Of a DNA stretch of 64,000 nucleotides, positions 1 to 64,000 are shown piece by piece (position 1 is the stretch's first letter; each line of letters opens with the position of its first letter). The DNA is taken from contig CAYZRP010000001.1 of the NCBI GenBank assembly GCA_964480865.1, positions 22,096 to 86,095 on the forward strand, read 5' to 3'. The stretch comes from an uncultured Anaerolineales bacterium. Lineage in GTDB: Bacteria; Chloroflexota; Anaerolineae; Anaerolineales; UBA6663. The notes beneath the pieces are model-generated. The model saw only the letters and a program-made list of their open reading frames with translations, had not been told where the DNA came from and ran no database searches. The translations under genes and the position numbers were made by a program.

Positions 1-330
1 TCGGTCAGCGCCGTGGTCGAGGAAAACACTGCAGCGACCGAAGAGATGGCGACCGGTTCGGTATCGGTGATGCAGGCCATCGAGAACATCGCCTCGGTGA
101 GCGAGGAGAACTCGGCCGCCGTCGAGGAGGTCTCGGCATCGGCGGAGGAGATGAGTGCCCAGGTGGAAGAAGTCACCGCGTCGGCTCAATCGCTCGCCCA
201 GATGGCGCAATCCCTCCAGCAGGTGGTCTCGCAGTTCAAGCTGGCCGACACGGGTCGTAACGTCGGTGTCTCGCCGACGCCCGCCGTGGCGGTGCATGTG
301 AAGAAACGCGCCAATCCAATCGCCGTCTGA
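1..330 (+). CDS. Methyl-accepting chemotaxis protein, C-terminal signalling-domain fragment (5' end lies outside the window)
   Basis: The frame is open from nt 1. The translation EENTAATEEMATGSVSVMQAIENIASVSEENSAAVEEVSASAEEMSAQVEEV matches the conserved MCP signalling and methylation-helix region. Stop at 328-330. Confidence 0.85.
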   Translation, partial: SVSAVVEENTAATEEMATGSVSVMQAIENIASVSEENSAAVEEVSASAEEMSAQVEEVTASAQSLAQMAQSLQQVVSQFKLADTGRNVGVSPTPAVAVHVKKRANPIAV

Positions 331-357
331 CGGTCCCGCACAACGCTCAAACAGCAC

Positions 358-392
358 AAGGGACGGGCCGACTCATCGTCGGCCCGTCCCTT
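358..392. terminator. GC-rich hairpin between convergent genes (candidate bidirectional terminator)
   Basis: Perfect 15-bp stem: aagggacgggccgac (358-372) pairs with gtcggcccgtccctt (378-392), loop 5 nt. It starts 28 nt after the MCP stop. There is no T-tract. Confidence 0.5.
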
Positions 393-494
393 GTCGTTCG
401 AGGGCGGCCCGATCGGGTCCCATCGTCTGTCGATGTCTGCGTTGTGACGCCAGGCTGCGTTGCCGCGACGAACCTGTCTGCCTTGCTTCGCGCG

Positions 495-1463
495 CTATTC
501 TGCAAGGGCTGCGATCTCAGCGGCGCAGATGGACCCCGTTCCGGCCGGTGTGCCCGCCGAGCTGACCAGTCGTCCGATGAGGTCGGGGCTGCTCCAGTGT
601 TCGCGATCGATGAATCCGAGTTGATAAGAGTCAGGGTCGGCCAGGTAGCACCAATCTTGACCGTAGATGATGACGGGCTGCGCCAGGGGGAGTTCATACC
701 AGGGTCGCGCCTCGCGCAGAGTCGCGGGATAGCGGCCCTCACGAGCGCGAAAGGCCTCAATCGCCTGTACTGCCTGTGCTGCTCGCTGATCGGTGAGCAG
801 ACGATAGTCGACGCGTTGGGCCATGAGATACACGGTCATCACAAGAGCCGGTATGCCCACGGCGCAGGCTGTTGCGATCAGACGCTGGTCGGGTAGGGTC
901 GCGATGAGCACAGCCCCTGAGGCCAGCACGGCCAGCATGGGCAGGATGAGCCACAACCAGTTCAGCGGATCATAGGTTCGGTCCCACACCAACAGCCAGT
1001 ACAGGAAGTGCAACGCCCAGATCAACAGGAGCCCGCTCAAGCCGCCACTCAGCCAGGTCAGGTAAGGACGTGCCGCCACCGTGGCGCGCGGCTCAACGCG
1101 CTGACGCAAGCTGATCTGCAGGAGCATGCTTGCCGTCATCAGCGCTGCGGGGACGATCCACCAGGCAAAGCCGGGCAGGGGCCCGGCGGCAGATTGAGCC
1201 TGATGATCGCCAGTGAAGTAACTCGACAGTCCAGGCAACGCCAACACCATCCATAGCCCTGAGCCCAACGCCACCCAGACCCACGGGCTCAGATGCTGCA
1301 CCGCAAACACGAGGGCGGGCGCCAACGCGGCGGCGGCCACGATGGCAACACCGATCAGCACTCCCAATCCGCCGCCGCCCAGGAGTACAACGGCTTGCCA
1401 GCCCAGCAGAGCCATTAACAGGGCCAGCAGTCCCAGCGCCCATCGCGGGAATGGTCGGGTCAT
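495..1463 (-). CDS. Polytopic membrane protein with a soluble C-terminal domain, function unknown
   Basis: 322-aa ORF with multiple hydrophobic segments (LGLLALLMALLGWQAVVLLGGGG, WLWLILPMLAVLASGAVLIATL) followed by a hydrophilic tail of about 100 aa. No family recognised. Confidence 0.6.
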   Translation of the reverse strand: MTRPFPRWALGLLALLMALLGWQAVVLLGGGGLGVLIGVAIVAAAALAPALVFAVQHLSPWVWVALGSGLWMVLALPGLSSYFTGDHQAQSAAGPLPGFAWWIVPAALMTASMLLQISLRQRVEPRATVAARPYLTWLSGGLSGLLLIWALHFLYWLLVWDRTYDPLNWLWLILPMLAVLASGAVLIATLPDQRLIATACAVGIPALVMTVYLMAQRVDYRLLTDQRAAQAVQAIEAFRAREGRYPATLREARPWYELPLAQPVIIYGQDWCYLADPDSYQLGFIDREHWSSPDLIGRLVSSAGTPAGTGSICAAEIAALAE

Positions 1464-2032
1464 GGTGGTCGCCCTCCTCGCGGCACGGTTGCCGGCTTCG
1501 CTGCCTATCGGCGAGGCCCTCGCCTCATGAAGTGATGAATCGCCGGTCTCGGTGGCCTGGCCTCATCCACGGCGTCGTGGATGAGCACTTCAGAATAGGC
1601 ACCGCCGTCACAGGCTGTCAATAGTCCCGGGATCCCGTGCCCAGACAAGTGCCGCTTCACGCTTCACTGTAAGCGCATGATCACCGAAACACGCCGGAGA
1701 CGCGACCGGGCGCTCGCGCCATCGATATCCCGACCTGTCTGCATGATCGATATCCTTGTTGCCGCCTCGAGCGTTGGGCAGGCGACGTGTGACGCACGGC
1801 ACGGAACCCATTGACCGGCGACGATATAGTTACCCTGCTTCATGCGGAGGCGAGCCCGTTTGGGTTCCACCGTTCTTCGTCCTGCCAACCTGTTCCTGCC
1901 AGTCACAACCGAACACTCCGACGCAACCCGCTTGCCCATGCCCGACGGGTGCTCAAGACAGGTGATTGCGTCAACCTCACTTCGCTATCGTGCAGGGCGT
2001 GCTGTCCGCGCGATCGAGATCCGGCAGGAGGT

Positions 2033-2704
2033 ATGGCGATGCAGACGACTCGGTTGTATCAGATCTGCGGCGTGTTCAGCGTGGTGGGGGCCCTCGTCTT
2101 TTCCGTTCACATTGTTCTGAGGTCGGTGCTCACTGCGGGTGTGGATCCCGTCGTCTCAGCTCAAGGCCCCTTCTGGATCACGGTCAACGCGCTCGGCGCC
2201 TCAGGCGCGCTGATGGTGTTGATCGGGCTTCCTGCAGTCTATGCAGGAAGAGTCGCAAGGGCGGGATGGGTCGGTTTGATCGGAACGATCCTGCTCGGCA
2301 TGTCCTGGATCTTCTTTGGTGTCTTCTTGAGCCTGTATGCGATCTTGATCCTGCCGTGGCTGGCCACTGACGCGCCAGATCTCGTTGCCGCAACTGCCCC
2401 TCAGCCGACCCTGTTCGTCGTCGCCTTCGTTCTGGGCCTTGGCGCGTGGCTCGCGGGCGCCGGGCTGCTGGCCGTGCCTTTCTTGCGGAGGCGTCTGAGT
2501 CCACGTTGGATAGGCTATCTGTTGCCGTTCTCGGCTATTTGGATGCTGGTCGAAACTTTCGTCATCGCGCCTGGTGGTCCCGCCAGTAACCTGGCGGTCA
2601 ATCTTCTTTCGAACCTCGGACCGATCCTGTTGGTGGTCGCTATCGGGTACCTGGGCTTTCGCTTGGCGTCCGAACCCTCGGTTTCGCGCATAACCCACGG
2701 GTGA
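2033..2704 (+). CDS. Integral membrane protein, function unknown
   Basis: ATG at 2033 is preceded by ggagg. The product (MAMQTTRLYQICGVFSVVGALVFSV...) has 6-7 hydrophobic helices. The upstream extension of the listed ORF (from 1811) is Arg/Cys-rich and looks non-coding. Confidence 0.6.
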   Translation: MAMQTTRLYQICGVFSVVGALVFSVHIVLRSVLTAGVDPVVSAQGPFWITVNALGASGALMVLIGLPAVYAGRVARAGWVGLIGTILLGMSWIFFGVFLSLYAILILPWLATDAPDLVAATAPQPTLFVVAFVLGLGAWLAGAGLLAVPFLRRRLSPRWIGYLLPFSAIWMLVETFVIAPGGPASNLAVNLLSNLGPILLVVAIGYLGFRLASEPSVSRITHG

Positions 2705-2811
2705 GGCCACCCTGTGTGGTCGGCCACCGCTTTGGCCCAAAGTGCGGCAGGCTGCGATCGGCGCATGTGCTTCCTCAAATGTGGGCGATCCGACGGCCGC
2801 GCCCTCTGGCC

Positions 2812-5238
2812 TCAGAAGGTCAGAGTGAGAGACTCGCCGGTGTAGATCGTGACCTGTTCGAATCGGGCGCGGGTCGCGTCTGATGCCTCATGCAAAACCG
2901 CGCGGATCTCGATCTCCGAACGCATCCCTGTAAAGCGGCCCGATCGTGATCCGATGGTCAGTGATCGCTCGTGGTCGTTCCAGCGCAGCGGCATCCAGGC
3001 TCGCTCGCCGACCTCGTAGTCATACCCATCGCCCGCATCGTCGTACAGGTCAAAGGCGACATCGGAACCGGGATAGACATGCAACTCCAGCGGGGCATCA
3101 GGTCTGTCATTCACGTGCTGTCGCACAGGCCCCATCGGGATGATTGAACCCGCCCGGACATAGAGCGGCAGGACATCCAGCGGTGCGTTGGCCGATATCG
3201 TCTGCCCGCCCGACAAACGCTCACCGGTCCAGAAGTCCACCCAATCGGCGCCTTCGGGCAAATACACAGGGCGCGTCTGGCTACCTGGCTCAGGGGATGT
3301 TGAGCGCGATGTATTCACCCAGGGTTGGGTGACCGGGCAGACGAGCAGCGCGGGCCCAAACATGTATTGATCGCCGACGTGGTGCGTCTCAGGGTCCTGT
3401 CGGAAATCGAATGGCAACGCGCGCATGGGTGTGTAATTGCGGTGTGTTGTCCAACCGGCTATGGAGTAGATGTAAGGCAGCAGCTGGTAACGCAGGTTTA
3501 GGAACCGGACCAGGGCCTCGTACGTCGGCTCGCCCGGTTCGCCGAAGCGCCAGATCTCCCGCGGCGTGTCAGTGCCATGTGCGCGGAACATCGGCAGGAA
3601 GCTGGCGTACTGAAACCACCGGACGTACAGCTCGCGATACCCCGGGTCGGCCACACCAGCGTCGAAATCGCCATTCCAGAACCACAGGTCCGGCTTGCGG
3701 TGCACGAAGAACGCGCCGATGTCCGTGGTCCAGTAGGGCAGGCCCGTCATGCAGAAGTTGAGGCCGTCGGCGACCTGGCGGCGCAACGTCTCCCACGAGG
3801 CAGAGACGTCGCCCGACCAGGTGACTGTGGCGTAGCGCTGCTGGCCCAGATACGCCGAGCGCGTCAGGTTCACCACGCGCTTGGCGTCTGTCGCCTGGCG
3901 CTGACCCGTGTACATCGCTTCAGCGTGGTGGAGCGAGTAGGCATTGATCAGCTCCGGGTCCAGGTAACGCCTGGCCTCGTCGGTGTTGATCCGCATGCGC
4001 TCCTCTGGCTCAGGCTTGACCGAGCCCTTCCAGTCCGATTCGAAGGGCTCGGTGCAATCACACCACCACGCATCGATGCCGTGTGCAAAGAGACCGTCGT
4101 GCGCCTGTTTCCAGTAACAGGCGCGGGCAGCAGGGTTGAACGCGTTGTACGTGGCCTGATTGCCGAGCAGCAGACCTCGTTCTTTGAGCTCACGCCAGTT
4201 GTCTCCGCCCGACTGCAAAATCGGCCAGATCGAGATCATCAGGCTCGCTCCAAGCGCGTGCAGATCGGTCATCATCCGGTCAGGGTCGGGGAAGCGTTCG
4301 GGATCCAGCGACTTCTGGCCCCACAGATCGCCCGGCCACGACTTCCAGTCGAGCACAATGCAATCCAGCGGCAGCGCCCTCGCTCGATATTCGCGGACGA
4401 TCTCGATCAGCTCGGCCTGGCTGGCATAGCGCTCTTTGGACTGGATGTAGCCGTACGCCCACCTGGGCAGCAACGGCACTTCACCGGTGAGATGTCGCAC
4501 CTGCGCCACGATGTCGTCCAACTCCGGTCCGACGACAAAGAAGTAGTCGAGTTCGTCGTCGACATCGCTCCAGATGTATGAACCGTAGGCGTCGTCGTGA
4601 AAGGTCATTAACGAGCAACTGTTGAAGCAGACGCCGTAGCCGCGTGTCGAGACCAGCACCGGGACGACGGCCTTCATGTTCTGTTGGTACAGGTATTGAT
4701 GCTGGCCGCGGAGGTTGAACATGCCTTCTTCGTGCGAGCCCAAACCAAAAAGGGCTTCATCAGGCGCCCAATCGAACGCGAGCTTCGTGTGGAACGCCTG
4801 CCGATCCACGACCGTGCGCACAGCCAGGGCCTCCACGCGCAGCCCGTCAGCATTATCGCGGTGCTCGACTACGGCGGCGTCATCGAAGCGAGAGACAATG
4901 ACGTCGATCGGCTCGAGCACCTTGCCCCCGCGCGCAGGCTCGCGCGTGAGCAAACAACCCTGGTGATCGAAATAGCTGAAGGCTTCTGTTCGAGAATCGA
5001 TGACGATCTTGAGCCGGTCAGTCGTGAAGATGAGATGGCCAGCTGACTCGCGTACGTCAAATCGGGTGGCGGGATCCGGCTCCGCGATGACCAGGGGCCC
5101 GGCGTCGTTGCAGAAATCCGATGTCGGGCGGTAGCGAATGCGGATGGTCTGAGCTGTGTAAGGGCTGAGCTCCAGAAAGCCTCGAGTGGTTTCGATCGTC
5201 AAGGCGCGAGCGGTGAGTACATACGTCACGATAGGCAT
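2812..5238 (-). CDS. Glycoside hydrolase family 31 (alpha-glucosidase/alpha-xylosidase type)
   Basis: 808 aa. GH31-like core with DCIVLDWKSWPGDLWGQKSLDPERFPDPDRMMTDLHALGASLMISIWP and GIDAWWCDCTEPF (catalytic-region signature). Confidence 0.85.
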   Translation of the reverse strand: MPIVTYVLTARALTIETTRGFLELSPYTAQTIRIRYRPTSDFCNDAGPLVIAEPDPATRFDVRESAGHLIFTTDRLKIVIDSRTEAFSYFDHQGCLLTREPARGGKVLEPIDVIVSRFDDAAVVEHRDNADGLRVEALAVRTVVDRQAFHTKLAFDWAPDEALFGLGSHEEGMFNLRGQHQYLYQQNMKAVVPVLVSTRGYGVCFNSCSLMTFHDDAYGSYIWSDVDDELDYFFVVGPELDDIVAQVRHLTGEVPLLPRWAYGYIQSKERYASQAELIEIVREYRARALPLDCIVLDWKSWPGDLWGQKSLDPERFPDPDRMMTDLHALGASLMISIWPILQSGGDNWRELKERGLLLGNQATYNAFNPAARACYWKQAHDGLFAHGIDAWWCDCTEPFESDWKGSVKPEPEERMRINTDEARRYLDPELINAYSLHHAEAMYTGQRQATDAKRVVNLTRSAYLGQQRYATVTWSGDVSASWETLRRQVADGLNFCMTGLPYWTTDIGAFFVHRKPDLWFWNGDFDAGVADPGYRELYVRWFQYASFLPMFRAHGTDTPREIWRFGEPGEPTYEALVRFLNLRYQLLPYIYSIAGWTTHRNYTPMRALPFDFRQDPETHHVGDQYMFGPALLVCPVTQPWVNTSRSTSPEPGSQTRPVYLPEGADWVDFWTGERLSGGQTISANAPLDVLPLYVRAGSIIPMGPVRQHVNDRPDAPLELHVYPGSDVAFDLYDDAGDGYDYEVGERAWMPLRWNDHERSLTIGSRSGRFTGMRSEIEIRAVLHEASDATRARFEQVTIYTGESLTLTF

Positions 5239-5309
5239 AGGGTCTCAAGTAACGGCCTCGCTCGCGCAACCCGGGCGGTGTCGCGGGCGAGGCGTACAGA
5301 TCAAGTCCT

Positions 5310-6644
5310 TCAGCGCGCAAACTGTGGCAGCCAGCGCGCCTGAGCCGCAAACATCTCGTCGACGAGCGCATGGATCTGGTCGAGGCTGCAGGCCGCCGCG
5401 GTCAGCGGGTCCAGCAGCACGGCATGATGTACGGCGTCGCGGTCTCCACGCAGAGCCCCCAGCACCGCCAGTTCCTGGACATGGATGTTGGTGCGGTTGA
5501 GGGCGGCGAGCTGGGGCGGCAGTGCGCCGACCACCACGCCCTGCACGCCGTTTCGATCCACAAGACAGGGCACCTCGACGCAACATCCAGGAGGCAGGTT
5601 CGTGATGTGGCCGCGATTGGGCAGGTTGCCGTTGATCTTGATCGGCACGTTCGTTTCGATGGCTTCTAGGATGGCTGCGCCATACTCGTGCGTGCGCGCG
5701 GCGCCGAGTGTTCGAGTCCCGTCGATCAAGGCCTGGAAGTCACGGTCCGCGTGCGCTTCGCGTTCAAGGCAGTGCCGCAGATAGCCACCGGTGCGCCCGA
5801 AATCGAACCAGCCGTCTTCGGCATTCTTGAAGCGGGGAGCCAGTTCGTCGAGCACCTGACGCCCTGTCTTGCGAAAGTAAGGCAGGTACTCGCTGGCGTG
5901 ACCGCTGGATTCGGTGACGAAGTACCCGAAATGTCGCATCAGCTCGCCGCGCACCGGCTCCTGCCCGAAGATATCCTCGCGTTGGAGGGCCGCGCGGATC
6001 AAGGGATAGAGGTCCTGCTCCCCACGCCTGAACTCGAGAAAGAAGGCCTGGTGGTTGATGCCGGCGCAAACGAATGAGACCTCGTCGATCGGCACGTCGA
6101 TCCAGCGCGCCAGCATTTCGGAGGTTCCCTGCACGCTGTGGCACAGGCCGACGTGTGGTCGACCGGAGCCATCCGCGATCGCCCAACAATTGATGGCCAT
6201 CGGGTTGACGTAGTTGAGGAGCAGCGCGTGCGGCGCGAGGGCGTCAAGCTCGTGACACAGATCCAGAAGCACCGGGATGGTTCGCAGCCCGCGAAAGACC
6301 CCGCCCGGGCCGAGCGTATCGCCGACGCATTGCTCCACGCCATATTTGCGCGGGATCTCGATATCGAGCGCATACGCGTCAAGGCCGCCCTGCTGAAAGG
6401 TCGTGATGACGTAGCGGGCGTCGCGGATGGCTTCGCGACGATCGAGCGTGGCGGAGACGCGAGCCGCGAGGCCGCGCCGCGCCACAAGGGCCTCAACAAG
6501 GCGCCGGCTGCGCTCGAGGCGTTTCGGGTCGACGTCCATCAACGCAAGTTCTGCATCCTGCAGCGCAGGCGTGAGCAGGATGTCGTTGCACAGATTGCGG
6601 GTGAAGACCAGACTGCCGGCGCCGATCAGGGCGATCTTGATCAT
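5310..6644 (-). CDS. Glycoside hydrolase family 4 (NAD/Mn-dependent alpha-galactosidase/alpha-glucosidase type)
   Basis: N-terminal Rossmann motif MIKIALIGAGSLVFTRNL. Also NYVNPMAINCW and the conserved HVGLCHSVQGT Cys-His motif typical of GH4. 444 aa. Confidence 0.85.
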   Translation of the reverse strand: MIKIALIGAGSLVFTRNLCNDILLTPALQDAELALMDVDPKRLERSRRLVEALVARRGLAARVSATLDRREAIRDARYVITTFQQGGLDAYALDIEIPRKYGVEQCVGDTLGPGGVFRGLRTIPVLLDLCHELDALAPHALLLNYVNPMAINCWAIADGSGRPHVGLCHSVQGTSEMLARWIDVPIDEVSFVCAGINHQAFFLEFRRGEQDLYPLIRAALQREDIFGQEPVRGELMRHFGYFVTESSGHASEYLPYFRKTGRQVLDELAPRFKNAEDGWFDFGRTGGYLRHCLEREAHADRDFQALIDGTRTLGAARTHEYGAAILEAIETNVPIKINGNLPNRGHITNLPPGCCVEVPCLVDRNGVQGVVVGALPPQLAALNRTNIHVQELAVLGALRGDRDAVHHAVLLDPLTAAACSLDQIHALVDEMFAAQARWLPQFAR

Positions 6645-6699
6645 GGGCAGATCCTTTCTGGCTCGTCGCGGGTCAGGTCCGAAGACCGCTGGCTATGGC

Positions 6700-7656
6700 C
6701 TAACCCTTGATGGCACCGGAGTAGGCGCCGCCGATGACGTAGCGCTGCGCGACGAGGAACACAATGGCAACCGGCACGACCATGACGAGCCCGAGCAGGG
6801 CAGCTTCAGCCTGCTGATAACCGACGAAAACCCCCGGGCTGGGATTGAAGCCCGGCCGGAGGGCGGATGTGGCCGTGACGAACTGTTGGATCCCGACGGG
6901 CAGGTTGAACAACCTGTCGTTGTTCAGCAACACGTATGGTCCGAAGAAGTTGTTCCAGTTCGTGTTGAAGTTGATGAAGGCCAACAGGCCGAGCAGCGGC
7001 GCCGCCAGCGGCAGGGCCACGTGCCGGAAGAGTTGAAACTCCGAACACCCGTCGACCCGGGCCGCGTCGAGCAACTCAGGCGGCAGGCTGGAAGCATAGT
7101 AGATGTAGGTCAGATAGGTGCCGAACGGAAAGAACGCGGCCGGCAGGATCACGGACCACTCGGTGTTGACCAGCCGGAACAGGTTGAGCTCCAGGAACAG
7201 CGGGAGCACCAGCGCCGACGGCGGCAGCAGCATGGTGATGAGCGTCAACCAGAGCAGCAGCCGACGGCCCGGAAAGCGCGCCGTCGCCAGGATGTACCCG
7301 GCCGGGATGCAGGTCGCCAGGCCAAGCGCCAACGACCAGGCCGCGTACTTGATCGAGTTTCCCAGCCAGAGCAGCACCTCGCCCTTCTGGAAAGCGAAGA
7401 TTCGGTCCCAGGCCAGAGCGATGCGCTCGAGGGAGCCGAAAGCCAGAGGGCTCAGCGTGTTCAGATCTGGTGCGCTCTTGGTGGTGGCCAGGATCAGCCA
7501 GAGCAGTGGCACGCAGAAGTAGACGGCGAACAACAGCAGGACTCCCCAGCGCAGAAAGAACCCGAGGACGCCAGTCTCTCCAGTCGTTCGGGCCCAGGCT
7601 CGCTGCCAGCGCTGGGCAGCGTTCAGCGATCGATGGGCTGGATTCCTGTTGGTCAT
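6700..7656 (-). CDS. Carbohydrate ABC transporter permease (MalG-like)
   Basis: Six hydrophobic segments and an EAA loop: ELLDAARVDGCSEFQLFRHVALPLAAP. Confidence 0.85.
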   Translation of the reverse strand: MTNRNPAHRSLNAAQRWQRAWARTTGETGVLGFFLRWGVLLLFAVYFCVPLLWLILATTKSAPDLNTLSPLAFGSLERIALAWDRIFAFQKGEVLLWLGNSIKYAAWSLALGLATCIPAGYILATARFPGRRLLLWLTLITMLLPPSALVLPLFLELNLFRLVNTEWSVILPAAFFPFGTYLTYIYYASSLPPELLDAARVDGCSEFQLFRHVALPLAAPLLGLLAFINFNTNWNNFFGPYVLLNNDRLFNLPVGIQQFVTATSALRPGFNPSPGVFVGYQQAEAALLGLVMVVPVAIVFLVAQRYVIGGAYSGAIKG

Positions 7657-7671
7657 GTTGCGGTTCCTCTC

Positions 7672-8628
7672 TCAGTTCTCGATCCTGAAGAAGCCCGTCC
7701 AGCGGATGATCAGGTACGCGGCGGCCAATCCAATCGCCAGCATCAAGAGCGAGAGCGCGGAGGCGGCGCCGAAGTTGCCGAGTTCGAACGCGAAGGCGTA
7801 AGCCAGCTGGTTGGGCGACCAGACCGGCGGGACCGTCGCGCCCACGCCGGTGTTGGCGCTGGCCCCCAGGATCTGGGGCTCCACGAACAACTGCACATTG
7901 CCGGCGAAGACGAGAATGAACTGATAGATGATGTACGGGCTGATCAGTGGCAGTTTGATGTGCCACATCTTCTGCCAGCCGCTGCAGCCGTCGATGGTCG
8001 CGGCCTCCAGCATCTCGGTCGGGATGCCTTCGAGCGCGCCGTACTGAATGGCGATCCACATGCCGGCGCCTGAGAAGAAGCCGACAACCGTGAAGACCAC
8101 CGGAAGGCTGCCGGGATAGACGACATCTCTGAGGAAGGTCGCGCCGGATCCCTGCAACAGGAATCGGAAGGGGCTGATGCTCGGATCAAACATGAAGATC
8201 AAGACGAGCACCAGCACCGGCCCTGTGACGGCGCCCGGGATAAAGAAGAGCGTGCGTAAAACTGTGGCCGGCAGTCCGGGCCGCATCTGCAGCAACAGGG
8301 CCAGGAGGATGACGAGGGCGATGCCTAGAGGCACCGAGATCACCAGAAAGATGCCGATGTTCGTGAGGACATCGACAAACCGGAAGTCCGAAAAGGCCAA
8401 CAGGTAGTTCTTGAACCCCGCCGCGAAGTAAAGCGGGACGCCTGTGCTGAAGTCTGAGAAGCTGATCAACAGCGCGTAGAGCCCCGGCCCGAGGCCGAAG
8501 GCCAGCATCGCCACAAGATACGGAAGCACAAACACATACGCGGTCAGATGCCTGCGCCAGCGGCTCCCGCGCGCCGGGCGCGATCCCGCCGTTGCAAGCG
8601 AGGCAAAGGGGGCTGTCGGGTTGGCCAC
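7672..8628 (-). CDS. Carbohydrate ABC transporter permease (MalF-like)
   Basis: EAA loop EMLEAATIDGCSGWQKMWHIKLPLISP. Polytopic. Lies directly upstream of the second permease. Confidence 0.85.
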   Translation of the reverse strand: MANPTAPFASLATAGSRPARGSRWRRHLTAYVFVLPYLVAMLAFGLGPGLYALLISFSDFSTGVPLYFAAGFKNYLLAFSDFRFVDVLTNIGIFLVISVPLGIALVILLALLLQMRPGLPATVLRTLFFIPGAVTGPVLVLVLIFMFDPSISPFRFLLQGSGATFLRDVVYPGSLPVVFTVVGFFSGAGMWIAIQYGALEGIPTEMLEAATIDGCSGWQKMWHIKLPLISPYIIYQFILVFAGNVQLFVEPQILGASANTGVGATVPPVWSPNQLAYAFAFELGNFGAASALSLLMLAIGLAAAYLIIRWTGFFRIEN

Positions 8629-8669
8629 ACGCAGATCCTTTCCGCTGTTCGGGTTGAAACGGACGCCGG

Positions 8670-8711
8670 GCGGGGCGCATGTCGGTGTCGTCCACCGGAC
8701 ATGCGCCCCGC
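8670..8711. promoter_or_regulatory. Intercistronic hairpin between the SBP gene and the first permease gene
   Basis: Perfect 14-bp stem: gcggggcgcatgtc (8670-8683) pairs with gacatgcgccccgc (8698-8711), loop 14 nt. On the mRNA it lies 23 nt after the SBP stop codon. Confidence 0.45.
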
Positions 8712-8733
8712 AGACATCGGCTCCGGCGTGACG

Positions 8734-10131
8734 TTACTTGGTGACGTCCACCTGGTAACCCTGCGCCTGGGCCAGCGGGGAGAGCTGGTCGGCGATGTCG
8801 GGCAACACGGACTCGATCGTCTTCCCGTCTTTGAGCGCCGACTGCACGACCAGGCTGAACGGCGCGATCAGGTCAAAGCGAGGCCACTTGTCAAGCGGCG
8901 TGATCAGACCCGATGCCTCCTGATAGACCGGGAACGGATCGCTGGCGAACAGGGCGTTGCTGGCGACCGCCTGTTGCCACAGGTTCTGGATCGGCTTATA
9001 GGCCGGGTAGTTCGTGGTGCCTTTCCAGAAGTCGGGGGAGGTGGTGACCCACTGGATGAAGTCCACGGCCAGCCGCGGGTTCTTGGTGTGATTGGACACC
9101 ATCCAGGCCGAACCACCCATCGCCGGCGTCTGAGCCTGGGCATCGTCGGCCCACTTCAGCGGCGCGGCGACACCGAGTTGATGCTCAGCGGTCTTGTACC
9201 ACGAGCTGGCTTCGTTGCCGCCGAAGACGCCGAACATCCAGGCCGGGCCGGGCATCGCCAGCAACTTGTTGCTGGAGACGATGTTGGCGAAGTCGGCGCT
9301 GAAGTAGTCGGTGGTGAAGAGCGTCTTGTTGGCGATCATGTGGTCAACGAGTTGAGCCGCGCGGATGCAGCGTGGATCCGTCATGTCGATCTTGAGCTCG
9401 GAGTCGTTGACCAGCTCATGCGACGGGCAGCCGCTGGCGTCGAAGTAGCTGACGAACGTCCAGCCATCGCCAAACGTCCCCAGGTAATAGCCGGGGTGCT
9501 CAGCCGCGACCTTGTCGCTGAGCGCCTGGTATTCCTCGAACGTGGTTGGTACGCTGTAGCCGAACTCGTCCATGAGCGGCTGGTTGTAGTACAGCACGAA
9601 CATGGCCAGGTCGTAGCGCAGGCAGTAGACCTTGTCGCCGAACTGGCAGCCCGCCATCCCATCGTAGCCTGCGAGCACATCCGCCGGCACCCACGGGGTC
9701 AGGTCGAGCGGGAGGTGATGGGCAGCGTCAGACACCCGGGCGACGATGCGGGGCTCAGCGAAGACGACGTCCGGCCACCCCTGATCGGTGTTGTTGAACA
9801 ACAGGGTCTTGGCCGGCAGTTGCTCGCGGTCGACGGTGACCGCAGTGAGCAGGCTCGCCTTGTCGGGATGAGCCGCCACGTAGGCGTCAAAGGCCGGTTG
9901 GCGGTCGGCGTCGATCCAGACCGTCACCGGAGCGTTGTCGTCGTAGGGGTCGGCGGTTGGTTCCGGCGTGACGGTGACGACCACCTGAACGGGCGTGCCT
10001 TCGACGATCTGAGTCACGACTTGAGGTGCGGATGTCACGACGATCGGCGTTTGCGCCGGCGACGCACAGGCTGACAGGATCGCGGAGATCAGGGCCAGCC
10101 CGGCCGCGGACCTCCACTTGTTTTGAGTCAT
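8734..10131 (-). CDS. Extracellular solute-binding lipoprotein, sugar ABC transporter (CUT1 type)
   Basis: Signal peptide with lipobox (LALISAILSAC). 465 aa, the size typical of family 1 SBPs. Sits upstream of two permeases. Confidence 0.85.
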   Translation of the reverse strand: MTQNKWRSAAGLALISAILSACASPAQTPIVVTSAPQVVTQIVEGTPVQVVVTVTPEPTADPYDDNAPVTVWIDADRQPAFDAYVAAHPDKASLLTAVTVDREQLPAKTLLFNNTDQGWPDVVFAEPRIVARVSDAAHHLPLDLTPWVPADVLAGYDGMAGCQFGDKVYCLRYDLAMFVLYYNQPLMDEFGYSVPTTFEEYQALSDKVAAEHPGYYLGTFGDGWTFVSYFDASGCPSHELVNDSELKIDMTDPRCIRAAQLVDHMIANKTLFTTDYFSADFANIVSSNKLLAMPGPAWMFGVFGGNEASSWYKTAEHQLGVAAPLKWADDAQAQTPAMGGSAWMVSNHTKNPRLAVDFIQWVTTSPDFWKGTTNYPAYKPIQNLWQQAVASNALFASDPFPVYQEASGLITPLDKWPRFDLIAPFSLVVQSALKDGKTIESVLPDIADQLSPLAQAQGYQVDVTK

Positions 10132-10277
10132 GCTGCTCTCCTTTCAAAACACCAAAGGGCATAACGAAGCGTTTCGATGAGAACGCGATCCGAACACGCT
10201 TCCTGTGTTCGTGGTCACGGCCAACGCCCCCGGTTGACATCTGCCCCGATCTGTCCGCGCGAAACAAAGCGGGGAGG

Positions 10278-11297
10278 TCAGCCGGACGGCGGCGCCGTGC
10301 TGCCGCGAACTTTCAACTTCGGCGGAACCAGGACCTGTTCGGGCCCTCGACTCTCGCCCTTCAAATGTCGGATCAGCATCTTCCCGGCCTGGAAGCCCAT
10401 GTCGTAGCTGGGCCATTCCATTCCGGTAAGCGGCGGAGTGACGAGGTCGCTCTCGTCGCCGATGGCAATATCCAGAACTGAACAGTCGTCGGGCACCTTG
10501 CGCCCGGCTTCTTGCAAGGCCGTGATGGCGCCGACCGAAAGCGTGTTGTGCACCGTGACGATCGCGGTGAGCCGGGCATCTTCGGCGAGCAGGCTGCGCG
10601 CCGACCAGTAGCCGCGCTTGATCGCCAGGTCGCTTTCGCGATAGAGCGGGCGGATCTGGAATTGCCGGGTCGCGATCTGAAAGCCGAGGAGGGCGCGCCG
10701 CGCGCCACCCAGTTCCTGAGCGCGCCACTCCTGCGGAAAGGTCACGAAGCCGATATGGCGGTGACCCAACCCCACAAGGTAGGCGTAAGCGTCGAGGATG
10801 GCTTTTTCGATGTCGAAATCGATGAACGTCAGGCCGCGATTGTTGGCCGCGCGTCCGATCATCACAAACGGGTAATCCTGCTCGCGCAAGAACTCGACGC
10901 GCCAGTCATGCAGCGCAATCTGCATCAGGACCAGGCCATCTGCGTCCGCGCCACGACACAGTTTCTTCAGCCCTGGAGGCGTCAGGGCGCCAGTGGCCAG
11001 GCTGAAGTAGTACCCCTCATCCGCGGCGCCCTGCGCGATCCCGGTGATGAAGTTCAGTTCGATCAGGTTGGAGACCAGGCGCGGGTTCGACAACGGGTAG
11101 TGCAACACGATCGTCCGTGTCCGACCTGACGCCAGGCGCTGTGCCTGCAGGTGCGGCACGTAACCCAACTCGTCGATCACCTGGAGCACCTTCTGCCGGG
11201 TGTCTTCCGCGACGTTGTTTTTGCCGTTGATGACGCGCGACACGGTCATCTGCGACACGCCGGCTTTTCGGGCGACATCTTCGAGAGTGGTGGGCAC
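10278..11297 (-). CDS. LacI-family transcriptional regulator
   Basis: N-terminal HTH LEDVARKAGVSQMTVSRVINGKNNV, followed by a periplasmic-binding-protein-like sugar-binding fold. GTG start at 11297. Confidence 0.9.
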   Translation of the reverse strand: MPTTLEDVARKAGVSQMTVSRVINGKNNVAEDTRQKVLQVIDELGYVPHLQAQRLASGRTRTIVLHYPLSNPRLVSNLIELNFITGIAQGAADEGYYFSLATGALTPPGLKKLCRGADADGLVLMQIALHDWRVEFLREQDYPFVMIGRAANNRGLTFIDFDIEKAILDAYAYLVGLGHRHIGFVTFPQEWRAQELGGARRALLGFQIATRQFQIRPLYRESDLAIKRGYWSARSLLAEDARLTAIVTVHNTLSVGAITALQEAGRKVPDDCSVLDIAIGDESDLVTPPLTGMEWPSYDMGFQAGKMLIRHLKGESRGPEQVLVPPKLKVRGSTAPPSG

Positions 11298-11312
11298 GTC
11301 TCACCCGCTGTT

Positions 11313-11340
11313 GTGTTAGCGCTAACTGATAACGCTAACA
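11313..11340. promoter_or_regulatory. Candidate LacI-type operator pair upstream of the LacI gene
   Basis: Perfect 12-bp palindrome gttagcgctaac (11315-11326), followed by the related half-repeat ataacgctaaca (11329-11340). Located 18-43 nt upstream of the GTG start. Confidence 0.45.
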
Positions 11341-11488
11341 TATCAGGGACTGATGTTAGGGGCAAGCGAAAAACGAGGTTCGACCAGACAAAATGACCCG
11401 GTGGGGTGGCCCTGAAAGGGGAAGCCGTCTCTGGAGCCAGTTGTCGGGCCCTTCGCGCGACCAGCGCAGGCCCGTACCCACCACGGCC

Positions 11489-11534
11489 GTGGGCACCGAC
11501 AGGCCAGCGATCGCGCCGACGGGTCGATGCCCAC
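11489..11534. terminator. Candidate terminator hairpin downstream of the 11571-12398 gene
   Basis: gtgggcaccgac (11489-11500) pairs with gtcgatgcccac (11523-11534) at 11 of 12 positions. Loop 22 nt. Lies 37 nt after the stop codon on the minus strand. Confidence 0.3.
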
Positions 11535-11570
11535 GCCCTCATTCAAGAGAGGCCGGGATGACTTGGTTTC

Positions 11571-12398
11571 TTAGGGCAGAGCCGACAATCGATCGGCGGC
11601 GGCCTGAGCCGGTGACCAGAAGAACCCCAGGCCGGATGGATCCCCCGCAGGATCCCAGACACGGGCATGCGGGTACTGAAGGACATTCTGGTATTCGTCC
11701 CTGGCGTCGTCCAACCGGTCAAGACGCTCCAGCGCCTGGCCCTTCACGAAATGGCAGGCGGCGACATCGTTCAGGACTCCGCGCTTCAAGATCTCGTTCA
11801 GTTCAGCTTTGTTTCCGGGTTGGCCCGTGAGAGGGGCCGGCTGGCCATCCAGGCTGAGTGACTGTTGATCACGAAGCGCCTGGCCCTCGAACGCGTCAAT
11901 GCACTCCTCGGCCACGGCAATTGCGTCCACGTATCTGGCGTCGTCCAGGAAGACCCAGGCACAGCTGGTCAGTTGGGCATTCCTCGGCAAGGACAACGCA
12001 GTCAGAGGGCAATCTGCCGACGAAATCTCCGCCGGCGTCGATGAAGCCTGGACTTCTGTCGCCGTCATGGCCATGACGGAAGTCGTAGCGATGACTTCCG
12101 TGGGAACGTTCGTCGGACCTGGCGCCTCGGTGCCCGCAAGGGCTGCCGGCAGCGGCCCGTCCGTTGGCTGGGCCATCGGTGTCGTTGCAGACGTCGAGGC
12201 AGCGGGTTGCGCGCCAATCGTCCAGCCCGCGATCGAGATGGGTCTGCCCTGCAGCCCCACCACAAGCAGGAAACACAAGACCGCCGAGATCGTCAGAAAG
12301 CGGAGCAATCCGATAATGGTCGGGTTGCGGGACATGGCCAAAAGGAATTCCCACATGTTGGCCCTGCCTGTGCGGTTTCGCTTCGGTGTGGTAGCCAT
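11571..12398 (-). CDS. Single-pass membrane-anchored protein with an Ala/Thr/Pro-rich linker and a helical (TPR-like?) ectodomain, function unknown
   Basis: ATG at 12398 is preceded by gaagggggg. Product: MATTPKRNRTGRANMWEFLLAMSRNPTIIGLLRFLTISAVLCFLLVVGL (TM), then a low-complexity linker, then a domain of about 130 aa. Start chosen over 12473 on RBS grounds. Confidence 0.55.
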   Translation of the reverse strand: MATTPKRNRTGRANMWEFLLAMSRNPTIIGLLRFLTISAVLCFLLVVGLQGRPISIAGWTIGAQPAASTSATTPMAQPTDGPLPAALAGTEAPGPTNVPTEVIATTSVMAMTATEVQASSTPAEISSADCPLTALSLPRNAQLTSCAWVFLDDARYVDAIAVAEECIDAFEGQALRDQQSLSLDGQPAPLTGQPGNKAELNEILKRGVLNDVAACHFVKGQALERLDRLDDARDEYQNVLQYPHARVWDPAGDPSGLGFFWSPAQAAADRLSALP

Positions 12399-12649
12399 TT
12401 TGTTCCCCCCTTCATGTGTTGGCTGATTCAGTCGATTGCCACGGTCGGTTCGGTGGGGTAACCGGTTTGCCACCGAAATTGGTCCGTTTGACCTGAACCG
12501 TGTTGTCGGGCTTGGCCGAGTCCCAGACTGTCAATGGTGAATGGATCCAATGAAAGGCTCAAGATGATTGACCCGGCCGTTGATGTGCCTACACTGTAAA
12601 GAGTGTTGCCACAGCGGATCAATCAACACTTTGGTGACGGGTCAAGATA

Positions 12650-12667
12650 GTCAATCAATTGATTGAC
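12650..12667. promoter_or_regulatory. Perfect 18-bp palindrome, candidate operator of the adjacent XRE-HTH gene
   Basis: GTCAATCAATTGATTGAC is its own reverse complement. Its centre is 32 bp upstream of the ATG at 12691. More GTCAATC-like half-sites occur at 12530-12535, 12566-12572 and 12618-12624. Confidence 0.5.
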
Positions 12668-12690
12668 AACATCCGACCAGGGGGTGCGGC

Positions 12691-14100
12691 ATGGGTGACG
12701 ATGATCAGGCCTCTTCGACCCTTGGGGATCTCATCCGCATCACCCGCGAAGAAACGCGGATGACCAACGGCAAACGTTGGACCCAGGATGAGCTCGCCAG
12801 CCGGGTCTTCACCAGCAAACAGTGGATCAGCCGCGTTGAGAGCGGGAAGGTGCTGCCTGCGTTCGAGCTGCTAATTCGGCTTCACGCGGTTCTGGCGGAA
12901 AACGCGGCCGGCGAACCGAGACTGCCCCTGGCCGTCTGGCTCCTCAAATGGCTGGAAGCGCAGATACCGGTGAACGAAAACTTTGCCGACCAGACTCGGC
13001 TGGAAATACAGGCCGCCATGGATCAGGCGGCCGGGGCGCTCGGTCGCCCGTTCTTCAATCGGCGGCCGAAGAAGATCCGCACCCTGTCCGACTTTCCACA
13101 TGCTTTTCAGCCGTTGACGATCATTTGTGGCGACAGGCGCGAAGATCCACCCCGAACCCGAGGCGATGTCTTCGCCTATTCGGTCTCGATCGTGGACCTG
13201 ACCTACCTGCTCGAACTCGGCTTGCGCGGCGACTCGGCGACCATCAAGTCTGACAAGCTCTTTGCCTGGATGGATGATGAGCGGCTGGAGCGGGAGTTCG
13301 GGAACACGAACCTCCTTGTCGTGGGTTCGCCTTCTGTGAATCTGGCCGCCCGGCGGATCAACACTCAGGCCGTGTTTCAGTTCGCTTTCGATCAAGAGAT
13401 CAAGGCGTGGGAAAGGCAGTTGCGCAACACAAAGGAGTTGAACGATCGCCAATACCTGCGCAAATTCTGGCAGATCGCGCGGAACAGCGAGTGGGCCCGG
13501 GATCCTGAAGCGCTGGGTCTTGACAACCTGATCGCCGGGGACGAAGAAGACAGTCTCGCTTCACGCGAGCGAGCGAAAAAAGTCGCCAGAATGGCGAAGG
13601 AGTTGCTCAAAGGCAACAAAGCCGCGTACTGGATGAACAGGTTTCGGAAGCCCGGGTTTCTCGACCCCGTCGACGGCGTCGTGCATGGCCTGTACACGCG
13701 GGAGGACAATGACTTCGGTTTGATCTCCCTTGCCAGAAACCCGTTCAGCAAGAACAAGGACTTTGTCTGCATTTTCGTCGCCGGGATCCATGGCCCCGGA
13801 ACCGCTCACGCGTTGCGGCTCCTTGGCGGACAGGAGCACTTCGAGAACCATCCTTTTGGTGGGGTCATCGAAGTGGAGTTGGATCTCTTCAATAAAGATG
13901 TTCCCAATCGTTTCGAGAATGTCCATTGGGAATGGCAAACGGGGAAATACACGCCTGCTTCATTGTCATCCGCTGTCGATCACGCGATGCGCCAGGCTCC
14001 CGCTCACCCGGAGGCCCTGTTCTCGTCATGGAGCGATGAAGAGCGCAGTGGCTACTTGCGATTCGTGCGCGACCTGACGGGGGCGGGCACCATGAGCTAA
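12691..14100 (+). CDS. XRE-family HTH protein with a large uncharacterised C-terminal domain
   Basis: The N-terminus WTQDELASRVFTSKQWISRVESGKVLPAFELLIRLHAVL is a Cro/C1-type HTH. The remaining 380 aa or so match no family I recognise. RBS aggggg lies upstream. Lys-rich with A/T-richer codons than its neighbours. Confidence 0.7.
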   Translation: MGDDDQASSTLGDLIRITREETRMTNGKRWTQDELASRVFTSKQWISRVESGKVLPAFELLIRLHAVLAENAAGEPRLPLAVWLLKWLEAQIPVNENFADQTRLEIQAAMDQAAGALGRPFFNRRPKKIRTLSDFPHAFQPLTIICGDRREDPPRTRGDVFAYSVSIVDLTYLLELGLRGDSATIKSDKLFAWMDDERLEREFGNTNLLVVGSPSVNLAARRINTQAVFQFAFDQEIKAWERQLRNTKELNDRQYLRKFWQIARNSEWARDPEALGLDNLIAGDEEDSLASRERAKKVARMAKELLKGNKAAYWMNRFRKPGFLDPVDGVVHGLYTREDNDFGLISLARNPFSKNKDFVCIFVAGIHGPGTAHALRLLGGQEHFENHPFGGVIEVELDLFNKDVPNRFENVHWEWQTGKYTPASLSSAVDHAMRQAPAHPEALFSSWSDEERSGYLRFVRDLTGAGTMS

Positions 14101-14461
14101 CGAGGTGGGTGCCGACCGCTGCTCCAACACACAGCTAGCGGCACACCCGCTACCGCAATCAATTCTTGACTGCGGGCTTGAACCTCCATCGCCGAGCGAA
14201 ACAGACTGCCTCTGCCCCGCGGTCCTCTGCGCCCGGTTGGTCGTGCCTTTGCACTCGTATGCGCACCGCCAGGCTGCTGATGGACGCTGGCACTGCCCAG
14301 TTGGGTCGAATAGCTGGCGGAGTTGCCGACAATAGCTGCCGTCAATCTGGACGTGATGGCCCCGACCCGCATATTGGCCAGCATGAGCAGAGCCCCTGTC
14401 TTGCGGACCAGCCGGGTGCGCTTCTCGGCAGAGGAGGCGCGGCCCCCAGATCCACGCCGCC

Positions 14462-14569
14462 CGTGTGCGCCACGCTGCCGACCAGGTCCGGATCGCGCAT
14501 CACTTCTCTGACGATGCGCGGAGGCACGCCATTACTCCTATGCCGACCGGTGCGCATCAACGCAACGTG
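14462..14569 (-). pseudogene. Possible C-terminal remnant of a tyrosine recombinase (phage-integrase family)
   Basis: The minus-strand frame reads HVALMRTGRHRSNGVPPRIVREVMRDPDLVGSVAHT. This loosely resembles the HxLRHT...GVPxxxVxExLGHSDL...YxH box, with catalytic positions degraded. No N-terminal part and no intact ORF. Weak. Confidence 0.25.
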
Positions 14570-14801
14570 GTTCTCCCAGGCCTGACTCGCCTGATCGCGA
14601 GTGAGGAGGCCGCCGAGATTCTGGTTCCTCGCAGACGACGGTCTGTGGGTATCAATAGCGGATTGCGGCATTTCGGGCCCGATGCGGGCTCGAGCCACTC
14701 GAATCGTCGATTTTGGTTGCCTGCTGCTGTCGATTCAGCCATCTGCCGTTCGTCTTAATGCTGAAACACGCGCCAATCCGGGCGCAGGAGAGATAGATAC
14801 G

Positions 14802-15383
14802 ATGGCTCGCATCTTTGTGCTCAACCACGTCAGCCTTGATGGCGTCATGCAGGCGCCCTCTAGCCCCGAAGAAGATCCGCGCAACGGTTTCGCCCACGGC
14901 GGCTGGGCGATGCCGCGCGGCGCGATGCTCGGCCTTGACGCACGGCCGCCGGAGACGGTGGGCGGTCTGCTCTTTGGCCGCCACACCTACGAGAGTTTCT
15001 ACGCCTACTGGCCCAAACAGACCGACAACCCGTTCACGGGCCTGCTCAACACGATGCCGAAGTTCGTGGCTTCGCGCACGCTGGCGGACCCGCTCCCCTG
15101 GCAGAACTCGACCCTGCTGCAGGGTGACGCTGGTACGGCAGTCGCGACGCTCAAGGCACGCATCGAACGCGACCTGCTCATCATGGGCAGCGGTGACCTG
15201 ATCCGCTCGCTCACGGCGCGCGGCCTGATCGACGCCTACATTCTGATGATCCACCCGATCGTGCTGGGCTCAGGCCAGACCCTCTTCGGCGTGGGCGGTC
15301 CGCGCGTCGAGCTTACCTTGAAAGAGACACGTCCGGCCGCCGGCGGCGTCATCATAGCGACCTATGAGCGGGCCGGGGACTGA
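14802..15383 (+). CDS. Dihydrofolate-reductase-like protein (RibD C-terminal domain family)
   Basis: ATG at 14802 follows ggagag. MARIFVLNHVSLDGVMQAP...FGRHTYESFYAYWP...LLIMGSGDLIRSL...MIHPIVLGSGQTLF is typical of the YyaP/RibD_C family. Confidence 0.8.
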   Translation: MARIFVLNHVSLDGVMQAPSSPEEDPRNGFAHGGWAMPRGAMLGLDARPPETVGGLLFGRHTYESFYAYWPKQTDNPFTGLLNTMPKFVASRTLADPLPWQNSTLLQGDAGTAVATLKARIERDLLIMGSGDLIRSLTARGLIDAYILMIHPIVLGSGQTLFGVGGPRVELTLKETRPAAGGVIIATYERAGD

Positions 15384-15425
15384 GTTGACTACAATCGATG
15401 TGAGCGATCTTGACAGGAGCCGATC

Positions 15426-15770
15426 ATGACGAACCGATACCTTCTCAGCATCATCCAGCCCGACGGCGATCCACCGCCGCCCGAAGTGTTTGAGCCGATC
15501 ATGGCGGCGGTGAGCGCCTTCAACGCCGAACTGCGCGCCTCAGGCTCCTGGGTCTTCGTCGGCGCGCTGCACCCGGCGAGCACGGCCACGGTTGTGCGCT
15601 CGAAGGACGGCCAGGCGTTGCTCACCGACGGGCCATACGTCGAGGCCAAAGAACACGTCGGCGGCCTGGTCGTCGTCGCGGCCGATGATCTGGATCAAGC
15701 GCTGGTCTGGGCGCGCAAGCTCAGTCAGGCGACCACGCTTCCGATTGAAGTTCGCCCATTTGCGGAGTGA
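15426..15770 (+). CDS. YCII-related (DGPF-domain) protein
   Basis: 114 aa. Contains GSWVFVGALHP...LLTDGPYVEAKEHVGGLVVVAADDLDQALVWA, the YciI/DGPF signature. Confidence 0.8.
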   Translation: MTNRYLLSIIQPDGDPPPPEVFEPIMAAVSAFNAELRASGSWVFVGALHPASTATVVRSKDGQALLTDGPYVEAKEHVGGLVVVAADDLDQALVWARKLSQATTLPIEVRPFAE

Positions 15771-17014
15771 TGGCCTCTTCGCTTCACAGCCCACCTTCAG
15801 TCGCTGAGATCGAACGCATCTTCCGCGAAGAGCGCGGGAGATGCGTCTCGGTGCTCATCCGCTCGTTCGGCGACATCGCTCTGGCCGAAGAGGCCGTGCA
15901 GGATGCGTTCGTGGCGGCGTTGACGCATTGGCCGACGACGGGGGTGCCGCCGAGCCCACCCGGTTGGATCATCACGACCGCGCGGCGCCGCGCCATCGAT
16001 CATCTGCGCCGCGAAGCGTCGCGCGCCGATCGACACGCGCAGGCTGCGCTCGACCCGGCGCTGCTTACGCCTCCCGAGGATGACGACATGGCCGTGCCTG
16101 ACGAGCGCCTGCGACTCATCTTCACCTGCTGCCATCCGGCTCTGGACCCGGCCGTTCAGGTCGCGCTCACACTCCAATTGGTGGGCGGCCTGAACGCGGC
16201 CGAGATCGCGCGCGCCTTCGTCGTTCCCGAAGCGACGCTGGCGCAGCGCCTGGTGCGGGCCAAGCGCAAGATCCAGGCGGCCCGCATTCCATATCGTGTG
16301 CCTGAGGCCGCCGAACTGCCCGCGCGGTTGAGCACGGTGCTGGCCGTGGTCTATTTGATCTTCAATGAAGGCTATGCGGCCAGCGCCGGGGATCGACTGA
16401 TCCGTAGCGAACTCTGTCTGGAGGCGGTCCGCCTGGGCCGCGTTCTCGCCGAACTGCTCCCGGCCGAACCTGAGGTGCTTGGATTGTTGGCTCTGATGCT
16501 CCTGAGCGAATCGCGCAGCGCCGCGCGCACGGCACCGGACGGCGATCTTATTCGACTGGCTGATCAGGATCGAAGCCGTTGGGATCGGAGCCTGATCGTG
16601 GAGGGCCAGACCCTGGTGCGCATGTGCCTGCGGATCAATCGGCCCGGGCCTTACCAGATCCAGGCCGCGATCCAGGCGGTGCACAGCGATGCCGCGACTG
16701 CCGCAGCCACCGACTGGCGCCAGATCGTGCAGCTCTATGACCTGTTGTTCGCGCTGACGCCGGGGCCGATCGTCGCGCTCAATCGAGCGGTCGCCGTGGC
16801 CGAAGTGGATGGGCCGGAGACGGCGCTGGGGTTGCTCGATTCGCTCGCGCTCGATTCCTACTATCTTTATCACGCCGTCCGCGCCGATCTGCTCAACCGA
16901 CTGGGTCGGGCTGCGGAGGCCAGCGATGCGTACGCCGCTGCGGCGGCTCTCACGGCGAACCTTGTCGAACGCGACTTCCTCGAACGGGGCAGGGAAGCTT
17001 TGAGCGAGCCTTGA
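15767..17014 (+). CDS. ECF-type RNA polymerase sigma factor with a long C-terminal helical extension (ECF42-like)
   Basis: Sigma region 2 (DAFVAALTHWPTTGVPPSPPGWIITTARRRAIDHLRRE), region 4 (LTLQLVGGLNAAEIARAFVVPEATLAQRLVRAKRKI) and a C-terminal helical-repeat domain of about 200 aa. The start (GTG 15767 or ATG 15770) overlaps the YCII stop codon. Confidence 0.85.
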   Translation: MMASSLHSPPSVAEIERIFREERGRCVSVLIRSFGDIALAEEAVQDAFVAALTHWPTTGVPPSPPGWIITTARRRAIDHLRREASRADRHAQAALDPALLTPPEDDDMAVPDERLRLIFTCCHPALDPAVQVALTLQLVGGLNAAEIARAFVVPEATLAQRLVRAKRKIQAARIPYRVPEAAELPARLSTVLAVVYLIFNEGYAASAGDRLIRSELCLEAVRLGRVLAELLPAEPEVLGLLALMLLSESRSAARTAPDGDLIRLADQDRSRWDRSLIVEGQTLVRMCLRINRPGPYQIQAAIQAVHSDAATAAATDWRQIVQLYDLLFALTPGPIVALNRAVAVAEVDGPETALGLLDSLALDSYYLYHAVRADLLNRLGRAAEASDAYAAAAALTANLVERDFLERGREALSEP

Positions 17015-17238
17015 CGGCTGGCCCGAGCCCCTGTGAGAACGACAACACGTCCACCCACAGCGAACAACAGCTTCGCGCCCGGTTGTCCCGCATCCTTTCA
17101 CCGCTCATTGCCTCGGTTGCCACTCGTTGTTTGTCTCCCTACTCTCGCGTGACTCCCCTATGACCGCTGGCACTGGAGCATGTGACCGTCCCCCGGCCAT
17201 ACTGGCGCGATAAATCATTCCAAAGGAGACCAACAAAG

Positions 17239-17691
17239 ATGGAACGATGGAGCCTCGCTGCCTTACACCTGCTTGCGCTGGGGATCGGCGTCGCCGGCAT
17301 CTGGTCCCGGCGCACGGCGCTGCGGGGCACCCTGGATGCCGCCGGCATCACCCGCGTCCTGGCGGCCGACAATCTATGGGCCATCGCCGCGATCCTGTGG
17401 TTGGCGACCGGTCTGTTGCGAGCCTTTGGCGGCTACGAGAAAGGCGCGACCTACTATCTGGGCAACGCCCTTTTCATCGCCAAGATGGCGGCTTTCATCC
17501 TGATCTGGATCCTTGAGGTCTGGCCGATGGTGACCTTCATCCGCTGGCGCGTCGCGATCGGCCGCCATGAGACGCCCGACACGCGCCATGCCGCCACGTT
17601 CGCGACGATCTCGCTGGCTCAGACGGTGTTGGTGGTCGCGATGGTGATCGCCGCGACAGGCATGGCGCGCGGCTACGGGTTTGGCTTTTGA
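17239..17691 (+). CDS. Small 4-TM membrane protein (DUF2214-like?), function unknown
   Basis: ATG at 17239 lies 10 nt after aggag. Four hydrophobic helices (LAALHLLALGIGVAGIW, LWAIAAILWLATGLL, AKMAAFILIWILEVWPMV, QTVLVVAMVIAATGMA). Confidence 0.55.
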   Translation: MERWSLAALHLLALGIGVAGIWSRRTALRGTLDAAGITRVLAADNLWAIAAILWLATGLLRAFGGYEKGATYYLGNALFIAKMAAFILIWILEVWPMVTFIRWRVAIGRHETPDTRHAATFATISLAQTVLVVAMVIAATGMARGYGFGF

Positions 17692-17741
17692 TGCTGGTGG
17701 ATCCATCCGATCGATTCGGTCGAGGCAGGGATGTGTGCACC

Positions 17742-18224
17742 ATGATCGTGAGAACAGCTCAACCCGAGGATGTGGCGGCGTTGACGGCTCTCTGGCACGA
17801 CGGCTGGCAGGACGCGCATGGCTCCCTCCTGCCGGCCAAACTGGCACGGCACCGCACACCCGATAGCTTTCGGGATCGACTGGTCAGGGTCCTGGGCGAT
17901 GTGCGAGTCGTCGGTCCTATCGGCGATCCTGCCGGTCTATTCATTGTGCATGATGATGAGCTCAATCAGCTCTACGTGTCGGAACGAGCGCGTGGCAAGG
18001 GCGTGGCCGCGGCGTTGCTCGCGGACGCCGAGGCTCGCATCGCCGCCCGCGCTTATGAAACGGCCTGGTTGGCCTGTGCCATCGGCAACGATCGCGCAGC
18101 ACGCTTCTATGAGAAACACGGCTGGCGGCGGGTGGGGATTACGACGATCCGGCTCGACACGCCCGACGGCACGATCCCGCTGGAGGTGTGGCGGTACGAA
18201 AAACAGGTGCTCTCCGACACCTGA
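17742..18224 (+). CDS. GNAT-family N-acetyltransferase
   Basis: MIVRTAQPEDVAALTALW...LNQLYVSERARGKGVAAALLADAEARIA...NDRAARFYEKHGWRRVG contains the acetyl-CoA-binding Q/RxxGxG/A motif. Confidence 0.8.
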   Translation: MIVRTAQPEDVAALTALWHDGWQDAHGSLLPAKLARHRTPDSFRDRLVRVLGDVRVVGPIGDPAGLFIVHDDELNQLYVSERARGKGVAAALLADAEARIAARAYETAWLACAIGNDRAARFYEKHGWRRVGITTIRLDTPDGTIPLEVWRYEKQVLSDT

Positions 18225-18529
18225 CCGTCCAGGTCTCCGGGGAAGGGCGGGATCGTGGCGCCGTGTAGACGACGCCTGATGAAGGCACGTGGCTCGATTG
18301 GGCCTCAAGCGCCTATGGATTGAACTGTCGCATGGCCCAGCGACACCCGTTGATGTAGCTCTGTTCAGCCAATGCCGCGTTCGATGGGAGCCCGACTGCC
18401 GAACCATTGAGAGTCAAGCCGGCGATCGTCTGTATCCCACTGGTCGGGCAGCCAGGCGCGGTTCTCGAGACAGGTGTTGAGCCGCTCGGTGTGCTGCCGT
18501 TCAAGGTCTTGCGCGATAGTATTGGGCGC

Positions 18530-19174
18530 ATGAGAGCACGCATGAAGCTTGGGCCGGGCGAGCCCGAAGTCGCTGCCTGGAACGTGATCGGGATAACCGA
18601 GCTGATCGCGCGGGTCTTGCCGAGTTCGTCGGATAACGTCGCGCGCGTTCTGGCGGTCGATGGCCGCAGCGGTGGCGGCAAATCCACGTTGGCGCGACGC
18701 ATCGGTCAGGCGATCCCGCGCTCGGTGGTGGTGCATACGGACGACGTCGCCTGGCATCATTCGTTCTTCGATTGGCAGGAACTGATGATCGACGGGATCT
18801 TGAAGCCCATCGCGAGCGGGCAGGGGGTGGCCTACCGGCCGTCGGCCTGGGAGTCGCGCGGTCGACCGGGCGCGATCGAAGTGCAGGCCGATGCGCCCGT
18901 CGTGATTGTCGAAGGCGTCGGTGCGAGCCGGATAGAGTTCACTCCGTGGCTGACCGAGTCGATCTGGATCCAGTCGGATCTGGTGGAAGCTGAACGCCGC
19001 GGTCTGGAACGCGACGGAGGCACGGCTGAGGCGAAGCGCTTCTGGGATGAGTGGATGGCCGCCGAGTTCGAGTTCCTCAAGAGGCAGAAGCCCTGGCGCC
19101 GCGCCCGCGTCATCGTCAACGGAACACCGACGCAGCCGCATGACAGCGAGCGTGAGGTCGTCGTGGCCGCCTGA
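18530..19174 (+). CDS. P-loop NTPase (uridine-kinase-like / AAA-family ATPase)
   Basis: Walker A AVDGRSGGGKSTLARRIG and a Walker-B-like PVVIVEGVGASR. The start is uncertain (ATG at 18530 or 18542). The ORF upstream to 18407 lacks protein-like character. Confidence 0.65.
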   Translation: MRARMKLGPGEPEVAAWNVIGITELIARVLPSSSDNVARVLAVDGRSGGGKSTLARRIGQAIPRSVVVHTDDVAWHHSFFDWQELMIDGILKPIASGQGVAYRPSAWESRGRPGAIEVQADAPVVIVEGVGASRIEFTPWLTESIWIQSDLVEAERRGLERDGGTAEAKRFWDEWMAAEFEFLKRQKPWRRARVIVNGTPTQPHDSEREVVVAA

Positions 19175-20001
19175 GAGTGGGTCAAAGCCGATTCCGGCCA
19201 TTGCGCCGATATCGTGTCAGCAACAGGTGATGGCCCAGGACGTCGTTCAGTTCGAGCGCGACAAAACTGTCGACGCGGAGGCGATCAAAGCCCCACGCAA
19301 AGCGCCTTGATTGCGGCGCGCTGTTTAGCGGTGTCGGCGGCATCAAGGCTGTTTATCTCGACTGAACCACGCGAAGCACGCGCATGCTTCTCTCGCGATC
19401 GGTGACGCACCGGTCTGCCGCTCTTGAGGCACGAGTGTCTGACTTGTCCGTCGCCGGTCCGGGGTGCCGACCCCTCGCAACCCTGTCGCAAGCGACAAAG
19501 GGCCGCGTCAGCGGAGCGTCGTATCAGGAGGCGGGTCGATAGGTTCATCGCGCCAGGTCGATGGTCAGGCAGACCTCATCATGACAACAAAAGCTCACAA
19601 CGAGATAGGACCTGTGTTGACGCAGGGCGTGTTCCTGGCCAACAACGTCGTGTCGTTGGTGTACATCGTTGCGCATCAAGGCCGATCTCCGCTGTCCGGT
19701 TACACACCAGATTGGTAGGGCGCTGGCTGCACCCGATGGGCGAGTCCCTTCAAGCCTATAGGGCGCGCGCGGCCCGGGAACTCTTTCCGATCGACGGCAT
19801 GCTCCTCTCTGACGGCATGTGGCGGGTTGATGAACGGCAGCCTGATTGGCGGCCGACTTTCGCGTTTGCCGTTCATCAGGGCGATGCCTGACGGGTTGGT
19901 GGTGCCAACCCGAACACGGACAAGGGTCACGCCGGCCACAACTTGACCCGACTTCAACGCGCGGATCAGAGACAACCAGCCGCCAGGGCCTTATTCGCAG
20001 G

Positions 20002-21126
20002 TCACTTGCCCGCCGCGACACGCGAGGCAATCCAATCGACGGTGCCTGTCGAATGTAGTGGGAGCAGCAAGGTCAGTTGCTTTCCGTCGGGTCGCATCAC
20101 GTACAGGCCGGTGGTGCTGATGAACGCCACCCACTGTCCGTCAATGGATTGAGCAGCGAATAGCCCTGTCAGGCCGAGATCGGTCACGGGCTGAGCTCGA
20201 TCGGGCTTGTCCAACGCGATGGTCCACCAGGTGGAGGGAACGTTATGGGCTTCAGGCCTGACAGGCGGGACGAGGGCCGGGAGCATACGGGCCGGGCCAC
20301 GATGCGCCCCTGCGGCAGTCGCCGGCGCGCTGAAGAGCATCTGGTTCGGCGCAGCATCGCCGGTCGAAAGAAGCAGCGGCGCATCCACCACGGCGAAGCC
20401 GTCGCCGCCTGACAGGTGTGTTGCCGGTGCGGTTCTGTCTGGCTGATAGTAAAGCCCGGTGTCCCGCGTCGCGTCCGGCGAGACTCCGACGAAGGCAAGT
20501 GCATCGCCGGTGAGCCGCGGCCAGTAGCCGTCAGGCACTCGAACGACCGTTGCGCCGGTAGCTACGTCGAGTTGCTCGATCTGGTATCCATAGACGGGTA
20601 GCGCTCCCTCGGTGCTGATCGAACGAACCAGCCGGCTATAGATCACGGCGCGGCCATCCTCACTCCAATCGGGCGCAAACAGAGACTCCTGGGGGGATTG
20701 CCGCTGAAGCAGCGGGCGCAAGGGTTCACCGGCGACCGTGGTGAGCCAGAGCTCGGTGTAGCCGAACTGCACGTTGCCCGGCTCCGGGCGCGGCGCCAGG
20801 GCCACAACCACGTCGCGGCCGTTTGGGGCAACGGCGGCTGCGTTGACCCATTCCTGCCCGGAATCGGTCGGCGTGTAAATCGTGGCGATGTCCCCGGTCG
20901 TCAGGTCCAGGGCCCACACGCCGGCGTCGAACTGAGCAACGACCAGACTTCCCGAGAGGCCCAGCCCCGCCCACGGGACTTCCGCCACTGGATATGCTTC
21001 CGCCTGAGTGGGCTGAGTGGTTGGCGTCGCAACGAGGACCGGCGCCTCACAGGCCGTCAGCCCCGCAGCCACCGCCGCCAATCCAACAAGCCATCGCATG
21101 GCGTCAGTATAATGTCGTCGTGTCAT
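20002..21126 (-). CDS. Exported lipoprotein, probable beta-propeller (PD40/WD40-like) fold
   Basis: Start at 21126 gives MTRRHYTDAMRWLVGLAAVAAGLTAC (lipobox). The remainder is beta-rich with repeated D/G-x-Y/W-V-A/F motifs. The longer N-terminal extension to 21402 is rejected. Confidence 0.55.
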   Translation of the reverse strand: MTRRHYTDAMRWLVGLAAVAAGLTACEAPVLVATPTTQPTQAEAYPVAEVPWAGLGLSGSLVVAQFDAGVWALDLTTGDIATIYTPTDSGQEWVNAAAVAPNGRDVVVALAPRPEPGNVQFGYTELWLTTVAGEPLRPLLQRQSPQESLFAPDWSEDGRAVIYSRLVRSISTEGALPVYGYQIEQLDVATGATVVRVPDGYWPRLTGDALAFVGVSPDATRDTGLYYQPDRTAPATHLSGGDGFAVVDAPLLLSTGDAAPNQMLFSAPATAAGAHRGPARMLPALVPPVRPEAHNVPSTWWTIALDKPDRAQPVTDLGLTGLFAAQSIDGQWVAFISTTGLYVMRPDGKQLTLLLPLHSTGTVDWIASRVAAGK

Positions 21127-21383
21127 TTGGCTCTCATTGTCTCGGGCCCAAGATCCCTTGCTCTTCGATCGACGCGCAGGCACTGGCTCAGAGTGCCACA
21201 GTGTGCGTGACGCAGACCGCCTTCTATCGGGCCGATCGACGTCGGTCAGCCAGACCCATGCGATCGTCAACAGATTGCACGCACACAACCTATGCCCCAG
21301 ACCATACCTGAAGGATTGGATCGGCGGCGACCTCGGCAGAGAATGGCTGGCCGTCGCCAACCGGCGGAGTGCGTGAGACGCGG

Positions 21384-23552
21384 ATGCCACGCGTGACTCC
21401 ACAACAGTCTACGGGTCGTCACTTCCCCCGCCGCGCGTGGCTTTTGCTGCTGGCGCTGATCGCGGTTGTGGTGTGGCAACTCGCCTCGCAGGCGGGGGCT
21501 TCATCAACATGGCTCGATGCCTATCCGTCGCCAGGCAGCACGCTGCCTCAGCCACCGGCTCAGGTGATTCTGGCCTTCGATGATCCGCTCGACCGGACGC
21601 TCAGTCGCATTGACGTCTCCGACAGCCAGGGCCAGCGACGGGATGCCGCCGATTATGGCCTCGATCCCCTCGACCCGGCCCGACTGACGGTCTCCTTGCG
21701 CGCCCTACCAGCCGGGGACTACACAGTGACCTGGCGGGCCATCTCAGCCCTGAGTGGTGCCGTCAACGCTGGATCGTATCGCTTTCGTGTGGGCGGCAGC
21801 CTCGCCGCGTCGAACGACCCACTGGAAGATAAGCCGGTCTTCACAACCAATCTGCGTCCACTCGTCGACTTCGGACGGCTGTTGAGCCTGCTGGGCGCCG
21901 TCGTCGTGTTCGGCGGCACTGTCGCGGCATGGTGGACCTTGCGCGGTGACGCGATGCTGCGCTGGACCGCCCAACTCGATCGAGCATTCGTGCTCCTGGT
22001 CGTCGGCCAGATCCTGGTGGGCTTCGCATTGGCGATGGCCTCACTCGGCTGCGTCGCGTCAGCTGAATGCGTGATCAGGATCGACACGTGGCTGATGGAC
22101 ACTCCCGCCGGTTTGTTGTGGATGGCGCAGACCGTGCTCGCGCTGGCCTTTCTGGTGGCGGCTCGTTCCCAGGAAAGTCACAGCATCGGCGCCCTTCGCC
22201 TCGGCTTGAGCGCTGCCCTGGCGGCTGTAATGTTTAGTTGGGGCGCTCCCGACGGCGTTGACGTCACCCTCCGAATAGTGCATGGCTGGGCCATGTCGAT
22301 CGGCCTCGGACTCCTGATCCTGTGCGTCGCGCGTCCGGCTCGATCGCCGCAAACCGCTGACAGCGCGGTCACGGATCTGGCTCGACCGCTCAGCCTCGGC
22401 GCCCTGGCCGCACTGGCTTTGACCGGCGGAGGGCTCCTTTGGCGGGCCATCGGGGCTTCTTCCGCAGGATGGGTATCGAGCAACGCCACGCTCCTGATCC
22501 TCGAGCTATGTGTTGTGGTCGGGGCAGGCGTGCTCGCGGTGATTCGACGACGCTCTGTCGAGGATGGCACCGTCACGCGCTGGATCGGGTGGCTGGGCAT
22601 CGTTGCCGTAGGCCTGGGGTTCCTCACCACATGGAGCCTCGGATCGGGCTTTCAAGCCGGCGTCGGGCATCCAGCGCAGCGCGTCGCGCTTGAGTCTCCA
22701 ACCGGGGCCCAGGGTGCCGAATTCGAGGCCGTCGCCTCGTTGCATCCCGCGCGAGCCGGTGCCAATACCTTCCAATTGCGCTTGCTGTCTCCGCTAAATG
22801 CCGCGCCGGACACGTTGACGATGACGCTCGTGGCGCACACTGCCGCCAACACAACATCACAGCGGGTGACCTTAGTCAAGGTGGCCCCGGATCGCTATGA
22901 GCTTCGCCTCAATCTCGTCGCCGGCGATTATCAGTTGCGGGCGACCTCGTTGGCGAATGATGCTGCGATGGCAGGCACCGGCATGTTGACGGTGGATCCG
23001 ATCCGCGTGGCAGCTTTCTCGGGTCCAGTGGCCAGCACGTTGAGTCCCTGGCTCATACTGGTCCTGATCCCGCTCGTCGGGTTCGCCGTACCCTTGAGCG
23101 TCGATCGACTGGCACCCGCACACCGGATCTACAAAGTCGTCGGGCGTGTGCTGGGCCTGGCCTGCGCGGTGAGTCTCTGCATATGGCTCTGGCAGTGGCA
23201 GAACCGACCCCGACCGATTCGGGCGGCCGAACTGGAGAACCCGCTGCCGTACAGTGAGGCTACTGTCGCAGCCGGCCGCGATGTCTACGCGGTGACTTGT
23301 CTGGAGTGCCACGGACCGGATGGGGCGGGTGATGGTCCACTCGCGCGTACGTTGAACCAGCCGCCGATCGATCTCCGCATTCACGCTCAGCCCGGGGTGC
23401 ACAGCGATGGCACGCTGTTCCTGTGGATCACACAGGGGATCCCGGGGACGCCGATGCCGGCGTTCGCGACTGCGCTGAGCGAGAACCAGCGTTGGCAACT
23501 GGTCCATTACCTGCGCCACCTGGCGAGAGCAGGCTCGATGCAACAGCCTTGA
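21384..23552 (+). CDS. CopC-like domain / CopD-like polytopic membrane domain / C-terminal c-type cytochrome fusion protein
   Basis: The N-terminal exported domain WLDAYPSPGSTLPQPPAQVILAFDDPLDRTLSRIDVSDSQG is CopC-like. About 10 TM helices follow. The C-terminus carries CLECHGPDGAG...GTPMPAF (CxxCH plus a Met ligand). Confidence 0.7.
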   Translation: MPRVTPQQSTGRHFPRRAWLLLLALIAVVVWQLASQAGASSTWLDAYPSPGSTLPQPPAQVILAFDDPLDRTLSRIDVSDSQGQRRDAADYGLDPLDPARLTVSLRALPAGDYTVTWRAISALSGAVNAGSYRFRVGGSLAASNDPLEDKPVFTTNLRPLVDFGRLLSLLGAVVVFGGTVAAWWTLRGDAMLRWTAQLDRAFVLLVVGQILVGFALAMASLGCVASAECVIRIDTWLMDTPAGLLWMAQTVLALAFLVAARSQESHSIGALRLGLSAALAAVMFSWGAPDGVDVTLRIVHGWAMSIGLGLLILCVARPARSPQTADSAVTDLARPLSLGALAALALTGGGLLWRAIGASSAGWVSSNATLLILELCVVVGAGVLAVIRRRSVEDGTVTRWIGWLGIVAVGLGFLTTWSLGSGFQAGVGHPAQRVALESPTGAQGAEFEAVASLHPARAGANTFQLRLLSPLNAAPDTLTMTLVAHTAANTTSQRVTLVKVAPDRYELRLNLVAGDYQLRATSLANDAAMAGTGMLTVDPIRVAAFSGPVASTLSPWLILVLIPLVGFAVPLSVDRLAPAHRIYKVVGRVLGLACAVSLCIWLWQWQNRPRPIRAAELENPLPYSEATVAAGRDVYAVTCLECHGPDGAGDGPLARTLNQPPIDLRIHAQPGVHSDGTLFLWITQGIPGTPMPAFATALSENQRWQLVHYLRHLARAGSMQQP

Positions 23553-23713
23553 ATGGTGATCGCGGGCGAGTCGAAGTCCCATCTGGGGCTCACTGGTGAA
23601 ATATCGCTCTAGATTGCCTTCACGTGCACGCACCTTTTCAAAGATGACTGGGATCAGACCGGACACTCGAGATCGCTCTGGAAACAGGGCTATGTCACAG
23701 TCAAGGGGAATCG

Positions 23714-24265
23714 ATGAGCACTCAGATCATGGCGGAACTCGCTAACCGTTATCGTCAGAATCAGGAGAGCCTGTTCGATCTCGTTGGTGATTTGACTGAC
23801 GCCCAGATCGCGTGGACACCAAATGCCACCACGCCGTCTGTGGGCTTTCATGTCTGGCACATGGCACGATGGGCGGACTATCTACAAGAACTATTCAACG
23901 GATCCGGAAGCCAGATTTGGGAAGTTGAGGGACTCGCGGCCCGATGGAATCTGGTTTCGCACAGTCTGGGGTATGCCCAGACGGGTATGGAGATGGATCA
24001 GGCGAGTGCCATGGCTCTTCGGCTGCCAGTGAAAGAAACCCTCCTCGACTATGTAGGTCGCACCTTCACAGCCGCTCAGCAGGCTGTAGCCACGCTCCGA
24101 GATGAAGATTTCTTCGCCGTCTATGAGTTTTACCACGGCGAGAACTGGCATGATGGCTGTATCGGACCCATCGTTGTGACGTGGATGACTCACGATAATC
24201 GGCATCTGGGGATGATTGAGTGTCTGATTGGCCTTCAAGGAAAGGCGGGTAGCGCGGACGCGTAA
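23714..24265 (+). CDS. DinB-superfamily protein
   Basis: 183 aa. LVGDLTDAQIAWTPNATTPSVGFHVWHMARWADYL and the C-terminal HDNRHLGMIE match the DinB_2 four-helix-bundle metal-binding His pattern. Confidence 0.75.
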   Translation: MSTQIMAELANRYRQNQESLFDLVGDLTDAQIAWTPNATTPSVGFHVWHMARWADYLQELFNGSGSQIWEVEGLAARWNLVSHSLGYAQTGMEMDQASAMALRLPVKETLLDYVGRTFTAAQQAVATLRDEDFFAVYEFYHGENWHDGCIGPIVVTWMTHDNRHLGMIECLIGLQGKAGSADA

Positions 24266-25006
24266 CCTCAGTGGCTTTGTGAGCAACAGCCCCCGGATTC
24301 TCCGCCATCGATGAACGATTCGCGTCGGGACCTCGACCAACCCGGCAAGGTCACGGTCAAACGATCAGGTCCGGACCGAGGCAACGCCTGTGACGTGGCA
24401 GGAATAGGCAGGGCGCTGCTCACACATGTGTACCTGGTCTTCTTCGGAAGGCTCGTGCCGTATTCCGAGGGTCATCGGGGCCGAATCCCAGGAGGGCTCC
24501 TCCTGTAACCTGGTCAGTCACGGCTTCCGGTGCCGGTCTGTCGTCGTCTCGGACACTCACCACAAGCCGCTGGCGTGCGATCTCCTTGAAGACGCCGGGA
24601 TCGCCGCTTCTTCTCGAAGAGCCTCACGTCGGTGGAACACGGACGTCGTGAGCCCTGTCCGTCCGCCTACCAGCATGCGCTGTCGATCACGGGCGGCCGG
24701 GCCGACACCGGATTGTTCGTGAGGGATTCGTATGAGCACGATTACGCAGGCCCACGCGCGGTGGGGCTGCACGACCCGCTAATCGATCGAGCCGGCACAC
24801 GACTCATACCGGACGACATCGGCTCAAGGACATTCTCGACTTGCGCGAACGCATCGAGCTCTGATCCGCAACCCCTGGACGTTCAAGCAGGCCTCGCCCG
24901 AGAACGGCCGACCCGCCCGGCCGCCGATTCGACTCTTCGTCTGACCAACCTTCGCCAACCACCTGATGCCTTAGGCTCCTCTACACTGGATCAGAAGGAA
25001 AAGGCC

Positions 25007-25660
25007 ATGCCGGGTCCCCGTCATGGACCTGGTTGGACGATGCCGAAACAGAGGAGCGCGCGGGTCATCATGAAGCAACAGAGCGGTAATCGGTTCGAAC
25101 GGTGGCTCGGCGCTGATGTTGACGGTGGAGTTTCACTGCGGGAGGAGCGGACAGGGCGCTGGATCTATGCCGGAGTCCTGGGCCTGCTGATGCTCAGCCT
25201 CGTCTGGGGTCCCGCCCATCCGATCTCCTCACGCTTTGCACTGGTGTGGTACCTGGGGCTCAGCGTCATGCTCGTGCCATTGAGCTGGATCCTTGCGCAC
25301 GTGGTGGACGACCGCCGGTCGCTGGCGAGCTGGAGTGCATCCATCGGGGCGCTCCTCGCTGGAGTTGTGATCCTGGTTGGCCTGGGGCAGGTCAGGATGG
25401 GCGACGCGTTCGGGGTGACGGGACCGTTGGGTCTCTGGCTCGTCAGCGTGGTGTTGTTTGGCCTGGCCCAGGTCCTGGTCGTCCGGCAGTGGCAGGCCTT
25501 CGGCGCTCACGTGCGCGATCTCCTGGCAACGCCCTTTGGGGCGCGCGAGCCGGCACCCGTCACCCACGTGATGGTCAACGTGACGACACCCCATCCGCCG
25601 ACCGCCGGCCGGCGCCAGCCCAGTCATGACGAGGTACCGGAGAGGCGAGACGTCGCCTGA
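25007..25660 (+). CDS. Membrane protein, function unknown (start uncertain)
   Basis: ATG at 25007 follows gaaggaaaagg. Five hydrophobic segments (WIYAGVLGLLMLSLVW, FALVWYLGLSVMLVPLSWILA, IGALLAGVVILVGLG, LGLWLVSVVLFGLAQVLVV). The upstream part of the listed ORF is not protein-like. Confidence 0.45.
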   Translation: MPGPRHGPGWTMPKQRSARVIMKQQSGNRFERWLGADVDGGVSLREERTGRWIYAGVLGLLMLSLVWGPAHPISSRFALVWYLGLSVMLVPLSWILAHVVDDRRSLASWSASIGALLAGVVILVGLGQVRMGDAFGVTGPLGLWLVSVVLFGLAQVLVVRQWQAFGAHVRDLLATPFGAREPAPVTHVMVNVTTPHPPTAGRRQPSHDEVPERRDVA

Positions 25661-25977
25661 CCTGATCAGACATGCCCCGGAAGGACGACCAGAGACCCTC
25701 CCTATCGTCCGAGCGGGCCTGATGGGTAAGGCTACGAACCAAGTTCCCTTTGAGGGACTCTCCGACCGATACCGGTGCTCACACGCGCTCTGGTCTGCGT
25801 GACCTCAACCTGACCTTGTCAGATAGCCCGTTTCGCACGTGCGACAATTCCTGTCTGGCATTCGCGCGGAGCGTCGAAACGCGAAGCCGGCCAAGAGCGT
25901 CGACCACTCCTTCAGCAGGCGGTGCCTCCTGGCTGCCGTCGAATCTCAGCTTGCGCCGTCCGGGAACCTGCCTGACC

Positions 25978-26526
25978 ATGGCCTCCACGATGATCCTTCA
26001 AACTGACAGGCTTGTCCTCCGTCGTCAGGTCATTGAAGATCTGGACGACCTGTGGTCGCTGTATGGCGATCCTGACATCACCCGGTTCATACCGGATGCG
26101 CCACGTTCACGCGAGGAAGCGCGCGAGGAGCTCGAGTGGCACATGCACGGGCATCCACGGAATCCACAGCTCGGGTTATGGGCGACGATTCACAAGCCGT
26201 CGGGGGCCTTCATCGGGCGCTGCGGGTTGCTTCCCTGGGCGATTGAGGGCCAGCCTGAAGTGGAAGTAGCCTACACCATCGCTCGAGCCTATTGGGGACA
26301 GGGCCTGGCGACGGAGGCGGCGCACGCCATTCTTCGCCATGGATTTGACAGCTTGAGGCTGACACGCCTCATCTGTCTGATCGACCCCGACAACATTGCC
26401 TCGCAGAGAGTCGCCGAGAAAATCGGCATGCACTTTGAGAAACGGGTGGCTGAATACGAAGGCGACGGCACGCCTTTCTTCGTCTATTCCGCCATGAGCC
26501 CTTCGACACGCACAGGCGCTCGATGA
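25978..26526 (+). CDS. GNAT-family N-acetyltransferase (RimJ/RimL-like)
   Basis: ILQTDRLVLRRQVIEDLDDLWSLYGDPDITRF...VEVAYTIARAYWGQGLATEAAHAILRHGFDSLRLTRLICLIDPDNIASQRVAEKIGM is the classic RimJ-type pattern. Confidence 0.8.
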   Translation: MASTMILQTDRLVLRRQVIEDLDDLWSLYGDPDITRFIPDAPRSREEAREELEWHMHGHPRNPQLGLWATIHKPSGAFIGRCGLLPWAIEGQPEVEVAYTIARAYWGQGLATEAAHAILRHGFDSLRLTRLICLIDPDNIASQRVAEKIGMHFEKRVAEYEGDGTPFFVYSAMSPSTRTGAR

Positions 26527-26696
26527 GCCACACCCCACGATCCAGTTGCGTTCTTCAAGGCGAGCCGACTGACGCAAGGTAGCATGCCGTGCAGCGGGGG
26601 CGCCGATGAGCTTCGACGTTACGCGGTATGCTCAGCTTCCCTCGGGTTGCCCAGAACCACCCGGTTTATCGCAGGAGCGCGAACGCCGACCTCTAC

Positions 26697-28766
26697 CTAC
26701 CGGACAGACACGTGCGAAAACGCGCAGTGACCGCCCGGGCCCACCGCGAGCCCGATCGCACCTGTGAGGTAAGCGTCATCCCGGTCCGTCCACTGCAGCT
26801 CGGCTTGATCATCGATGGACACGCGCACGGTCGGGCCGGAGACCTGTATGCGCAAGGAATACGAACGCCCATGGCTCCAGGCGAACGGCCTCTGAGCAAC
26901 CGCGTGATAGCCGCCGGCGTTCTTGAGGATGCCCAGTGTCCCGGCTGCAATGAGGCCCACGGCATATGAGCGGCGTGCCCCCTGGACCCGCACCAGGCCG
27001 ACATGCTGATCGCCCACCTGCGGTTGTAGGACGACCTGAAGCGTCAGGTCGCGCCAGTCGGGGTCGCCCAGATAGGTCTCACTCCAGCCCGGGCCGCTTC
27101 CATGGTAGGCGCCGTCGGCCAGCCGCCAGAAGCCGCGTAAGAACGTCCAACCGCTGATGGCGCCGTACTCGGGTCGTTCGCGCGAGAAGTCTGTCGAGAA
27201 CGACGGCGAGCCAGACCAATCCACGTGATCCAGAAGCAAAGGCCCGCTCCACGCTTCGCCGGTGTTGCGCAGCGTCAGGCCCACCTCGGTCAGCAGGACG
27301 TTGTCGAGCGTCGGGACCTGAAACGACACGGTCTGCCAGAGCCCGGGCGTCAGCCGCTCGCCAGCGACCGGATGGTCGCGGTCGGCAAACGCGTCGTGGA
27401 CGTACAGCGCGGCGTGAAGATCAGGCGGCGCGTTCAGCGGGACCCTGACCCGCGCCGTCACCGTTTGTCCGGGATAGATCTTGGGCGAGAAGCTTGCGCC
27501 GTAGTAATTGGCGCTCAACTCTTTCGGCCGATACAACGTTCGCACAGAGAGGCGGGCCTCGCCCTTTTTCTTCAAGTCGCGGATCGTGGCCTGCAGCGCC
27601 CCGCGGCCTACGGCGTCCTCGGCAGGCACACGGCGCACATCAAGGACCTCGGCCAGACGCGCCTGGGCCTTGAAGCCCTGCAGCGAGCCAGGGTAGTCGA
27701 AGTGATAGCGCGGCAGGGCGGGCGGCTCAGGCGCACCGACGATCCGGGCGCCGACGCGGGCCAGGGCATCGGCACAGGCCGGGATGCTCCAGAGGTTGCG
27801 GCTGCCGGCCAGGCTCGCCGCGACCAGCTCGTCGTTCATCGCCGCGCGCCAGTGAGACCCGATCCCGTCCAGGCCAACAGCCGTGCCCAAAATCGCGCCC
27901 ACGTTTCCAGCATTACAGTCGGTGTCCCAGCCGGCGTTTGTCGCGATCCGAATGCCGCGCGCGAAATCACCGCCGCTGTAGAGCAAGGCCAGCGCCACCA
28001 CGCCCGCGTTGGGGATGACGTGCACGACCCCGCCGTAGCGGTCATAGCCGAACCCGGCGGTCAGCATCGCATATGCCGAACGCCAGTCGTCCGGCGCTCC
28101 ACGATGGTGCGCAACCACAGCGTTGACGACGCGCGCATACGTGCTTGTGGCCGGGATCAGGGCGAGGCCGGCCTCGATCAGGGCGGCCGGATCAGGCGTG
28201 TCGAACGCGCGGCTGACCATGCCCGCGATGAAGCGCGCGCCCAATACGGCCTCACCATCGTGCGTCACGCGACTGGCGCGCTCGGCAAGGTCGGCCGCGA
28301 TCTCCGGACGCCCGGGAGCCACCAGGCCGAAGAGGTCGCTGAAGATCTGGCCGCCGATTTGCTCGGCGAGTGTCTGACCGTTGAGAGCCATCGATCCGCT
28401 CAGCGGCGCGCGGATGCCCGCGGCCAGGTTCGCGTAGGCGGTGTGCTCGGTCGAGACGCCATAGCCGCCCCACCAGAACGTGCCACGCCCATCGGCGATT
28501 TCGTTGAGCAGCGTCTCGCCGAATTGCTCGGACGTGACGGCCGCGCCATGTCGCTCGAGGGCACGCAGGAGCACCAGCGGCACCGAGGTGTCGTCGTCGG
28601 GCTTGAAGATCGTCCCAGGCGGCAGCGGCAGGAAATCCACGACCTCACCGAGGTTGGCCGCGATCTCGGCCGCCGTCCAGTTCTCCACCGGAGCACCGAG
28701 CCGCACGCCGATACACTTGCCGAGCCACCCGGCGTAGACACTGTCGCGATAGTTGAAGGAAAGCAT
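26697..28766 (-). CDS. ADP-ribosylglycohydrolase-family domain fused to a beta-sandwich and a LamG/ConA-like (DUF1080-like) C-terminal domain
   Basis: The N-terminal 330 aa or so carry PDDDTSVPLV and GWDTDCNAGNVGAILGTAVG (ARH dimetal motifs). The C-terminal 340 aa or so are beta-rich and end WTFLRGFWRLADGAYHG...YSLRIQVSGPTVRVSIDD...GAIGLAV, which is jelly-roll lectin-like. Confidence 0.8.
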   Translation of the reverse strand: MLSFNYRDSVYAGWLGKCIGVRLGAPVENWTAAEIAANLGEVVDFLPLPPGTIFKPDDDTSVPLVLLRALERHGAAVTSEQFGETLLNEIADGRGTFWWGGYGVSTEHTAYANLAAGIRAPLSGSMALNGQTLAEQIGGQIFSDLFGLVAPGRPEIAADLAERASRVTHDGEAVLGARFIAGMVSRAFDTPDPAALIEAGLALIPATSTYARVVNAVVAHHRGAPDDWRSAYAMLTAGFGYDRYGGVVHVIPNAGVVALALLYSGGDFARGIRIATNAGWDTDCNAGNVGAILGTAVGLDGIGSHWRAAMNDELVAASLAGSRNLWSIPACADALARVGARIVGAPEPPALPRYHFDYPGSLQGFKAQARLAEVLDVRRVPAEDAVGRGALQATIRDLKKKGEARLSVRTLYRPKELSANYYGASFSPKIYPGQTVTARVRVPLNAPPDLHAALYVHDAFADRDHPVAGERLTPGLWQTVSFQVPTLDNVLLTEVGLTLRNTGEAWSGPLLLDHVDWSGSPSFSTDFSRERPEYGAISGWTFLRGFWRLADGAYHGSGPGWSETYLGDPDWRDLTLQVVLQPQVGDQHVGLVRVQGARRSYAVGLIAAGTLGILKNAGGYHAVAQRPFAWSHGRSYSLRIQVSGPTVRVSIDDQAELQWTDRDDAYLTGAIGLAVGPGGHCAFSHVSVR

Positions 28767-28917
28767 CGTCAGAGGTTGTCCCTATAGGGTCGCTCACGAA
28801 CGGCAGACGGCTGGCCGCGGACCTCGACTGGCAGAGGCGCGAGTTGTGTCAGGCGCCAACGCCCAGGCGTCTTCGGTCCGTGGTTCGAACTCAACAGTCC
28901 CCTCAGCGTAGCGACTG

Positions 28918-29958
28918 TCATGAAGCGCCTGCCAGGGCGGCTGCGATCGCCGACAGCCGCACGTCTTTCACGACGGGCAGGCACAGACCGCGGCAGACGT
29001 CCAATTGCGCGCGCCACGAAGGGCTGAAAGGCGCTGAGCCCTGGGCGGCTCCGCACAGCGCTCCCACAAGCGCGGGCAGCGAGTCGGCGGATTTCGGGAT
29101 CGCCAACGCGGCCAGGATGGACGACTGTACATCGCCGCTGCAGCGTTCGGTTAGGGCAAAGGCCGCCGGAAGGGTCTCGGGCGCTGCATTGCCGTAGGAA
29201 TAGACGGTGTTGATCAGGCGCAGGCGGAGCGCCAGGATCAGGTCGGCCACCCCGGTGGTCTCGGCCAGACACGCCTGCGCGACGTCTTCGCCGCGCGTGA
29301 TCCAGCTGTCGGCGGGGAACTCGGCCCGGCCGAGCGACAACGCCTCACCGATCGGGGATCCGTCGGCCAACGCCGCGATGGCTGCGCCCATGGCCCGCGC
29401 GGCATAGACCCCATCTTCTGCGTTCGTGACGGAAGCATCCGCCGCAGCGACCCGGGCGGCACGGGCCGGTTCACCGGCGAAGCGCAGGCCGATCGACACC
29501 GCCCGGCATGCCGCCGAGTCGTCGTAGTGCTGGGGGTTGTCGTTGCCGGTCGCTGGCGGTTCGAGGCCGCGGGCCAGATTGTCGAGCGCGGCACGCTCCG
29601 AGAAGCCGGTGAGCACTTCGCCGTCGAGTGGCAGGATCCGCTCGCGCCAGGCCTGAGCGAAGTCTGCCGCTGTGGGCTCACCCGCATGTGCGAGCAACGT
29701 CTGGGCCGCGAAGACCGCGTACTCGGTGTCATCTGTCGGGAAGGGCGCCAGCGTCTCGGGCGCGATCCGGTGTGTGAAGGGCAGAGTCAGGCGGATGACC
29801 CGTCGTTGGGCCAACTCCTGGTTGGTGCGCCACAGAAAGTCGCGGCGTTTGGCCGGAAACTGAAACGTTCGGTGGAAGTCCGCCGGAAAACTCAGGGCGT
29901 CGCCGTAAGCCAGGCCCAGCAGCGCACCATAAGCGCGGTCAGCACGGGTGAGAGTCAT
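28918..29958 (-). CDS. ADP-ribosylglycohydrolase-family protein (divergent C-terminal metal motif)
   Basis: ATG at 29958 follows aagga. GALLGLAYGDALSFP and PTDDTEYAVF are present. The usual G-x-D-x-D-T motif reads PKSADSLPALVGALCGA. Confidence 0.75.
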   Translation of the reverse strand: MTLTRADRAYGALLGLAYGDALSFPADFHRTFQFPAKRRDFLWRTNQELAQRRVIRLTLPFTHRIAPETLAPFPTDDTEYAVFAAQTLLAHAGEPTAADFAQAWRERILPLDGEVLTGFSERAALDNLARGLEPPATGNDNPQHYDDSAACRAVSIGLRFAGEPARAARVAAADASVTNAEDGVYAARAMGAAIAALADGSPIGEALSLGRAEFPADSWITRGEDVAQACLAETTGVADLILALRLRLINTVYSYGNAAPETLPAAFALTERCSGDVQSSILAALAIPKSADSLPALVGALCGAAQGSAPFSPSWRAQLDVCRGLCLPVVKDVRLSAIAAALAGAS

Positions 29959-29972
29959 GAGGTCATGATCCT

Positions 29973-30953
29973 TCAATCGGTCAGATGCAACGTCGGGCCC
30001 AGATAGCGCAACGCGGCAACGAAGCCTGGAGTCCACACGTCCCATCCGTGCCCGCCATCGAGCACGCGCAGCTCAGCCCTGACGTTTGGGACGCGAGCGA
30101 GCCGGTTGTACGCCAGGTGCGCCTCCATGTCGATGTCGTGCAGCGCGTCCTCGGGGTTCGGGTTCTTGTACTCGTCGTCGCCGACGGCGATGAAGATGCG
30201 AACCGGTTGTCCACGCGTCGCGAAGTCGGCCAACAGCGCCGGGTAATTGAGGCGCTGGTAGATCGCGTTGACGAAGCGTTGATCAGCTTCGCCAAACGCC
30301 CCGAACTCGCGTGTGCTCGAGTCGGCCGGTGGCAGCGGCGTGTACACTGCCGGGCTGAGGACGATCGCGGCGGAGAACATCTCGGGGTATGCCAGCGCGT
30401 AGCGCAGCGCGCCATAGCCGCCCATCGAGTAGCCCCCGACGACACGGCCGGCCCGATCGGCCTGAACGGCGAAGTTCTCTTCGACGTGCGGGATCAGTTC
30501 GGTCAGCAACGCGGTCTCGACCTGCGCCCCAGGTGACTCGCCGCCGGTGTAGGCCGAGTCGACGTAGTAGCCGGCGCGCTCGCTCGACGGCGCATCGGGC
30601 ATCACGGCCACGACCGGTGGAATGACGCCTTCGGCGATGAGGGCGTCGAGCTCGGGCCTGACGCGCGCCCAGCTGGCCAGGTTGTCGCCGCGGCCGTGGA
30701 GCAGATACAGCACGGGGTATCGCAGGTTTGCCGCGGGATAGCCGACCGGCAGATAGACGGCATAGCGCAACGGCCGACCCAGCGTGGCCGAGTCGAAGGC
30801 GTGCTCTTCGAGCGAGCCTTCAGGGAACGGTGTCGGTGTCGGGGTCATGGTCACGTCGCTGTCATCGATCGGCGCGGGCGGCGCGGCGCAGGCCCCGACC
30901 AGCGTCAGGAGCACCGCAACCCTCAACAGCCCACGCGTGCGCGAAATCCTCAT
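29973..30953 (-). CDS. Exported esterase lipoprotein (PF00756-type 'putative esterase' / CE1-like alpha/beta hydrolase)
   Basis: Signal peptide plus lipobox (LLTLVGAC). YPVLYLLHGRGDN and the nucleophile elbow VGGYSMGGYGAL are present. The start overlaps the citF stop (ATGA at 30950-30953). Confidence 0.8.
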   Translation of the reverse strand: MRISRTRGLLRVAVLLTLVGACAAPPAPIDDSDVTMTPTPTPFPEGSLEEHAFDSATLGRPLRYAVYLPVGYPAANLRYPVLYLLHGRGDNLASWARVRPELDALIAEGVIPPVVAVMPDAPSSERAGYYVDSAYTGGESPGAQVETALLTELIPHVEENFAVQADRAGRVVGGYSMGGYGALRYALAYPEMFSAAIVLSPAVYTPLPPADSSTREFGAFGEADQRFVNAIYQRLNYPALLADFATRGQPVRIFIAVGDDEYKNPNPEDALHDIDMEAHLAYNRLARVPNVRAELRVLDGGHGWDVWTPGFVAALRYLGPTLHLTD

Positions 30954-32506
30954 GGCACCCGCCGAACGCTGTCGATCAAAGATCCATCGACCCAGGTCAC
31001 GGCCGCGATGATCTCGTCATCGAGGCGGGGCAGCGCCGGCGGTCCACCGCAGATCGAGTCCACCTCAGCCTTGATCTCGCCTAACGTTCGCAGCGGCAGA
31101 GCGGTGCCGCGCACAGCCTCGAGCAGATCGGGCCGTCGCGGGTTGATGGCGATGCCGCGCTCGGTGACGACGACGTCGATCAACTCGCCGGGTCCGCACA
31201 ACGTGGTCACGCGATCGCGCAAGACGGGGACGCGATCGCGGAACGACGGCACCGTCAGGATCGTGCACTTCGCGAACAAGGCATCCTGCCAGCCGCCGAT
31301 GCCGTGGAGCAGCCAGCCGTCTGAATGCGTGACGACGTTGCCATTGAAGTCGAGATCGACCTCGGTCGCCCCCAGCACGGCGAAATCGACAAGCGAGGCA
31401 AAGTTGCCTTTGCCGTGATAGTTGTAGCTGGTGAACGGGCTGGTCGCCAGATGTCGGTCCGGGTGCTCACGCATCGAGCGCACGCCGTCGAGATCGAAGG
31501 CCTGGCCGTCGAGCAGGTAATCGGCCAGACCCGCTTCGAGCAACTCGACCAGGATGCGCGTCGTGCCGCCGCGGATGAATCGGGCCGGGATGCGCTCGGT
31601 GCGCATGTGCTCGGCCACGAAGGCCGTGAAGGCCAGGCTTGTGCCGCCGGCGCCGGCCTGGAACGAGAACCCGGGCGTCACCAGCCCGGCCTCGCGCACG
31701 AAACGCGCGGCGTACTCGGCGATGAGCAGCCGATCGGGTGAGCGCGTCAATTGAGTGGTGCCCGAGACGATGCGGGTCGGATCGCCGACCTGCTCGACGA
31801 CGACGACCTGATCGACGCGGTTGCCAGCGATGTGCCACGGCGAACACGGGAACGGCACGAGCGTGTCGGTGACCACGATGACGTGGTCGGCGAACTCCGA
31901 GTCGGCCAGCGCGAAGCCGAGCGGCCCGCACGCGGCCGGCCCATGCACGCCGCTGGCATTGCCAAATGAGTCGGCGGCCGGGGCCGCGATCACGGCGATG
32001 TCGACGTGCACGTCCCCGTCCTGCAGGGCTCGATAGCGGCCGCCGTGTGACCGCAGCACGCCCAGCCCGCGCATGCGACCGCGCGAGGCGTAACGCCCGA
32101 GCGGTCCGTTGAGGCTGCCCTCGATGTGATGGATCAGGCCGCCCTCGAGGTGCTCGATCAACGGCTCATGGCACGCGAACGTCGCCGACGGGAACCAGAC
32201 CAGGTCCTTCACGCCGAGCTCGGCCGCCGCTGCGAAGACCTGGGCCATCACGCGGTCGCCGTCGCGGAAGTGGTGGTGCGAACCGATCGTCATGCCATCG
32301 CGCAGCCCGGCGCGGCGCAGCGCTTCGACAAGATTCGGCGCGCGCTTGTCGCCATCCGGCGGGAATTCGGCGCAGGATCGGATCGGGGGGCCGGCGTGAC
32401 GCCCCCGCGGACGATCGATCCCGAGGCCCTGATACGGGGCGACCGCTTTGCCGTTGACGACCTCGGGCACCAGCCGCCCGGCGGCGTTCTCGATGAGCCG
32501 GGTCAT
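30950..32506 (-). CDS. citF: Citrate lyase alpha subunit-like (citrate CoA-transferase family)
   Basis: Start at 32506 gives MTRLIENAAGRLVPE. IGSHHHFRDGD and the C-terminal LGATEVDLDFNGNVVTHSDGWLLHGIGGWQDA...TLCGPGELIDVVVTERGIAINP are CitF hallmarks. 518 aa. Confidence 0.85.
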   Translation of the reverse strand: MTRLIENAAGRLVPEVVNGKAVAPYQGLGIDRPRGRHAGPPIRSCAEFPPDGDKRAPNLVEALRRAGLRDGMTIGSHHHFRDGDRVMAQVFAAAAELGVKDLVWFPSATFACHEPLIEHLEGGLIHHIEGSLNGPLGRYASRGRMRGLGVLRSHGGRYRALQDGDVHVDIAVIAAPAADSFGNASGVHGPAACGPLGFALADSEFADHVIVVTDTLVPFPCSPWHIAGNRVDQVVVVEQVGDPTRIVSGTTQLTRSPDRLLIAEYAARFVREAGLVTPGFSFQAGAGGTSLAFTAFVAEHMRTERIPARFIRGGTTRILVELLEAGLADYLLDGQAFDLDGVRSMREHPDRHLATSPFTSYNYHGKGNFASLVDFAVLGATEVDLDFNGNVVTHSDGWLLHGIGGWQDALFAKCTILTVPSFRDRVPVLRDRVTTLCGPGELIDVVVTERGIAINPRRPDLLEAVRGTALPLRTLGEIKAEVDSICGGPPALPRLDDEIIAAVTWVDGSLIDSVRRVP

Positions 32507-33660
32507 GGCGCCTCCGCGAGTTTCAGCACGCGCCGTGCGCGTTCGACCACGGGTGGATCGATCATGCGGCCATCCACCACCGCGACCCCTCGGCCGGCCG
32601 CCTGGGCCTCTTCGAGCGCCGAGACGATCCGACGCGCCTGCTCGATCACGGCAGGCGCCGGCCGGAAGCCGGCGTGAGCGGCCCTGATCTGGCGCGGATG
32701 CAGGCAGGCGACACCGTCGAAGCCGAAGTCGCGGGCCTGCGCCGCGAAGCGCTCCATCCCAGCGAGGTCGTCGACCTCGGCAAACACCGACGCCAGCGGC
32801 TGGACGCCCGCGGCGCGGGCCGCGTTGACGATCTGGCTGCGCGCCCACAGGCTCTCGACGCCTTCGGGCGTTCGCACGGCGCCCAGGTCCGCGGTGTAGT
32901 CTTCAAGGCCGAGACCCAGGGCCGCGACCCGATCGGATGCGCTCGCGATCGACAGGGCATTGAAAACCCCGCGCGCGCTTTCGATGATTGGGATCAGGTG
33001 GATCGACGCAAACCCCTCAAGACAGTGGGCGGCTGCCGCGACATCTTCCGCGCCTTCGACCTTGGGCAGGACAAACCCCTGCACGCCGTGTGGCGCGAGC
33101 AGGGCGATGTCGTCGAGCCCGGCGGGCAGGGCGTTCACGCGCACAAGCACCTCGGCGTCGTGAAAGTCCACGGCGCGCAGGGCGTTGCGCACCAGCAAAC
33201 GGGCTGAGTCCTTTTCGTCGGTCGGCACCGAGTCCTCGAGATCCAGGATCACGGCATCCGGTCGATGCAGCCCGGCGTTGACGAAGAACTTGGGCGTGTC
33301 GCCCGGAAGATAGAGCCGCGAACGGCGTAGCCGATTGCGCGCGGAGGGCGTCCGTTCTACAGTTCGCGGCGGTAGGGCCTCGGTGATCGTGTCAGGATGG
33401 AGCCGTTTGACGGCGGCCTCGAGGCGCGCCATCAACACGAAGGGCAGGGCGCCGCTGTCATCGACACGCACGTCCAGATCGTCTGCGCCCAGGCGCTCGA
33501 GGGTCGCGTGCGCCAGCCGCGCGATCTCGGCGCCGTAGAGCGCGGCGACCCGACTCTCGACGGTCAGTTCGGGCAGTTGTTCTGGGCGCTCCCTCACGCT
33601 CACCGCGATGCCGCAATCCGAGCGGACGTCGGGCCCATAGTGTCCGGCGAACGCCTTCAT
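32503..33660 (-). CDS. citE: Fusion of citrate lyase acyl-carrier (gamma, CitD-like) and beta (CitE-like, HpcH/HpaI-CitE family) subunits
   Basis: N-terminus MKAFAGHYGPDVRSDCGIAVSV...VRVDDSGALPFVLMARLEAAVKRL is CitD-like with Ser at position 14. RSRLYLPGDTPKFFVNAGLHRPDAVILDLEDSV and the remainder are CitE-like. ATGA overlaps at both ends. Confidence 0.8.
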   Translation of the reverse strand: MKAFAGHYGPDVRSDCGIAVSVRERPEQLPELTVESRVAALYGAEIARLAHATLERLGADDLDVRVDDSGALPFVLMARLEAAVKRLHPDTITEALPPRTVERTPSARNRLRRSRLYLPGDTPKFFVNAGLHRPDAVILDLEDSVPTDEKDSARLLVRNALRAVDFHDAEVLVRVNALPAGLDDIALLAPHGVQGFVLPKVEGAEDVAAAAHCLEGFASIHLIPIIESARGVFNALSIASASDRVAALGLGLEDYTADLGAVRTPEGVESLWARSQIVNAARAAGVQPLASVFAEVDDLAGMERFAAQARDFGFDGVACLHPRQIRAAHAGFRPAPAVIEQARRIVSALEEAQAAGRGVAVVDGRMIDPPVVERARRVLKLAEAP

Positions 33661-34655
33661 GCCGTCGCTCCCGCCAGGGCACGATCGACGAGGCGCTCGG
33701 CCACGACCTCGATCTGCTGCCCGGCGACGAAGCCGATGCACTTGCCTGCCGACACGGCCGCGCGCCGGGCCCAGTCAACGGGGATCGAGTCAAGACCGCC
33801 GTACGCGCCGGCCAGGCTGCCAACGATGGCGCCGATGGTGTCGGCGTCGCGGCCGAGGCTGATCCCGGCCGGCACCGCGCGTTCGAAAACGCCGTGCGCG
33901 GCCAGGAAGGCGCCGAAGGCGAGCGGCACGGCCTCGGTCACGAGGTCGGCCCACGGCCACCAATCGACCACCAGTTTTTCGGCCAACGTCGCCAGTGCGC
34001 CGTCGAGATCGTCGGGCAGCGCAGCGACGGCGTCCGCTGCGCGCTGAAGCGCCCGCGCGGTCCACGTGTCGGTCGGCACCGCCGCGATCGCGGCCGAAAG
34101 CATCTCGTCCGGCTTCGCGCCGACCATGGCGACAGCGATCGCGGCGGCCACCGCCTGCGCGGCGTGGATGCCGTCGCGGCCGTTTGAGACGGAGCCGAGG
34201 GTGGTTGCCAGCCGTGCGGCCAGCGCCGGATCACCGGCGGCGACGATGCCGGCCGGGCAGATCGCCATGGCCACGCCGTCGCTCCACATCTGGTGGTTGA
34301 ACGCGCCCGATTGCGGGGCTGAGAGCCCGGCCGCGAGGTTGCGGGTCGAGCACACATCACTGAAGCCGCCGGGCCGGTACGCGCGGCCAGGGCCAAGCAG
34401 TTTGTCGCGCCACTCGGCCTCGACCTGTTCGAGCGTGATGGTGTGACCGTGAGCGATCAACAGATGGGCGTTGAACAAAGTGAAGTCGGTGTCGTCGGTG
34501 CCCGACGTAGCATCGGTCAGGAAGCCCGTGATCCGACCGTGCGTCGCGCGGATCTCGGCCGACGTCCGGCCTTCGACGGGTGCGCCCATCGCATCGCCGA
34601 TGGCGACCCCGACCAGCGCGCCGTGCGCGCGGCGGATCAGTTCACTGCGGTTCAT
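33657..34655 (-). CDS. ADP-ribosylglycohydrolase-family protein
   Basis: GALVGVAIGDAMGAPVEG, SGTDDTDFTLF and SLGRDADTIGAIVGSLAGAYGGLDSIPVDW are all present. Start ATG at 34655 (ATGA overlap with the Kelch stop) or 34661. Confidence 0.8.
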   Translation of the reverse strand: MNRSELIRRAHGALVGVAIGDAMGAPVEGRTSAEIRATHGRITGFLTDATSGTDDTDFTLFNAHLLIAHGHTITLEQVEAEWRDKLLGPGRAYRPGGFSDVCSTRNLAAGLSAPQSGAFNHQMWSDGVAMAICPAGIVAAGDPALAARLATTLGSVSNGRDGIHAAQAVAAAIAVAMVGAKPDEMLSAAIAAVPTDTWTARALQRAADAVAALPDDLDGALATLAEKLVVDWWPWADLVTEAVPLAFGAFLAAHGVFERAVPAGISLGRDADTIGAIVGSLAGAYGGLDSIPVDWARRAAVSAGKCIGFVAGQQIEVVAERLVDRALAGATA

Positions 34656-35620
34656 CGACATTGTGTCTCGATCCATTCTGCGGCCCCGCCGATCCCTGTC
34701 GGTTCCTCGCCGCCAAGCGTCAACACGCGTCCATCGAATTTCGCAGCGGCCAGCCAGGCCCGCGGCCGGGCCAGCGGCGGCGGGTGGCAGACCGAGCCCG
34801 TCCGGACATCGACCCTTTCGACGAGGCCGAGGTAGCCGCTCGAGTCGAAACCGCCGACGATCAGGAGGTCGCCCTCCCACTCGAGCGCTGCGGCCCAGGT
34901 GCGCGCCTCGATCGACCACTCGAGCGTCGACCAGGCATGGCCTCCTACCTCGAGCCGCTCGACGACGGCCGAGTAACCGCCCTCGGTCGAGTATCCGCCA
35001 ATGGCGTACAGACTTTCCGCGATCGCCACGAGGGTCAGCCCACGCCGCGGAACGTTCAGCCGCGGCAGCTTCTCCCAGGCGTCCTCCTGCGGATCGTAAG
35101 CCTCGACCACGTCGCTGTAGCCGTCGAGGTCCGCGTCACTGGCGCCGTCGAACCCACCGGCCACCACGATCCGCTGGTCCCATACCGCGACGCCCGGCTC
35201 GCGACGCGGCGTCGGCAAATGCGTGACAGTAGTCCAGACCGCGTCGCCGCTGCCCAGCGCCTCGACCTCCGAGACCAGGCCGACTGTCGCGCTCCATCCT
35301 CCGACGACCCAGAGGCGATCCGCCAGGCTGACCAGGCCGTGCTGGCTGCGTGCCACGTTGAGCATCGGCCCCGAAACCCAGCGGTCGCCGTCGAGCCGTT
35401 CGACCGTGTCGAGTTGCGTCGTCGTGCCGCTCCAGCCGCCGACCGCGTACGGCTGCCCGGCCAGGACGCCGGCCGCCAGAGCCCGTCGTGGCGCGATCTC
35501 GGGCGGCGCCGCGCTGGCCGCGCAGGCGGAGAGGAAGAGCGCGAATGCGCAGACGAAGGACGAATGATGAAAGACGAAGGTTGAACGGCCGTTCAACTTG
35601 CGTCTCTCGTCATTGGTCAT
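34652..35620 (-). CDS. Exported Kelch-repeat beta-propeller lipoprotein
   Basis: Six Kelch-like units (YAVGGW..., LWVVGGW..., IVVAGGF..., LYAIGGY..., LLIVGGF..., VLTLGGE...). Signal peptide with FALFLSAC lipobox. Start ambiguous (ATG 35620, ATG 35638 or TTG 35596) because the 5' end lies inside a hairpin repeat. Confidence 0.75.
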   Translation of the reverse strand: MTNDERRKLNGRSTFVFHHSSFVCAFALFLSACAASAAPPEIAPRRALAAGVLAGQPYAVGGWSGTTTQLDTVERLDGDRWVSGPMLNVARSQHGLVSLADRLWVVGGWSATVGLVSEVEALGSGDAVWTTVTHLPTPRREPGVAVWDQRIVVAGGFDGASDADLDGYSDVVEAYDPQEDAWEKLPRLNVPRRGLTLVAIAESLYAIGGYSTEGGYSAVVERLEVGGHAWSTLEWSIEARTWAAALEWEGDLLIVGGFDSSGYLGLVERVDVRTGSVCHPPPLARPRAWLAAAKFDGRVLTLGGEEPTGIGGAAEWIETQCR

Positions 35621-35626
35621 TCGTCG
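35551..35626. repeat. Heptamer-array hairpin element A (GACGAAN units)
   Basis: Left arm gacgaag/gacgaat/gatgaaa/gacgaag (35552-35579). Central perfect 16-bp palindrome ttgaacggccgttcaa (35581-35596). Right arm ttgcgtc/tctcgtc/attggtc/attcgtc (35598-35625). The arms are imperfectly complementary. Shares the 13-mer tcgtcattggtca with element B. Confidence 0.6.
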
Positions 35627-36410
35627 CTCCCATTCCACCGATGAACTCCAACACGGCCCGTCGAAAGCTCGGATGGCGTGCAGCGCTGTCGTGCGTGGCG
35701 CCCGGTATGACGACCAGCTTGAGCTGAGTCATCCATCCCTGGAGCTTCACGAAATCCTTGTGGTATGGATCCTCCGACCCGACGACGCCGAGGGTCGGCA
35801 CGGCCACGGGGCGCATCTGCACTTCGGACACGACCTGCGCCGGGTTCGAGCGCCGCAGGGCCGCCAGTGCGAGCGGATCCTGGCCGAGCAGCGCGGCTGT
35901 CGAGTTGATGCGCACCTCGTCATCGCTCAGACGGGGATCGATCCGCCGCATCTGTGTCGTCAGCCTCCCGAGTTCGAGCTCCGCCGCCTCGCGGTCCACA
36001 CGCGCTTGATCCTCCGTCGTCCAACCCAGTCGGCCGGCCGCGCCGCCGAGCGTCGCGGACAACAGGCGCTCGGGCCTCACGGTCAGCAGATGGGCCAGGA
36101 TGTGCGCACCCATCGAGTAGCCGACGACGTGCGCGCGTTCAAGGCCGAGATGATCGAGCAGTCGGATGACGTCGAGGCCCATCTCGGCCCCATACTGAGA
36201 CGGGTCATGGGGCCTGTCGCTGCCGCCATGACCACGGCAATCGAAAGCGATCACGTGGTGGCGATCCGCCACTGCCGCGGCCAGGCCGTTGGTGAACCAA
36301 TTCTCGAGCCGTCCGGTGAAACCGTGAACAAGGACCACGGGCCGGCCTTCACCGATCGTGACGAAACGAATGCGGATCCCGTTCGAATTGAAAAAACGCT
36401 CGCCTTCCAC
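35610..36410 (-). CDS. Alpha/beta-fold hydrolase
   Basis: RPVVLVHGFTGRLENW, nucleophile elbow VVGYSMGAHIL, C-terminal His region IPGATHDSAARHP. GTG start at 36410 (agga 8 nt upstream) is preferred over TTG at 36458. Confidence 0.8.
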   Translation of the reverse strand: MEGERFFNSNGIRIRFVTIGEGRPVVLVHGFTGRLENWFTNGLAAAVADRHHVIAFDCRGHGGSDRPHDPSQYGAEMGLDVIRLLDHLGLERAHVVGYSMGAHILAHLLTVRPERLLSATLGGAAGRLGWTTEDQARVDREAAELELGRLTTQMRRIDPRLSDDEVRINSTAALLGQDPLALAALRRSNPAQVVSEVQMRPVAVPTLGVVGSEDPYHKDFVKLQGWMTQLKLVVIPGATHDSAARHPSFRRAVLEFIGGMGATNDQ

Positions 36411-36431
36411 TGTGACGGTCCTGGACGTGGT

Positions 36432-36462
36432 GTGGCCACAAGGGCGGGGTGGCCACAAGGGC
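36432..36462. repeat. Tandem 14-bp direct repeat in the permease/hydrolase intergenic spacer
   Basis: gtggccacaagggc occurs at 36432-36445 and again at 36449-36462, with a 3-nt spacer. Each copy contains the palindrome GTGGCCAC. An 8-bp hairpin is possible: gggtggcc (36447-36454) with ggccaccc (36460-36467). Confidence 0.4.
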
Positions 36463-36467
36463 CACCC

Positions 36468-37343
36468 CTACCCTTTGATGCCGACGCTGGCGATGCCGCC
36501 GATCAGGTACTTCTGGGCGAAGAAGTACAGCACCGCCGGCGGGACGACGCCGATCAGCGAACCGGCCATGATCAGGTTCCACTGGATGTTGTAACGACCC
36601 TTGAGCATGTTGAGCCCCAGTTGGATCGTGTAGTCGTCGTACTTGCTGATGTAGATCAGGGGGTCAAGGAACTCATTCCATGTCCACAGGAAGGTCAGCA
36701 CGCCCGTCACCACCATCGGCGGAACGCACAGCGGCAGGATGATCTTGATGAACACGTCCCAGGTCGAGGCGCCGTCGATCCGGGCCGCCTCGTCGAGGTC
36801 GCGCGGGATCGTCATGATGTACTGGCGCATCAGAAAGATGAAGAACGCGTTGCCGAAAAACGAAGGCACGATCAGGGGCAGGTAACTGCCCACCCAGCCC
36901 AACCACTGGAAGACGACGAAACGCGGCAGGAGCATGATCTGGCCCGGGATCATGAGCGTCGCCAGGAGCAGCATGAACAGCATGTTGCGCCCCGGGAAGC
37001 GCAGACGGGCGAAGGCGAAGGCCACAAGCGTGCACGAGAAGAGATGGCCGATGATGTTCATCACCGCGATGAACAGCGAGTTGAGCCCGAACCGCACAAA
37101 CGGGATCTGGGTCAGGACGTCGGTGAAGTTCTGCCAGCGGATCGGATCTGGCCAGTAGACCGGTGGCCACGCAAAGATCTGACCGGGCTCCTTGAAGGCG
37201 GTCAGCGCCATCCAACCGATGGGGATGCCGACCATGACCAGGGCGAGCCCGGTGAGGGTCAGGAAGACCAGGATGGAGTTCAGGTGCCGCAGGGCGGCCA
37301 GGGCAGGGCGACCAGCCGGCTTCGGGACGTCGAGCACGCTCAT
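36468..37343 (-). CDS. Carbohydrate ABC transporter permease (MalG-like)
   Basis: EAA loop DLDEAARIDGASTWDVFIKIILPLCVP. Start at 37343 forms an ATGA overlap with the upstream permease stop. Confidence 0.85.
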   Translation of the reverse strand: MSVLDVPKPAGRPALAALRHLNSILVFLTLTGLALVMVGIPIGWMALTAFKEPGQIFAWPPVYWPDPIRWQNFTDVLTQIPFVRFGLNSLFIAVMNIIGHLFSCTLVAFAFARLRFPGRNMLFMLLLATLMIPGQIMLLPRFVVFQWLGWVGSYLPLIVPSFFGNAFFIFLMRQYIMTIPRDLDEAARIDGASTWDVFIKIILPLCVPPMVVTGVLTFLWTWNEFLDPLIYISKYDDYTIQLGLNMLKGRYNIQWNLIMAGSLIGVVPPAVLYFFAQKYLIGGIASVGIKG

Positions 37344-38257
37344 GCGTCGTTGCCCTTTCCTTCGGACTCGTAGTAGACCCACAGCGGAGAACTGCGGAAG
37401 ACCAGGGCCGTGAACCCCATGATGATGACGGCCATGATCCAGGCCAGCGCTGAGGCATAGCCCATATCGAAGTCCTCAAAGGCCGTCCGGAACATGTAGA
37501 ACATGTAGAAGAGCGTCGAGCGCGCCGGGCCGCCGCCGGTGATGACGTACACGGCCGTGAACACCTGAAACGCGTCGATGAGCTCCATCACCAGCTGGAA
37601 CAGGATCGTGGGCGAAAGCATCGGCAGCGTGACGTTCCAGAACTTCGCCCACAGCCCGGCGCCGTCGATCTCGGCCGCCTCGTACAGGTGTGGCGGGATG
37701 TTTTGCAGCCCGGCTAGGTAGATGATGGCGCCGCCGCCGACCCGCCACAGGCTCATCAACGCCACGCTCGGCAGGGACCACTCCGGGCTCCAGAACCAGT
37801 TCGGCCCCTGGATCCCGACCATCGCCAGCAGCGTGTTGGCCACGCCATACTCGGGGTTGAGCAGCCACATCCACATCAACGCCACCGAGACGCCCGACAG
37901 CACGACCGGCAGATAGAACAGCGTGCGGAAGATCCGCATGCCCGGCACCGGATTGTTGAGCAGCAGCGACAGCCCCAGCCCGGCCGCCAGGTTGAGCGGC
38001 AGCGAGATCGCCACGTACGTGAACGTGACGCGCATCGATTGCCAGAAGTCCGGATCCTTTGTGAAGATCCGGACGTAGTTGTCGAGGCCGACCCACTTCG
38101 GCGGCACCGTGATCTGCCAGTCGGTGAAACTCAGGCCAAGCGAGGCGATAAACGGCCCGAGCGTGAACACCAGGAATCCGATCAGCCACGGGCTGATGCC
38201 GATGTAGCCTTCGATGGCTTCGCGCGTCGCGGGGCGGAGGTTGAGGCGTTCTGGCAT
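37340..38257 (-). CDS. Carbohydrate ABC transporter permease (MalF-like)
   Basis: EAA loop HLYEAAEIDGAGLWAKFWNVTLPMLSP. Six TM segments. RBS gaggt upstream of ATG 38257. Confidence 0.85.
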   Translation of the reverse strand: MPERLNLRPATREAIEGYIGISPWLIGFLVFTLGPFIASLGLSFTDWQITVPPKWVGLDNYVRIFTKDPDFWQSMRVTFTYVAISLPLNLAAGLGLSLLLNNPVPGMRIFRTLFYLPVVLSGVSVALMWMWLLNPEYGVANTLLAMVGIQGPNWFWSPEWSLPSVALMSLWRVGGGAIIYLAGLQNIPPHLYEAAEIDGAGLWAKFWNVTLPMLSPTILFQLVMELIDAFQVFTAVYVITGGGPARSTLFYMFYMFRTAFEDFDMGYASALAWIMAVIIMGFTALVFRSSPLWVYYESEGKGNDA

Positions 38258-38270
38258 GCTTACCTCAGGG

Positions 38271-38426
38271 CGACGAACGACGAATGACGAACGACGAAGG
38301 TCAGGTGGCCGTGATGACAGGCCTTATGCCGGCCGAGAGTGGCACGCGGCTCGTGCGCTACTCTCGGGCCTGGGCACAACCTTCGTCATTCGTCCTTCGT
38401 CATTCGTCTGCTTTCGTCATTGGTCA
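38271..38426. repeat. Heptamer-array hairpin element B (YGACGAA units) between the SBP and permease genes
   Basis: Left arm cgacgaa/cgacgaa/tgacgaa/cgacgaa/gg (38271-38300). Right arm cc/ttcgtca/ttcgtcc/ttcgtca/ttcgtct (38380-38409), plus ttcgtca/ttggtca extending to 38426. The arms pair at 26 of 29 positions. The 79-nt loop contains an inner hairpin (gccgagagt...actctcgggc). Confidence 0.65.
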
Positions 38427-38435
38427 GCCGACCAG

Positions 38436-39779
38436 CTAGCTCAACCCCAGCGCCTTGCGCTCAGTGTCGACGATCTCCTGAGCGGCGGCCACAGCCGCGT
38501 CGAGCTCGCCCTTGATCTTGTCACGCTCGATGTCGCCCAGATAGATCCTGTCGTACAGGTCCTGGTTCAGGCGCGTGACCTTGCTGAAGTACGGGAAGCG
38601 CCCCGAGAACTCCCAGACCTGCGGGGTCTTGAGGATCTCGAAGAAGAACTTGACGCGCGCGTCATCCTTGGCCGGGTGCTCGGGCCACAACGCCGGGATG
38701 TTGGCCGTGTAGCCCTTGTTCTGGGCCTGCAGGAAGCGCTGGCCGTCCGTGCCTGTCATCCACTTCAGCCACTCCCAGGCCGCGTCCTTCTTCTGGCTGG
38801 CCTTGGGGATGCCCAGCTGGAGCGTCCAGCCGTTTGTGATGACTTCCTGGCCTTCGACCTTCGGATTATGCACAAGGCCGAACTTGACGCCTGAGCCATC
38901 GACGCGCTGGAACTGGCCGTTGTTGAGGCCGGCGAAGCCGAGGCGGCCGGTCATGAACAGATCGATCGGGCCGGTGCCCTCGGTGCTGAGTGCCTGGAAC
39001 TCCGAGAAGGTCGGCACCGCGCCGGAGCGTGCAAGGTCCCACATGAACTCGAAGGCCGCCACGGTCTCGGGCCCGTTCATGTAGCCGTCGACGACCTTGC
39101 CCTCGTTGTCGAAGGGGCGGGCGCCGAACGCGAAGAACTCCGCGCGCCAGACGCGCGTGGGCATCGCGGCGCCGAAGATCTTCTTGTCGCGATCGGTGAG
39201 GGCGACGGCGTCTTCCATCCACTGCTGCATCGTATAGCCCCACTCGGGGGCCTTCAGGCCCTTCTCACCGAACAGGGTCTCGTTGTAGAAGTACATGGTC
39301 GCGCCGACGCCGATCGGCATGCCGATGATCTGCTCGCCGTAGCGGCAGCGCGAGTCGAAGTGCACCTTCGAGTACATGCCGAGGTCGACCTTGTCGCGAT
39401 CGATGTAGGTGCGAAGATCCTCGGCCTGCGGGAACCAGTCCGCGCTCCAGAAAGTGGTGACGTCGGGCACGCCTGAGCCGGTGCCGAGCACCGTCGTCAT
39501 CTTCTCCGAGAAGCCGTCGTCGGGCAGGAAGGTGGCGTTGACCTTGACGGTCTTGCCAGCCTCGCTGGCCTGGAAGGCGTCGAGCCAGGCGCGCTGCGTG
39601 GGTTCGTCGCCGACGTCGGCGCCTCCGACCGTCCACCAATCGATCTCGGTGACCGGGACTGCAGTGGCCGGGACCGCTGTGGGGGTGGCCGCAGGTGTGC
39701 AGGCACCCAGGGCGAGGCCTGCGGTGGTGTAGCCCGCATATTGCAGGAAGGCACGGCGGGACAGGGTGTTGAGTTTCAT
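38436..39779 (-). CDS. Extracellular solute-binding lipoprotein, sugar ABC transporter (CUT1 type)
   Basis: ATG at 39779 follows ggaggaaag. MKLNTLSRRAFLQYAGYTTAGLALGAC gives a Tat-like RR motif plus lipobox. About 447 aa, family 1 SBP size. Confidence 0.85.
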   Translation of the reverse strand: MKLNTLSRRAFLQYAGYTTAGLALGACTPAATPTAVPATAVPVTEIDWWTVGGADVGDEPTQRAWLDAFQASEAGKTVKVNATFLPDDGFSEKMTTVLGTGSGVPDVTTFWSADWFPQAEDLRTYIDRDKVDLGMYSKVHFDSRCRYGEQIIGMPIGVGATMYFYNETLFGEKGLKAPEWGYTMQQWMEDAVALTDRDKKIFGAAMPTRVWRAEFFAFGARPFDNEGKVVDGYMNGPETVAAFEFMWDLARSGAVPTFSEFQALSTEGTGPIDLFMTGRLGFAGLNNGQFQRVDGSGVKFGLVHNPKVEGQEVITNGWTLQLGIPKASQKKDAAWEWLKWMTGTDGQRFLQAQNKGYTANIPALWPEHPAKDDARVKFFFEILKTPQVWEFSGRFPYFSKVTRLNQDLYDRIYLGDIERDKIKGELDAAVAAAQEIVDTERKALGLS

Positions 39780-39878
39780 GGGCAGCTTTCCTCCTCGGAC
39801 TGTCGAACGATGATTGGAGCAGTTGGGCATCAAGGCCAGCGATAGGTCCTGTCGACGGTCACCTCCTCTGAATGACGT

Positions 39879-40862
39879 TCACCGGATCAGGTCGGCCAAC
39901 TGGCTGGCTAACCGGCCCACATCCTCGTGGGCCGCGAAGCGCAAACACACGCCCGCAGGTTGGCGCACACGCGCGATCCATTCCGCAGGGATCACGCCGA
40001 CTCCCTGACGGGCGCCGGCGAGCGCGCCCACGACGGCCCCGATCGTGTCGGCGTCGCGGCCGAAGTTGCAGGCCCAGAACATCCCGCGCCTGAAGTCGCC
40101 GGCGGTGAGCCGGAACACGGCCAGGGCCTGCGGGATCGCTTCCGCGCTGACCGAGTGCACGGGCGTCCACAGGTCGTCGTGCAGGCGTTCCCAGGCGGCT
40201 TCGATCGAACCCGCTGCGGCGCAGATGGCGTCGGCGCGATCGAGCGCGCGACAGAGCCAGCTGTCAGTGGGGATAGGGCGTCGGGCAGCGTCGAGGATTT
40301 CGTCGGGCGTGCCGTCAACCATGGCGATGGACACCGCGGCTGCGACGGCCTGAGCTGCCCAGATCCCGTCGCCGTCATGGCTGACCTGGGCCTCGATGCC
40401 GGCGAGGGCGATCGCGCGCTCGGGGTCGCCGGCGCAAAGAATGCCGATCGGCGCGATGCGCATCGCGGCGCCGTCATCGTCGTTCATCACGTTGTCGCGG
40501 CCCGAGAGCGGCGGGAGGATGCCGCGCTGCAGGTTAGCCACCGCGCCGTACAGGGGCCGGCCACCCCGTTCGAAAAGGCCGCCCTGATCCAGGATCAAGC
40601 GCCGCCAGGTGTCGACCACGGCTTCCAGGGTCAGGTCGCCGCCGCAGTCGATCAGAGTCCGGGCGGTGAGCAGCGCGAACTCGGTGTCGTCGGTGCTGCG
40701 CGCCGCGCCGTTCAGCGACGTTGCCAGGCCGTAGCGCTTACGGTGTTCGTCGTTGCGCCCGAGATCGCCGAGGGCATCGCCCACCGCCAGCCCGAGCAGG
40801 GCGCCCTGCGCCTTTGTGGAGCGCAGCGCGGGATCGTCGATGAGCGCCTGTCGCGAGATCAT
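39879..40862 (-). CDS. ADP-ribosylglycohydrolase-family protein (first gene of the operon)
   Basis: ATG at 40862 follows ggagga. GALLGLAVGDALGDLG, STDDTEFALL and NFGRDADTIGAVVGALAGARQGVGVIPAEW are present. Confidence 0.8.
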   Translation of the reverse strand: MISRQALIDDPALRSTKAQGALLGLAVGDALGDLGRNDEHRKRYGLATSLNGAARSTDDTEFALLTARTLIDCGGDLTLEAVVDTWRRLILDQGGLFERGGRPLYGAVANLQRGILPPLSGRDNVMNDDDGAAMRIAPIGILCAGDPERAIALAGIEAQVSHDGDGIWAAQAVAAAVSIAMVDGTPDEILDAARRPIPTDSWLCRALDRADAICAAAGSIEAAWERLHDDLWTPVHSVSAEAIPQALAVFRLTAGDFRRGMFWACNFGRDADTIGAVVGALAGARQGVGVIPAEWIARVRQPAGVCLRFAAHEDVGRLASQLADLIR

Positions 40863-40890
40863 GGCTATCCTCCAGAGGTACGTCCGGATC

Positions 40891-40908
40891 TGCGGGAACG
40901 TTCCCACA
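40891..40908. promoter_or_regulatory. LacI-family operator (cre/PurR-like AACGTT core) upstream of the ARH/ABC operon
   Basis: tgcgggaacgttcccaca has a perfect 12-bp palindromic core gggaacgttccc. Located 29-46 nt upstream of ATG 40862. It is the exact reverse complement of the site at 41983-42000. Confidence 0.6.
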
Positions 40909-40967
40909 CTTGATCCAAAAAAGACGATCCACCGAACCGGGCTCGGTTCAGGGGATCGGGTACAGCG

Positions 40968-41978
40968 TCAGAAGCGCGGCGGCGCTGTGGTGCCGCGTAC
41001 GGCCAGCTGACAGGGCAGGGCGCGCAGGCGGCCCTGTGGTGGCGCATCGCCGTTCAGGCGTTCAAGCACGAACTGGGCGGCGACGTGGCCGGTTTCGTAT
41101 TTGGCTTTGACCATGGTGGTCAGCGGCGGCGTCGTGATCGCTGCCGGATAGATGTCGTCCATGCCGATGATCGAGAGGTCGCCGGGCACGTCGATGCCGG
41201 CTTCATGCGCCGCCTGCAGGGCGCCGATGGCGAGATTGTCGTTAGACGCGAAGACGGCCGTCGGGCGCTCGTGCAGCGCCAGCAACTGCCGCATGGCCCA
41301 GTGCCCGCCAGCGCGATCAAAGGGAGCCTCAACCACCAGTTGCTCATCGTGGGGCAGATTGTGGTTGCGCAAAAACTCGAGGTAGCCATTGAGGCGGGAT
41401 TGGGCCCAGCCGATGCGGTGCTGGCCCCAGATGAACCCGATGCGCCGATGCCCCAAAACGTAGAGGTAATTGAAGGCCTCGAGCGTGCCATTGTAGCTGT
41501 CGGAACCCACAACGTCGAAATTCTCGAAAGCATTGCCAACCCCCAGCACCACCGTCGGGGTTCGCAACGCGAGAAGGTCTTGATTCGTCACGGCCGTGGG
41601 GTTAATGACCAGGGCGTCGAACCGGTTGCGCCTCAGGGTGCGCAGGAAGCCCTTCTCGCGCTCGACGTCCCAGTCGCTGTTGGCCAGCACCACCGAGTAG
41701 CCGGCCGACTCGACAGTGTCCTGCAAACCGCGCGCCACTTCGGGCCAGAACGGGTTGGTGATGTCCGGGGTGACCAGCATCATCATGAAGGTCCGCTCGG
41801 TGCGCAGGCTGCTGGCGATTGCGTTGCGCTCGTAACCCAGATCTCGAATCGCGCGCAGGACGAGATCTTGCGTTTCAACGCTGACGCGTTGCCGATCGCC
41901 TTGCAGCACGCGCGACACCGTGGATTTGGAGACCCCGGCGCGCGCCGCGACATCGATGATGGTGGGTCGAGAAGGCAT
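40968..41978 (-). CDS. LacI-family transcriptional regulator
   Basis: MPSRPTIIDVAARAGVSKSTVSRVLQG HTH followed by a sugar-binding-fold effector domain. 336 aa. Confidence 0.9.
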   Translation of the reverse strand: MPSRPTIIDVAARAGVSKSTVSRVLQGDRQRVSVETQDLVLRAIRDLGYERNAIASSLRTERTFMMMLVTPDITNPFWPEVARGLQDTVESAGYSVVLANSDWDVEREKGFLRTLRRNRFDALVINPTAVTNQDLLALRTPTVVLGVGNAFENFDVVGSDSYNGTLEAFNYLYVLGHRRIGFIWGQHRIGWAQSRLNGYLEFLRNHNLPHDEQLVVEAPFDRAGGHWAMRQLLALHERPTAVFASNDNLAIGALQAAHEAGIDVPGDLSIIGMDDIYPAAITTPPLTTMVKAKYETGHVAAQFVLERLNGDAPPQGRLRALPCQLAVRGTTAPPRF

Positions 41979-41982
41979 GGAT

Positions 41983-42000
41983 GTGGGAACGTTCCCGCAA
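41983..42000. promoter_or_regulatory. Second copy of the LacI-family operator, at the regulator's own 5' end
   Basis: tgtgggaacgttcccgca ends only 5 nt upstream of the LacI ATG (41978). It faces the divergent FAD-oxidoreductase gene at 42255. Confidence 0.6.
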
Positions 42001-42254
42001 ACAGATTACGCGAAAGCGGCGTTGGGTGTCAAGACTCAATTGCGATCTGAGTGGGAGCCGCGATGGGTCCTGGCCGCAACGACACACGAGGTATAGTCCT
42101 GAGAACCAACCCGAGATCCTGAGTGGTTACGCTGACGATCTGACAAGGGCGACCCGTTCGAGGTCGTCAGCGCCGCCAGCCCTGGTCGCTGCGACTATCG
42201 GGTTGGTCCCTCTCATCCCTGGGTTTCGGTCCGGGGTAATCACGCGAGATCCAG

Positions 42255-43406
42255 ATGAGCAGCACTCGGCATTTTGAAGCGGTGGTTGTGGGTGGCGGCC
42301 TGGTCGGTAGCTCGATCGCCTATCACCTCGCCCGTGCCAGCGTCCCCACCTTGCTGATTGAGCAGGGTGATCTGGCCTCCGGCGCTTCAGGCGCGAACTT
42401 CGGCAACGTTCAGGTGGAGGACTCGGAGTTCGGCTTGAGCCTGGAACTGACTCTGCGCGGCTTCGCGCGTTTCGCTGATCTGCAGGCTGAGCTGGATTAT
42501 GACGTGGGCCTCCGGCGAACGGGCCAGCTCTTGTTGATCGAGAATCGCCGACAGATGGCGCTCATGCAGGAACGGGCGGTCCGCCTGAACGCAGCGGGCT
42601 TGCATACTGCGTTGCTGGACAACGCCACGCTAGGTCATCTGGAACAGCACGTGAACCCCGACGTTGCGCTGGGCGCGCTCTATCATCCCGACGAGGCCAC
42701 GCTGGATCCCTTCAGGCTCGTGCGTGCCTTCGTGTTGCGCGGTCAGGATCGAGGCCTGGAAGTCTGGACCCATACACGCGTGACGGGCATCGACATCCAG
42801 GGTGGGCGGGTGATAGGCGTCTCGACGCCGGTGGCGCGTGTGTCGGCCCGCTGGGTGATACTGGCCGCCGGTGCCTGGGCACACGAATTGGGCCGGCTGG
42901 CAGGCGTCGATCTGCCGATGGGCTGGATCCACGGTGAGGCAGCGATTACGGAACCCCTGGCACCGGTGGCGTCAAACGCGCTGGCCACGGCAGCCTTCTT
43001 TGAGGCGACAGCAGGCGCGGATGAACAGACCGTGGGGTTCTGTCTTCGCCAGCGTCCGCAGGGTCATGTCATGATCGGGGAGGCGGCCACGCTTACACGC
43101 GCCTTAAGCCGTCGGACGAGCGCCTCGGCTCTGCCCGCGATCGCGCGCGAGGCCGGTCGCTGGATACCCGGTTTGCGGCGCGCGCACGTGATCCGATCCT
43201 GGGCAATCCCTGTGGCGTTCACGGCCGACAACCGGCCGCTGTTGGGACCCGTTGACGGGATCGACGGCCTGGTCGCTGCGACAGCGCTCAAGAGCACCAT
43301 CATCTGGACACCGGTTGTCGGCGAGTTGGTGGCCGGCCTGATCGCGGACTCGCGTTGGGATGCGCGGCTCGATGAGTTCTCGCCTACCCGCCGCGACATC
43401 ACCTGA
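42255..43406 (+). CDS. FAD-dependent oxidoreductase (DAO / sarcosine-oxidase-beta-like family)
   Basis: N-terminal dinucleotide fold HFEAVVVGGGLVGSSIAYHLA...LLIEQGDLASGASGANFG. 383 aa. Confidence 0.8.
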   Translation: MSSTRHFEAVVVGGGLVGSSIAYHLARASVPTLLIEQGDLASGASGANFGNVQVEDSEFGLSLELTLRGFARFADLQAELDYDVGLRRTGQLLLIENRRQMALMQERAVRLNAAGLHTALLDNATLGHLEQHVNPDVALGALYHPDEATLDPFRLVRAFVLRGQDRGLEVWTHTRVTGIDIQGGRVIGVSTPVARVSARWVILAAGAWAHELGRLAGVDLPMGWIHGEAAITEPLAPVASNALATAAFFEATAGADEQTVGFCLRQRPQGHVMIGEAATLTRALSRRTSASALPAIAREAGRWIPGLRRAHVIRSWAIPVAFTADNRPLLGPVDGIDGLVAATALKSTIIWTPVVGELVAGLIADSRWDARLDEFSPTRRDIT

Positions 43407-43631
43407 CCGCTGAGCCAGAGATCGCCTGCGCACCATAGTGGTTGTGAGCATCCAGCAGAGACCGCGTTGGGCCGGGCGCCATTCGCTTCAGAAGCGGGGC
43501 CATGGCTGTGGCAGATGCTCCCATGTCCCGCGGGGTGGGAGAACGGCCGATGGTCGACAGATTGGCACAGGGCATGTGGTGGCGTCGCGCCGTTGTCCCA
43601 GGCAGCGACGCTCGTGACAAGACAGGCAGTC

Positions 43632-44207
43632 TCAGAAGACAGGCGGTGTAATCGCCGAAATGTAGGTGGCCTCGCCTTCACCTGACACCGTGAGTGAACT
43701 GAGGGTGCGGCCCTCGAAATAGATGCTGTCGCCAGCTTCGAGCTGGTACATCTGGCCCGAGATGACGACGTTGATCTTGCCGGTCAGCAGCACAAGGCAT
43801 TCCTCGGTCGGCTCGGCCAGCGGCGCCACGACGATGTTTCCATCCTCTGCCGTAACCCGCCCCTGAAATAGAACCATTTTCCGGTTCAGGGTAGGGGTCA
43901 GAATCTCGTATTGGATGTGACCGTTCGAAAGGTTCAGACGGCGGCGCTCATGTCTCCTGACCACCGGACTGCTTTCAGACGTAGCGGTGGCCATGAACAA
44001 CAGCGACGTGCCCAGGGCGGTCGAGACTTTGCGCAGCGAATCCAGAGTGGGGTTGGCTATCCCGCGCTCCAGATTGCTCAAGAATGTCGCGCTCAAACCT
44101 GTGGAGGCCGACAGGTCGCGCAGGCTGAGGTTCAGTTCGGTCCGCCTGGCCTTGATGTGGGAACCGATCCTCACGACTTCTTCATCGGGTGCGTTTTGAT
44201 CTGGCAT
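43632..44207 (-). CDS. XRE-family HTH regulator with a C-terminal cupin domain
   Basis: IGSHIKARRTELNLSLRDLSASTGLSATFLSNLERGIANPTLDSLRKVSTAL (HTH), plus a cupin-like C-terminus (ECLVLLTGKINVVISGQMYQLEAGDSIYFEG). Confidence 0.85.
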   Translation of the reverse strand: MPDQNAPDEEVVRIGSHIKARRTELNLSLRDLSASTGLSATFLSNLERGIANPTLDSLRKVSTALGTSLLFMATATSESSPVVRRHERRRLNLSNGHIQYEILTPTLNRKMVLFQGRVTAEDGNIVVAPLAEPTEECLVLLTGKINVVISGQMYQLEAGDSIYFEGRTLSSLTVSGEGEATYISAITPPVF

Positions 44208-44412
44208 GATAGGTAGCCCTCCCGCGGTGTTGCGGCGTGCACACGGCGAGTGATTTTACCGGTTCATCCTCTTGGCCGCTGAGCGCGCTGACAAAACCTC
44301 AGCGCGGTCTGGCGTGGATCTACCCTGCGCGCGGTTGCGCCCCGGCTGTCTCAAACGCCACTCAATGCGGGCGTCCGACCCGTGTGATACCCGAGCCTAC
44401 GGCCTCGTCGAA

Positions 44413-45408
44413 CTACCAGCGGGCATGGACCTGGCTGCGAATGCGCCGGTCATAGACAGACCTTGCCTGAGCATGCACCTCAGCCGATAGGGGCGGCCAC
44501 TCTGCCGCCCGCGCATTGTCCACTACCTGGGCCGGGTACTTGGCCCCTGGGATCGTGCACGTCACTGCCTCGAAATCCAGGATCCAGCGCAGCGCGAACT
44601 GCGCGAACGTCATCCCGGCGGCGACGAGCGGGCGAAGTTCCTCGACTGCGGCCAGCCCGGTCTGATAATCCACGCCACTGAACGTCTCGCCTTTGTCGAA
44701 GATCTCGCCGTTGCGGTTAACGACCCGATGATCGTCCGGCTCGAAGACGGTGTCGGGCTTCATCTTTCCGGTCAGCATGCCCGACGCCAGCGGCACGCGT
44801 GCGATGACGGCGACGCCGCGCCGAAGCGCTTCGCTGAAGAACAATTCGGCCGGACGCTGCCGGAACAGGTTGAACACGATCTGGATCGATTGGACGTTCG
44901 GGAACTCGATCGCCTTCAGACCCTCTTCCACCTTCTGGACACTGACGCCGTAGTGCTGGAGTTTGCCGGTCTGAACGATCTCGTCGAGCGCTCCGAAAGT
45001 CTCGGGCCTGTAATACACCTCGGGCGGCGGGCAGTGCAGTTGGAGCAGGTCGATCCGCTCGACGCCCAGGTTCTTCAGGCTCTGGTCGACGAACGCCTCG
45101 AGATTGACCCGGTTGTAGCCTTCGGCCACGTGCGGGTGCAACCTCCGGCCGGCCTTGGTCGCGATCAGGATCGGCTCCTGACGTTCGCGCTTCAACTGCC
45201 CGAGTAGCTTCTCGCTGTGCCCATCGCCGTTCGCGCCGTACACGTCCGACGTGTCGAAGAAGTTGATGCCCAGGTCGACCGCTTTGTGAAGCGCCGCGAG
45301 CGAGTCTCGGTCGTCGACATGCCCGAACTCGCCGCCGATCTCCCAGGCTCCGAAGCCGATCGGCGACACCTCCCAACCCGTCCTGCCAAAGCTGCGATTG
45401 CGCATCAA
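44413..45408 (-). CDS. Aldo/keto reductase
   Basis: RSFGRTGWEVSPIGFGAWEIGG...ALHKAVDLGINFFDTSDVYG...IDLLQLHCP is the canonical AKR pattern. 331 aa. Confidence 0.9.
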   Translation of the reverse strand: MMRNRSFGRTGWEVSPIGFGAWEIGGEFGHVDDRDSLAALHKAVDLGINFFDTSDVYGANGDGHSEKLLGQLKRERQEPILIATKAGRRLHPHVAEGYNRVNLEAFVDQSLKNLGVERIDLLQLHCPPPEVYYRPETFGALDEIVQTGKLQHYGVSVQKVEEGLKAIEFPNVQSIQIVFNLFRQRPAELFFSEALRRGVAVIARVPLASGMLTGKMKPDTVFEPDDHRVVNRNGEIFDKGETFSGVDYQTGLAAVEELRPLVAAGMTFAQFALRWILDFEAVTCTIPGAKYPAQVVDNARAAEWPPLSAEVHAQARSVYDRRIRSQVHARW

Positions 45409-45429
45409 GGTCTCCAGCGATGTCGTGCG

Positions 45430-46398
45430 TCAGAGCTCGTAGCCGAAATACGAACGCGCCAGCACGCCCAGGTTGATCTGTCCGCCCACGAACGAGTGGC
45501 CGGTCTTCAGGCTGTTGATGATGACCTTCGCCGGCGAGTCGACAAGATCCGGCACCTCGAACCAGTTGCGGTTGTACTTCTCGAAGATGCGCGCGAACGG
45601 CATCCCCCAGAGCTCGCCCGAGTTCACGTCGAACGTGAAGGTCGGCAGGATCGACATGATGGCTTCATCGGGCACGTCGGCGTAGAGCACGGTGGTGGCG
45701 CCGTAGAAGAGGGCGTCGTTGGCGCGGCCCATCATCTCGCCCTCGTCGCCCACGAGCGGCGCGACCGGCGCGGTGCCGAAGCCGAACTTGACGGCATGGA
45801 TGTCGAAGCCGCGCAGGAAGAGCTTGATCATCACCTGCTCGACCGTGCGCGACGCGACCTGGATCGCGCCCACCAGGCAGGCCGTCGGCGCAAACACCAC
45901 GTAGACCTGCTCGGGCTGTACGCCGCACGCGGTCGCCACGAACTTGCAAAGATCATCGGACGGCACGCGCGTGGTTTGCAACTGCACGACCACTGCGCTC
46001 GGGTCCGGGTCGCGATAGCCGTGGCCGGACCAGCGATCGGCCAGCGCCACAGCCCGCGCCGGGCCGGAACCGATTTGGGCGAACTCGCCCTTGCCGAGCT
46101 CCCAGCAACCGGCCTGCGAGGCCACGACCGCGAGCACCGGGTTGTCGACCCAGACGTCGATCGACGGCACCGTAAACGGGCCGACCTCGAACCGGCCGTA
46201 GCCGGCACGGCCCTGGCCGCCGAACCCGGCCTCGACGAAGACCTGGCCGGCCTTCCAGCTTCCCGGGCAGCTGATGCCCATGTCGACGAGCGTGGCGCCG
46301 CAGTCGGCCTTCCACGACTTGATCTGAAGCTCTTCGGCATGCTCGATCGCGTCCTGCACGAGCTTCACGGCGTTTCGATTGAGGCTGATCGTCGTCAT
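45430..46398 (-). CDS. Methenyltetrahydromethanopterin-cyclohydrolase (Mch)-family protein, paralogue 1
   Basis: Start at 46398 (ggaga RBS) gives MTTISLNRNAVKLVQDAIEHAEEL. VDMGISCPGSWKAGQVFVEAGFGG, LAVVASQAGCW, QIGSGPARA, MGRANDALFYG and SPAKVIINSLKTGHSFVGG follow the Mch family pattern along the whole length. Confidence 0.8.
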   Translation of the reverse strand: MTTISLNRNAVKLVQDAIEHAEELQIKSWKADCGATLVDMGISCPGSWKAGQVFVEAGFGGQGRAGYGRFEVGPFTVPSIDVWVDNPVLAVVASQAGCWELGKGEFAQIGSGPARAVALADRWSGHGYRDPDPSAVVVQLQTTRVPSDDLCKFVATACGVQPEQVYVVFAPTACLVGAIQVASRTVEQVMIKLFLRGFDIHAVKFGFGTAPVAPLVGDEGEMMGRANDALFYGATTVLYADVPDEAIMSILPTFTFDVNSGELWGMPFARIFEKYNRNWFEVPDLVDSPAKVIINSLKTGHSFVGGQINLGVLARSYFGYEL

Positions 46399-46438
46399 CG
46401 ATGTCTCCGGGTGGCGGTGTGATCCGCCGTCGTCAGGT

Positions 46439-47938
46439 CTAGGCCCGGGCTGCGTTGATCGCTCGGGCAAGTTTTTGATACAGGCCAAGGCGTTCGGCAT
46501 ACAGGCCGGCGCGCTCGGGATCCGGTTCAAGGGAGTGATGGGCCGGCTGAAGCGCCGCGATCGCCTGATCGAGCGTCGAGTAGGCGCCGACGCCCCAACC
46601 AGCCAATGCAGCCGCTCCGACGGCGGCCCAGTCGGTGTCGGCCGCGACCTGGATCGGGATCCCGCAGGCGTCGGCCAGGATCTGCGACCAGACCGGGCTG
46701 CGATTGGCGCCGCCGGCCAGCCACAGTTCGTTGACAGGGACGTTCACCGAGCGCAGTTCCTCGAGCGCCCAACGCACTTCGAAGGCGCATCCCTCGAGCA
46801 CGGCCCGGCTCATGTCCGCACGCGTGTGTGCCAGCTCGAGGCCTACGAAGCCGCCGCCGGGTTTGGCCGCCGGGATCTGTGACGGCCCGCTCATCGACAT
46901 GAAGAACAGTCCGCGACTGCCGGCCGGGCTGACCGCCGCCGCCGCATTGAGCGCCGGGTAATACTTGCCAAGGTCCTCGCCTTCGGGCGTATCGACGGCG
47001 AAGCTCTGCCGCACCCACCAGTCGAGCGTGGCGCCGAAGCCTCCGACGAGCTGGCCGCCGAGGCGTTGCCCAGGCACGGCGTGGAAGTACAGGTTGACCC
47101 ACTCCGGCACCGCGTCGGTGGTGTCGGCCTCGACCACGCTCATCAACACCCAGGCGGTGCCGGTCGAAAGCATCACCTTGCCGGGCGCCGTCATCCCCAT
47201 GCCGAGGCCGGCGCAGGGCTGATCGTTGCCGCCGGCGATGACGGGCGTGCCCGCCGGCAGGTCCGTCAGCTGCGCGATCTCGGCCGTGATCTCGCCGACG
47301 CGCCGGCCGGCCCAACCGATGTCGGACTGCAACGACGCGTCGACGCCGCCGATTTCACACAGCTCGGTGTTCCATTCGCCCGTGCGGATGTCGACAAGCA
47401 GCATCTCGGACGAGGCCGACAGGTCTGTGGCGAAGCGGCCGGTCAGGCGATGGATGATGAAGTCCGCCGGGCCTAGATAGCGCTTCGCGGCGGCGTGCAC
47501 GTCCGGTCGATGCCGGCGCAGCCACCCGATAGACGGCAAGGGCAGCCCGGCGAAGGGGTGCCAGCCGCTCAGGCGTCTGATTGTCGCGGCCGTGCCGTCG
47601 GCATTCCATTCGTTGCTCTGTTCCTGGCTGCGGTTGTCGAGCCACGTGATCATGGGGTAGACCGGATCGCCCGCCAGATCTGTGGCGATGATCGAGCCGG
47701 CCTGAGCCGCGATCGCCAGCGATAGGATTCGGTAGCCCTCCATGCGCGCGACGATGTCTTTGAGGCTCTCGAGCAACGTCTGCCACACGGCTTCGGAGTC
47801 CTGTTCGACCCAACCCGGCTGCGGGGTCAGCAGCGGATAGGGCTGACCGGCACTGGCGACTTCTTTGCCGTCGAGGTCGAAGCCCATGATCTTCACCGAC
47901 GAGGTGCCGATGTCGATCCCCAGGATCGCGTCCTTCAT
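46439..47938 (-). CDS. FGGY-family carbohydrate kinase
   Basis: Start at 47938 (ATGA overlap with the aldolase stop) gives [21 protein letters not shown]...[12 protein letters not shown]. The C-terminal [25 protein letters not shown] is typical FGGY. Confidence 0.85.
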
Positions 47939-48720
47939 GCTCGACCTCGCTCGAAGATCTGTCTGGCGGAATCGCTGTCGGCTCCGCCGTGCACGATGGC
48001 CGACAGCGCGGCCACCATGGCCTGCGGGTCGCTGGCCTGGAAGACGTTGCGGCCAATGGCGACGCCTGCCGCGCCAGCCAGGATCGCTGCATGAACGGCC
48101 TTGAAGAGAGGATCCGGCGAATCGGCTCTCGCGCCTCCCAACATGACGACGGGAACGTACGTGTTCTGCACGACTCGCTCGAAGCCCTCGGCGTAAGGCA
48201 CCTTGGTCCAATCGGCGCCGAGTTCGGCCGCGACGCGCGCCGACAACGTGACAGCCTCGAGCGAGCGTCGCTCGGCCGGGGCATCGAATCCGCCCGGCTG
48301 CATCTCGGCCATCACGGGCAGGCCCCAGGCATGGGCGCTCGTGATGGTGTGCGCCAGAAGCTGAAGCGTCGCGGTCTCCTCCGGCGTGCCGGGGAAGGCC
48401 GAGACGGCCACGGCGTCAGCGCCGATCCGGAGTGCGTCTTCGACGGTGTAGAACGAGATGCCCGGCCCCATCTTGCCGAGCTTGGTCGCGCCGACGTCAA
48501 GGCGCAGGATCAAACCGAGCGGCGCGATCTCGGCCTCGAAGTTGCGGGCCATGCCGTAGCTGGTCAGGATGGCATCCGCGCCGCCCGCCACAAGTTGCGC
48601 GAGCAGGTCGGCCGGTGACTCGAGGCCGCGGACGGCGCCTTCGGTCAGGCCGTGATCGAGAGCCACGATCAGGGCGCGGCCATCCGAATGGAAGATGCGA
48701 TTGAGACGTCGACGCAGCAT
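47935..48720 (-). CDS. Class I aldolase of the DhnA/FbaB/LsrF (DeoC/LacD-like) family
   Basis: [20 protein letters not shown], then a Schiff-base lysine context GADWTKVPY, then VVMLGGAR. 261 aa. Confidence 0.8.
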
Positions 48721-48740
48721 GATGAGCTATTCCTCACGCC

Positions 48741-49538
48741 TCAGACCGGCAGAAGCCGCTTGACTCGTTCGAGCGCTTCTACTTCCGTGGTCGACGGCGT
48801 GAACTCGAGACCGATGTAGCCGGTGTAGTTCAGTTCCACAAGCTTGCGATGGATGTTGACGAAGTTGATCTCGCCGGTGCCCGGCTCCTGGCGGGTGGGG
48901 ACGTCGCCGACGTGCACGGCGTCGTAGAGGCCTTTGTATTCCTCGAGGCCCCAGATCAGGTTTCCGGCCTGACGCTGCTGGTGATAGCAATCGAAGACCA
49001 TGCGCAATTTCGGGTGGTTGAAGCTCCGCACCCAGTCGGCCGCGAGACCGTGCTCGTTGACCAGGATGCCGCCCTTGATGTGGAACTCGTTGAGGGCCTC
49101 GACCCAGACGACGATGTTGGTCTGCTCGACGAGCTTCAGGATCCGCTCGGTCTGGCGCAGCGTGTTGGCGTACTGCTCGGCCGGCGTGAAGTTCGACGAC
49201 AGCCGCCGGGTCCACGTGCGCCCGTTGACGAAGTCGACCTGGTTTGAGAACAGGAACAGGTGCTCGACGCCGTGCTGGGCGGCCATCTCGAGGCTTTCGG
49301 CCCAGGTGCGCAGCGTGAGTTCGTTGTCGTTCGGGTCGGCCAGGCTGCCCATGTCGTCGTCGAAAGCCGAGTTCAACACCGCGCCGCAGCGCCGACACTC
49401 GGCCGCGATCTCGGCCATCGGCTGCATGCGCCACGACCACACGTCGAGCCGGCGCAGCCCAAGCGCCACCATCGGCTCGACGCGCTCGACGATCGGACGA
49501 TCCTTGAACCAGAAGTCCAGATACCCGGTGTATTCCAT
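48741..49538 (-). CDS. Xylose-isomerase-like TIM-barrel protein (hydroxypyruvate isomerase / OtnI-like)
   Basis: VWVEALNEF...MVFDCYHQQRQAGNL...HVGDVPTRQEPGTGEINFVNIHRKLVELNYTGYIGLEFTP is the Hyi/OtnI family signature. Confidence 0.8.
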   Translation of the reverse strand: MEYTGYLDFWFKDRPIVERVEPMVALGLRRLDVWSWRMQPMAEIAAECRRCGAVLNSAFDDDMGSLADPNDNELTLRTWAESLEMAAQHGVEHLFLFSNQVDFVNGRTWTRRLSSNFTPAEQYANTLRQTERILKLVEQTNIVVWVEALNEFHIKGGILVNEHGLAADWVRSFNHPKLRMVFDCYHQQRQAGNLIWGLEEYKGLYDAVHVGDVPTRQEPGTGEINFVNIHRKLVELNYTGYIGLEFTPSTTEVEALERVKRLLPV

Positions 49539-49604
49539 GTTCGCTTGCCTCCTTGACGGGTTTGCGTCACGGCCTTCAGACCGCGCTCGCCCGTGTGCTG
49601 TCGG

Positions 49605-51026
49605 TTAATCTTCGCGCCCGGCGCGGATCAAGAAATCGATGGTCAACGGGATCAGCGGCGGACGGATGGTGTACATGCCGATCGCGTCGAGATGCACGGC
49701 GCTGTTCGATGCGGCCTGGATGGCGTCGGCGATCGCGCGCTCGCACATCCGACCCTGGCAGTTGCCCATGCCCGCGCGCGTGATCATCTTGACCTCGCCG
49801 ATCGTGCGCGCGCCATCCGCCACGGCCGCGCGCACCCGGCCCAGCGTGACTTCCTCGCAGCGGCACAGCGGCGTCTCGTCGTGCAGGGCGGCGCGCAGCC
49901 CGGCAGGCGGAGTGAAGTACGCGTTCAAGAACGCGCTGAAGCGCCGTTGTTGCTCCAGCGCGGGTTGCAGATCCTGTCGCAGCGCCGTCACGCGCGTGGT
50001 GTCGATCTTGCCGGCATCGAGCGCGGCCGTCCATCCGGCGAGCCGACCCTCGAGCCGCCCGAGCCCTGCGCCGCCGACCCGAGCGCCATCGCCGGCCACG
50101 TAAACGCCAGGGGCGTCTGTGCGCAGGTCAGCGTCGCGGGTGGGGAGCCACTGCCGGGTCTGCGCGTCGAAGTCGAAGCCGCAGCCGATCATGCGCGCCA
50201 GGCTCGTGTTGGGCGTGAAGCCGTAGCCGCTGATGACGGCGTCGACCTCGACCGCGACCTCGCTGCCCGCGATCGGCGCGCCCGTCGCATCGAGCCGAGC
50301 CAGGGTCGCGCCGGTCACCTTGCCTTCGCCGTGCGCGGCCACGACCGACCAGCCCTGCCGGTAGGGTGTCTTTCCGCGCACGAGCGCCGCCATGTACTGC
50401 CAGCCTTCGCCGAGCCGGCGGCCTTCGCGCAGCAGCGTTGGCGCATGGGCCACCACGCCGAGCGGCAGCCGGTTGGCCTCGCATACGCCGACGACGGTCA
50501 CGCCCGCATCGATCAGGTGCGCGGCGATGGAGAGCAGCAGCGGCCCGGTGCCAGTCACGACCACGCGCTTGAAGGGCGCAACCCGCTGCGACTTGACGAA
50601 GTTCAGGGCGGCGCCGCAGGTGATCACGCCTGGCAGCGTCCAGCCCGGGAAGGGCAGCGGCGTGTCGTAAGCGCCGGTCGCTAACACAAGGCGTTGGGCG
50701 TGGATCTTGCGCGGATCGCCGGAGCAGTTCAGGTCGATCTCCCAGCCGTCGCCGCTCTCTTCTTTGAAGATCCCCCAGACCTGCGCCTCGAAGATCCTGC
50801 GCACACCGGCCGGCTCGAGCCGATCGGCAAGCTGTTGCCCTTCACGTTCGACGACGGTCGGGCGGAGCGATCGGAAGGTTTCGGGCGAGCGGTGGTAATA
50901 CTGCCCGCCGGCAGCTGGAGCCTGGTCGATCAGGATCGTCTTCAATCCGGCGCCGGCCGCCGCCAGCGCGGCTTCGATGCCGGCTGGGCCGGCGCCCACG
51001 ACGGCGAGTTCGCATCGGTCGCTCAC
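49605..51026 (-). CDS. FAD/NAD(P)-binding oxidoreductase subunit with a BFD-like [2Fe-2S] motif (HcnB / opine-oxidase-A-like)
   Basis: GTG start at 51026 (GTGA overlap with the upstream stop) gives VSDRCELAVVGAGPAGIEAALAAAGAG. A second dinucleotide fold (VVVTGTGPLLLSIAAHL) is present, as is CRCEEVTLGRV...TRAGMGNCQGRMC. Confidence 0.75.
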   Translation of the reverse strand: MSDRCELAVVGAGPAGIEAALAAAGAGLKTILIDQAPAAGGQYYHRSPETFRSLRPTVVEREGQQLADRLEPAGVRRIFEAQVWGIFKEESGDGWEIDLNCSGDPRKIHAQRLVLATGAYDTPLPFPGWTLPGVITCGAALNFVKSQRVAPFKRVVVTGTGPLLLSIAAHLIDAGVTVVGVCEANRLPLGVVAHAPTLLREGRRLGEGWQYMAALVRGKTPYRQGWSVVAAHGEGKVTGATLARLDATGAPIAGSEVAVEVDAVISGYGFTPNTSLARMIGCGFDFDAQTRQWLPTRDADLRTDAPGVYVAGDGARVGGAGLGRLEGRLAGWTAALDAGKIDTTRVTALRQDLQPALEQQRRFSAFLNAYFTPPAGLRAALHDETPLCRCEEVTLGRVRAAVADGARTIGEVKMITRAGMGNCQGRMCERAIADAIQAASNSAVHLDAIGMYTIRPPLIPLTIDFLIRAGRED

Positions 51027-51328
51027 AGCTTCATCTCCTGGTTGGTCTCGATGGCCATGCCGGCTTTCACCGGCGTCAGGCAGGCACGCACCGCGTGAGC
51101 GCCGTCGATCGTCACAAGGCACTCGAAGCACACGCCCATGCCGCAGTAGACACCGCGCGGCTCGCTCGAGCGCGCCGATCGGCGCAATGCCACGAGGCCC
51201 GCCGCGTACAGCACCGTCGCCACGGTCTCGCCTTCGAAGGCCTCGACGGCCGAGCCGTTCACGGTAACGGGCACAGGTTTGCCGCGTGCCACTTCAGGCA
51301 GAAGCGTGCTCGACGTCTTGATCCGCAT
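51023..51328 (-). CDS. Small (2Fe-2S)-binding subunit (HcnA / sarcosine-oxidase-alpha N-terminal-like)
   Basis: ATG at 51328 follows ggagggga. VTVNGSAVEAFEGETVATVLYAAGL...GVYCGMGVCFECLVTIDG..AVRACLTPV. 101 aa. Confidence 0.75.
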   Translation of the reverse strand: MRIKTSSTLLPEVARGKPVPVTVNGSAVEAFEGETVATVLYAAGLVALRRSARSSEPRGVYCGMGVCFECLVTIDGAHAVRACLTPVKAGMAIETNQEMKL

Positions 51329-51366
51329 CCTGAAATCCCCTCCGGTCATTGACACAACGCGCCGGC

Positions 51367-52536
51367 TCAACTCGCGTGAGCTTCCCAATACGACTCGGTT
51401 GGCCCCGAGAAACGTGTCGGGGCATATTGCTCCAATGAGAGCGGCGGCTTTTCGCCGCGGAACATCAGGGCCACCCACTGCGCCAGTAGCGGCACCGCCG
51501 TGATCGTCTCCATCAGGCTCGTCGCCACGAACAGGTTGTCGAGCCCGGGCGCCCAGCCGACCAGCGGCTCCTCGTCGGGCGTGAACGACGTCGGCCGACC
51601 CCAGCTGCGCACGATCCGTACCTTTGTCAGGAACGGATAGAGCTTGACCAGATCGGTGGCCAGGGCCGACGGGCCCCACGAACTGACGCGATGATGCAGC
51701 TCGGGCGTGCGCGTGACCGATTCGGCGATCGCGAGCGTGCCGTTGAGCTCGGGATGGATCCCGATGGTCACGGCCTTGGGCTTGCCGTGGATGGTCTCGT
51801 AGCTGTCCGAAAGGCCGATGTTGTGGAAGATCCGTGGCGGGATCGCCTCGGTGATGAATGACTCGGCGTGAGCGTGGTGGATGGGCAGTTCGACACCCGC
51901 CAGCCGTATCACGGGGTTCTCCCAGGCGCCGGCCATGACGGCCACGATGCCCGCTGAATATGTCGCGACCGCGGTCTTCACCGACACGATGCGCCGGCCC
52001 TCGACCTGCAGGGCGATCACAGGCTCATGGCGGTGGAGCTCGGCGCCGAGGCGCCTGGCCGCGCGCGCGTAAGCGTGGATGAACCTCAGCGGATCAACGC
52101 GACCTTCGACCGAATGGACGGCGCCGAACAGGCCGTCGAGGACGAGGTTGGGCTCGGCCTCGCGCAGCGCGTCCACGTCGATCACTTCGGTCGGGATGCC
52201 GACCGAGGTCAGGAAGGTCGAGCGCTCGAGCCAGCTGGCCCGGTGGGGTTCACGGCGCAGCAACAACAGCAGCGACGCCCGGCGCCAGTCGTAGTCGTAG
52301 CCCAGTTCCTCGGCCAGATGCTCGTGTCGCTCGACGCCGCCGCGCACCAGGGCGATGTTGAGCGGGTCGAGGTGGCCCTCGCAGACCTGGGCGCGGCCCG
52401 AGCACGAGCCCGAGGTGCCGCTCCCCAGGTCGCCGGCCTCGAGCAACAACACCCGCAGGCCGGCCTTGGCGGCTTCGTAGGCGGCTGACACTCCCAGGAA
52501 TCCGCCGCCGATGATGATCACGTCGTGAGTCGTCAT
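51367..52536 (-). CDS. FAD-dependent oxidoreductase subunit (HcnC / opine-oxidase-B / sarcosine-oxidase-beta-like)
   Basis: MTTHDVIIIGGGFLGVSAAYEAAKAGLRVLLLEAGDLGSGTSGSCSG. 389 aa. The start overlaps the Mch-2 stop (ATGA at 52533-52536). Confidence 0.8.
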   Translation of the reverse strand: MTTHDVIIIGGGFLGVSAAYEAAKAGLRVLLLEAGDLGSGTSGSCSGRAQVCEGHLDPLNIALVRGGVERHEHLAEELGYDYDWRRASLLLLLRREPHRASWLERSTFLTSVGIPTEVIDVDALREAEPNLVLDGLFGAVHSVEGRVDPLRFIHAYARAARRLGAELHRHEPVIALQVEGRRIVSVKTAVATYSAGIVAVMAGAWENPVIRLAGVELPIHHAHAESFITEAIPPRIFHNIGLSDSYETIHGKPKAVTIGIHPELNGTLAIAESVTRTPELHHRVSSWGPSALATDLVKLYPFLTKVRIVRSWGRPTSFTPDEEPLVGWAPGLDNLFVATSLMETITAVPLLAQWVALMFRGEKPPLSLEQYAPTRFSGPTESYWEAHAS

Positions 52537-53501
52537 GGTATGTCGATGTCGAACAGGCTCTTCAGGATCAGATCGTCGCGCATCCGCCCGGCCTTGAACA
52601 TCCGCCCGGTCTTCATATTCACGATCTGCACCGCCGCCGGCGAATGGATGTCCAGGTCCATCTGGTAAAAGTCGCGGTTGGCTTCGACGAACAGGTCGCG
52701 GAACAGCCGGCCGTAGTCGCGCGACGACTCGGTCACGAGCTTCGGCAGGACGGCCGCGATCGTGTCGTCGTCGCCATGCACCCAGAACTCGGACCGGCCG
52801 CCGTAGAGCAGGCAGTCGTTGATCTTGCCCATCGCGGCCTCGGCATCTTCATCCACCGGGGCGACGATACACAGCCCGCGCGCGTGGGCGAGCGTGTTCA
52901 GATCGTAGCCCTTCTTCATCATCTTGTTGATGGTCTGCTCGAGGATGCGTGCGGAGACCTGGATCGCGGCCACGATCGAGCTGGTCTTGTGGGCCAGGAA
53001 GTACACGTGATCGGGCGCGACGCGACAATCGGCAACGACCTGGGCCGTCATGCGATCGTCGGGCAGGTGGTTGGCCTGCACGCCAAAGATCACGGTGTCG
53101 GCAGTGTCGCGGTAGGTCGTGAACTCGAAGCTGTGGTCGATCGCCAGCGCGGCTTTGGCGCGGCCAGGTCCAGAACCAATGGCCGCGAAGTCGCCGCTGC
53201 CGAGCGGGTAGCCGCCGATCTGGCTGCACAGGCAGGCCAGCAGCGGCTCAGATGTTGTCACCTCGACGGCCATCACCGAGACGTCACCGGGCAGGGTGTA
53301 GTGGGTAAGCTGGCAGGCGCCGAGGTCGGCCATGCTGATCTCGGCGAAGAGCCGGCCGGCTTCGAAACTGCCCTTCGCGTTTACGCCCATGTCGATCACG
53401 TGGGCGCCGGAGGGGAGACGCAGATACTGACAGCCCAACGCCTCGGCGTTTGCGATCAGGTGCTGGACCTTTGGGAGGGCGTGCTCATTCAGGCTGATCA
53501 T
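52533..53501 (-). CDS. Methenyltetrahydromethanopterin-cyclohydrolase (Mch)-family protein, paralogue 2
   Basis: MISLNEHALPKVQHLIANAEAL, IDMGVNAKGSFEAGRLFAEISMADLG, EPLLACLCSQIGGY, AIGSGPGRA, MGKINDCLLYGGRS, ESSRDYGRLFRDLFVEANRDFYQMDLDIHSPAAVQIVNMKTGRMFKAGR: Mch family pattern end to end. Confidence 0.8.
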   Translation of the reverse strand: MISLNEHALPKVQHLIANAEALGCQYLRLPSGAHVIDMGVNAKGSFEAGRLFAEISMADLGACQLTHYTLPGDVSVMAVEVTTSEPLLACLCSQIGGYPLGSGDFAAIGSGPGRAKAALAIDHSFEFTTYRDTADTVIFGVQANHLPDDRMTAQVVADCRVAPDHVYFLAHKTSSIVAAIQVSARILEQTINKMMKKGYDLNTLAHARGLCIVAPVDEDAEAAMGKINDCLLYGGRSEFWVHGDDDTIAAVLPKLVTESSRDYGRLFRDLFVEANRDFYQMDLDIHSPAAVQIVNMKTGRMFKAGRMRDDLILKSLFDIDIP

Positions 53502-53530
53502 CGACGATGGATCTCCCGGGTTGATCGGTG

Positions 53531-54949
53531 TTAGCCGTGGCGCGTGAACGGGCCGACGTCGACGGGTCGGCCGTTGATCGTGTTGCCGAGCCCGACGCGC
53601 TGGCGCAAGTTGTAAGCCGACTCCTGCAATGCATAGACGGCTTCCGTCTCATCCGTCGAACAGATCACGCCATCCTGCATCACGATGCGCCCGTGGATGA
53701 CGACCGTCTGGATCGAGGTCGGGTTGGACGAGTACACCAGGCACGTGATTGGATCGGTGACCGGCACGCAGGCGACGTTCCTCGGGTCGAACAAGAAGAA
53801 GTCCGCCAGTTTGCCGACTTCGAGCGAGCCGATCTCGCTCTCGCGGCCGACGACGCGTGCACCCTCGATCGTCGCCATCTTGACGACGTCCAGGGCGTTC
53901 AGGATCGTGGGGTCCTGGTGGAAGCCCTTATGGACGATGGCCGCCAGCTTGATGACCTCGAGCATGTTCTGCGTATCGTTGCTGGCCGCACCGTCCGTCC
54001 CGAGGCCGACGTCGAGGCCCAGGCGCTTCAACGTCGGGACTGGCGCGACCCCTGAGGCGAGGAGCAGGTTCGAGACCGGGTTGTGCGAGCACTTGATCTT
54101 GCGCCTGCCGAAGATCTCGAGCGTGGTCGAGTCGAGGTGGACGAGGTGAGCGCCGATGAAGTCCTCGCCCAGGATGCCGGTCTGGTCGAGCAGCTCGGCC
54201 GTGTTCATGTCGTAGTGCGCTCGAGTGAAGGCGTCGTCCTCGGGGGTCTCGTCGAGGTGCATGGTGATGCGCAGGCCGTGCTGGTCCGCGTACTGCCGCA
54301 GTCGACGATAGCCGTCGGGGTCCATGTCCCAGACGATCCCGGGCGCGAGGGCGAGCGAGACCGTCTCATGTCCTGCGAGTGTTTCGCGCAGCCGATCGAC
54401 ATCGGCGTAGAACATGTCCTCTGTCTCGTTGATCGGGCAGCGAATGGCGTCAGGGAAGCCGTCGGTCTTCGTGTGCGCGCGCCCGAGGATGCCGCGGATG
54501 CCCGTCCGCTCGAAGGCTCGCACCACAGCGTCGTCCAGGCCGCTCTCGCTGGCGTGGGCGTACATGTAGTCGAGCACCGTGGTCACTCCGCTGCGGATGT
54601 TCTCCAGGCAGCCGGCAACCGCGGCATTGTAGATATCGACAGAGCGGATCTCATGCAGGGCCTTGCGGACGGAGTTGTCGAGCCAGTCGAACAGACGCAG
54701 GTCGCGGCCCAGGCCCTTGAGAGCATTCTGGAACAGGTGAGTGTGCGTGTTGATGAAGCCCGGGAAGACGAATCGGTCGCGGCCATCGATGACGACTGGG
54801 CTCGCGTAGGCTGCCAGGATCTCGGCGCTTGGGCCCATGGCGACGATGCGGCTGTCGCGTATCGCCATCGCGTGGTCTTCCAGGATGCTGATGCTCTGGT
54901 CCATCGTCACCAGCGTGGTGTCTCTGACGATCAGCGTCACGTTTTCCAT
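53531..54949 (-). CDS. Metal-dependent amidohydrolase (chlorohydrolase / nucleobase-nucleoside deaminase-like subgroup)
   Basis: Start at 54949 gives MENVTLIVRDTTLVTMD. FVFPGFINTHTHLFQNALKG (HxH motif) is present, along with later TMHLDE, GAHLVH and LGTDGAASN motifs. Confidence 0.85.
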   Translation of the reverse strand: MENVTLIVRDTTLVTMDQSISILEDHAMAIRDSRIVAMGPSAEILAAYASPVVIDGRDRFVFPGFINTHTHLFQNALKGLGRDLRLFDWLDNSVRKALHEIRSVDIYNAAVAGCLENIRSGVTTVLDYMYAHASESGLDDAVVRAFERTGIRGILGRAHTKTDGFPDAIRCPINETEDMFYADVDRLRETLAGHETVSLALAPGIVWDMDPDGYRRLRQYADQHGLRITMHLDETPEDDAFTRAHYDMNTAELLDQTGILGEDFIGAHLVHLDSTTLEIFGRRKIKCSHNPVSNLLLASGVAPVPTLKRLGLDVGLGTDGAASNDTQNMLEVIKLAAIVHKGFHQDPTILNALDVVKMATIEGARVVGRESEIGSLEVGKLADFFLFDPRNVACVPVTDPITCLVYSSNPTSIQTVVIHGRIVMQDGVICSTDETEAVYALQESAYNLRQRVGLGNTINGRPVDVGPFTRHG

Positions 54950-54974
54950 GACCAGGATCCCCCCAGGTCGTCGA

Positions 54975-55940
54975 TCAGGCGCGCGGCTCCGACTCGTACA
55001 CGAGTTGTTGGCGCGTATATAGGAAGCCCGGTGGATGCAGGCCGACGAACAGAAGTCGGGCATGCGGGTGCGCCACCGACTTGAATGGGCTCTGCCCACC
55101 CGGCGTCGTCTGGCCGCCGATATAAACCGACGAGTAATTCACGAAGAGCTCGTCGAGCGCCTGCTCGCCCAACAGATGCCACCAGTAAGTCGGCGACTCG
55201 ACGAGCAGGTGTTCGATGCCGATTCGGCGCAGGGCATACAGCAGCACCCCGGTATGTGGGGCATCCTCGCCCGCCATCAAGACGATCGGATGACCCGCCT
55301 GCCGGGCTGCCTGAAAGTGTGCAGAGAGGTCCGACGTATCCACTTCTGCCTGCGTGTTGAACGGCCCAAGCCATACCGTGTCCGCTGCGATGAGCGGCTT
55401 CAAGTGTGCTCCGCCCCTGGCGCATGTCGCGATCATGGGGCGCCCGTCGGCACGTCGAAAGGCAGGGTGGTCGAGAGGCACATCGCTGCCGTCAAGCGAA
55501 ACCACGATGGGCACCAGGGGCAGGGTCTTTCCGAGGATGACCGGCCGCTCGGCGATCAGGTCGACGTCCTGGCAGCCGAACTCGGCGTCGGGCTCAGCCG
55601 CCAGGGTGCGCGCTCCGATCAGGCTGGCGTCGGCGTAGGCGCGCAGCACGTTGAGGATCCAGTAGTCTGCGGCGCCCCCGTCGGGGTCGAGCGAGTTGTT
55701 CGAGGCCACCAACGGCCCGCGCGTGTCGTCAGGGTAGGCCATCTTGCCATCGAACGACAGCACGATCGACGCGAAGATGTACGGCCGGTCCGAGCCCGGC
55801 TTTGGAAAGAAGAGCTCGTGGAAGTTGGATTGAGCCTTCGAGAGAGACGCCGCCGCCTGCGATCGAAACCGCAAAGATTGCAGCGCCATCTCGTCGCTGT
55901 ACAGAGCTGAAATGCGCGGTGGGTTGGGGTTGATAGACAT
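54975..55940 (-). CDS. RibD C-terminal-domain-like reductase (pyrimidine-reductase / DHFR-like fold), with an N-terminal extension of about 50 aa
   Basis: RPYIFASIVLSFDGKMAYPD...DYWILNVLRAYADASLIGARTLAAEPD...IVVSLDGS resembles the RibD_C pattern (P-x-V-x-x-x-A-x-SLDGK...LRA..DA...G..T). Family assignment is moderate. Confidence 0.55.
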   Translation of the reverse strand: MSINPNPPRISALYSDEMALQSLRFRSQAAASLSKAQSNFHELFFPKPGSDRPYIFASIVLSFDGKMAYPDDTRGPLVASNNSLDPDGGAADYWILNVLRAYADASLIGARTLAAEPDAEFGCQDVDLIAERPVILGKTLPLVPIVVSLDGSDVPLDHPAFRRADGRPMIATCARGGAHLKPLIAADTVWLGPFNTQAEVDTSDLSAHFQAARQAGHPIVLMAGEDAPHTGVLLYALRRIGIEHLLVESPTYWWHLLGEQALDELFVNYSSVYIGGQTTPGGQSPFKSVAHPHARLLFVGLHPPGFLYTRQQLVYESEPRA

Positions 55941-56012
55941 CTGGGTCTCGAAGCGGTTCGTGGCGCTTCACCAAACGTCACTGGTCGCAGTGTACTGTAG
56001 GCATTACAACAC

Positions 56013-56031
56013 TGTCAACTGACAGTTGACA
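56013..56031. promoter_or_regulatory. 19-bp palindrome in the divergent control region (candidate shared operator)
   Basis: tgtcaactgacagttgaca is palindromic around its central A. It contains TTGACA on the + strand (56026-56031) and on the - strand (56018-56013). A related imperfect copy, tgtcaagtatagttgcaca, lies at 56098-56116. Confidence 0.5.
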
Positions 56032-56054
56032 CGCAAACCTGATCGGCATAGGAT
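56026..56054 (+). promoter_or_regulatory. Candidate sigma-70-type promoter for the BMP-ABC operon
   Basis: TTGACA (56026-56031), 17-nt spacer, TAGGAT (56049-56054). This would give a leader of about 270 nt before ATG 56334. Identified by eye only. Confidence 0.3.
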
Positions 56055-56333
56055 GCACATGTAAAACCACGAGGGCGGGAAGAAACTACACCAAATCTGT
56101 CAAGTATAGTTGCACACGGGCGCACCGTTCGTTCTGACGGATGATGCCTGTGTGGGTCAACGAAGTGGATGAGTGAGCTGTGCACAGGTTCGGGCAAACC
56201 GGTCTCTCCCACTACACAGGTGCCTCCTGCTCTCTCGCGAAGGCGTTCGATCCTTTCACGTGCGCACCCGGTCATGCACCGGTCTCGGCGGACTCCAGAC
56301 GGATGATCACATCCACAAAAGGGAGAAGGAGCG

Positions 56334-57338
56334 ATGAATCTTATTAACGCCTGTCGAATGATTGCGATTGCGTCACTGACGGTTGCTGCCGTTGGCTGCA
56401 CCCCGGCAGCGACCCCGGCACCCGCCGCGCCCACAGAAGGCGCCAAGACCATCCGGGTCGCCATGATCACGTCTGGCCCCACCAATGATCATGGGTGGCA
56501 CCAGAACGCCCTGGAGGGCCTCCAGTCCATCAACAAGGAACTGGGCTACGAGATCGCCTACTCCGAAAGCGTCGAATCGGCGCAACAGCAGAACACCCTG
56601 CGCCAGTATGCCCAGCAGGGCTACAACCTGATCTACTGCCACGGCTATGAGTGGGGCGAGGCCCTCAAGGCGGTTGCACCCGATTTCCCGGATACGATGT
56701 TCGTCCAGATCAACGCCACGACCGAAGGCGCTAACATCGTGGGCACGAACTTCAAGTTCGGCGAACTTGGCTACTTTGCGGGCATGGCCGCCGGCATGAT
56801 GACCAAGAACGGCAAGATCGGCATCGTGGCCGCGCAGGACGCCCCGCAGGTGACCGCGGACTCCGACACGATCCAGCTCGGCGCCAAGGCCGTCAATGCG
56901 GACGCCGACGTCAACGTCTCGTTCGTGGGTTCGTGGGACGACGTGGTCAAGGGCCAGCAGGTGACGCAGGCCCAGATCGATCGCGGTGTCGACGTCCTCA
57001 TCATCATCGGCGACTCCTTCGCGCCACCGGCGATTGAGCTGGCCAAGTCGAAGGGCATCATGGTCATCGGCGGCTGGAGTGGCGATGCGCACGACCTCGC
57101 CCCCGACACCGTGATCACGAGCGCCGTTCAGGACGTCCCGGGCGTGTACCTGTCAGTCGCCAGGCAGTACGGGGCCGGCACCCTCAAGGGCGGCACCTCC
57201 TTCGTCAGCGGGTTCGCCGAGAAGACGCAGAAGATGGGCGTCTGGGGCGACTTCGTCCCCGCCGAGGTCAAGGACAAGGTGAATGCCGCCATCGCCGACT
57301 ATCTCGACGGCAAGCTCGATTTCCCGGTGCTCAAGTAG
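56334..57338 (+). CDS. BMP-family (PnrA/Med-like) ABC transporter substrate-binding lipoprotein
   Basis: RBS ggagaaggag. Signal peptide plus lipobox (LTVAAVGC). IRVAMITSGPTNDHGWHQNALEGL...GYNLIYCHGYEWGEA is typical of the basic-membrane-protein (nucleoside/purine-binding) family. Confidence 0.85.
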   Translation: MNLINACRMIAIASLTVAAVGCTPAATPAPAAPTEGAKTIRVAMITSGPTNDHGWHQNALEGLQSINKELGYEIAYSESVESAQQQNTLRQYAQQGYNLIYCHGYEWGEALKAVAPDFPDTMFVQINATTEGANIVGTNFKFGELGYFAGMAAGMMTKNGKIGIVAAQDAPQVTADSDTIQLGAKAVNADADVNVSFVGSWDDVVKGQQVTQAQIDRGVDVLIIIGDSFAPPAIELAKSKGIMVIGGWSGDAHDLAPDTVITSAVQDVPGVYLSVARQYGAGTLKGGTSFVSGFAEKTQKMGVWGDFVPAEVKDKVNAAIADYLDGKLDFPVLK

Positions 57339-57383
57339 GCGGTGGAACCTGTTTGATGACCATCGAGAATAAGGTCTGAATAG

Positions 57384-57529
57384 AGACGGGTGCCCCGCCG
57401 GAACGTCGAGCGGGGGTGGGGAGCGTAGAGCGTAAAGCGTGGAGCGACCACGCTGCCGCGATCCGGCGCGTTCGCGTGAACGCTCCACGCTCTACGCTCC
57501 ACGCCCTACGCTCCGAGGGGCGCCCGTCT
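57384..57529. repeat. Heptamer-array hairpin element C (GAGCGTN units), nested inside an outer stem
   Basis: Outer stem: agacgggtgcccc (57384-57396) pairs with ggggcgcccgtct (57517-57529) at 12 of 13 positions. Inner left arm g/gagcgta/gagcgta/aagcgtg/gagcg (57420-57446). Inner right arm cgctc/cacgctc/tacgctc/cacgccc/tacgctc/c (57481-57514). Confidence 0.65.
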
Positions 57530-57557
57530 TCGTGTCCGCGCAATCGGAGTGCGATTC

Positions 57558-58661
57558 ATGGCCGAAGACGTCAGCCAGAACCTTGCGCCGCTCAAGCCCA
57601 AAGCACGCCTCAATTTGCCTATCGCGAATATCGCGATGCCACTGCTGTCGATCGTGATTGCGGCGCTGGCGGGCGCCGTCATCATCCTGCTCATGGGCTA
57701 TGACCCGATCAAGGCCTATGCGGCCCTGGCGCAGGGCTCTTTCGGAAACCTGATGCAGACGTCGGAGACCGTCAAGACGGCGGTCCCGCTGCTGCTGTGC
57801 GGCCTGGGGATCGCCTTCGCCTTCCAATCGGGGGCGTTCAACATCGGCGCCGTCGGCCAGATGTATATGGGCGCACTGGCGGCCATCCTGGTCGCCGGGC
57901 AGCCCATGGGCCTACCCGGATGGCTGCACATGCTGGTCGCCACGCTCGCGGCCTTCGCCGCCGGCGGGCTATGGGCCTTGCTCCCGGCCGTCCTGAAAGT
58001 CCGCTACGCCTCCAACGAAATCATCTCGACCATCCTGCTGAATTACGTGGCGATCTACCTGGTCGATTACATGGTCGCCGGGCCGATCAAGTCAGGCGGG
58101 TTCGGCGGCGCGCCGACATCGTGGCCCGTGCTACAGGGCGTGATGTACCCGAAGCTGGTGCCGCAGACACAGCTCCATCTGGGGTTGATCTTCGCGCTCA
58201 GCGCCATGATCATCCTGTTCTTCATCATGCGCTATACGACCCTGGGTCAGCGCGTGCGCATCGTCGGCCAGAACCGCGTGGCCGCAGCGCATGCCGGCAT
58301 CCGGGCCGATCGCGTTTACCTGTTGGCCTTCTTCTTCAGCGGAAGCCTGGCCGGTCTGGCCGGAGCGGCCGAGATCCTGGGGTATCAGGCTCGACTGATC
58401 TCAGGGTTCGCCCCCAGCACTGGCTATGACGCCATCGCCGTCGCGCTCCTGGGCGGCCACGCACCCTTCATGGTCGGTCTGTCGGCGCTGTTCTTTGCCG
58501 GGCTGCAGACCGGGGCTGTTGCGATGGAGGCGATCGCCAAACTACCGGCCCAGCTGGTCGACCTCATCCGCGTGCTGGCCATCCTTTCGGTGCTGGCGGC
58601 CTCGTCGCCTCGGATCGTCGAGATCGCGCGCAAGCTGCAGGGGGAGGATCACAAATGGTAA
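57558..58661 (+). CDS. ABC transporter permease (BPD_transp_2 type, partner of the BMP SBP)
   Basis: ATG at 57558 lies 8 nt after ggag. About 9 TM segments. Typical nucleoside/simple-sugar ABC permease. Confidence 0.85.
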   Translation: MAEDVSQNLAPLKPKARLNLPIANIAMPLLSIVIAALAGAVIILLMGYDPIKAYAALAQGSFGNLMQTSETVKTAVPLLLCGLGIAFAFQSGAFNIGAVGQMYMGALAAILVAGQPMGLPGWLHMLVATLAAFAAGGLWALLPAVLKVRYASNEIISTILLNYVAIYLVDYMVAGPIKSGGFGGAPTSWPVLQGVMYPKLVPQTQLHLGLIFALSAMIILFFIMRYTTLGQRVRIVGQNRVAAAHAGIRADRVYLLAFFFSGSLAGLAGAAEILGYQARLISGFAPSTGYDAIAVALLGGHAPFMVGLSALFFAGLQTGAVAMEAIAKLPAQLVDLIRVLAILSVLAASSPRIVEIARKLQGEDHKW

Positions 58662-59713
58662 CGGCGTGGTGGTCGCGCGGCTGGGTTCGGACGACGGCGA
58701 TCGTGCTGGCCGCGCTGGTTGTGTTCTGGATCGTGCTCGAGCTGGCTGGCGAAGAGACGCGCAACATCGCAAATGGCTTCTTCACCATCCTGGCCGCGCC
58801 CGAGTTCGTCAAGGCCGCTCTGATCGCGGCCATTCCCCTGTTGCTGGCGGCTTTGGGCGGATTGATCAGCGAGCTTTCGGGCGTGTTGAACATGGCGCTC
58901 GAAGCCATGATGCTGGTCGGCGCTTTCGTCGCTTACACGGTTGCCGATCACAGCGGCAGTCCGTGGATCGGTCTGCTGGCGGCCGGCCTGTCGGGCCTTG
59001 TCCTGGGCCTCGCTCATGCGCTGTTCACTGTGACGCTACGCGCCAATCAGGTGGTCAGCGCCGTGGCCCTCAATCTGTTCGCGGTGGCGGCCACAGCCCT
59101 GGCTTTCCGCGTCCTGTACATCCATAAGGCTTTCCAGGCGGCGCCCGGGTTTGAGGCCCTTCATTTCCCGGTGCTCAGCGACCTGCCGTACGTCGGCGTC
59201 GCGCTCTTCCAGCACAACATCCTCATCTACCTGTCTCTGCTGTTGATCCCGGTGATGTGGTTCATCCTGTACAAAACCTCCTGGGGCCTGACGCTGCGAT
59301 CGGTCGGCGAACACCCGATGGCGGCCAACACGGTCGGCATCAAGGTCAACCGGGTGCGCTACATCGCGATCCTGCTCAGCGGCACGCTCGTTGGGATGAG
59401 TGGCTCGGCGCTGGTTTCCGCCTCGGGCATCAATGCCTTCCAGGAGAACCTGTCGGCGGGGCGCGGCTTCATCGCTTTTGCGGCCGTGATCTTCGGGCGC
59501 TACGACCCGATCGGCGCCTTCCTCGGCACGATCCTCTTCGGCCTGGGCGACGCCCTGCAGATCCGGCTTCAAGCATACGGCGTCGAGGTGCCATACCAGT
59601 TACTGCTGATGCTGCCCTACGTGATCACGTTGCTGGCGCTTGTCGTGTTCATGCGCAATGCCCGTGGGCCGGCGGCCAGCGGCACGCCATTCGTGGAGGA
59701 GGGGGCAGGATGA
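58655..59713 (+). CDS. ABC transporter permease (BPD_transp_2 type)
   Basis: RBS ggggagga. Overlaps the upstream stop by 7 nt. Polytopic. Paired with the preceding permease. Confidence 0.85.
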   Translation: MVTAWWSRGWVRTTAIVLAALVVFWIVLELAGEETRNIANGFFTILAAPEFVKAALIAAIPLLLAALGGLISELSGVLNMALEAMMLVGAFVAYTVADHSGSPWIGLLAAGLSGLVLGLAHALFTVTLRANQVVSAVALNLFAVAATALAFRVLYIHKAFQAAPGFEALHFPVLSDLPYVGVALFQHNILIYLSLLLIPVMWFILYKTSWGLTLRSVGEHPMAANTVGIKVNRVRYIAILLSGTLVGMSGSALVSASGINAFQENLSAGRGFIAFAAVIFGRYDPIGAFLGTILFGLGDALQIRLQAYGVEVPYQLLLMLPYVITLLALVVFMRNARGPAASGTPFVEEGAG

Positions 59714-61311
59714 GCACGCAAACCGTCTCCCCAAGCCCGGCCGAAACGCCCGCGAACGGCGACACCGTCCTGGAGCTGCGCCATATCGTCAAGCGTTTCC
59801 CCGGGATCGTGGCCAACGATCACGTCAGCCTGAAGATCCGCGCCGGTGAAGTGCACGCGTTGCTCGGCGAGAACGGCGCGGGCAAGTCCACGCTGATGAA
59901 GGTGGTCTACGGCCTGTATCAGAAGGACGAGGGCGAGATCCTGGTCCGCAACCAGCCCGCGCAGATCCGCGTCCCACAGGATGCGATGGCGCTGGGCATT
60001 GGCATGGTGCACCAGCACTTCATGCTGGTTCCTACCTTTACGGTGCTCGAGAACATCATCCTCGGGCTGCGGACGGGTCGGTACCCGCTGCTTGACCTGG
60101 GGGAAAGCCTCGCACAGATCAAGACCCTGGCCGACGACTTCGGCCTGAACGCTCCGCTCTCGGCCAAGGTCGGCGCCCTCACCGTCGGTCAGCAGCAGAA
60201 AGTCGAGATCATCAAGGCGCTCTACCGGGGCGCGCGCATCCTGATCCTCGACGAGCCGACGGCCGTGCTGATCCCGCAGGAGGCCGAGGAGCTCTTCAAG
60301 CTCATCGAGCATCTGCGCGCCGACGGCGTGACCCTGATCTTCATCAGCCACAAACTGAAGGAAGTGCTGCGCGTGAGCGACAGGATCACGGTCATGCGTC
60401 GCGGGCAGCTGATCGACACTCGTGACACCGCCGCCACGACGATCACCGAACTCGCCGAACTCATGGTCGGCAAGGCGGTGGATCTGACCATCGCCAAGCG
60501 ACCCACGACGCCCGGCGAGAACCATCTAGAGCTTCGGAAGGTCACGACGCGCGTTGACCAGGAGACCCGGCCGCTGCAGGAACTCGATCTCGCGTTGCGC
60601 TCCGGCGAGATCCATGGGCTGGCGGGCGTCGACGGCAACGGGCAGCAGGCATTGGTGCAGGCCATCATGGGGCTCTGCCCGCTGGCCGGCGGCCAGGTGC
60701 TCTACCACGGCCGGGATATCGCGGCCATGGAGACGTCCGAACGAATCAGCCGCGGGATCGAGCACATCCCCGAGAACCGGCACACCGAGGGCCTGGTGCT
60801 CGGCCTGAACGTCACCGACAACCTGCTCCTCGAGCGTTTCGAGCGGCCGCCTTTCGCGAGCCGGGGGATGCGCCAGTTTAAGACGATGCACGAGCACGCC
60901 GCGACGCTGATGCGGAAGTTCGACATCCGCGCGCCCAACCCGGACGTGCAGACGCTGAAACTTTCAGGCGGCAACCAGCAGAAGGTCATCCTGGCGCGAT
61001 CGCTCTGGCCGGACCCGACCGTGCTGATCGCGATGCAACCGACGCGCGGACTTGACGTCGGCGCTGCCTCCTTCATCCACAAGCAGATGGTCGAGGCCCG
61101 CGACCGCGGCTGTGCCGTCCTGATCATCTCCTCCGAACTGGACGAGATCATGGCCGTCAGCGACGTCATCAGCGTGATCTACGAAGGCAAAATCGTCGAG
61201 ACACGCGCGACCAAAGACACGAACCTGAACCGCATCGGCTTCCTGATGGCCGGCGGCCGGCCCGAAGAAGCGCCGGTCGGGCCGGCAGAGGAAGTGACGT
61301 ACTTGACGTGA
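59710..61311 (+). CDS. ABC transporter ATP-binding protein with two fused ABC domains
   Basis: ATGA overlap at 59710-59713. First Walker A GENGAGKSTLMK, signature LTVGQQQKVEIIKAL, Walker B ILILDEPT. Second domain: GVDGNGQQAL, LSGGNQQKVILARSL. Confidence 0.9.
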   Translation: MSTQTVSPSPAETPANGDTVLELRHIVKRFPGIVANDHVSLKIRAGEVHALLGENGAGKSTLMKVVYGLYQKDEGEILVRNQPAQIRVPQDAMALGIGMVHQHFMLVPTFTVLENIILGLRTGRYPLLDLGESLAQIKTLADDFGLNAPLSAKVGALTVGQQQKVEIIKALYRGARILILDEPTAVLIPQEAEELFKLIEHLRADGVTLIFISHKLKEVLRVSDRITVMRRGQLIDTRDTAATTITELAELMVGKAVDLTIAKRPTTPGENHLELRKVTTRVDQETRPLQELDLALRSGEIHGLAGVDGNGQQALVQAIMGLCPLAGGQVLYHGRDIAAMETSERISRGIEHIPENRHTEGLVLGLNVTDNLLLERFERPPFASRGMRQFKTMHEHAATLMRKFDIRAPNPDVQTLKLSGGNQQKVILARSLWPDPTVLIAMQPTRGLDVGAASFIHKQMVEARDRGCAVLIISSELDEIMAVSDVISVIYEGKIVETRATKDTNLNRIGFLMAGGRPEEAPVGPAEEVTYLT

Positions 61312-61331
61312 AGGCGACCTGACCCCGACCT

Positions 61332-61427
61332 GACCGCAGACGGCGGACCGCGGACCGCAGACGTTCAGGCCGAGGTGCCTTTGGTGTTTCCGCAACTGCT
61401 GCGGTCCGCGGTCCGCCGTCTGCGGTC
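61332..61427. terminator. Heptamer-array hairpin element D (GACCGCN units): perfect 29-bp inverted repeat between convergent genes
   Basis: gaccgca/gacggcg/gaccgcg/gaccgca/g (61332-61360) is exactly complementary to 61399-61427. Loop 38 nt. It starts 20 nt after the ATPase stop and touches the stop codon of the convergent dehydrogenase. Confidence 0.7.
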
Positions 61428-62452
61428 TATGCCAACCTGTACACCAACTCCGCGCCGGCCAGTACGTTGACGACGTTCTGGTAGTCGTCGAGGCGCAGGT
61501 CGCGCTGGGCGGTGGGCACGGTGCCGGCGGCGGTGTGCGGCGTCAGGACCACGTTGACCGTGGGCGGGCGCGACGGCGCCAGCAGCGGGCAATCCGGTCG
61601 GATCGGCTCGTAAGTGAAGTTGTCGACGGCGACGCCGTACAGGCGACCGGAGGCGATGGCCTCCGCCAGGGCGGCTTCATCGATGGTGCCGCTGCCGCCC
61701 GCGCTGACGAAGCAGGCGCCCGGCTTGAGTTTGGCGAAGAACTCGGCGTTCAGGCTCTGATCGGTTTCGGGCAGGAGCGGGAGCAGGGCGCAGACGAAGT
61801 CGCTGGCGGCCAGCAGATCATCGAGGGGTGCGTAGCGGGCGGCGAGTTCGCGCTCGGCATGATTCGGGAGGCGATTGCGCTTGTTGTAGAGCACCTGACA
61901 ACCGAAGGGCTTGAGCCGACGCGCCAGTTCGAAACCGATCTCGCCCATTCCGACGATGCCGATCGTCGAGCCCCACAGGCCACGCAGGTCGGTTCGCGCG
62001 GACCAGTTGTAGGCGAAGTAGTCCTCGGTACAACGGGTCGGCTCAAGTCCGAACGGATCCGCGCTCAAGACGACCTCGGTCAGCTCACGGGCGCGCTTGG
62101 CGAGGCTGAGCATCTGCATGAAGAGATGCTCGGCCACCATGATGCAGGTGCGGATCGGCAGGTAGCAGACGGGGACGCCGGCGGCGCGGGCCGCTTCGAG
62201 GTCGATGTCGTGGGTCTGGGATCCCCAGCGCTGGATCAGGCGCAGCGACGTCCCGGCCTTGATGACGTCGGCGTCGATCACGCCCGAGCGCTCGGTGATC
62301 AGGAACTCTTTGCCCGGGACCGCGGCGATGACGTCTGCCAGGGTTGGGGTGCGCAGCACCGTGATGTCCAGTTCCGGCGGCGCGGCTTCCAGAGCCGCCT
62401 GTTGGTGGTACAGGCCGCGGTGCGTGATGAACAGAGTCGGATGTTTGATCAT
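61427..62452 (-). CDS. D-isomer-specific 2-hydroxyacid dehydrogenase family protein
   Basis: ATG at 62452 follows gaagggga. NAD-binding GSTIGIVGMGEIGFELARRL. The catalytic-domain pattern ends NVVLTPHTAAGT. Confidence 0.85.
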   Translation of the reverse strand: MIKHPTLFITHRGLYHQQAALEAAPPELDITVLRTPTLADVIAAVPGKEFLITERSGVIDADVIKAGTSLRLIQRWGSQTHDIDLEAARAAGVPVCYLPIRTCIMVAEHLFMQMLSLAKRARELTEVVLSADPFGLEPTRCTEDYFAYNWSARTDLRGLWGSTIGIVGMGEIGFELARRLKPFGCQVLYNKRNRLPNHAERELAARYAPLDDLLAASDFVCALLPLLPETDQSLNAEFFAKLKPGACFVSAGGSGTIDEAALAEAIASGRLYGVAVDNFTYEPIRPDCPLLAPSRPPTVNVVLTPHTAAGTVPTAQRDLRLDDYQNVVNVLAGAELVYRLA

Positions 62453-62701
62453 GGAGTCCCCTTCTGAAAGCGGCACGCGAGCAACGACTCGCGTTCAAGT
62501 GGTGCTCAAAGAAGATGAGCGGAGCTTTAAGCCGGTGACTCTATGCTATGAGGTCGCGTGCTCGTTTGTCAAGCCGGGGTGCCCGGGTCTTTTCAACAAA
62601 CCCGCCGTGCCAATCCTGAATCGGGCCTGGATGACGTCGTCAGTCGTCTGGCCCCACTGCCCGGGGCTGAGGGTGCCGGGCTTTGACTCACAGGTATATC
62701 C

Positions 62702-63205
62702 ATGAAGATCCGATTCACGCTGAATGAACGCCCGACGGAGGTGGAGACGGAATCCGACCGCTCCGCGCTGACGGTGTTGCGCGACGACCTTCGCCTGACG
62801 GGCACCAAGGTCGGTTGCGATACGCTCGATTGCGGCGTGTGCGCGGTGCTCTATGACGATCGGCTTGTCAAAGCCTGTAGCCTGACGGCCGCGGATCTTG
62901 AGGGGCATCGGGTGGTCACGATTGAAGGCATCCAGGGCCCTGGCGGCGGGTTGAGCGACCTGCAAGAAGCCTTTTTGGATCATGGCGCTGTGCAATGCGG
63001 TTTTTGCATCCCGGCCATGATCCTGGCCGGCGAGGCCTTGCTGCGGCGGAACCCCAACCCCAGTCGAGACGACATTCGACGCGGGCTCGCGATCGTCCTC
63101 TGCCGGTGCACGGGCTATCAACAGATCGTGGATGCCGTCGCCGACACTGCGCGGCGACGACAGGTCGGGGCTCGCGCCGCTGGCGAGTTGGAGAGTGCGC
63201 CATGA
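62702..63205 (+). CDS. (2Fe-2S)-binding small subunit of a xanthine-dehydrogenase / CO-dehydrogenase-family molybdoenzyme
   Basis: GTKVGCDTLDCGVCAVL (plant-type cluster) and GAVQCGFCIPAMIL...CRCTGYQQIVDAV (second cluster). 167 aa. Confidence 0.9.
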   Translation: MKIRFTLNERPTEVETESDRSALTVLRDDLRLTGTKVGCDTLDCGVCAVLYDDRLVKACSLTAADLEGHRVVTIEGIQGPGGGLSDLQEAFLDHGAVQCGFCIPAMILAGEALLRRNPNPSRDDIRRGLAIVLCRCTGYQQIVDAVADTARRRQVGARAAGELESAP

Positions 63206-64000
63206 CCGAGTACAGGTATGTCGGAAAACGCTCGCGGTCGGAGGATGGCCTCGAGAAGGTGACGGGGCGCGCGCGCTACGTCGGCGACTACACGGTGCCG
63301 AACATGTTGGTCGCCAAAGTGCTGCGCAGCCCGCTGCCGCACGCCCACATTGTGTCGATCGACGTCAGCCCGGCGTTGCAGGTGCCCGGCGTCGTGGCCG
63401 TCGTCACCGCCGAGGACTTCGTCGACCACGGCCTCTGGGGCTGGCCGATCAAGGACGCCTACGTGCTGGCCTGGAAGAAGGTGCGCTACGTCGGTGACGG
63501 CGTCGCCGCCGTGGCCGCCGAGACCGAGGCGGCTGCCCTGGCCGGCATCCGCGCGATCAAGGTCACGTATGAGCGGCTGCCCGTCGTCGGCGACATCCAC
63601 CACGCGCTCGATCCGGATGCCGCCATCATCCCGGACACCGCCGAGCCGGGCAAGGGCAACCTCACCGGCACGCATCTGGTTCGCTTCGGCGACCCGGATC
63701 CGATCCTGGCTGAGTGCGAGGTCTTCGTCGAAGAGTCGTACGCGTTCAAGCATCAGGAGCACGCCTACACCGAGACCGAAGGGGCGCTGGCCATCCCCGA
63801 GCCGGATGGCGGAGTGACGGTGTACGCGAACGACCAGTCGCCGTTCATCAACCGCAGCAACGTGTCGATGACTCTGGGCGTGCCGGAAGCGCGGGTGCGC
63901 ATCATCCAGGCGCATGTCGGCGGTTCGTTCGGCGGCAAGGACGACATCGGCTATCAGACCTGCGCCCAGGCTGGCAAGCTGGCCCTCAAGGCCGGCCGCC
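63202..64000 (+). CDS. Molybdopterin-binding large subunit of a xanthine-dehydrogenase-family enzyme (3' end lies outside the window)
   Basis: Not in the ORF track because it has no stop in the window. My own translation from ATG 63202 (ATGA overlap) reads MTEYRYVGKRSRSEDGLEKVTGRARYVGDY...VRYVGDGVAAVAAET...AHVGGSFGGKDD, typical of the a/b-hammerhead and Mo-binding domains. Confidence 0.85.
   Translation, partial: MTEYRYVGKRSRSEDGLEKVTGRARYVGDYTVPNMLVAKVLRSPLPHAHIVSIDVSPALQVPGVVAVVTAEDFVDHGLWGWPIKDAYVLAWKKVRYVGDGVAAVAAETEAAALAGIRAIKVTYERLPVVGDIHHALDPDAAIIPDTAEPGKGNLTGTHLVRFGDPDPILAECEVFVEESYAFKHQEHAYTETEGALAIPEPDGGVTVYANDQSPFINRSNVSMTLGVPEARVRIIQAHVGGSFGGKDDIGYQTCAQAGKLALKAGR

Follow-up and report, generated by a model that had tools for sequence, protein, structure and literature searches.

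Two non-canonical Mch-family proteins in an Anaerolineales operon are candidate enzymes for breakdown of a purine- or pteridine-type heterocycle

The reductive uric acid (2,8-dioxopurine) pathway is encoded by genes for XdhD, YgfK/UacX, SsnA, HyuA, YgeW/UacY, YgeY and YgeX (Li et al., 2025; Liu et al., 2025), and the published work on it states that all three known purine routes begin by cleaving the pyrimidine ring. Li et al. (2025) assigned an F420-type LLM to isoxanthine reduction and noted a Chloroflexota variant of the gene cluster. In Cupriavidus, pterin is degraded to lumazine and then to xanthine (Doi et al., 2025; PMC12391406). The locus described here shares features with each of these systems, and includes two relatives of methenyl-H4MPT cyclohydrolase (Mch, EC 3.5.4.27).

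The window, that is, the whole 64 kb stretch of DNA analysed, derives from an Anaerolineales (Chloroflexota) bacterium and encodes two full-length members of this family.

45430–46398, minus strand: Mch1, 322 aa, full-length Mch-family cyclohydrolase of the non-canonical clade 'Mch1'
52533–53501, minus strand: Mch2, 322 aa, full-length Mch-family cyclohydrolase of the non-canonical clade 'Mch2'

In profile searches, Mch1 matched PF02289 with E=1.5e-87 (294 bits, profile positions 1–311 of 311) and Mch2 with E=2.3e-98 (330 bits), the cut-off being 25 bits. Both also exceed the 228.8 bit cut-off of the TIGR03120 equivalog model, with 264.6 and 301.8 bits, respectively. The original prediction of two diverged Mch-family proteins at these coordinates is borne out: they share 32% identity (179 bits), and Mch from M. 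kandleri (1QLM) is nearer to each (228 and 242 bits) than they are to each other. Identity to archaeal Mch is 34–45%. The motifs listed in that prediction are essentially right, except that the canonical 'FSPA' reads HSPA in Mch2 and DSPA in Mch1. A blastp search of all window ORFs with Mch1 and Mch2 as queries found no third copy. Pfam scans of the approximately 60 ORFs across the whole 64 kb detected no fae, mtd, fhc/ftr, mer or H4MPT-biosynthesis families, in agreement with the predicted lack of other H4MPT/C1 genes. Megablast against PLSDB matched short ABC-ATPase stretches only, and therefore no plasmid relative of the 44–62 kb region was found.

In a neighbour-joining tree of 155 sequences, in which the canonical set comprised Euryarchaeota, Asgard and methylotroph-type Mch, canonical and non-canonical proteins were split with bootstrap values of 100/100, and clades Mch1, Mch2, Mch3 and Mch4 each received 100. 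Mch1 and Mch2 fall in two separate non-canonical clades, outside all canonical ones, and the Mch1 clade is never sister to the Mch2 clade. Residues were compared at 63 columns conserved in at least 88% of 41 canonical sequences. Every non-canonical clade departs from canonical Mch at four positions that are 97–100% invariant in the latter (E140 to Q; C56 to G, N, T or S; T225 to A, I or V; F280 to H or D), and Lys94 of the 93–95 segment is also lost; Mch1 and Mch2 do not retain all residues invariant in bona fide Mch. The catalytic pair is kept, as Arg184/Glu187 in Mch2 and Arg181/Glu184 in Mch1, equivalent to Arg183/Glu186 of aMch (A. fulgidus numbering). These two residues are 100% conserved in clades Mch1 to Mch6, and essentially every clade also keeps Gln93, the GSGPAR loop and Asn226/Asp227. 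The PDB pair 4gvq/4gvr differs by an E to Q change, which fits a catalytic role for Glu186; we take the active-site roles of Arg183 and Glu186 to be those given by Upadhyay et al. (2012). Since the fold and catalytic residues are conserved, the chemistry is probably as in canonical Mch, in which a cyclic formamidinium is hydrolysed reversibly to give an N-formyl amine.

It had been predicted that the Mch fold was recruited here for a different cyclic-amidine or formamide substrate. The clade separation, the switched residues and a non-C1 neighbourhood in at least five phyla all argue for this. Of the checks proposed with that prediction, the phylogeny and the residue comparison came out in its favour: both proteins stand apart from canonical Mch, and the four positions are switched while the Arg/Glu pair is kept. 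We lean towards regarding Mch1 and Mch2 as old, previously uncharacterised branches of the family that lie outside H4MPT-linked C1 metabolism; no description of the non-canonical clades was found in the literature searched.

Both genes lie in an 11-gene operon on the minus strand, from a Rib7/RibD-like reductase to an aldo-keto reductase. The other nine genes are given below in operon order; Mch2 lies between the TRZ/ATZ aminohydrolase and the HcnABC-like dehydrogenase (three subunits), and Mch1 between the FGGY kinase and the aldo-keto reductase.

54975–55940, minus strand: Rib7/RibD_C-type pyrimidine or pteridine reductase, first operon gene, weak PF01872 match
53531–54949, minus strand: TRZ/ATZ-family metal-dependent aminohydrolase (PF01979, E=2e-60) of the purine/pterin-deaminase group, SsnA-related; start refined to 54949
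51367–52536, minus strand: FAD (DAO-family) subunit of an HcnABC/opine-oxidase/dye-linked proline-dehydrogenase-like amine dehydrogenase (PF01266, E=8e-51)
51023–51349, minus strand: small 2Fe-2S (Fer2_4-type) subunit of the amine dehydrogenase, with motif CGMGVCFEC and an internal start in ORF 51023–51679
49605–51026, minus strand: Pyr_redox_2, BFD 2Fe-2S and SO_alpha_A3 subunit of the amine dehydrogenase (PF07992, PF04324, PF17806)
48741–49538, minus strand: xylose-isomerase-like TIM-barrel isomerase or epimerase (PF01261, E=2e-20)
47935–48720, minus strand: DeoC/LsrF/DhnA-type class I aldolase (PF01791, E=1.5e-28)
46439–47938, minus strand: FGGY-family sugar or ketose kinase (PF00370, PF02782)
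44413–45405, minus strand: aldo-keto reductase, last operon gene (PF00248, E=3e-61), syntenic in the related loci L004 and L010

On sequence grounds these genes form a single operon. Overlaps of 4 nt join the Mch2 stop to the start of the downstream DAO gene, the GTG start of the Pyr_redox_2 subunit (51026) to the small-subunit stop and the kinase ATG (47938) to the aldolase stop; divergent promoters and a conserved operator lie upstream, and no excess of internal terminator-like sites was seen within the operon. The sugar- and amine-catabolic neighbours originally predicted are present, not as a loose collection but in one operon with both Mch genes.

The reductase scores only 32.9 bits with PF01872 and 29 bits with the NCBIfam pyrimidine reductase model (cut-off 184). 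Its AF2 model (pLDDT 93.4, pTM 0.92) has the Rib7/RibD reductase fold with the S-x-D-G(K/R) motif: in a Foldseek search the 22 best matches and most of the top 45 were M. mazei Rib7, MthRED, MjaRED, RibG/RibD and Rv2671, and S62, D64 and G65 of the S-x-D-G motif are invariant. This is a small dedicated family (72 clusters, approximately 320 aa), whose gene adjoins the TRZ gene in 25 of 26 loci, and none of the riboflavin-biosynthesis genes ribA, ribH and ribE is found nearby. For the TRZ enzyme, the best NCBIfam models (TRZ/ATZ, 5'-deoxyadenosine deaminase, 8-oxoguanine deaminase, SsnA) all score below their cut-offs. Its PDB relatives are AtzA, MTA/SAH deaminase, 8-oxoguanine deaminase, guanine deaminase and the putative cytosine/guanine deaminase 2paj, which we take to be isoxanthopterin deaminase.

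All three subunits typical of HcnABC, opine oxidase and dye-linked amine dehydrogenases (DAO-type FAD, Pyr_redox_2 with BFD, and Fer2_4) are encoded. The best PDB match of the DAO subunit is 1y56_B, deposited as 'sarcosine oxidase' and presumably the beta subunit of P. horikoshii L-proline dehydrogenase; dimethylglycine dehydrogenase, glycine oxidase and sarcosine oxidase beta rank next. With its internal start the small subunit is 101–108 aa long, and its orthologues in L004, L006 and L008 are PF13510 proteins. The isomerase matches 2-oxo-tetronate isomerase and hydroxypyruvate isomerase best among NCBIfam models, both far below cut-off. The aldolase matches MJ0400 (133 bits) and then LsrF (105 bits) in the PDB, and the best PDB match of the kinase, the autoinducer-2 kinase LsrK (157.8 bits), is approximately tied with gluconate kinase and xylulokinase. 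LsrK/LsrF-type processing of 1-deoxypentodiulose was considered and rejected: the PDB matches are suggestive, but NCBIfam scores are far below equivalog level (LsrK 193 versus 528, LsrF 162 versus 297), and there is no LsrG-type gene.

The operon is flanked by a putative regulator, a divergent transporter and two further enzymes.

43632–44207, minus strand: HTH_3 and cupin regulator (PF01381, PF07883), recurring beside these clusters
55989–56054, no strand assigned: divergent control region with back-to-back promoter-like sites and the palindrome TGTCAAC-N5-GTTGACA at 56013–56031
56334–57338, plus strand: BMP/PnrA-family substrate-binding protein of a divergent ABC transporter (PF02608, E=5e-53)
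57549–58661 and 58655–59713, plus strand: two BPD_transp_2 permeases (PF02653)
59710–61311, plus strand: tandem ABC ATPase, matching PF00005 in two stretches; the start at 59710 gives 533 aa
61427–62476, minus strand: D-2-hydroxyacid dehydrogenase (PF02826, PF00389), syntenic with the cluster
62702–64000, plus strand: xanthine-dehydrogenase-family Mo hydroxylase, with a 2Fe-2S subunit (62702–63205) and a Mo subunit running off the window end

The promoter-like sites are TTGACA-18-TACACT on the minus strand and TTGACA-17-TAGGAT on the plus strand; four such sites were found, with 1.2 expected. The palindrome is kept at the same position in L010–L013, L016, L001 and L052, although in the last three of these one arm is GTTTACA. 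It is a putative operator shared by the operon and the transporter. The PDB relatives of the BMP protein are Med, Lbp, the basic membrane lipoprotein 3s99, AtzT, PnrA and TpN38(b), whose ligands we take to include adenine, atrazine/guanine, purine nucleosides and riboflavin. The D-2-hydroxyacid dehydrogenase occupies the same position in L010–L013, with 80–94% identity. The Mo hydroxylase, recognized by PF01799/PF00111 (2Fe-2S) and PF01315/PF02738 (Mo), is syntenic in the same loci. The HTH_3 and cupin regulator is present in 18 of 59 related loci, and also in L001, L004, L006 and L008.

Non-canonical Mch genes were found in Anaerolineales, Chloroflexia, Clostridia (including C. difficile-like strains and Pseudoflavonifractor), Spirochaetes, Fusobacteria, Halanaerobiales and Acidimicrobiales, and the 80 best loci included no methanogen or methylotroph. 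At least five phyla share the non-C1 neighbourhood. Amongst 59 related loci of at least 12 kb, the most constant partners are E1a (53), E1b (53), E2 (52) and an SDR (53), followed by TRZ (39), BMP ABC (28), RibD_C-like (27) and XDH (22) genes. The original prediction had not touched on the minus-strand orientation, the organization of the genes as one operon, their connection with catabolism of purine/pteridine type or the partnership with a lipoyl-dependent E1/E2 complex. No C1 gene was detected in the window or in the approximately 12 related contexts that were Pfam-annotated. A canonical Mch control gene adjoins Fae and ATP-grasp/CitG genes, presumably for H4MPT biosynthesis.

Each non-canonical clade has its own fixed neighbours, and up to three or four paralogues occur per genome. 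Mch1 always follows the FGGY kinase (orthologues with 77–87% identity do so in L004, L006 and L008), and in most other genomes Mch2 directly follows the E2 gene. Modules are reshuffled yet remain together in L088–L090. The possibility that the E1/E2 plus SDR module and the kinase/aldolase/isomerase module are alternatives for the same step was rejected, because L088–L090 and the Chloroflexia loci carry both. The apparent lack of E2 in L024 and L036 is probably due to frameshifts or gaps in the MAG sequence. In the C. difficile-type cluster a xanthine/uracil permease is encoded and the sugar module is missing, and the cultured Pseudoflavonifractor gallinarum DSM 107456 has a compact nine-gene version. 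Closed genomes with these clusters include OY969938.1, OY969772.1 and OX246690.1. In Chloroflexia (L006, L008, L009), the Mch1 orthologues abut genes for SsnA-like, HyuA (488 bits, cut-off 393), YgeY (404 bits, cut-off 321), YgeW-like OTCase, XDH and F420-type LLM proteins, a neighbourhood that matches the Chloroflexota variant of Li et al. (2025). From the SsnA, HyuA, YgeW/UacY, YgeY and YgeX set, which is complete beside the Mch1 orthologues of L006, L008 and L009, the window itself has only a TRZ relative of SsnA, together with the XDH-family enzyme.

Our preferred reading, which we judge somewhat probable, is that Mch1 and Mch2 are active ring-hydrolases, or ring-closing cyclohydrolases working backwards, in the catabolism of an imported N-heterocycle with a 5,6-diaminopyrimidine core, of purine or pteridine type. 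We infer the following reaction, substrate and order of steps. The compound, which probably bears a ribosyl, ribityl or polyol chain, would be taken up by the BMP-type ABC transporter that shares the palindromic operator with the operon. An Mch-type enzyme would then hydrate a five-membered cyclic formamidine (N-CH=N), with the kept Arg/Glu pair as catalyst. The foremost candidate for this ring is the imidazol(in)e of a purine or purine nucleoside, whose opening would yield a 5-formamidopyrimidine, with a 5-N-formyl-pyrimidine head as in N5-formyl-H4MPT; this specific assignment, opening of the purine imidazole ring by Mch, is put forward tentatively. The TRZ aminohydrolase and Rib7/RibD-like reductase would deaminate and reduce the (ribosylamino)pyrimidine, as RibD does in riboflavin biosynthesis. 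The HcnABC-like secondary-amine dehydrogenase would take off the side chain, for use by the isomerase, FGGY kinase, DeoC aldolase and aldo-keto reductase, and in most other genomes the SDR and a lipoyl-dependent E1/E2/E3 complex would also be involved. Leftover ring nitrogen and carbon would enter purine-type breakdown via the Mo hydroxylase and, in relatives, the SsnA/HyuA/YgeW/YgeY reductive urate genes. We infer also that the TRZ, reductase and Mch enzymes would act on nucleoside-derived substrates.

The resemblance of the TRZ enzyme to purine/pterin deaminases, the match of the reductase model to Rib7/RibD/Rv2671, the solved relatives of the BMP binding protein, the permease of the C. difficile-type cluster and the reductive urate genes beside Chloroflexia Mch1 all point to a purine- or pteridine-type substrate. 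Aromatic purine imidazole rings are normally opened by Zn-dependent cyclohydrolases, and the substrate of Mch is a cationic amidinium; the ring would therefore have to be reduced, N-alkylated or activated in some other way. The C. difficile-type clusters, with a nucleobase permease and no sugar module, fit a base better than a nucleoside. The SDR and E1/E2 genes, present in 52–53 of 59 loci but absent from the window, are explained only loosely by the scheme, and loss of the catalytic Glu from two lipoyl fusions (see below) also counts against it. In addition, because the TIGR03120 cut-off is passed and identity to archaeal Mch reaches 34–45%, genuine methenyl-H4MPT activity is possible. Other substrates were considered and rejected, as they lack specific transporter, deaminase or reductase support: thiamine (by opening of the thiazolium), creatinine, ectoine, imidazoles derived from histidine, and cofactor F420/riboflavin.

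An alternative that we consider unlikely is the degradation of pteridines or lumazines, such as biopterin/neopterin-type pterins, 6,7-dimethyl-8-ribityllumazine or other riboflavin-pathway compounds. The TRZ enzyme would then be a pterin deaminase, the RibD_C-like protein a dihydropteridine reductase and XDH a pterin/lumazine hydroxylase. The SDR and acetoin-dehydrogenase-like E1/E2 would cleave an acyloin or diketone (a 1'-hydroxy-2'-oxopropyl side chain, or diacetyl from the pyrazine ring), and these most constant partners are less well explained by the purine scheme. The role of the Mch enzymes would be hydrolysis of C=N bonds in the reduced pyrazine ring, or closure of 5-formamido-6-aminouracil to xanthine; two ring C=N bonds would suit two paralogues, but pyrazine imines are not formamidines. 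The natural substrate of Mch is a tetrahydropterin, and one of the best structural matches of the reductase model (TMq 0.61, rmsd 2.9) is Rv2671, a RibD_C homologue whose structure contains a dihydropteridine. The TRZ group includes 2paj, the presumed isoxanthopterin deaminase, and the BMP-family member TpN38(b)/RfuA is reported to bind riboflavin. No pterin-specific marker was found, and the adjacent reductive urate genes and the xanthine/uracil permease favour purines at least as strongly. A route from pterin through lumazine to xanthine, involving a pterin deaminase, a Mo dehydrogenase and an amidohydrolase-type enzyme, does exist in a bacterium, but it uses no Mch and needs a UbiD-type decarboxylase, absent here (PMC12391406).

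It is quite improbable that the substrate is (methenyl/formyl-)H4MPT or methanopterin itself, recovered from the biomass of methanogens or methylotrophs and dismantled or salvaged by the operon as pterin head and aminophenyl-ribityl-ribose tail. Many host lineages share digesters, sediments and the gut with methanogens, but soil Chloroflexia and C. difficile-like strains carry the clusters as well. The TIGR03120 cut-off is passed with the catalytic set intact, but four canonical-invariant residues are switched, and a single reaction would hardly call for as many as three or four divergent paralogues in one genome. It is conceivable that the RibD_C-like protein is an analogue of dihydromethanopterin reductase, and the kinase, aldolase and isomerase would fit a ribityl/ribose tail; judging by the types of transporter, the ligands would be small and purine-like. 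The LLM encoded beside Mch in relatives scores best against Mer models, but far below cut-off (156 versus 276 bits), and is the enzyme assigned to isoxanthine reduction by Li et al. (2025).

Two lipoyl-E3BD-MCH fusions, in two lineages, carry an Mch domain in place of the E2 acyltransferase domain and fill the E2 slot, which ties Mch physically to the lipoyl complex. Both have lost the catalytic Glu, and the Mch domain there may therefore be only structural. Mch and the E2 catalytic domain both form trimers. No lipoyl-Mch fusion was present among 90 related loci, and no description of the lipoyl-E3BD-Mch architecture was found in the literature searched. As a general explanation, that the Mch-like proteins are non-catalytic scaffolds or ligand-binding subunits of a lipoyl-dependent complex or dehydrogenase is very improbable: Mch1, Mch2 and essentially all members of clades Mch1 to Mch5 keep Arg183, Glu186, Gln93, GSGPAR and Asn226/Asp227 at or near 100%, and the window operon has no E1/E2 to scaffold. 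That both are ordinary Mch, members of an H4MPT-linked pathway of formaldehyde oxidation or C1 metabolism with the other genes elsewhere in the genome and a coincidental neighbourhood, is scarcely credible despite strong family scores and the sometimes dispersed H4MPT genes. Against it stand the 100/100 split from canonical Mch, the recurrence of the same non-C1 neighbours, with genes overlapping by 4 nt, across 59 loci from at least five phyla, the absence of a C1 gene from all of the approximately 12 Pfam-annotated contexts (the canonical control has one) and hosts, including cultured Clostridia, that are not known to make H4MPT.

If a catabolic role of the kind preferred here is correct, it would be a new function for a family thought to serve H4MPT-linked C1 metabolism only, in which no fewer than four or five clades, uncharacterised so far and each with constant neighbouring genes, are now identified. 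As they pass the NCBI equivalog model for Mch, such proteins are annotated as genuine methenyl-H4MPT cyclohydrolase in approximately 200 reference species, including gut Clostridia and C. difficile-like strains. This can mislead metabolic reconstruction, giving false H4MPT or methanogenesis-like C1 pathways in MAGs of Chloroflexi and Clostridia. With genes of the recently discovered reductive urate pathway as neighbours, the cluster may be an unknown branch of anaerobic purine/pteridine turnover, with relevance to purine and urate homeostasis in the gut and to recycling of nucleic acids and cofactors in digesters and soils. The hypothesis is directly testable, because cultured strains such as P. 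gallinarum DSM 107456 carry the compact cluster. It is possible, if doubtful, that the clusters represent a fourth strategy of purine or purine-nucleoside (or related pteridine) breakdown. A metal-free Mch would open the N-CH=N ring, TRZ and Rib7-like enzymes would process the ribosylamino-diaminopyrimidine, and a lipoyl E1/E2/E3 complex, with Mch physically associated and in some lineages replacing the E2 catalytic domain, would harvest carbon as acyl-CoA.

Compared with known systems, Mch1 and Mch2 resemble canonical Mch (1QLM, 4GVQ/4GVR/4GVS, 4FIO) in fold, length, Arg/Glu pair, Gln93, GSGPAR loop and N-D motif. They differ in forming separate clades with E140Q, C56x, T225(I/A/V), F280(H/D) and loss of Lys94, in lacking C1 neighbours, in their non-methylotrophic bacterial hosts and in numbering up to three or four paralogues per genome. 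The constant E1a, E1b, E2 and SDR partners, and the E3, LipA or LplA genes near the Mch clusters of relatives, recall acetoin and pyruvate dehydrogenase complexes. The relatives' E1b passes the PDH E1-beta subfamily cut-off, whereas E1a (314 bits) falls below the PDH equivalog cut-off (394), and the window has no E1/E2. For a 2-oxoacid-dehydrogenase-type complex, the lipoyl-E3BD-Mch fusion is an unusual architecture.

The reductive uric acid pathway is similar in that the TRZ enzyme belongs to the amidohydrolase group of SsnA, and the pairing of reductase and hydrolase resembles YgfK with SsnA; a cyclohydrolase or Mch is mentioned by neither Li et al. (2025) nor Liu et al. (2025). The Cupriavidus cluster (PMC12391406) is likewise catabolic and leads to xanthine, by means of a pterin deaminase, a Mo dehydrogenase and an enzyme of amidohydrolase type. 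It is, however, aerobic and proteobacterial, has a UbiD-type decarboxylase and an isomerase, and lacks Mch, a Rib7-like reductase, E1/E2 and a BMP transporter. Early riboflavin and pterin biosynthesis (GTP cyclohydrolase II/III with RibD or archaeal Rib7) differs in using a Zn-dependent RibA/ArfA-type rather than an Mch-type cyclohydrolase and a CDA-fold deaminase rather than a TRZ/ATZ amidohydrolase; the context here is catabolic, with an uptake transporter, kinase/aldolase and dehydrogenases in place of ribA, ribH and ribE. Both would nonetheless employ a trio of cyclohydrolase, deaminase and pyrimidine reductase on a 5,6-diaminopyrimidine core, and the reductase shares the fold and S-x-D-G motif of RibD, whose fused domains are mirrored by the adjacent deaminase and reductase genes. 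The fourth strategy, if correct, would be a catabolic mirror of early riboflavin and pterin biosynthesis.

The two proteins of the methenyl-H4MPT cyclohydrolase family in the window, Mch1 and Mch2, are encoded in a single minus-strand operon running from 55940 to 44413, as delimited by GC3-guided gene calling and family scans. Its genes, numbered from the upstream end, are as follows:

54975-55940, minus strand, gene 1, RibD_C-like reductase
53531-54949, minus strand, gene 2, TRZ/ATZ aminohydrolase (TRZ)
52533-53501, minus strand, gene 3, Mch2 (322 aa; PF02289 end to end, E=2.3e-98; TIGR03120, 301.8 bits)
51367-52536, minus strand, gene 4, DAO-type FAD subunit
51023-~51349, minus strand, gene 5, small Fer2_4 subunit
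49605-51026, minus strand, gene 6, Pyr_redox_2/BFD subunit
48741-49538, minus strand, gene 7, TIM-barrel isomerase
47935-48720, minus strand, gene 8, DeoC-type aldolase
46439-47938, minus strand, gene 9, FGGY kinase
45430-46398, minus strand, gene 10, Mch1 (322 aa; PF02289 end to end, E=1.5e-87; TIGR03120, 264.6 bits)
44413-45405, minus strand, gene 11, aldo-keto reductase

Both Mch genes are real and lie at the coordinates originally given, with full-length matches to PF02289 and scores above the curated cut-off of the NCBI equivalog model TIGR03120 (228.8 bits). The predicted divergence between them is also borne out: they share 32% identity (179 bits), and the Mch of Methanopyrus kandleri (PDB 1QLM) is closer to each than is its paralogue (228 bits for Mch1, 242 bits for Mch2). 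No third Mch copy was found by blastp against all window ORFs. Pfam scans of about 60 window ORFs revealed no fae, mtd, fhc/ftr, mer or H4MPT-biosynthesis family, in agreement with the original prediction that these 64 kb hold no other H4MPT/C1 gene; what they contain includes glycosidases, sugar ABC transporters, regulators, ADP-ribosylglycohydrolases and citrate-lyase subunits.

Relatives were sought in one genome per GTDB species, and the best 80 of the 204 matches found gave 78 loci (L-numbers). Among these 80, the closest are Anaerolineales MAGs; at L010, Mch2 is 92% identical and all 20 genes of the 42-64 kb region are syntenic (85-98% identity). This assigns the window to an Anaerolineales bacterium of the Chloroflexota. 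The best 80 of 204 also include uncultured Chloroflexia, Caldilinea, Clostridia, Peptococcaceae, Oscillospiraceae, Christensenellaceae, Pseudoflavonifractor isolates, Clostridioides difficile-labelled strains, Halanaerobiales, Spirochaetales/Sediminispirochaeta, Fusobacteria and Acidimicrobiales, and no methanogens or methylotrophs. The Mch family as a whole is of modest size, with 526 clusters (50% identity) at E<=1e-10 among 1.84 billion representatives.

The family tree proposed in the original prediction was built by neighbour-joining with Kimura distances, for which maximum likelihood would be preferable, from 155 distinct sequences (locus sequences, distant homology-search matches and three PDB sequences). 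Three groups are canonical, that is, of the archaeal or methylotroph type that serves H4MPT-linked C1 metabolism: Euryarchaeota including the PDB enzymes, Asgard, and methylotroph-type bacteria. Seven are non-canonical. All canonical sequences separate from the rest in 100/100 bootstraps, and both window proteins fall in non-canonical clades. The Mch1, Mch2, Mch3 and Mch4 clades have bootstrap values of 100 each, and Mch1 and Mch2 are sisters in 0/100; the two window genes are ancient paralogues and not a recent duplication.

The active site was compared over the 63 columns in which 41 canonical sequences show 88% conservation or more (numbering of Archaeoglobus fulgidus Mch). Glu186 and Arg183 are reportedly catalytic, and segment 93-95 is said to line the active site; the sole difference between PDB entries 4gvq and 4gvr, RIVE versus RIVQ, agrees with this role for Glu186. 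Essentially all non-canonical clades retain Arg183, Glu186, Gln93, the G-S-G-P-A-R loop, Asn226/Asp227, Asp37, Tyr128 and Asp130. Four positions that are 97-100% invariant in canonical sequences are replaced in every non-canonical clade: Glu140 becomes Gln, Cys56 becomes Gly, Asn, Thr or Ser, Thr225 becomes Ile, Ala or Val, and Phe280 becomes His (Mch2-5) or Asp (Mch1 and Mch6). Lys94 of 'SQKAGW' is also gone, the motif reading 'SQIGGY' in Mch2 and 'SQAGCW' in Mch1. The machinery of catalysis is therefore preserved, with several family-invariant positions re-tuned, as would be expected if the reaction were unchanged but the substrate a different, related one.

Within the operon, four junctions are very short or 4-nt overlaps, and terminator-like sites show no excess over chance (5 observed versus 6.0 expected). 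A BMP/PnrA-family ABC transporter is divergent from it and consists of a binding protein (56334-57338), a pair of permeases and an ATPase whose gene ends at 61311. The 393 bp control region between the two has four promoter-like sites (1.2 expected), including a back-to-back pair with perfect TTGACA boxes. Further features around the operon are:

43632-44207, HTH_3-cupin regulator, flanking the operon and syntenic in the closest relatives
56013-56031, palindrome TGTCAAC-N5-GTTGACA, between the BMP transporter and the Mch operon, overlapping both back-to-back promoter-like sites
61427-62476, 2-hydroxyacid dehydrogenase, flanking the unit and syntenic in the closest relatives
62702 to beyond 64000, xanthine-dehydrogenase-family Mo enzyme (XDH), flanking the unit and syntenic in the closest relatives

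The palindrome is kept at the equivalent position in L010-L013, L016, L001 and L052 despite diverged flanks, with a single change in one arm (GTTTACA) in the last three. Its neighbour differs in L001 and L052, and it persists even where a GntR gene replaces the reductase as adjacent gene. It is plausibly a shared operator, and likely that of the GntR or HTH-cupin regulator. A stand-alone DAO-family FAD oxidoreductase (42255-43406, plus strand) lies between LacI and HTH-cupin regulators and is syntenic in L010 (85% identity).

Elsewhere in the window there is a second unusual cluster, on the minus strand at 26697-41978, which also encodes two esterases or alpha-beta hydrolases and one Kelch-repeat protein:

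26697-28766, 28918-30045, 33657-34919 and 39879-40907, minus strand, four ADP-ribosylglycohydrolase-family genes
30950-32848, minus strand, citrate-lyase alpha CitF
32503-33741, minus strand, CitE-type lyase fused to an ACP-like domain
36468-39833, minus strand, sugar-type ABC transporter
40968-41978, minus strand, LacI regulator

It resembles a catabolic operon that acts on a glycosylated or ribosylated compound. Besides gene 1, the window encodes another, more typical protein with a RibD_C domain (14601-15383, plus strand; PF01872, 69.8 bits), whose neighbours are a YCII-domain protein and a DUF6596-containing sigma factor of the ECF type; these genes (14601-17014, plus strand) appear unrelated to the Mch operon. 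The stretch 11300-14600 has a lower GC content (0.586 versus ~0.64) and is possibly acquired DNA; its ORF 11571-12473 has no Pfam match, and ORF 12691-14100 has an HTH_31 domain only. A 727-aa protein with a CopC domain and a C-terminal cytochrome c domain is encoded at 21369-23552 (plus strand).

Each Mch clade has its own constant neighbours. Mch3 lies between an SDR and E1-alpha of a lipoyl-dependent dehydrogenase complex (37-38 cases), Mch2 immediately 3' of E2 (22 cases), Mch4 beside an SDR (17 cases) and Mch1 3' of the FGGY kinase. Across 59 loci from reference genomes, each 12 kb or longer, E1-alpha, E1-beta and the SDR are each near Mch in 53, E2 in 52, TRZ in 39, the BMP transporter in 28, the RibD_C-like reductase in 27 (adjacent to TRZ in 25/26) and XDH in 22. 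The kinase/aldolase/isomerase set and reductive-urate-type genes are each present in 17, HcnABC-like genes in 10, and 23 of the 59 have two or more Mch genes. Pfam-annotated contexts are consistent with these counts and add E3, LipA and LplA as partners. The order of modules varies, but they remain grouped: L088 reads amidohydrolase-E3-E1a-E1b-E2-isomerase-aldolase-kinase-MCH-MCH-BMP transporter, and L089 has every module, HcnABC-like genes included. This grouping is read as indicating one functional unit. The window lineage is unusual in that E1, E2 and SDR are not beside Mch2; its close relative L004 has a third Mch, of clade Mch4, with an SDR and E2 about 8 kb away.

Cultured Clostridia have a compact cluster of amidohydrolase, xanthine/uracil permease, XDH small and large subunits, SDR, MCH, E1a, E1b, E2, TRZ, RibD_C-like protein and E3. 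This single-Mch form occurs in gut strains labelled C. difficile (L041, L044, L045) and in Pseudoflavonifractor (L047, L051, L068), which are cultured, tractable hosts for functional work.

The architecture lipoyl domain-E3-binding domain-MCH is found in two proteins from metagenomes, P0313 (48% identity to Mch2) and P0407:

L092, 6478-7848, lipoyl-E3BD-MCH fusion
L093, 2377-3795, lipoyl-E3BD-MCH fusion

On both contigs the fusion takes the E2 slot (SDR-E1a-E1b-[fusion]-SRPBCC), where spirochaete loci of matching order have a normal E2 and then Mch2, overlapping by 4 nt. Such fusions speak for a physical association of Mch2-type proteins with the lipoyl complex, and the arrangement is old, because the two fusions are only 40% identical. 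Both lack the catalytic Glu, and their GSGPAR loop or C-terminal region is incomplete; in these lineages the role of the MCH domain may be purely structural. Canonical-type Mch fusions differ, having instead ATP-grasp domains, presumably of the H4MPT-biosynthesis type. No description of a lipoyl-E3BD-MCH architecture in a 2-oxoacid-dehydrogenase-type complex was found in the literature searched. A small SRPBCC/Polyketide_cyc2 protein, consistently 3' of the Mch2-type gene in spirochaete-type clusters (L003, L092, L093), may be a ligand-binding accessory.

Among the partner enzymes, TRZ resembles atrazine chlorohydrolase, MTA/SAH and 5'-deoxyadenosine deaminases, 8-oxoguanine deaminase, guanine deaminase, SsnA and 2paj, the last presumably an isoxanthopterin deaminase; it reaches no equivalog cut-off. 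The RibD_C-like protein belongs to a small dedicated family (72 clusters) with an invariant S-x-D-G motif. Its confident AF2 model (pLDDT 93.4, pTM 0.92) is structurally most similar to riboflavin-pathway pyrimidine reductases (Methanosarcina mazei Rib7, MthRED, MjaRED, RibG/RibD reductase domains); Rv2671, solved with dihydropteridine, is also among the best matches, and a Leptospira DHFR-like enzyme first appears at rank 46. The DAO-type, Fer2_4 and Pyr_redox_2/BFD subunits make up one HcnABC/opine-oxidase-like amine dehydrogenase. Among solved structures the DAO subunit is closest to 1y56_B, presumably from a dye-linked proline dehydrogenase (its beta subunit), which is a secondary-amine dehydrogenase. 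For the BMP binding protein, related structures include 3s99, AtzT, PnrA and TpN38(b), whose ligands are presumably adenine, guanine/atrazine, purine nucleosides and riboflavin; the transporter of the Clostridia cluster is a xanthine/uracil permease.

The evidence best supports a role for Mch1 and Mch2 as active hydrolases of a cyclic formamidine, or as cyclases running in reverse, in the catabolism of an imported purine- or pteridine-type heterocycle with a 5,6-diaminopyrimidine core. In the leading model, all steps of which are proposed, a purine or purine nucleoside would have its five-membered N-CH=N ring opened by an Mch-type enzyme, yielding a 5-formamidopyrimidine whose head group would be that of N5-formyl-H4MPT. 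The deaminase and reductase would then process the product in a RibD-like manner, the side chain would be removed by the amine dehydrogenase and sugar enzymes, joined elsewhere by the SDR and E1/E2/E3 complex, and the remainder would enter purine-type breakdown. Its chief weak points are the usual need for metal catalysis with aromatic imidazole rings and the loose explanation of what E1/E2 do. A pteridine or lumazine substrate, which accounts better for the SDR and E1/E2, is a serious rival. Less probable, though possible, is scavenging of genuine methanopterin, and a canonical C1 role is very improbable. In a positive control for the neighbourhood comparison, a canonical Methylococcales Mch adjoins Fae and ATP-grasp/CitG genes, the latter presumably for H4MPT biosynthesis; C1 neighbours are thus seen by this method when present.

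The enzyme family is already known; the pathway may be new. Neither the non-canonical clades nor the cassette was found described in the literature searched. Mch1- and Mch2-type genes pass the TIGR03120 threshold and are therefore annotated as genuine Mch, so that in many genomes this label is carried by non-canonical genes. The operon kinase and aldolase bear only a loose resemblance to LsrK and to MJ0400/LsrF, respectively. In Chloroflexia, Mch1 orthologues are followed directly by an SsnA-like hydrolase, XDH, an F420-type luciferase-like oxidoreductase (LLM), a YgeW-like carbamoyltransferase (OTCase) and YgeY (404 bits versus a cut-off of 321), with HyuA upstream (488 versus 393); the reductive-urate-type genes lie 3' at L006 (11064-18924), L008 (11017-18552) and L009. 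The best family models for the LLM are Mer (methylene-H4MPT reductase), far below cut-off (156 versus 276 bits). This gene set is a Chloroflexota variant of the reductive uric-acid (2,8-dioxopurine) cluster of Li et al., who noted an F420-type reductase in the Chloroflexota urate cluster and mentioned no cyclohydrolase; the account of the reductive urate pathway by Liu et al. likewise includes none. In the published version of the reductive uric-acid work, the three known purine routes all start at the pyrimidine ring.
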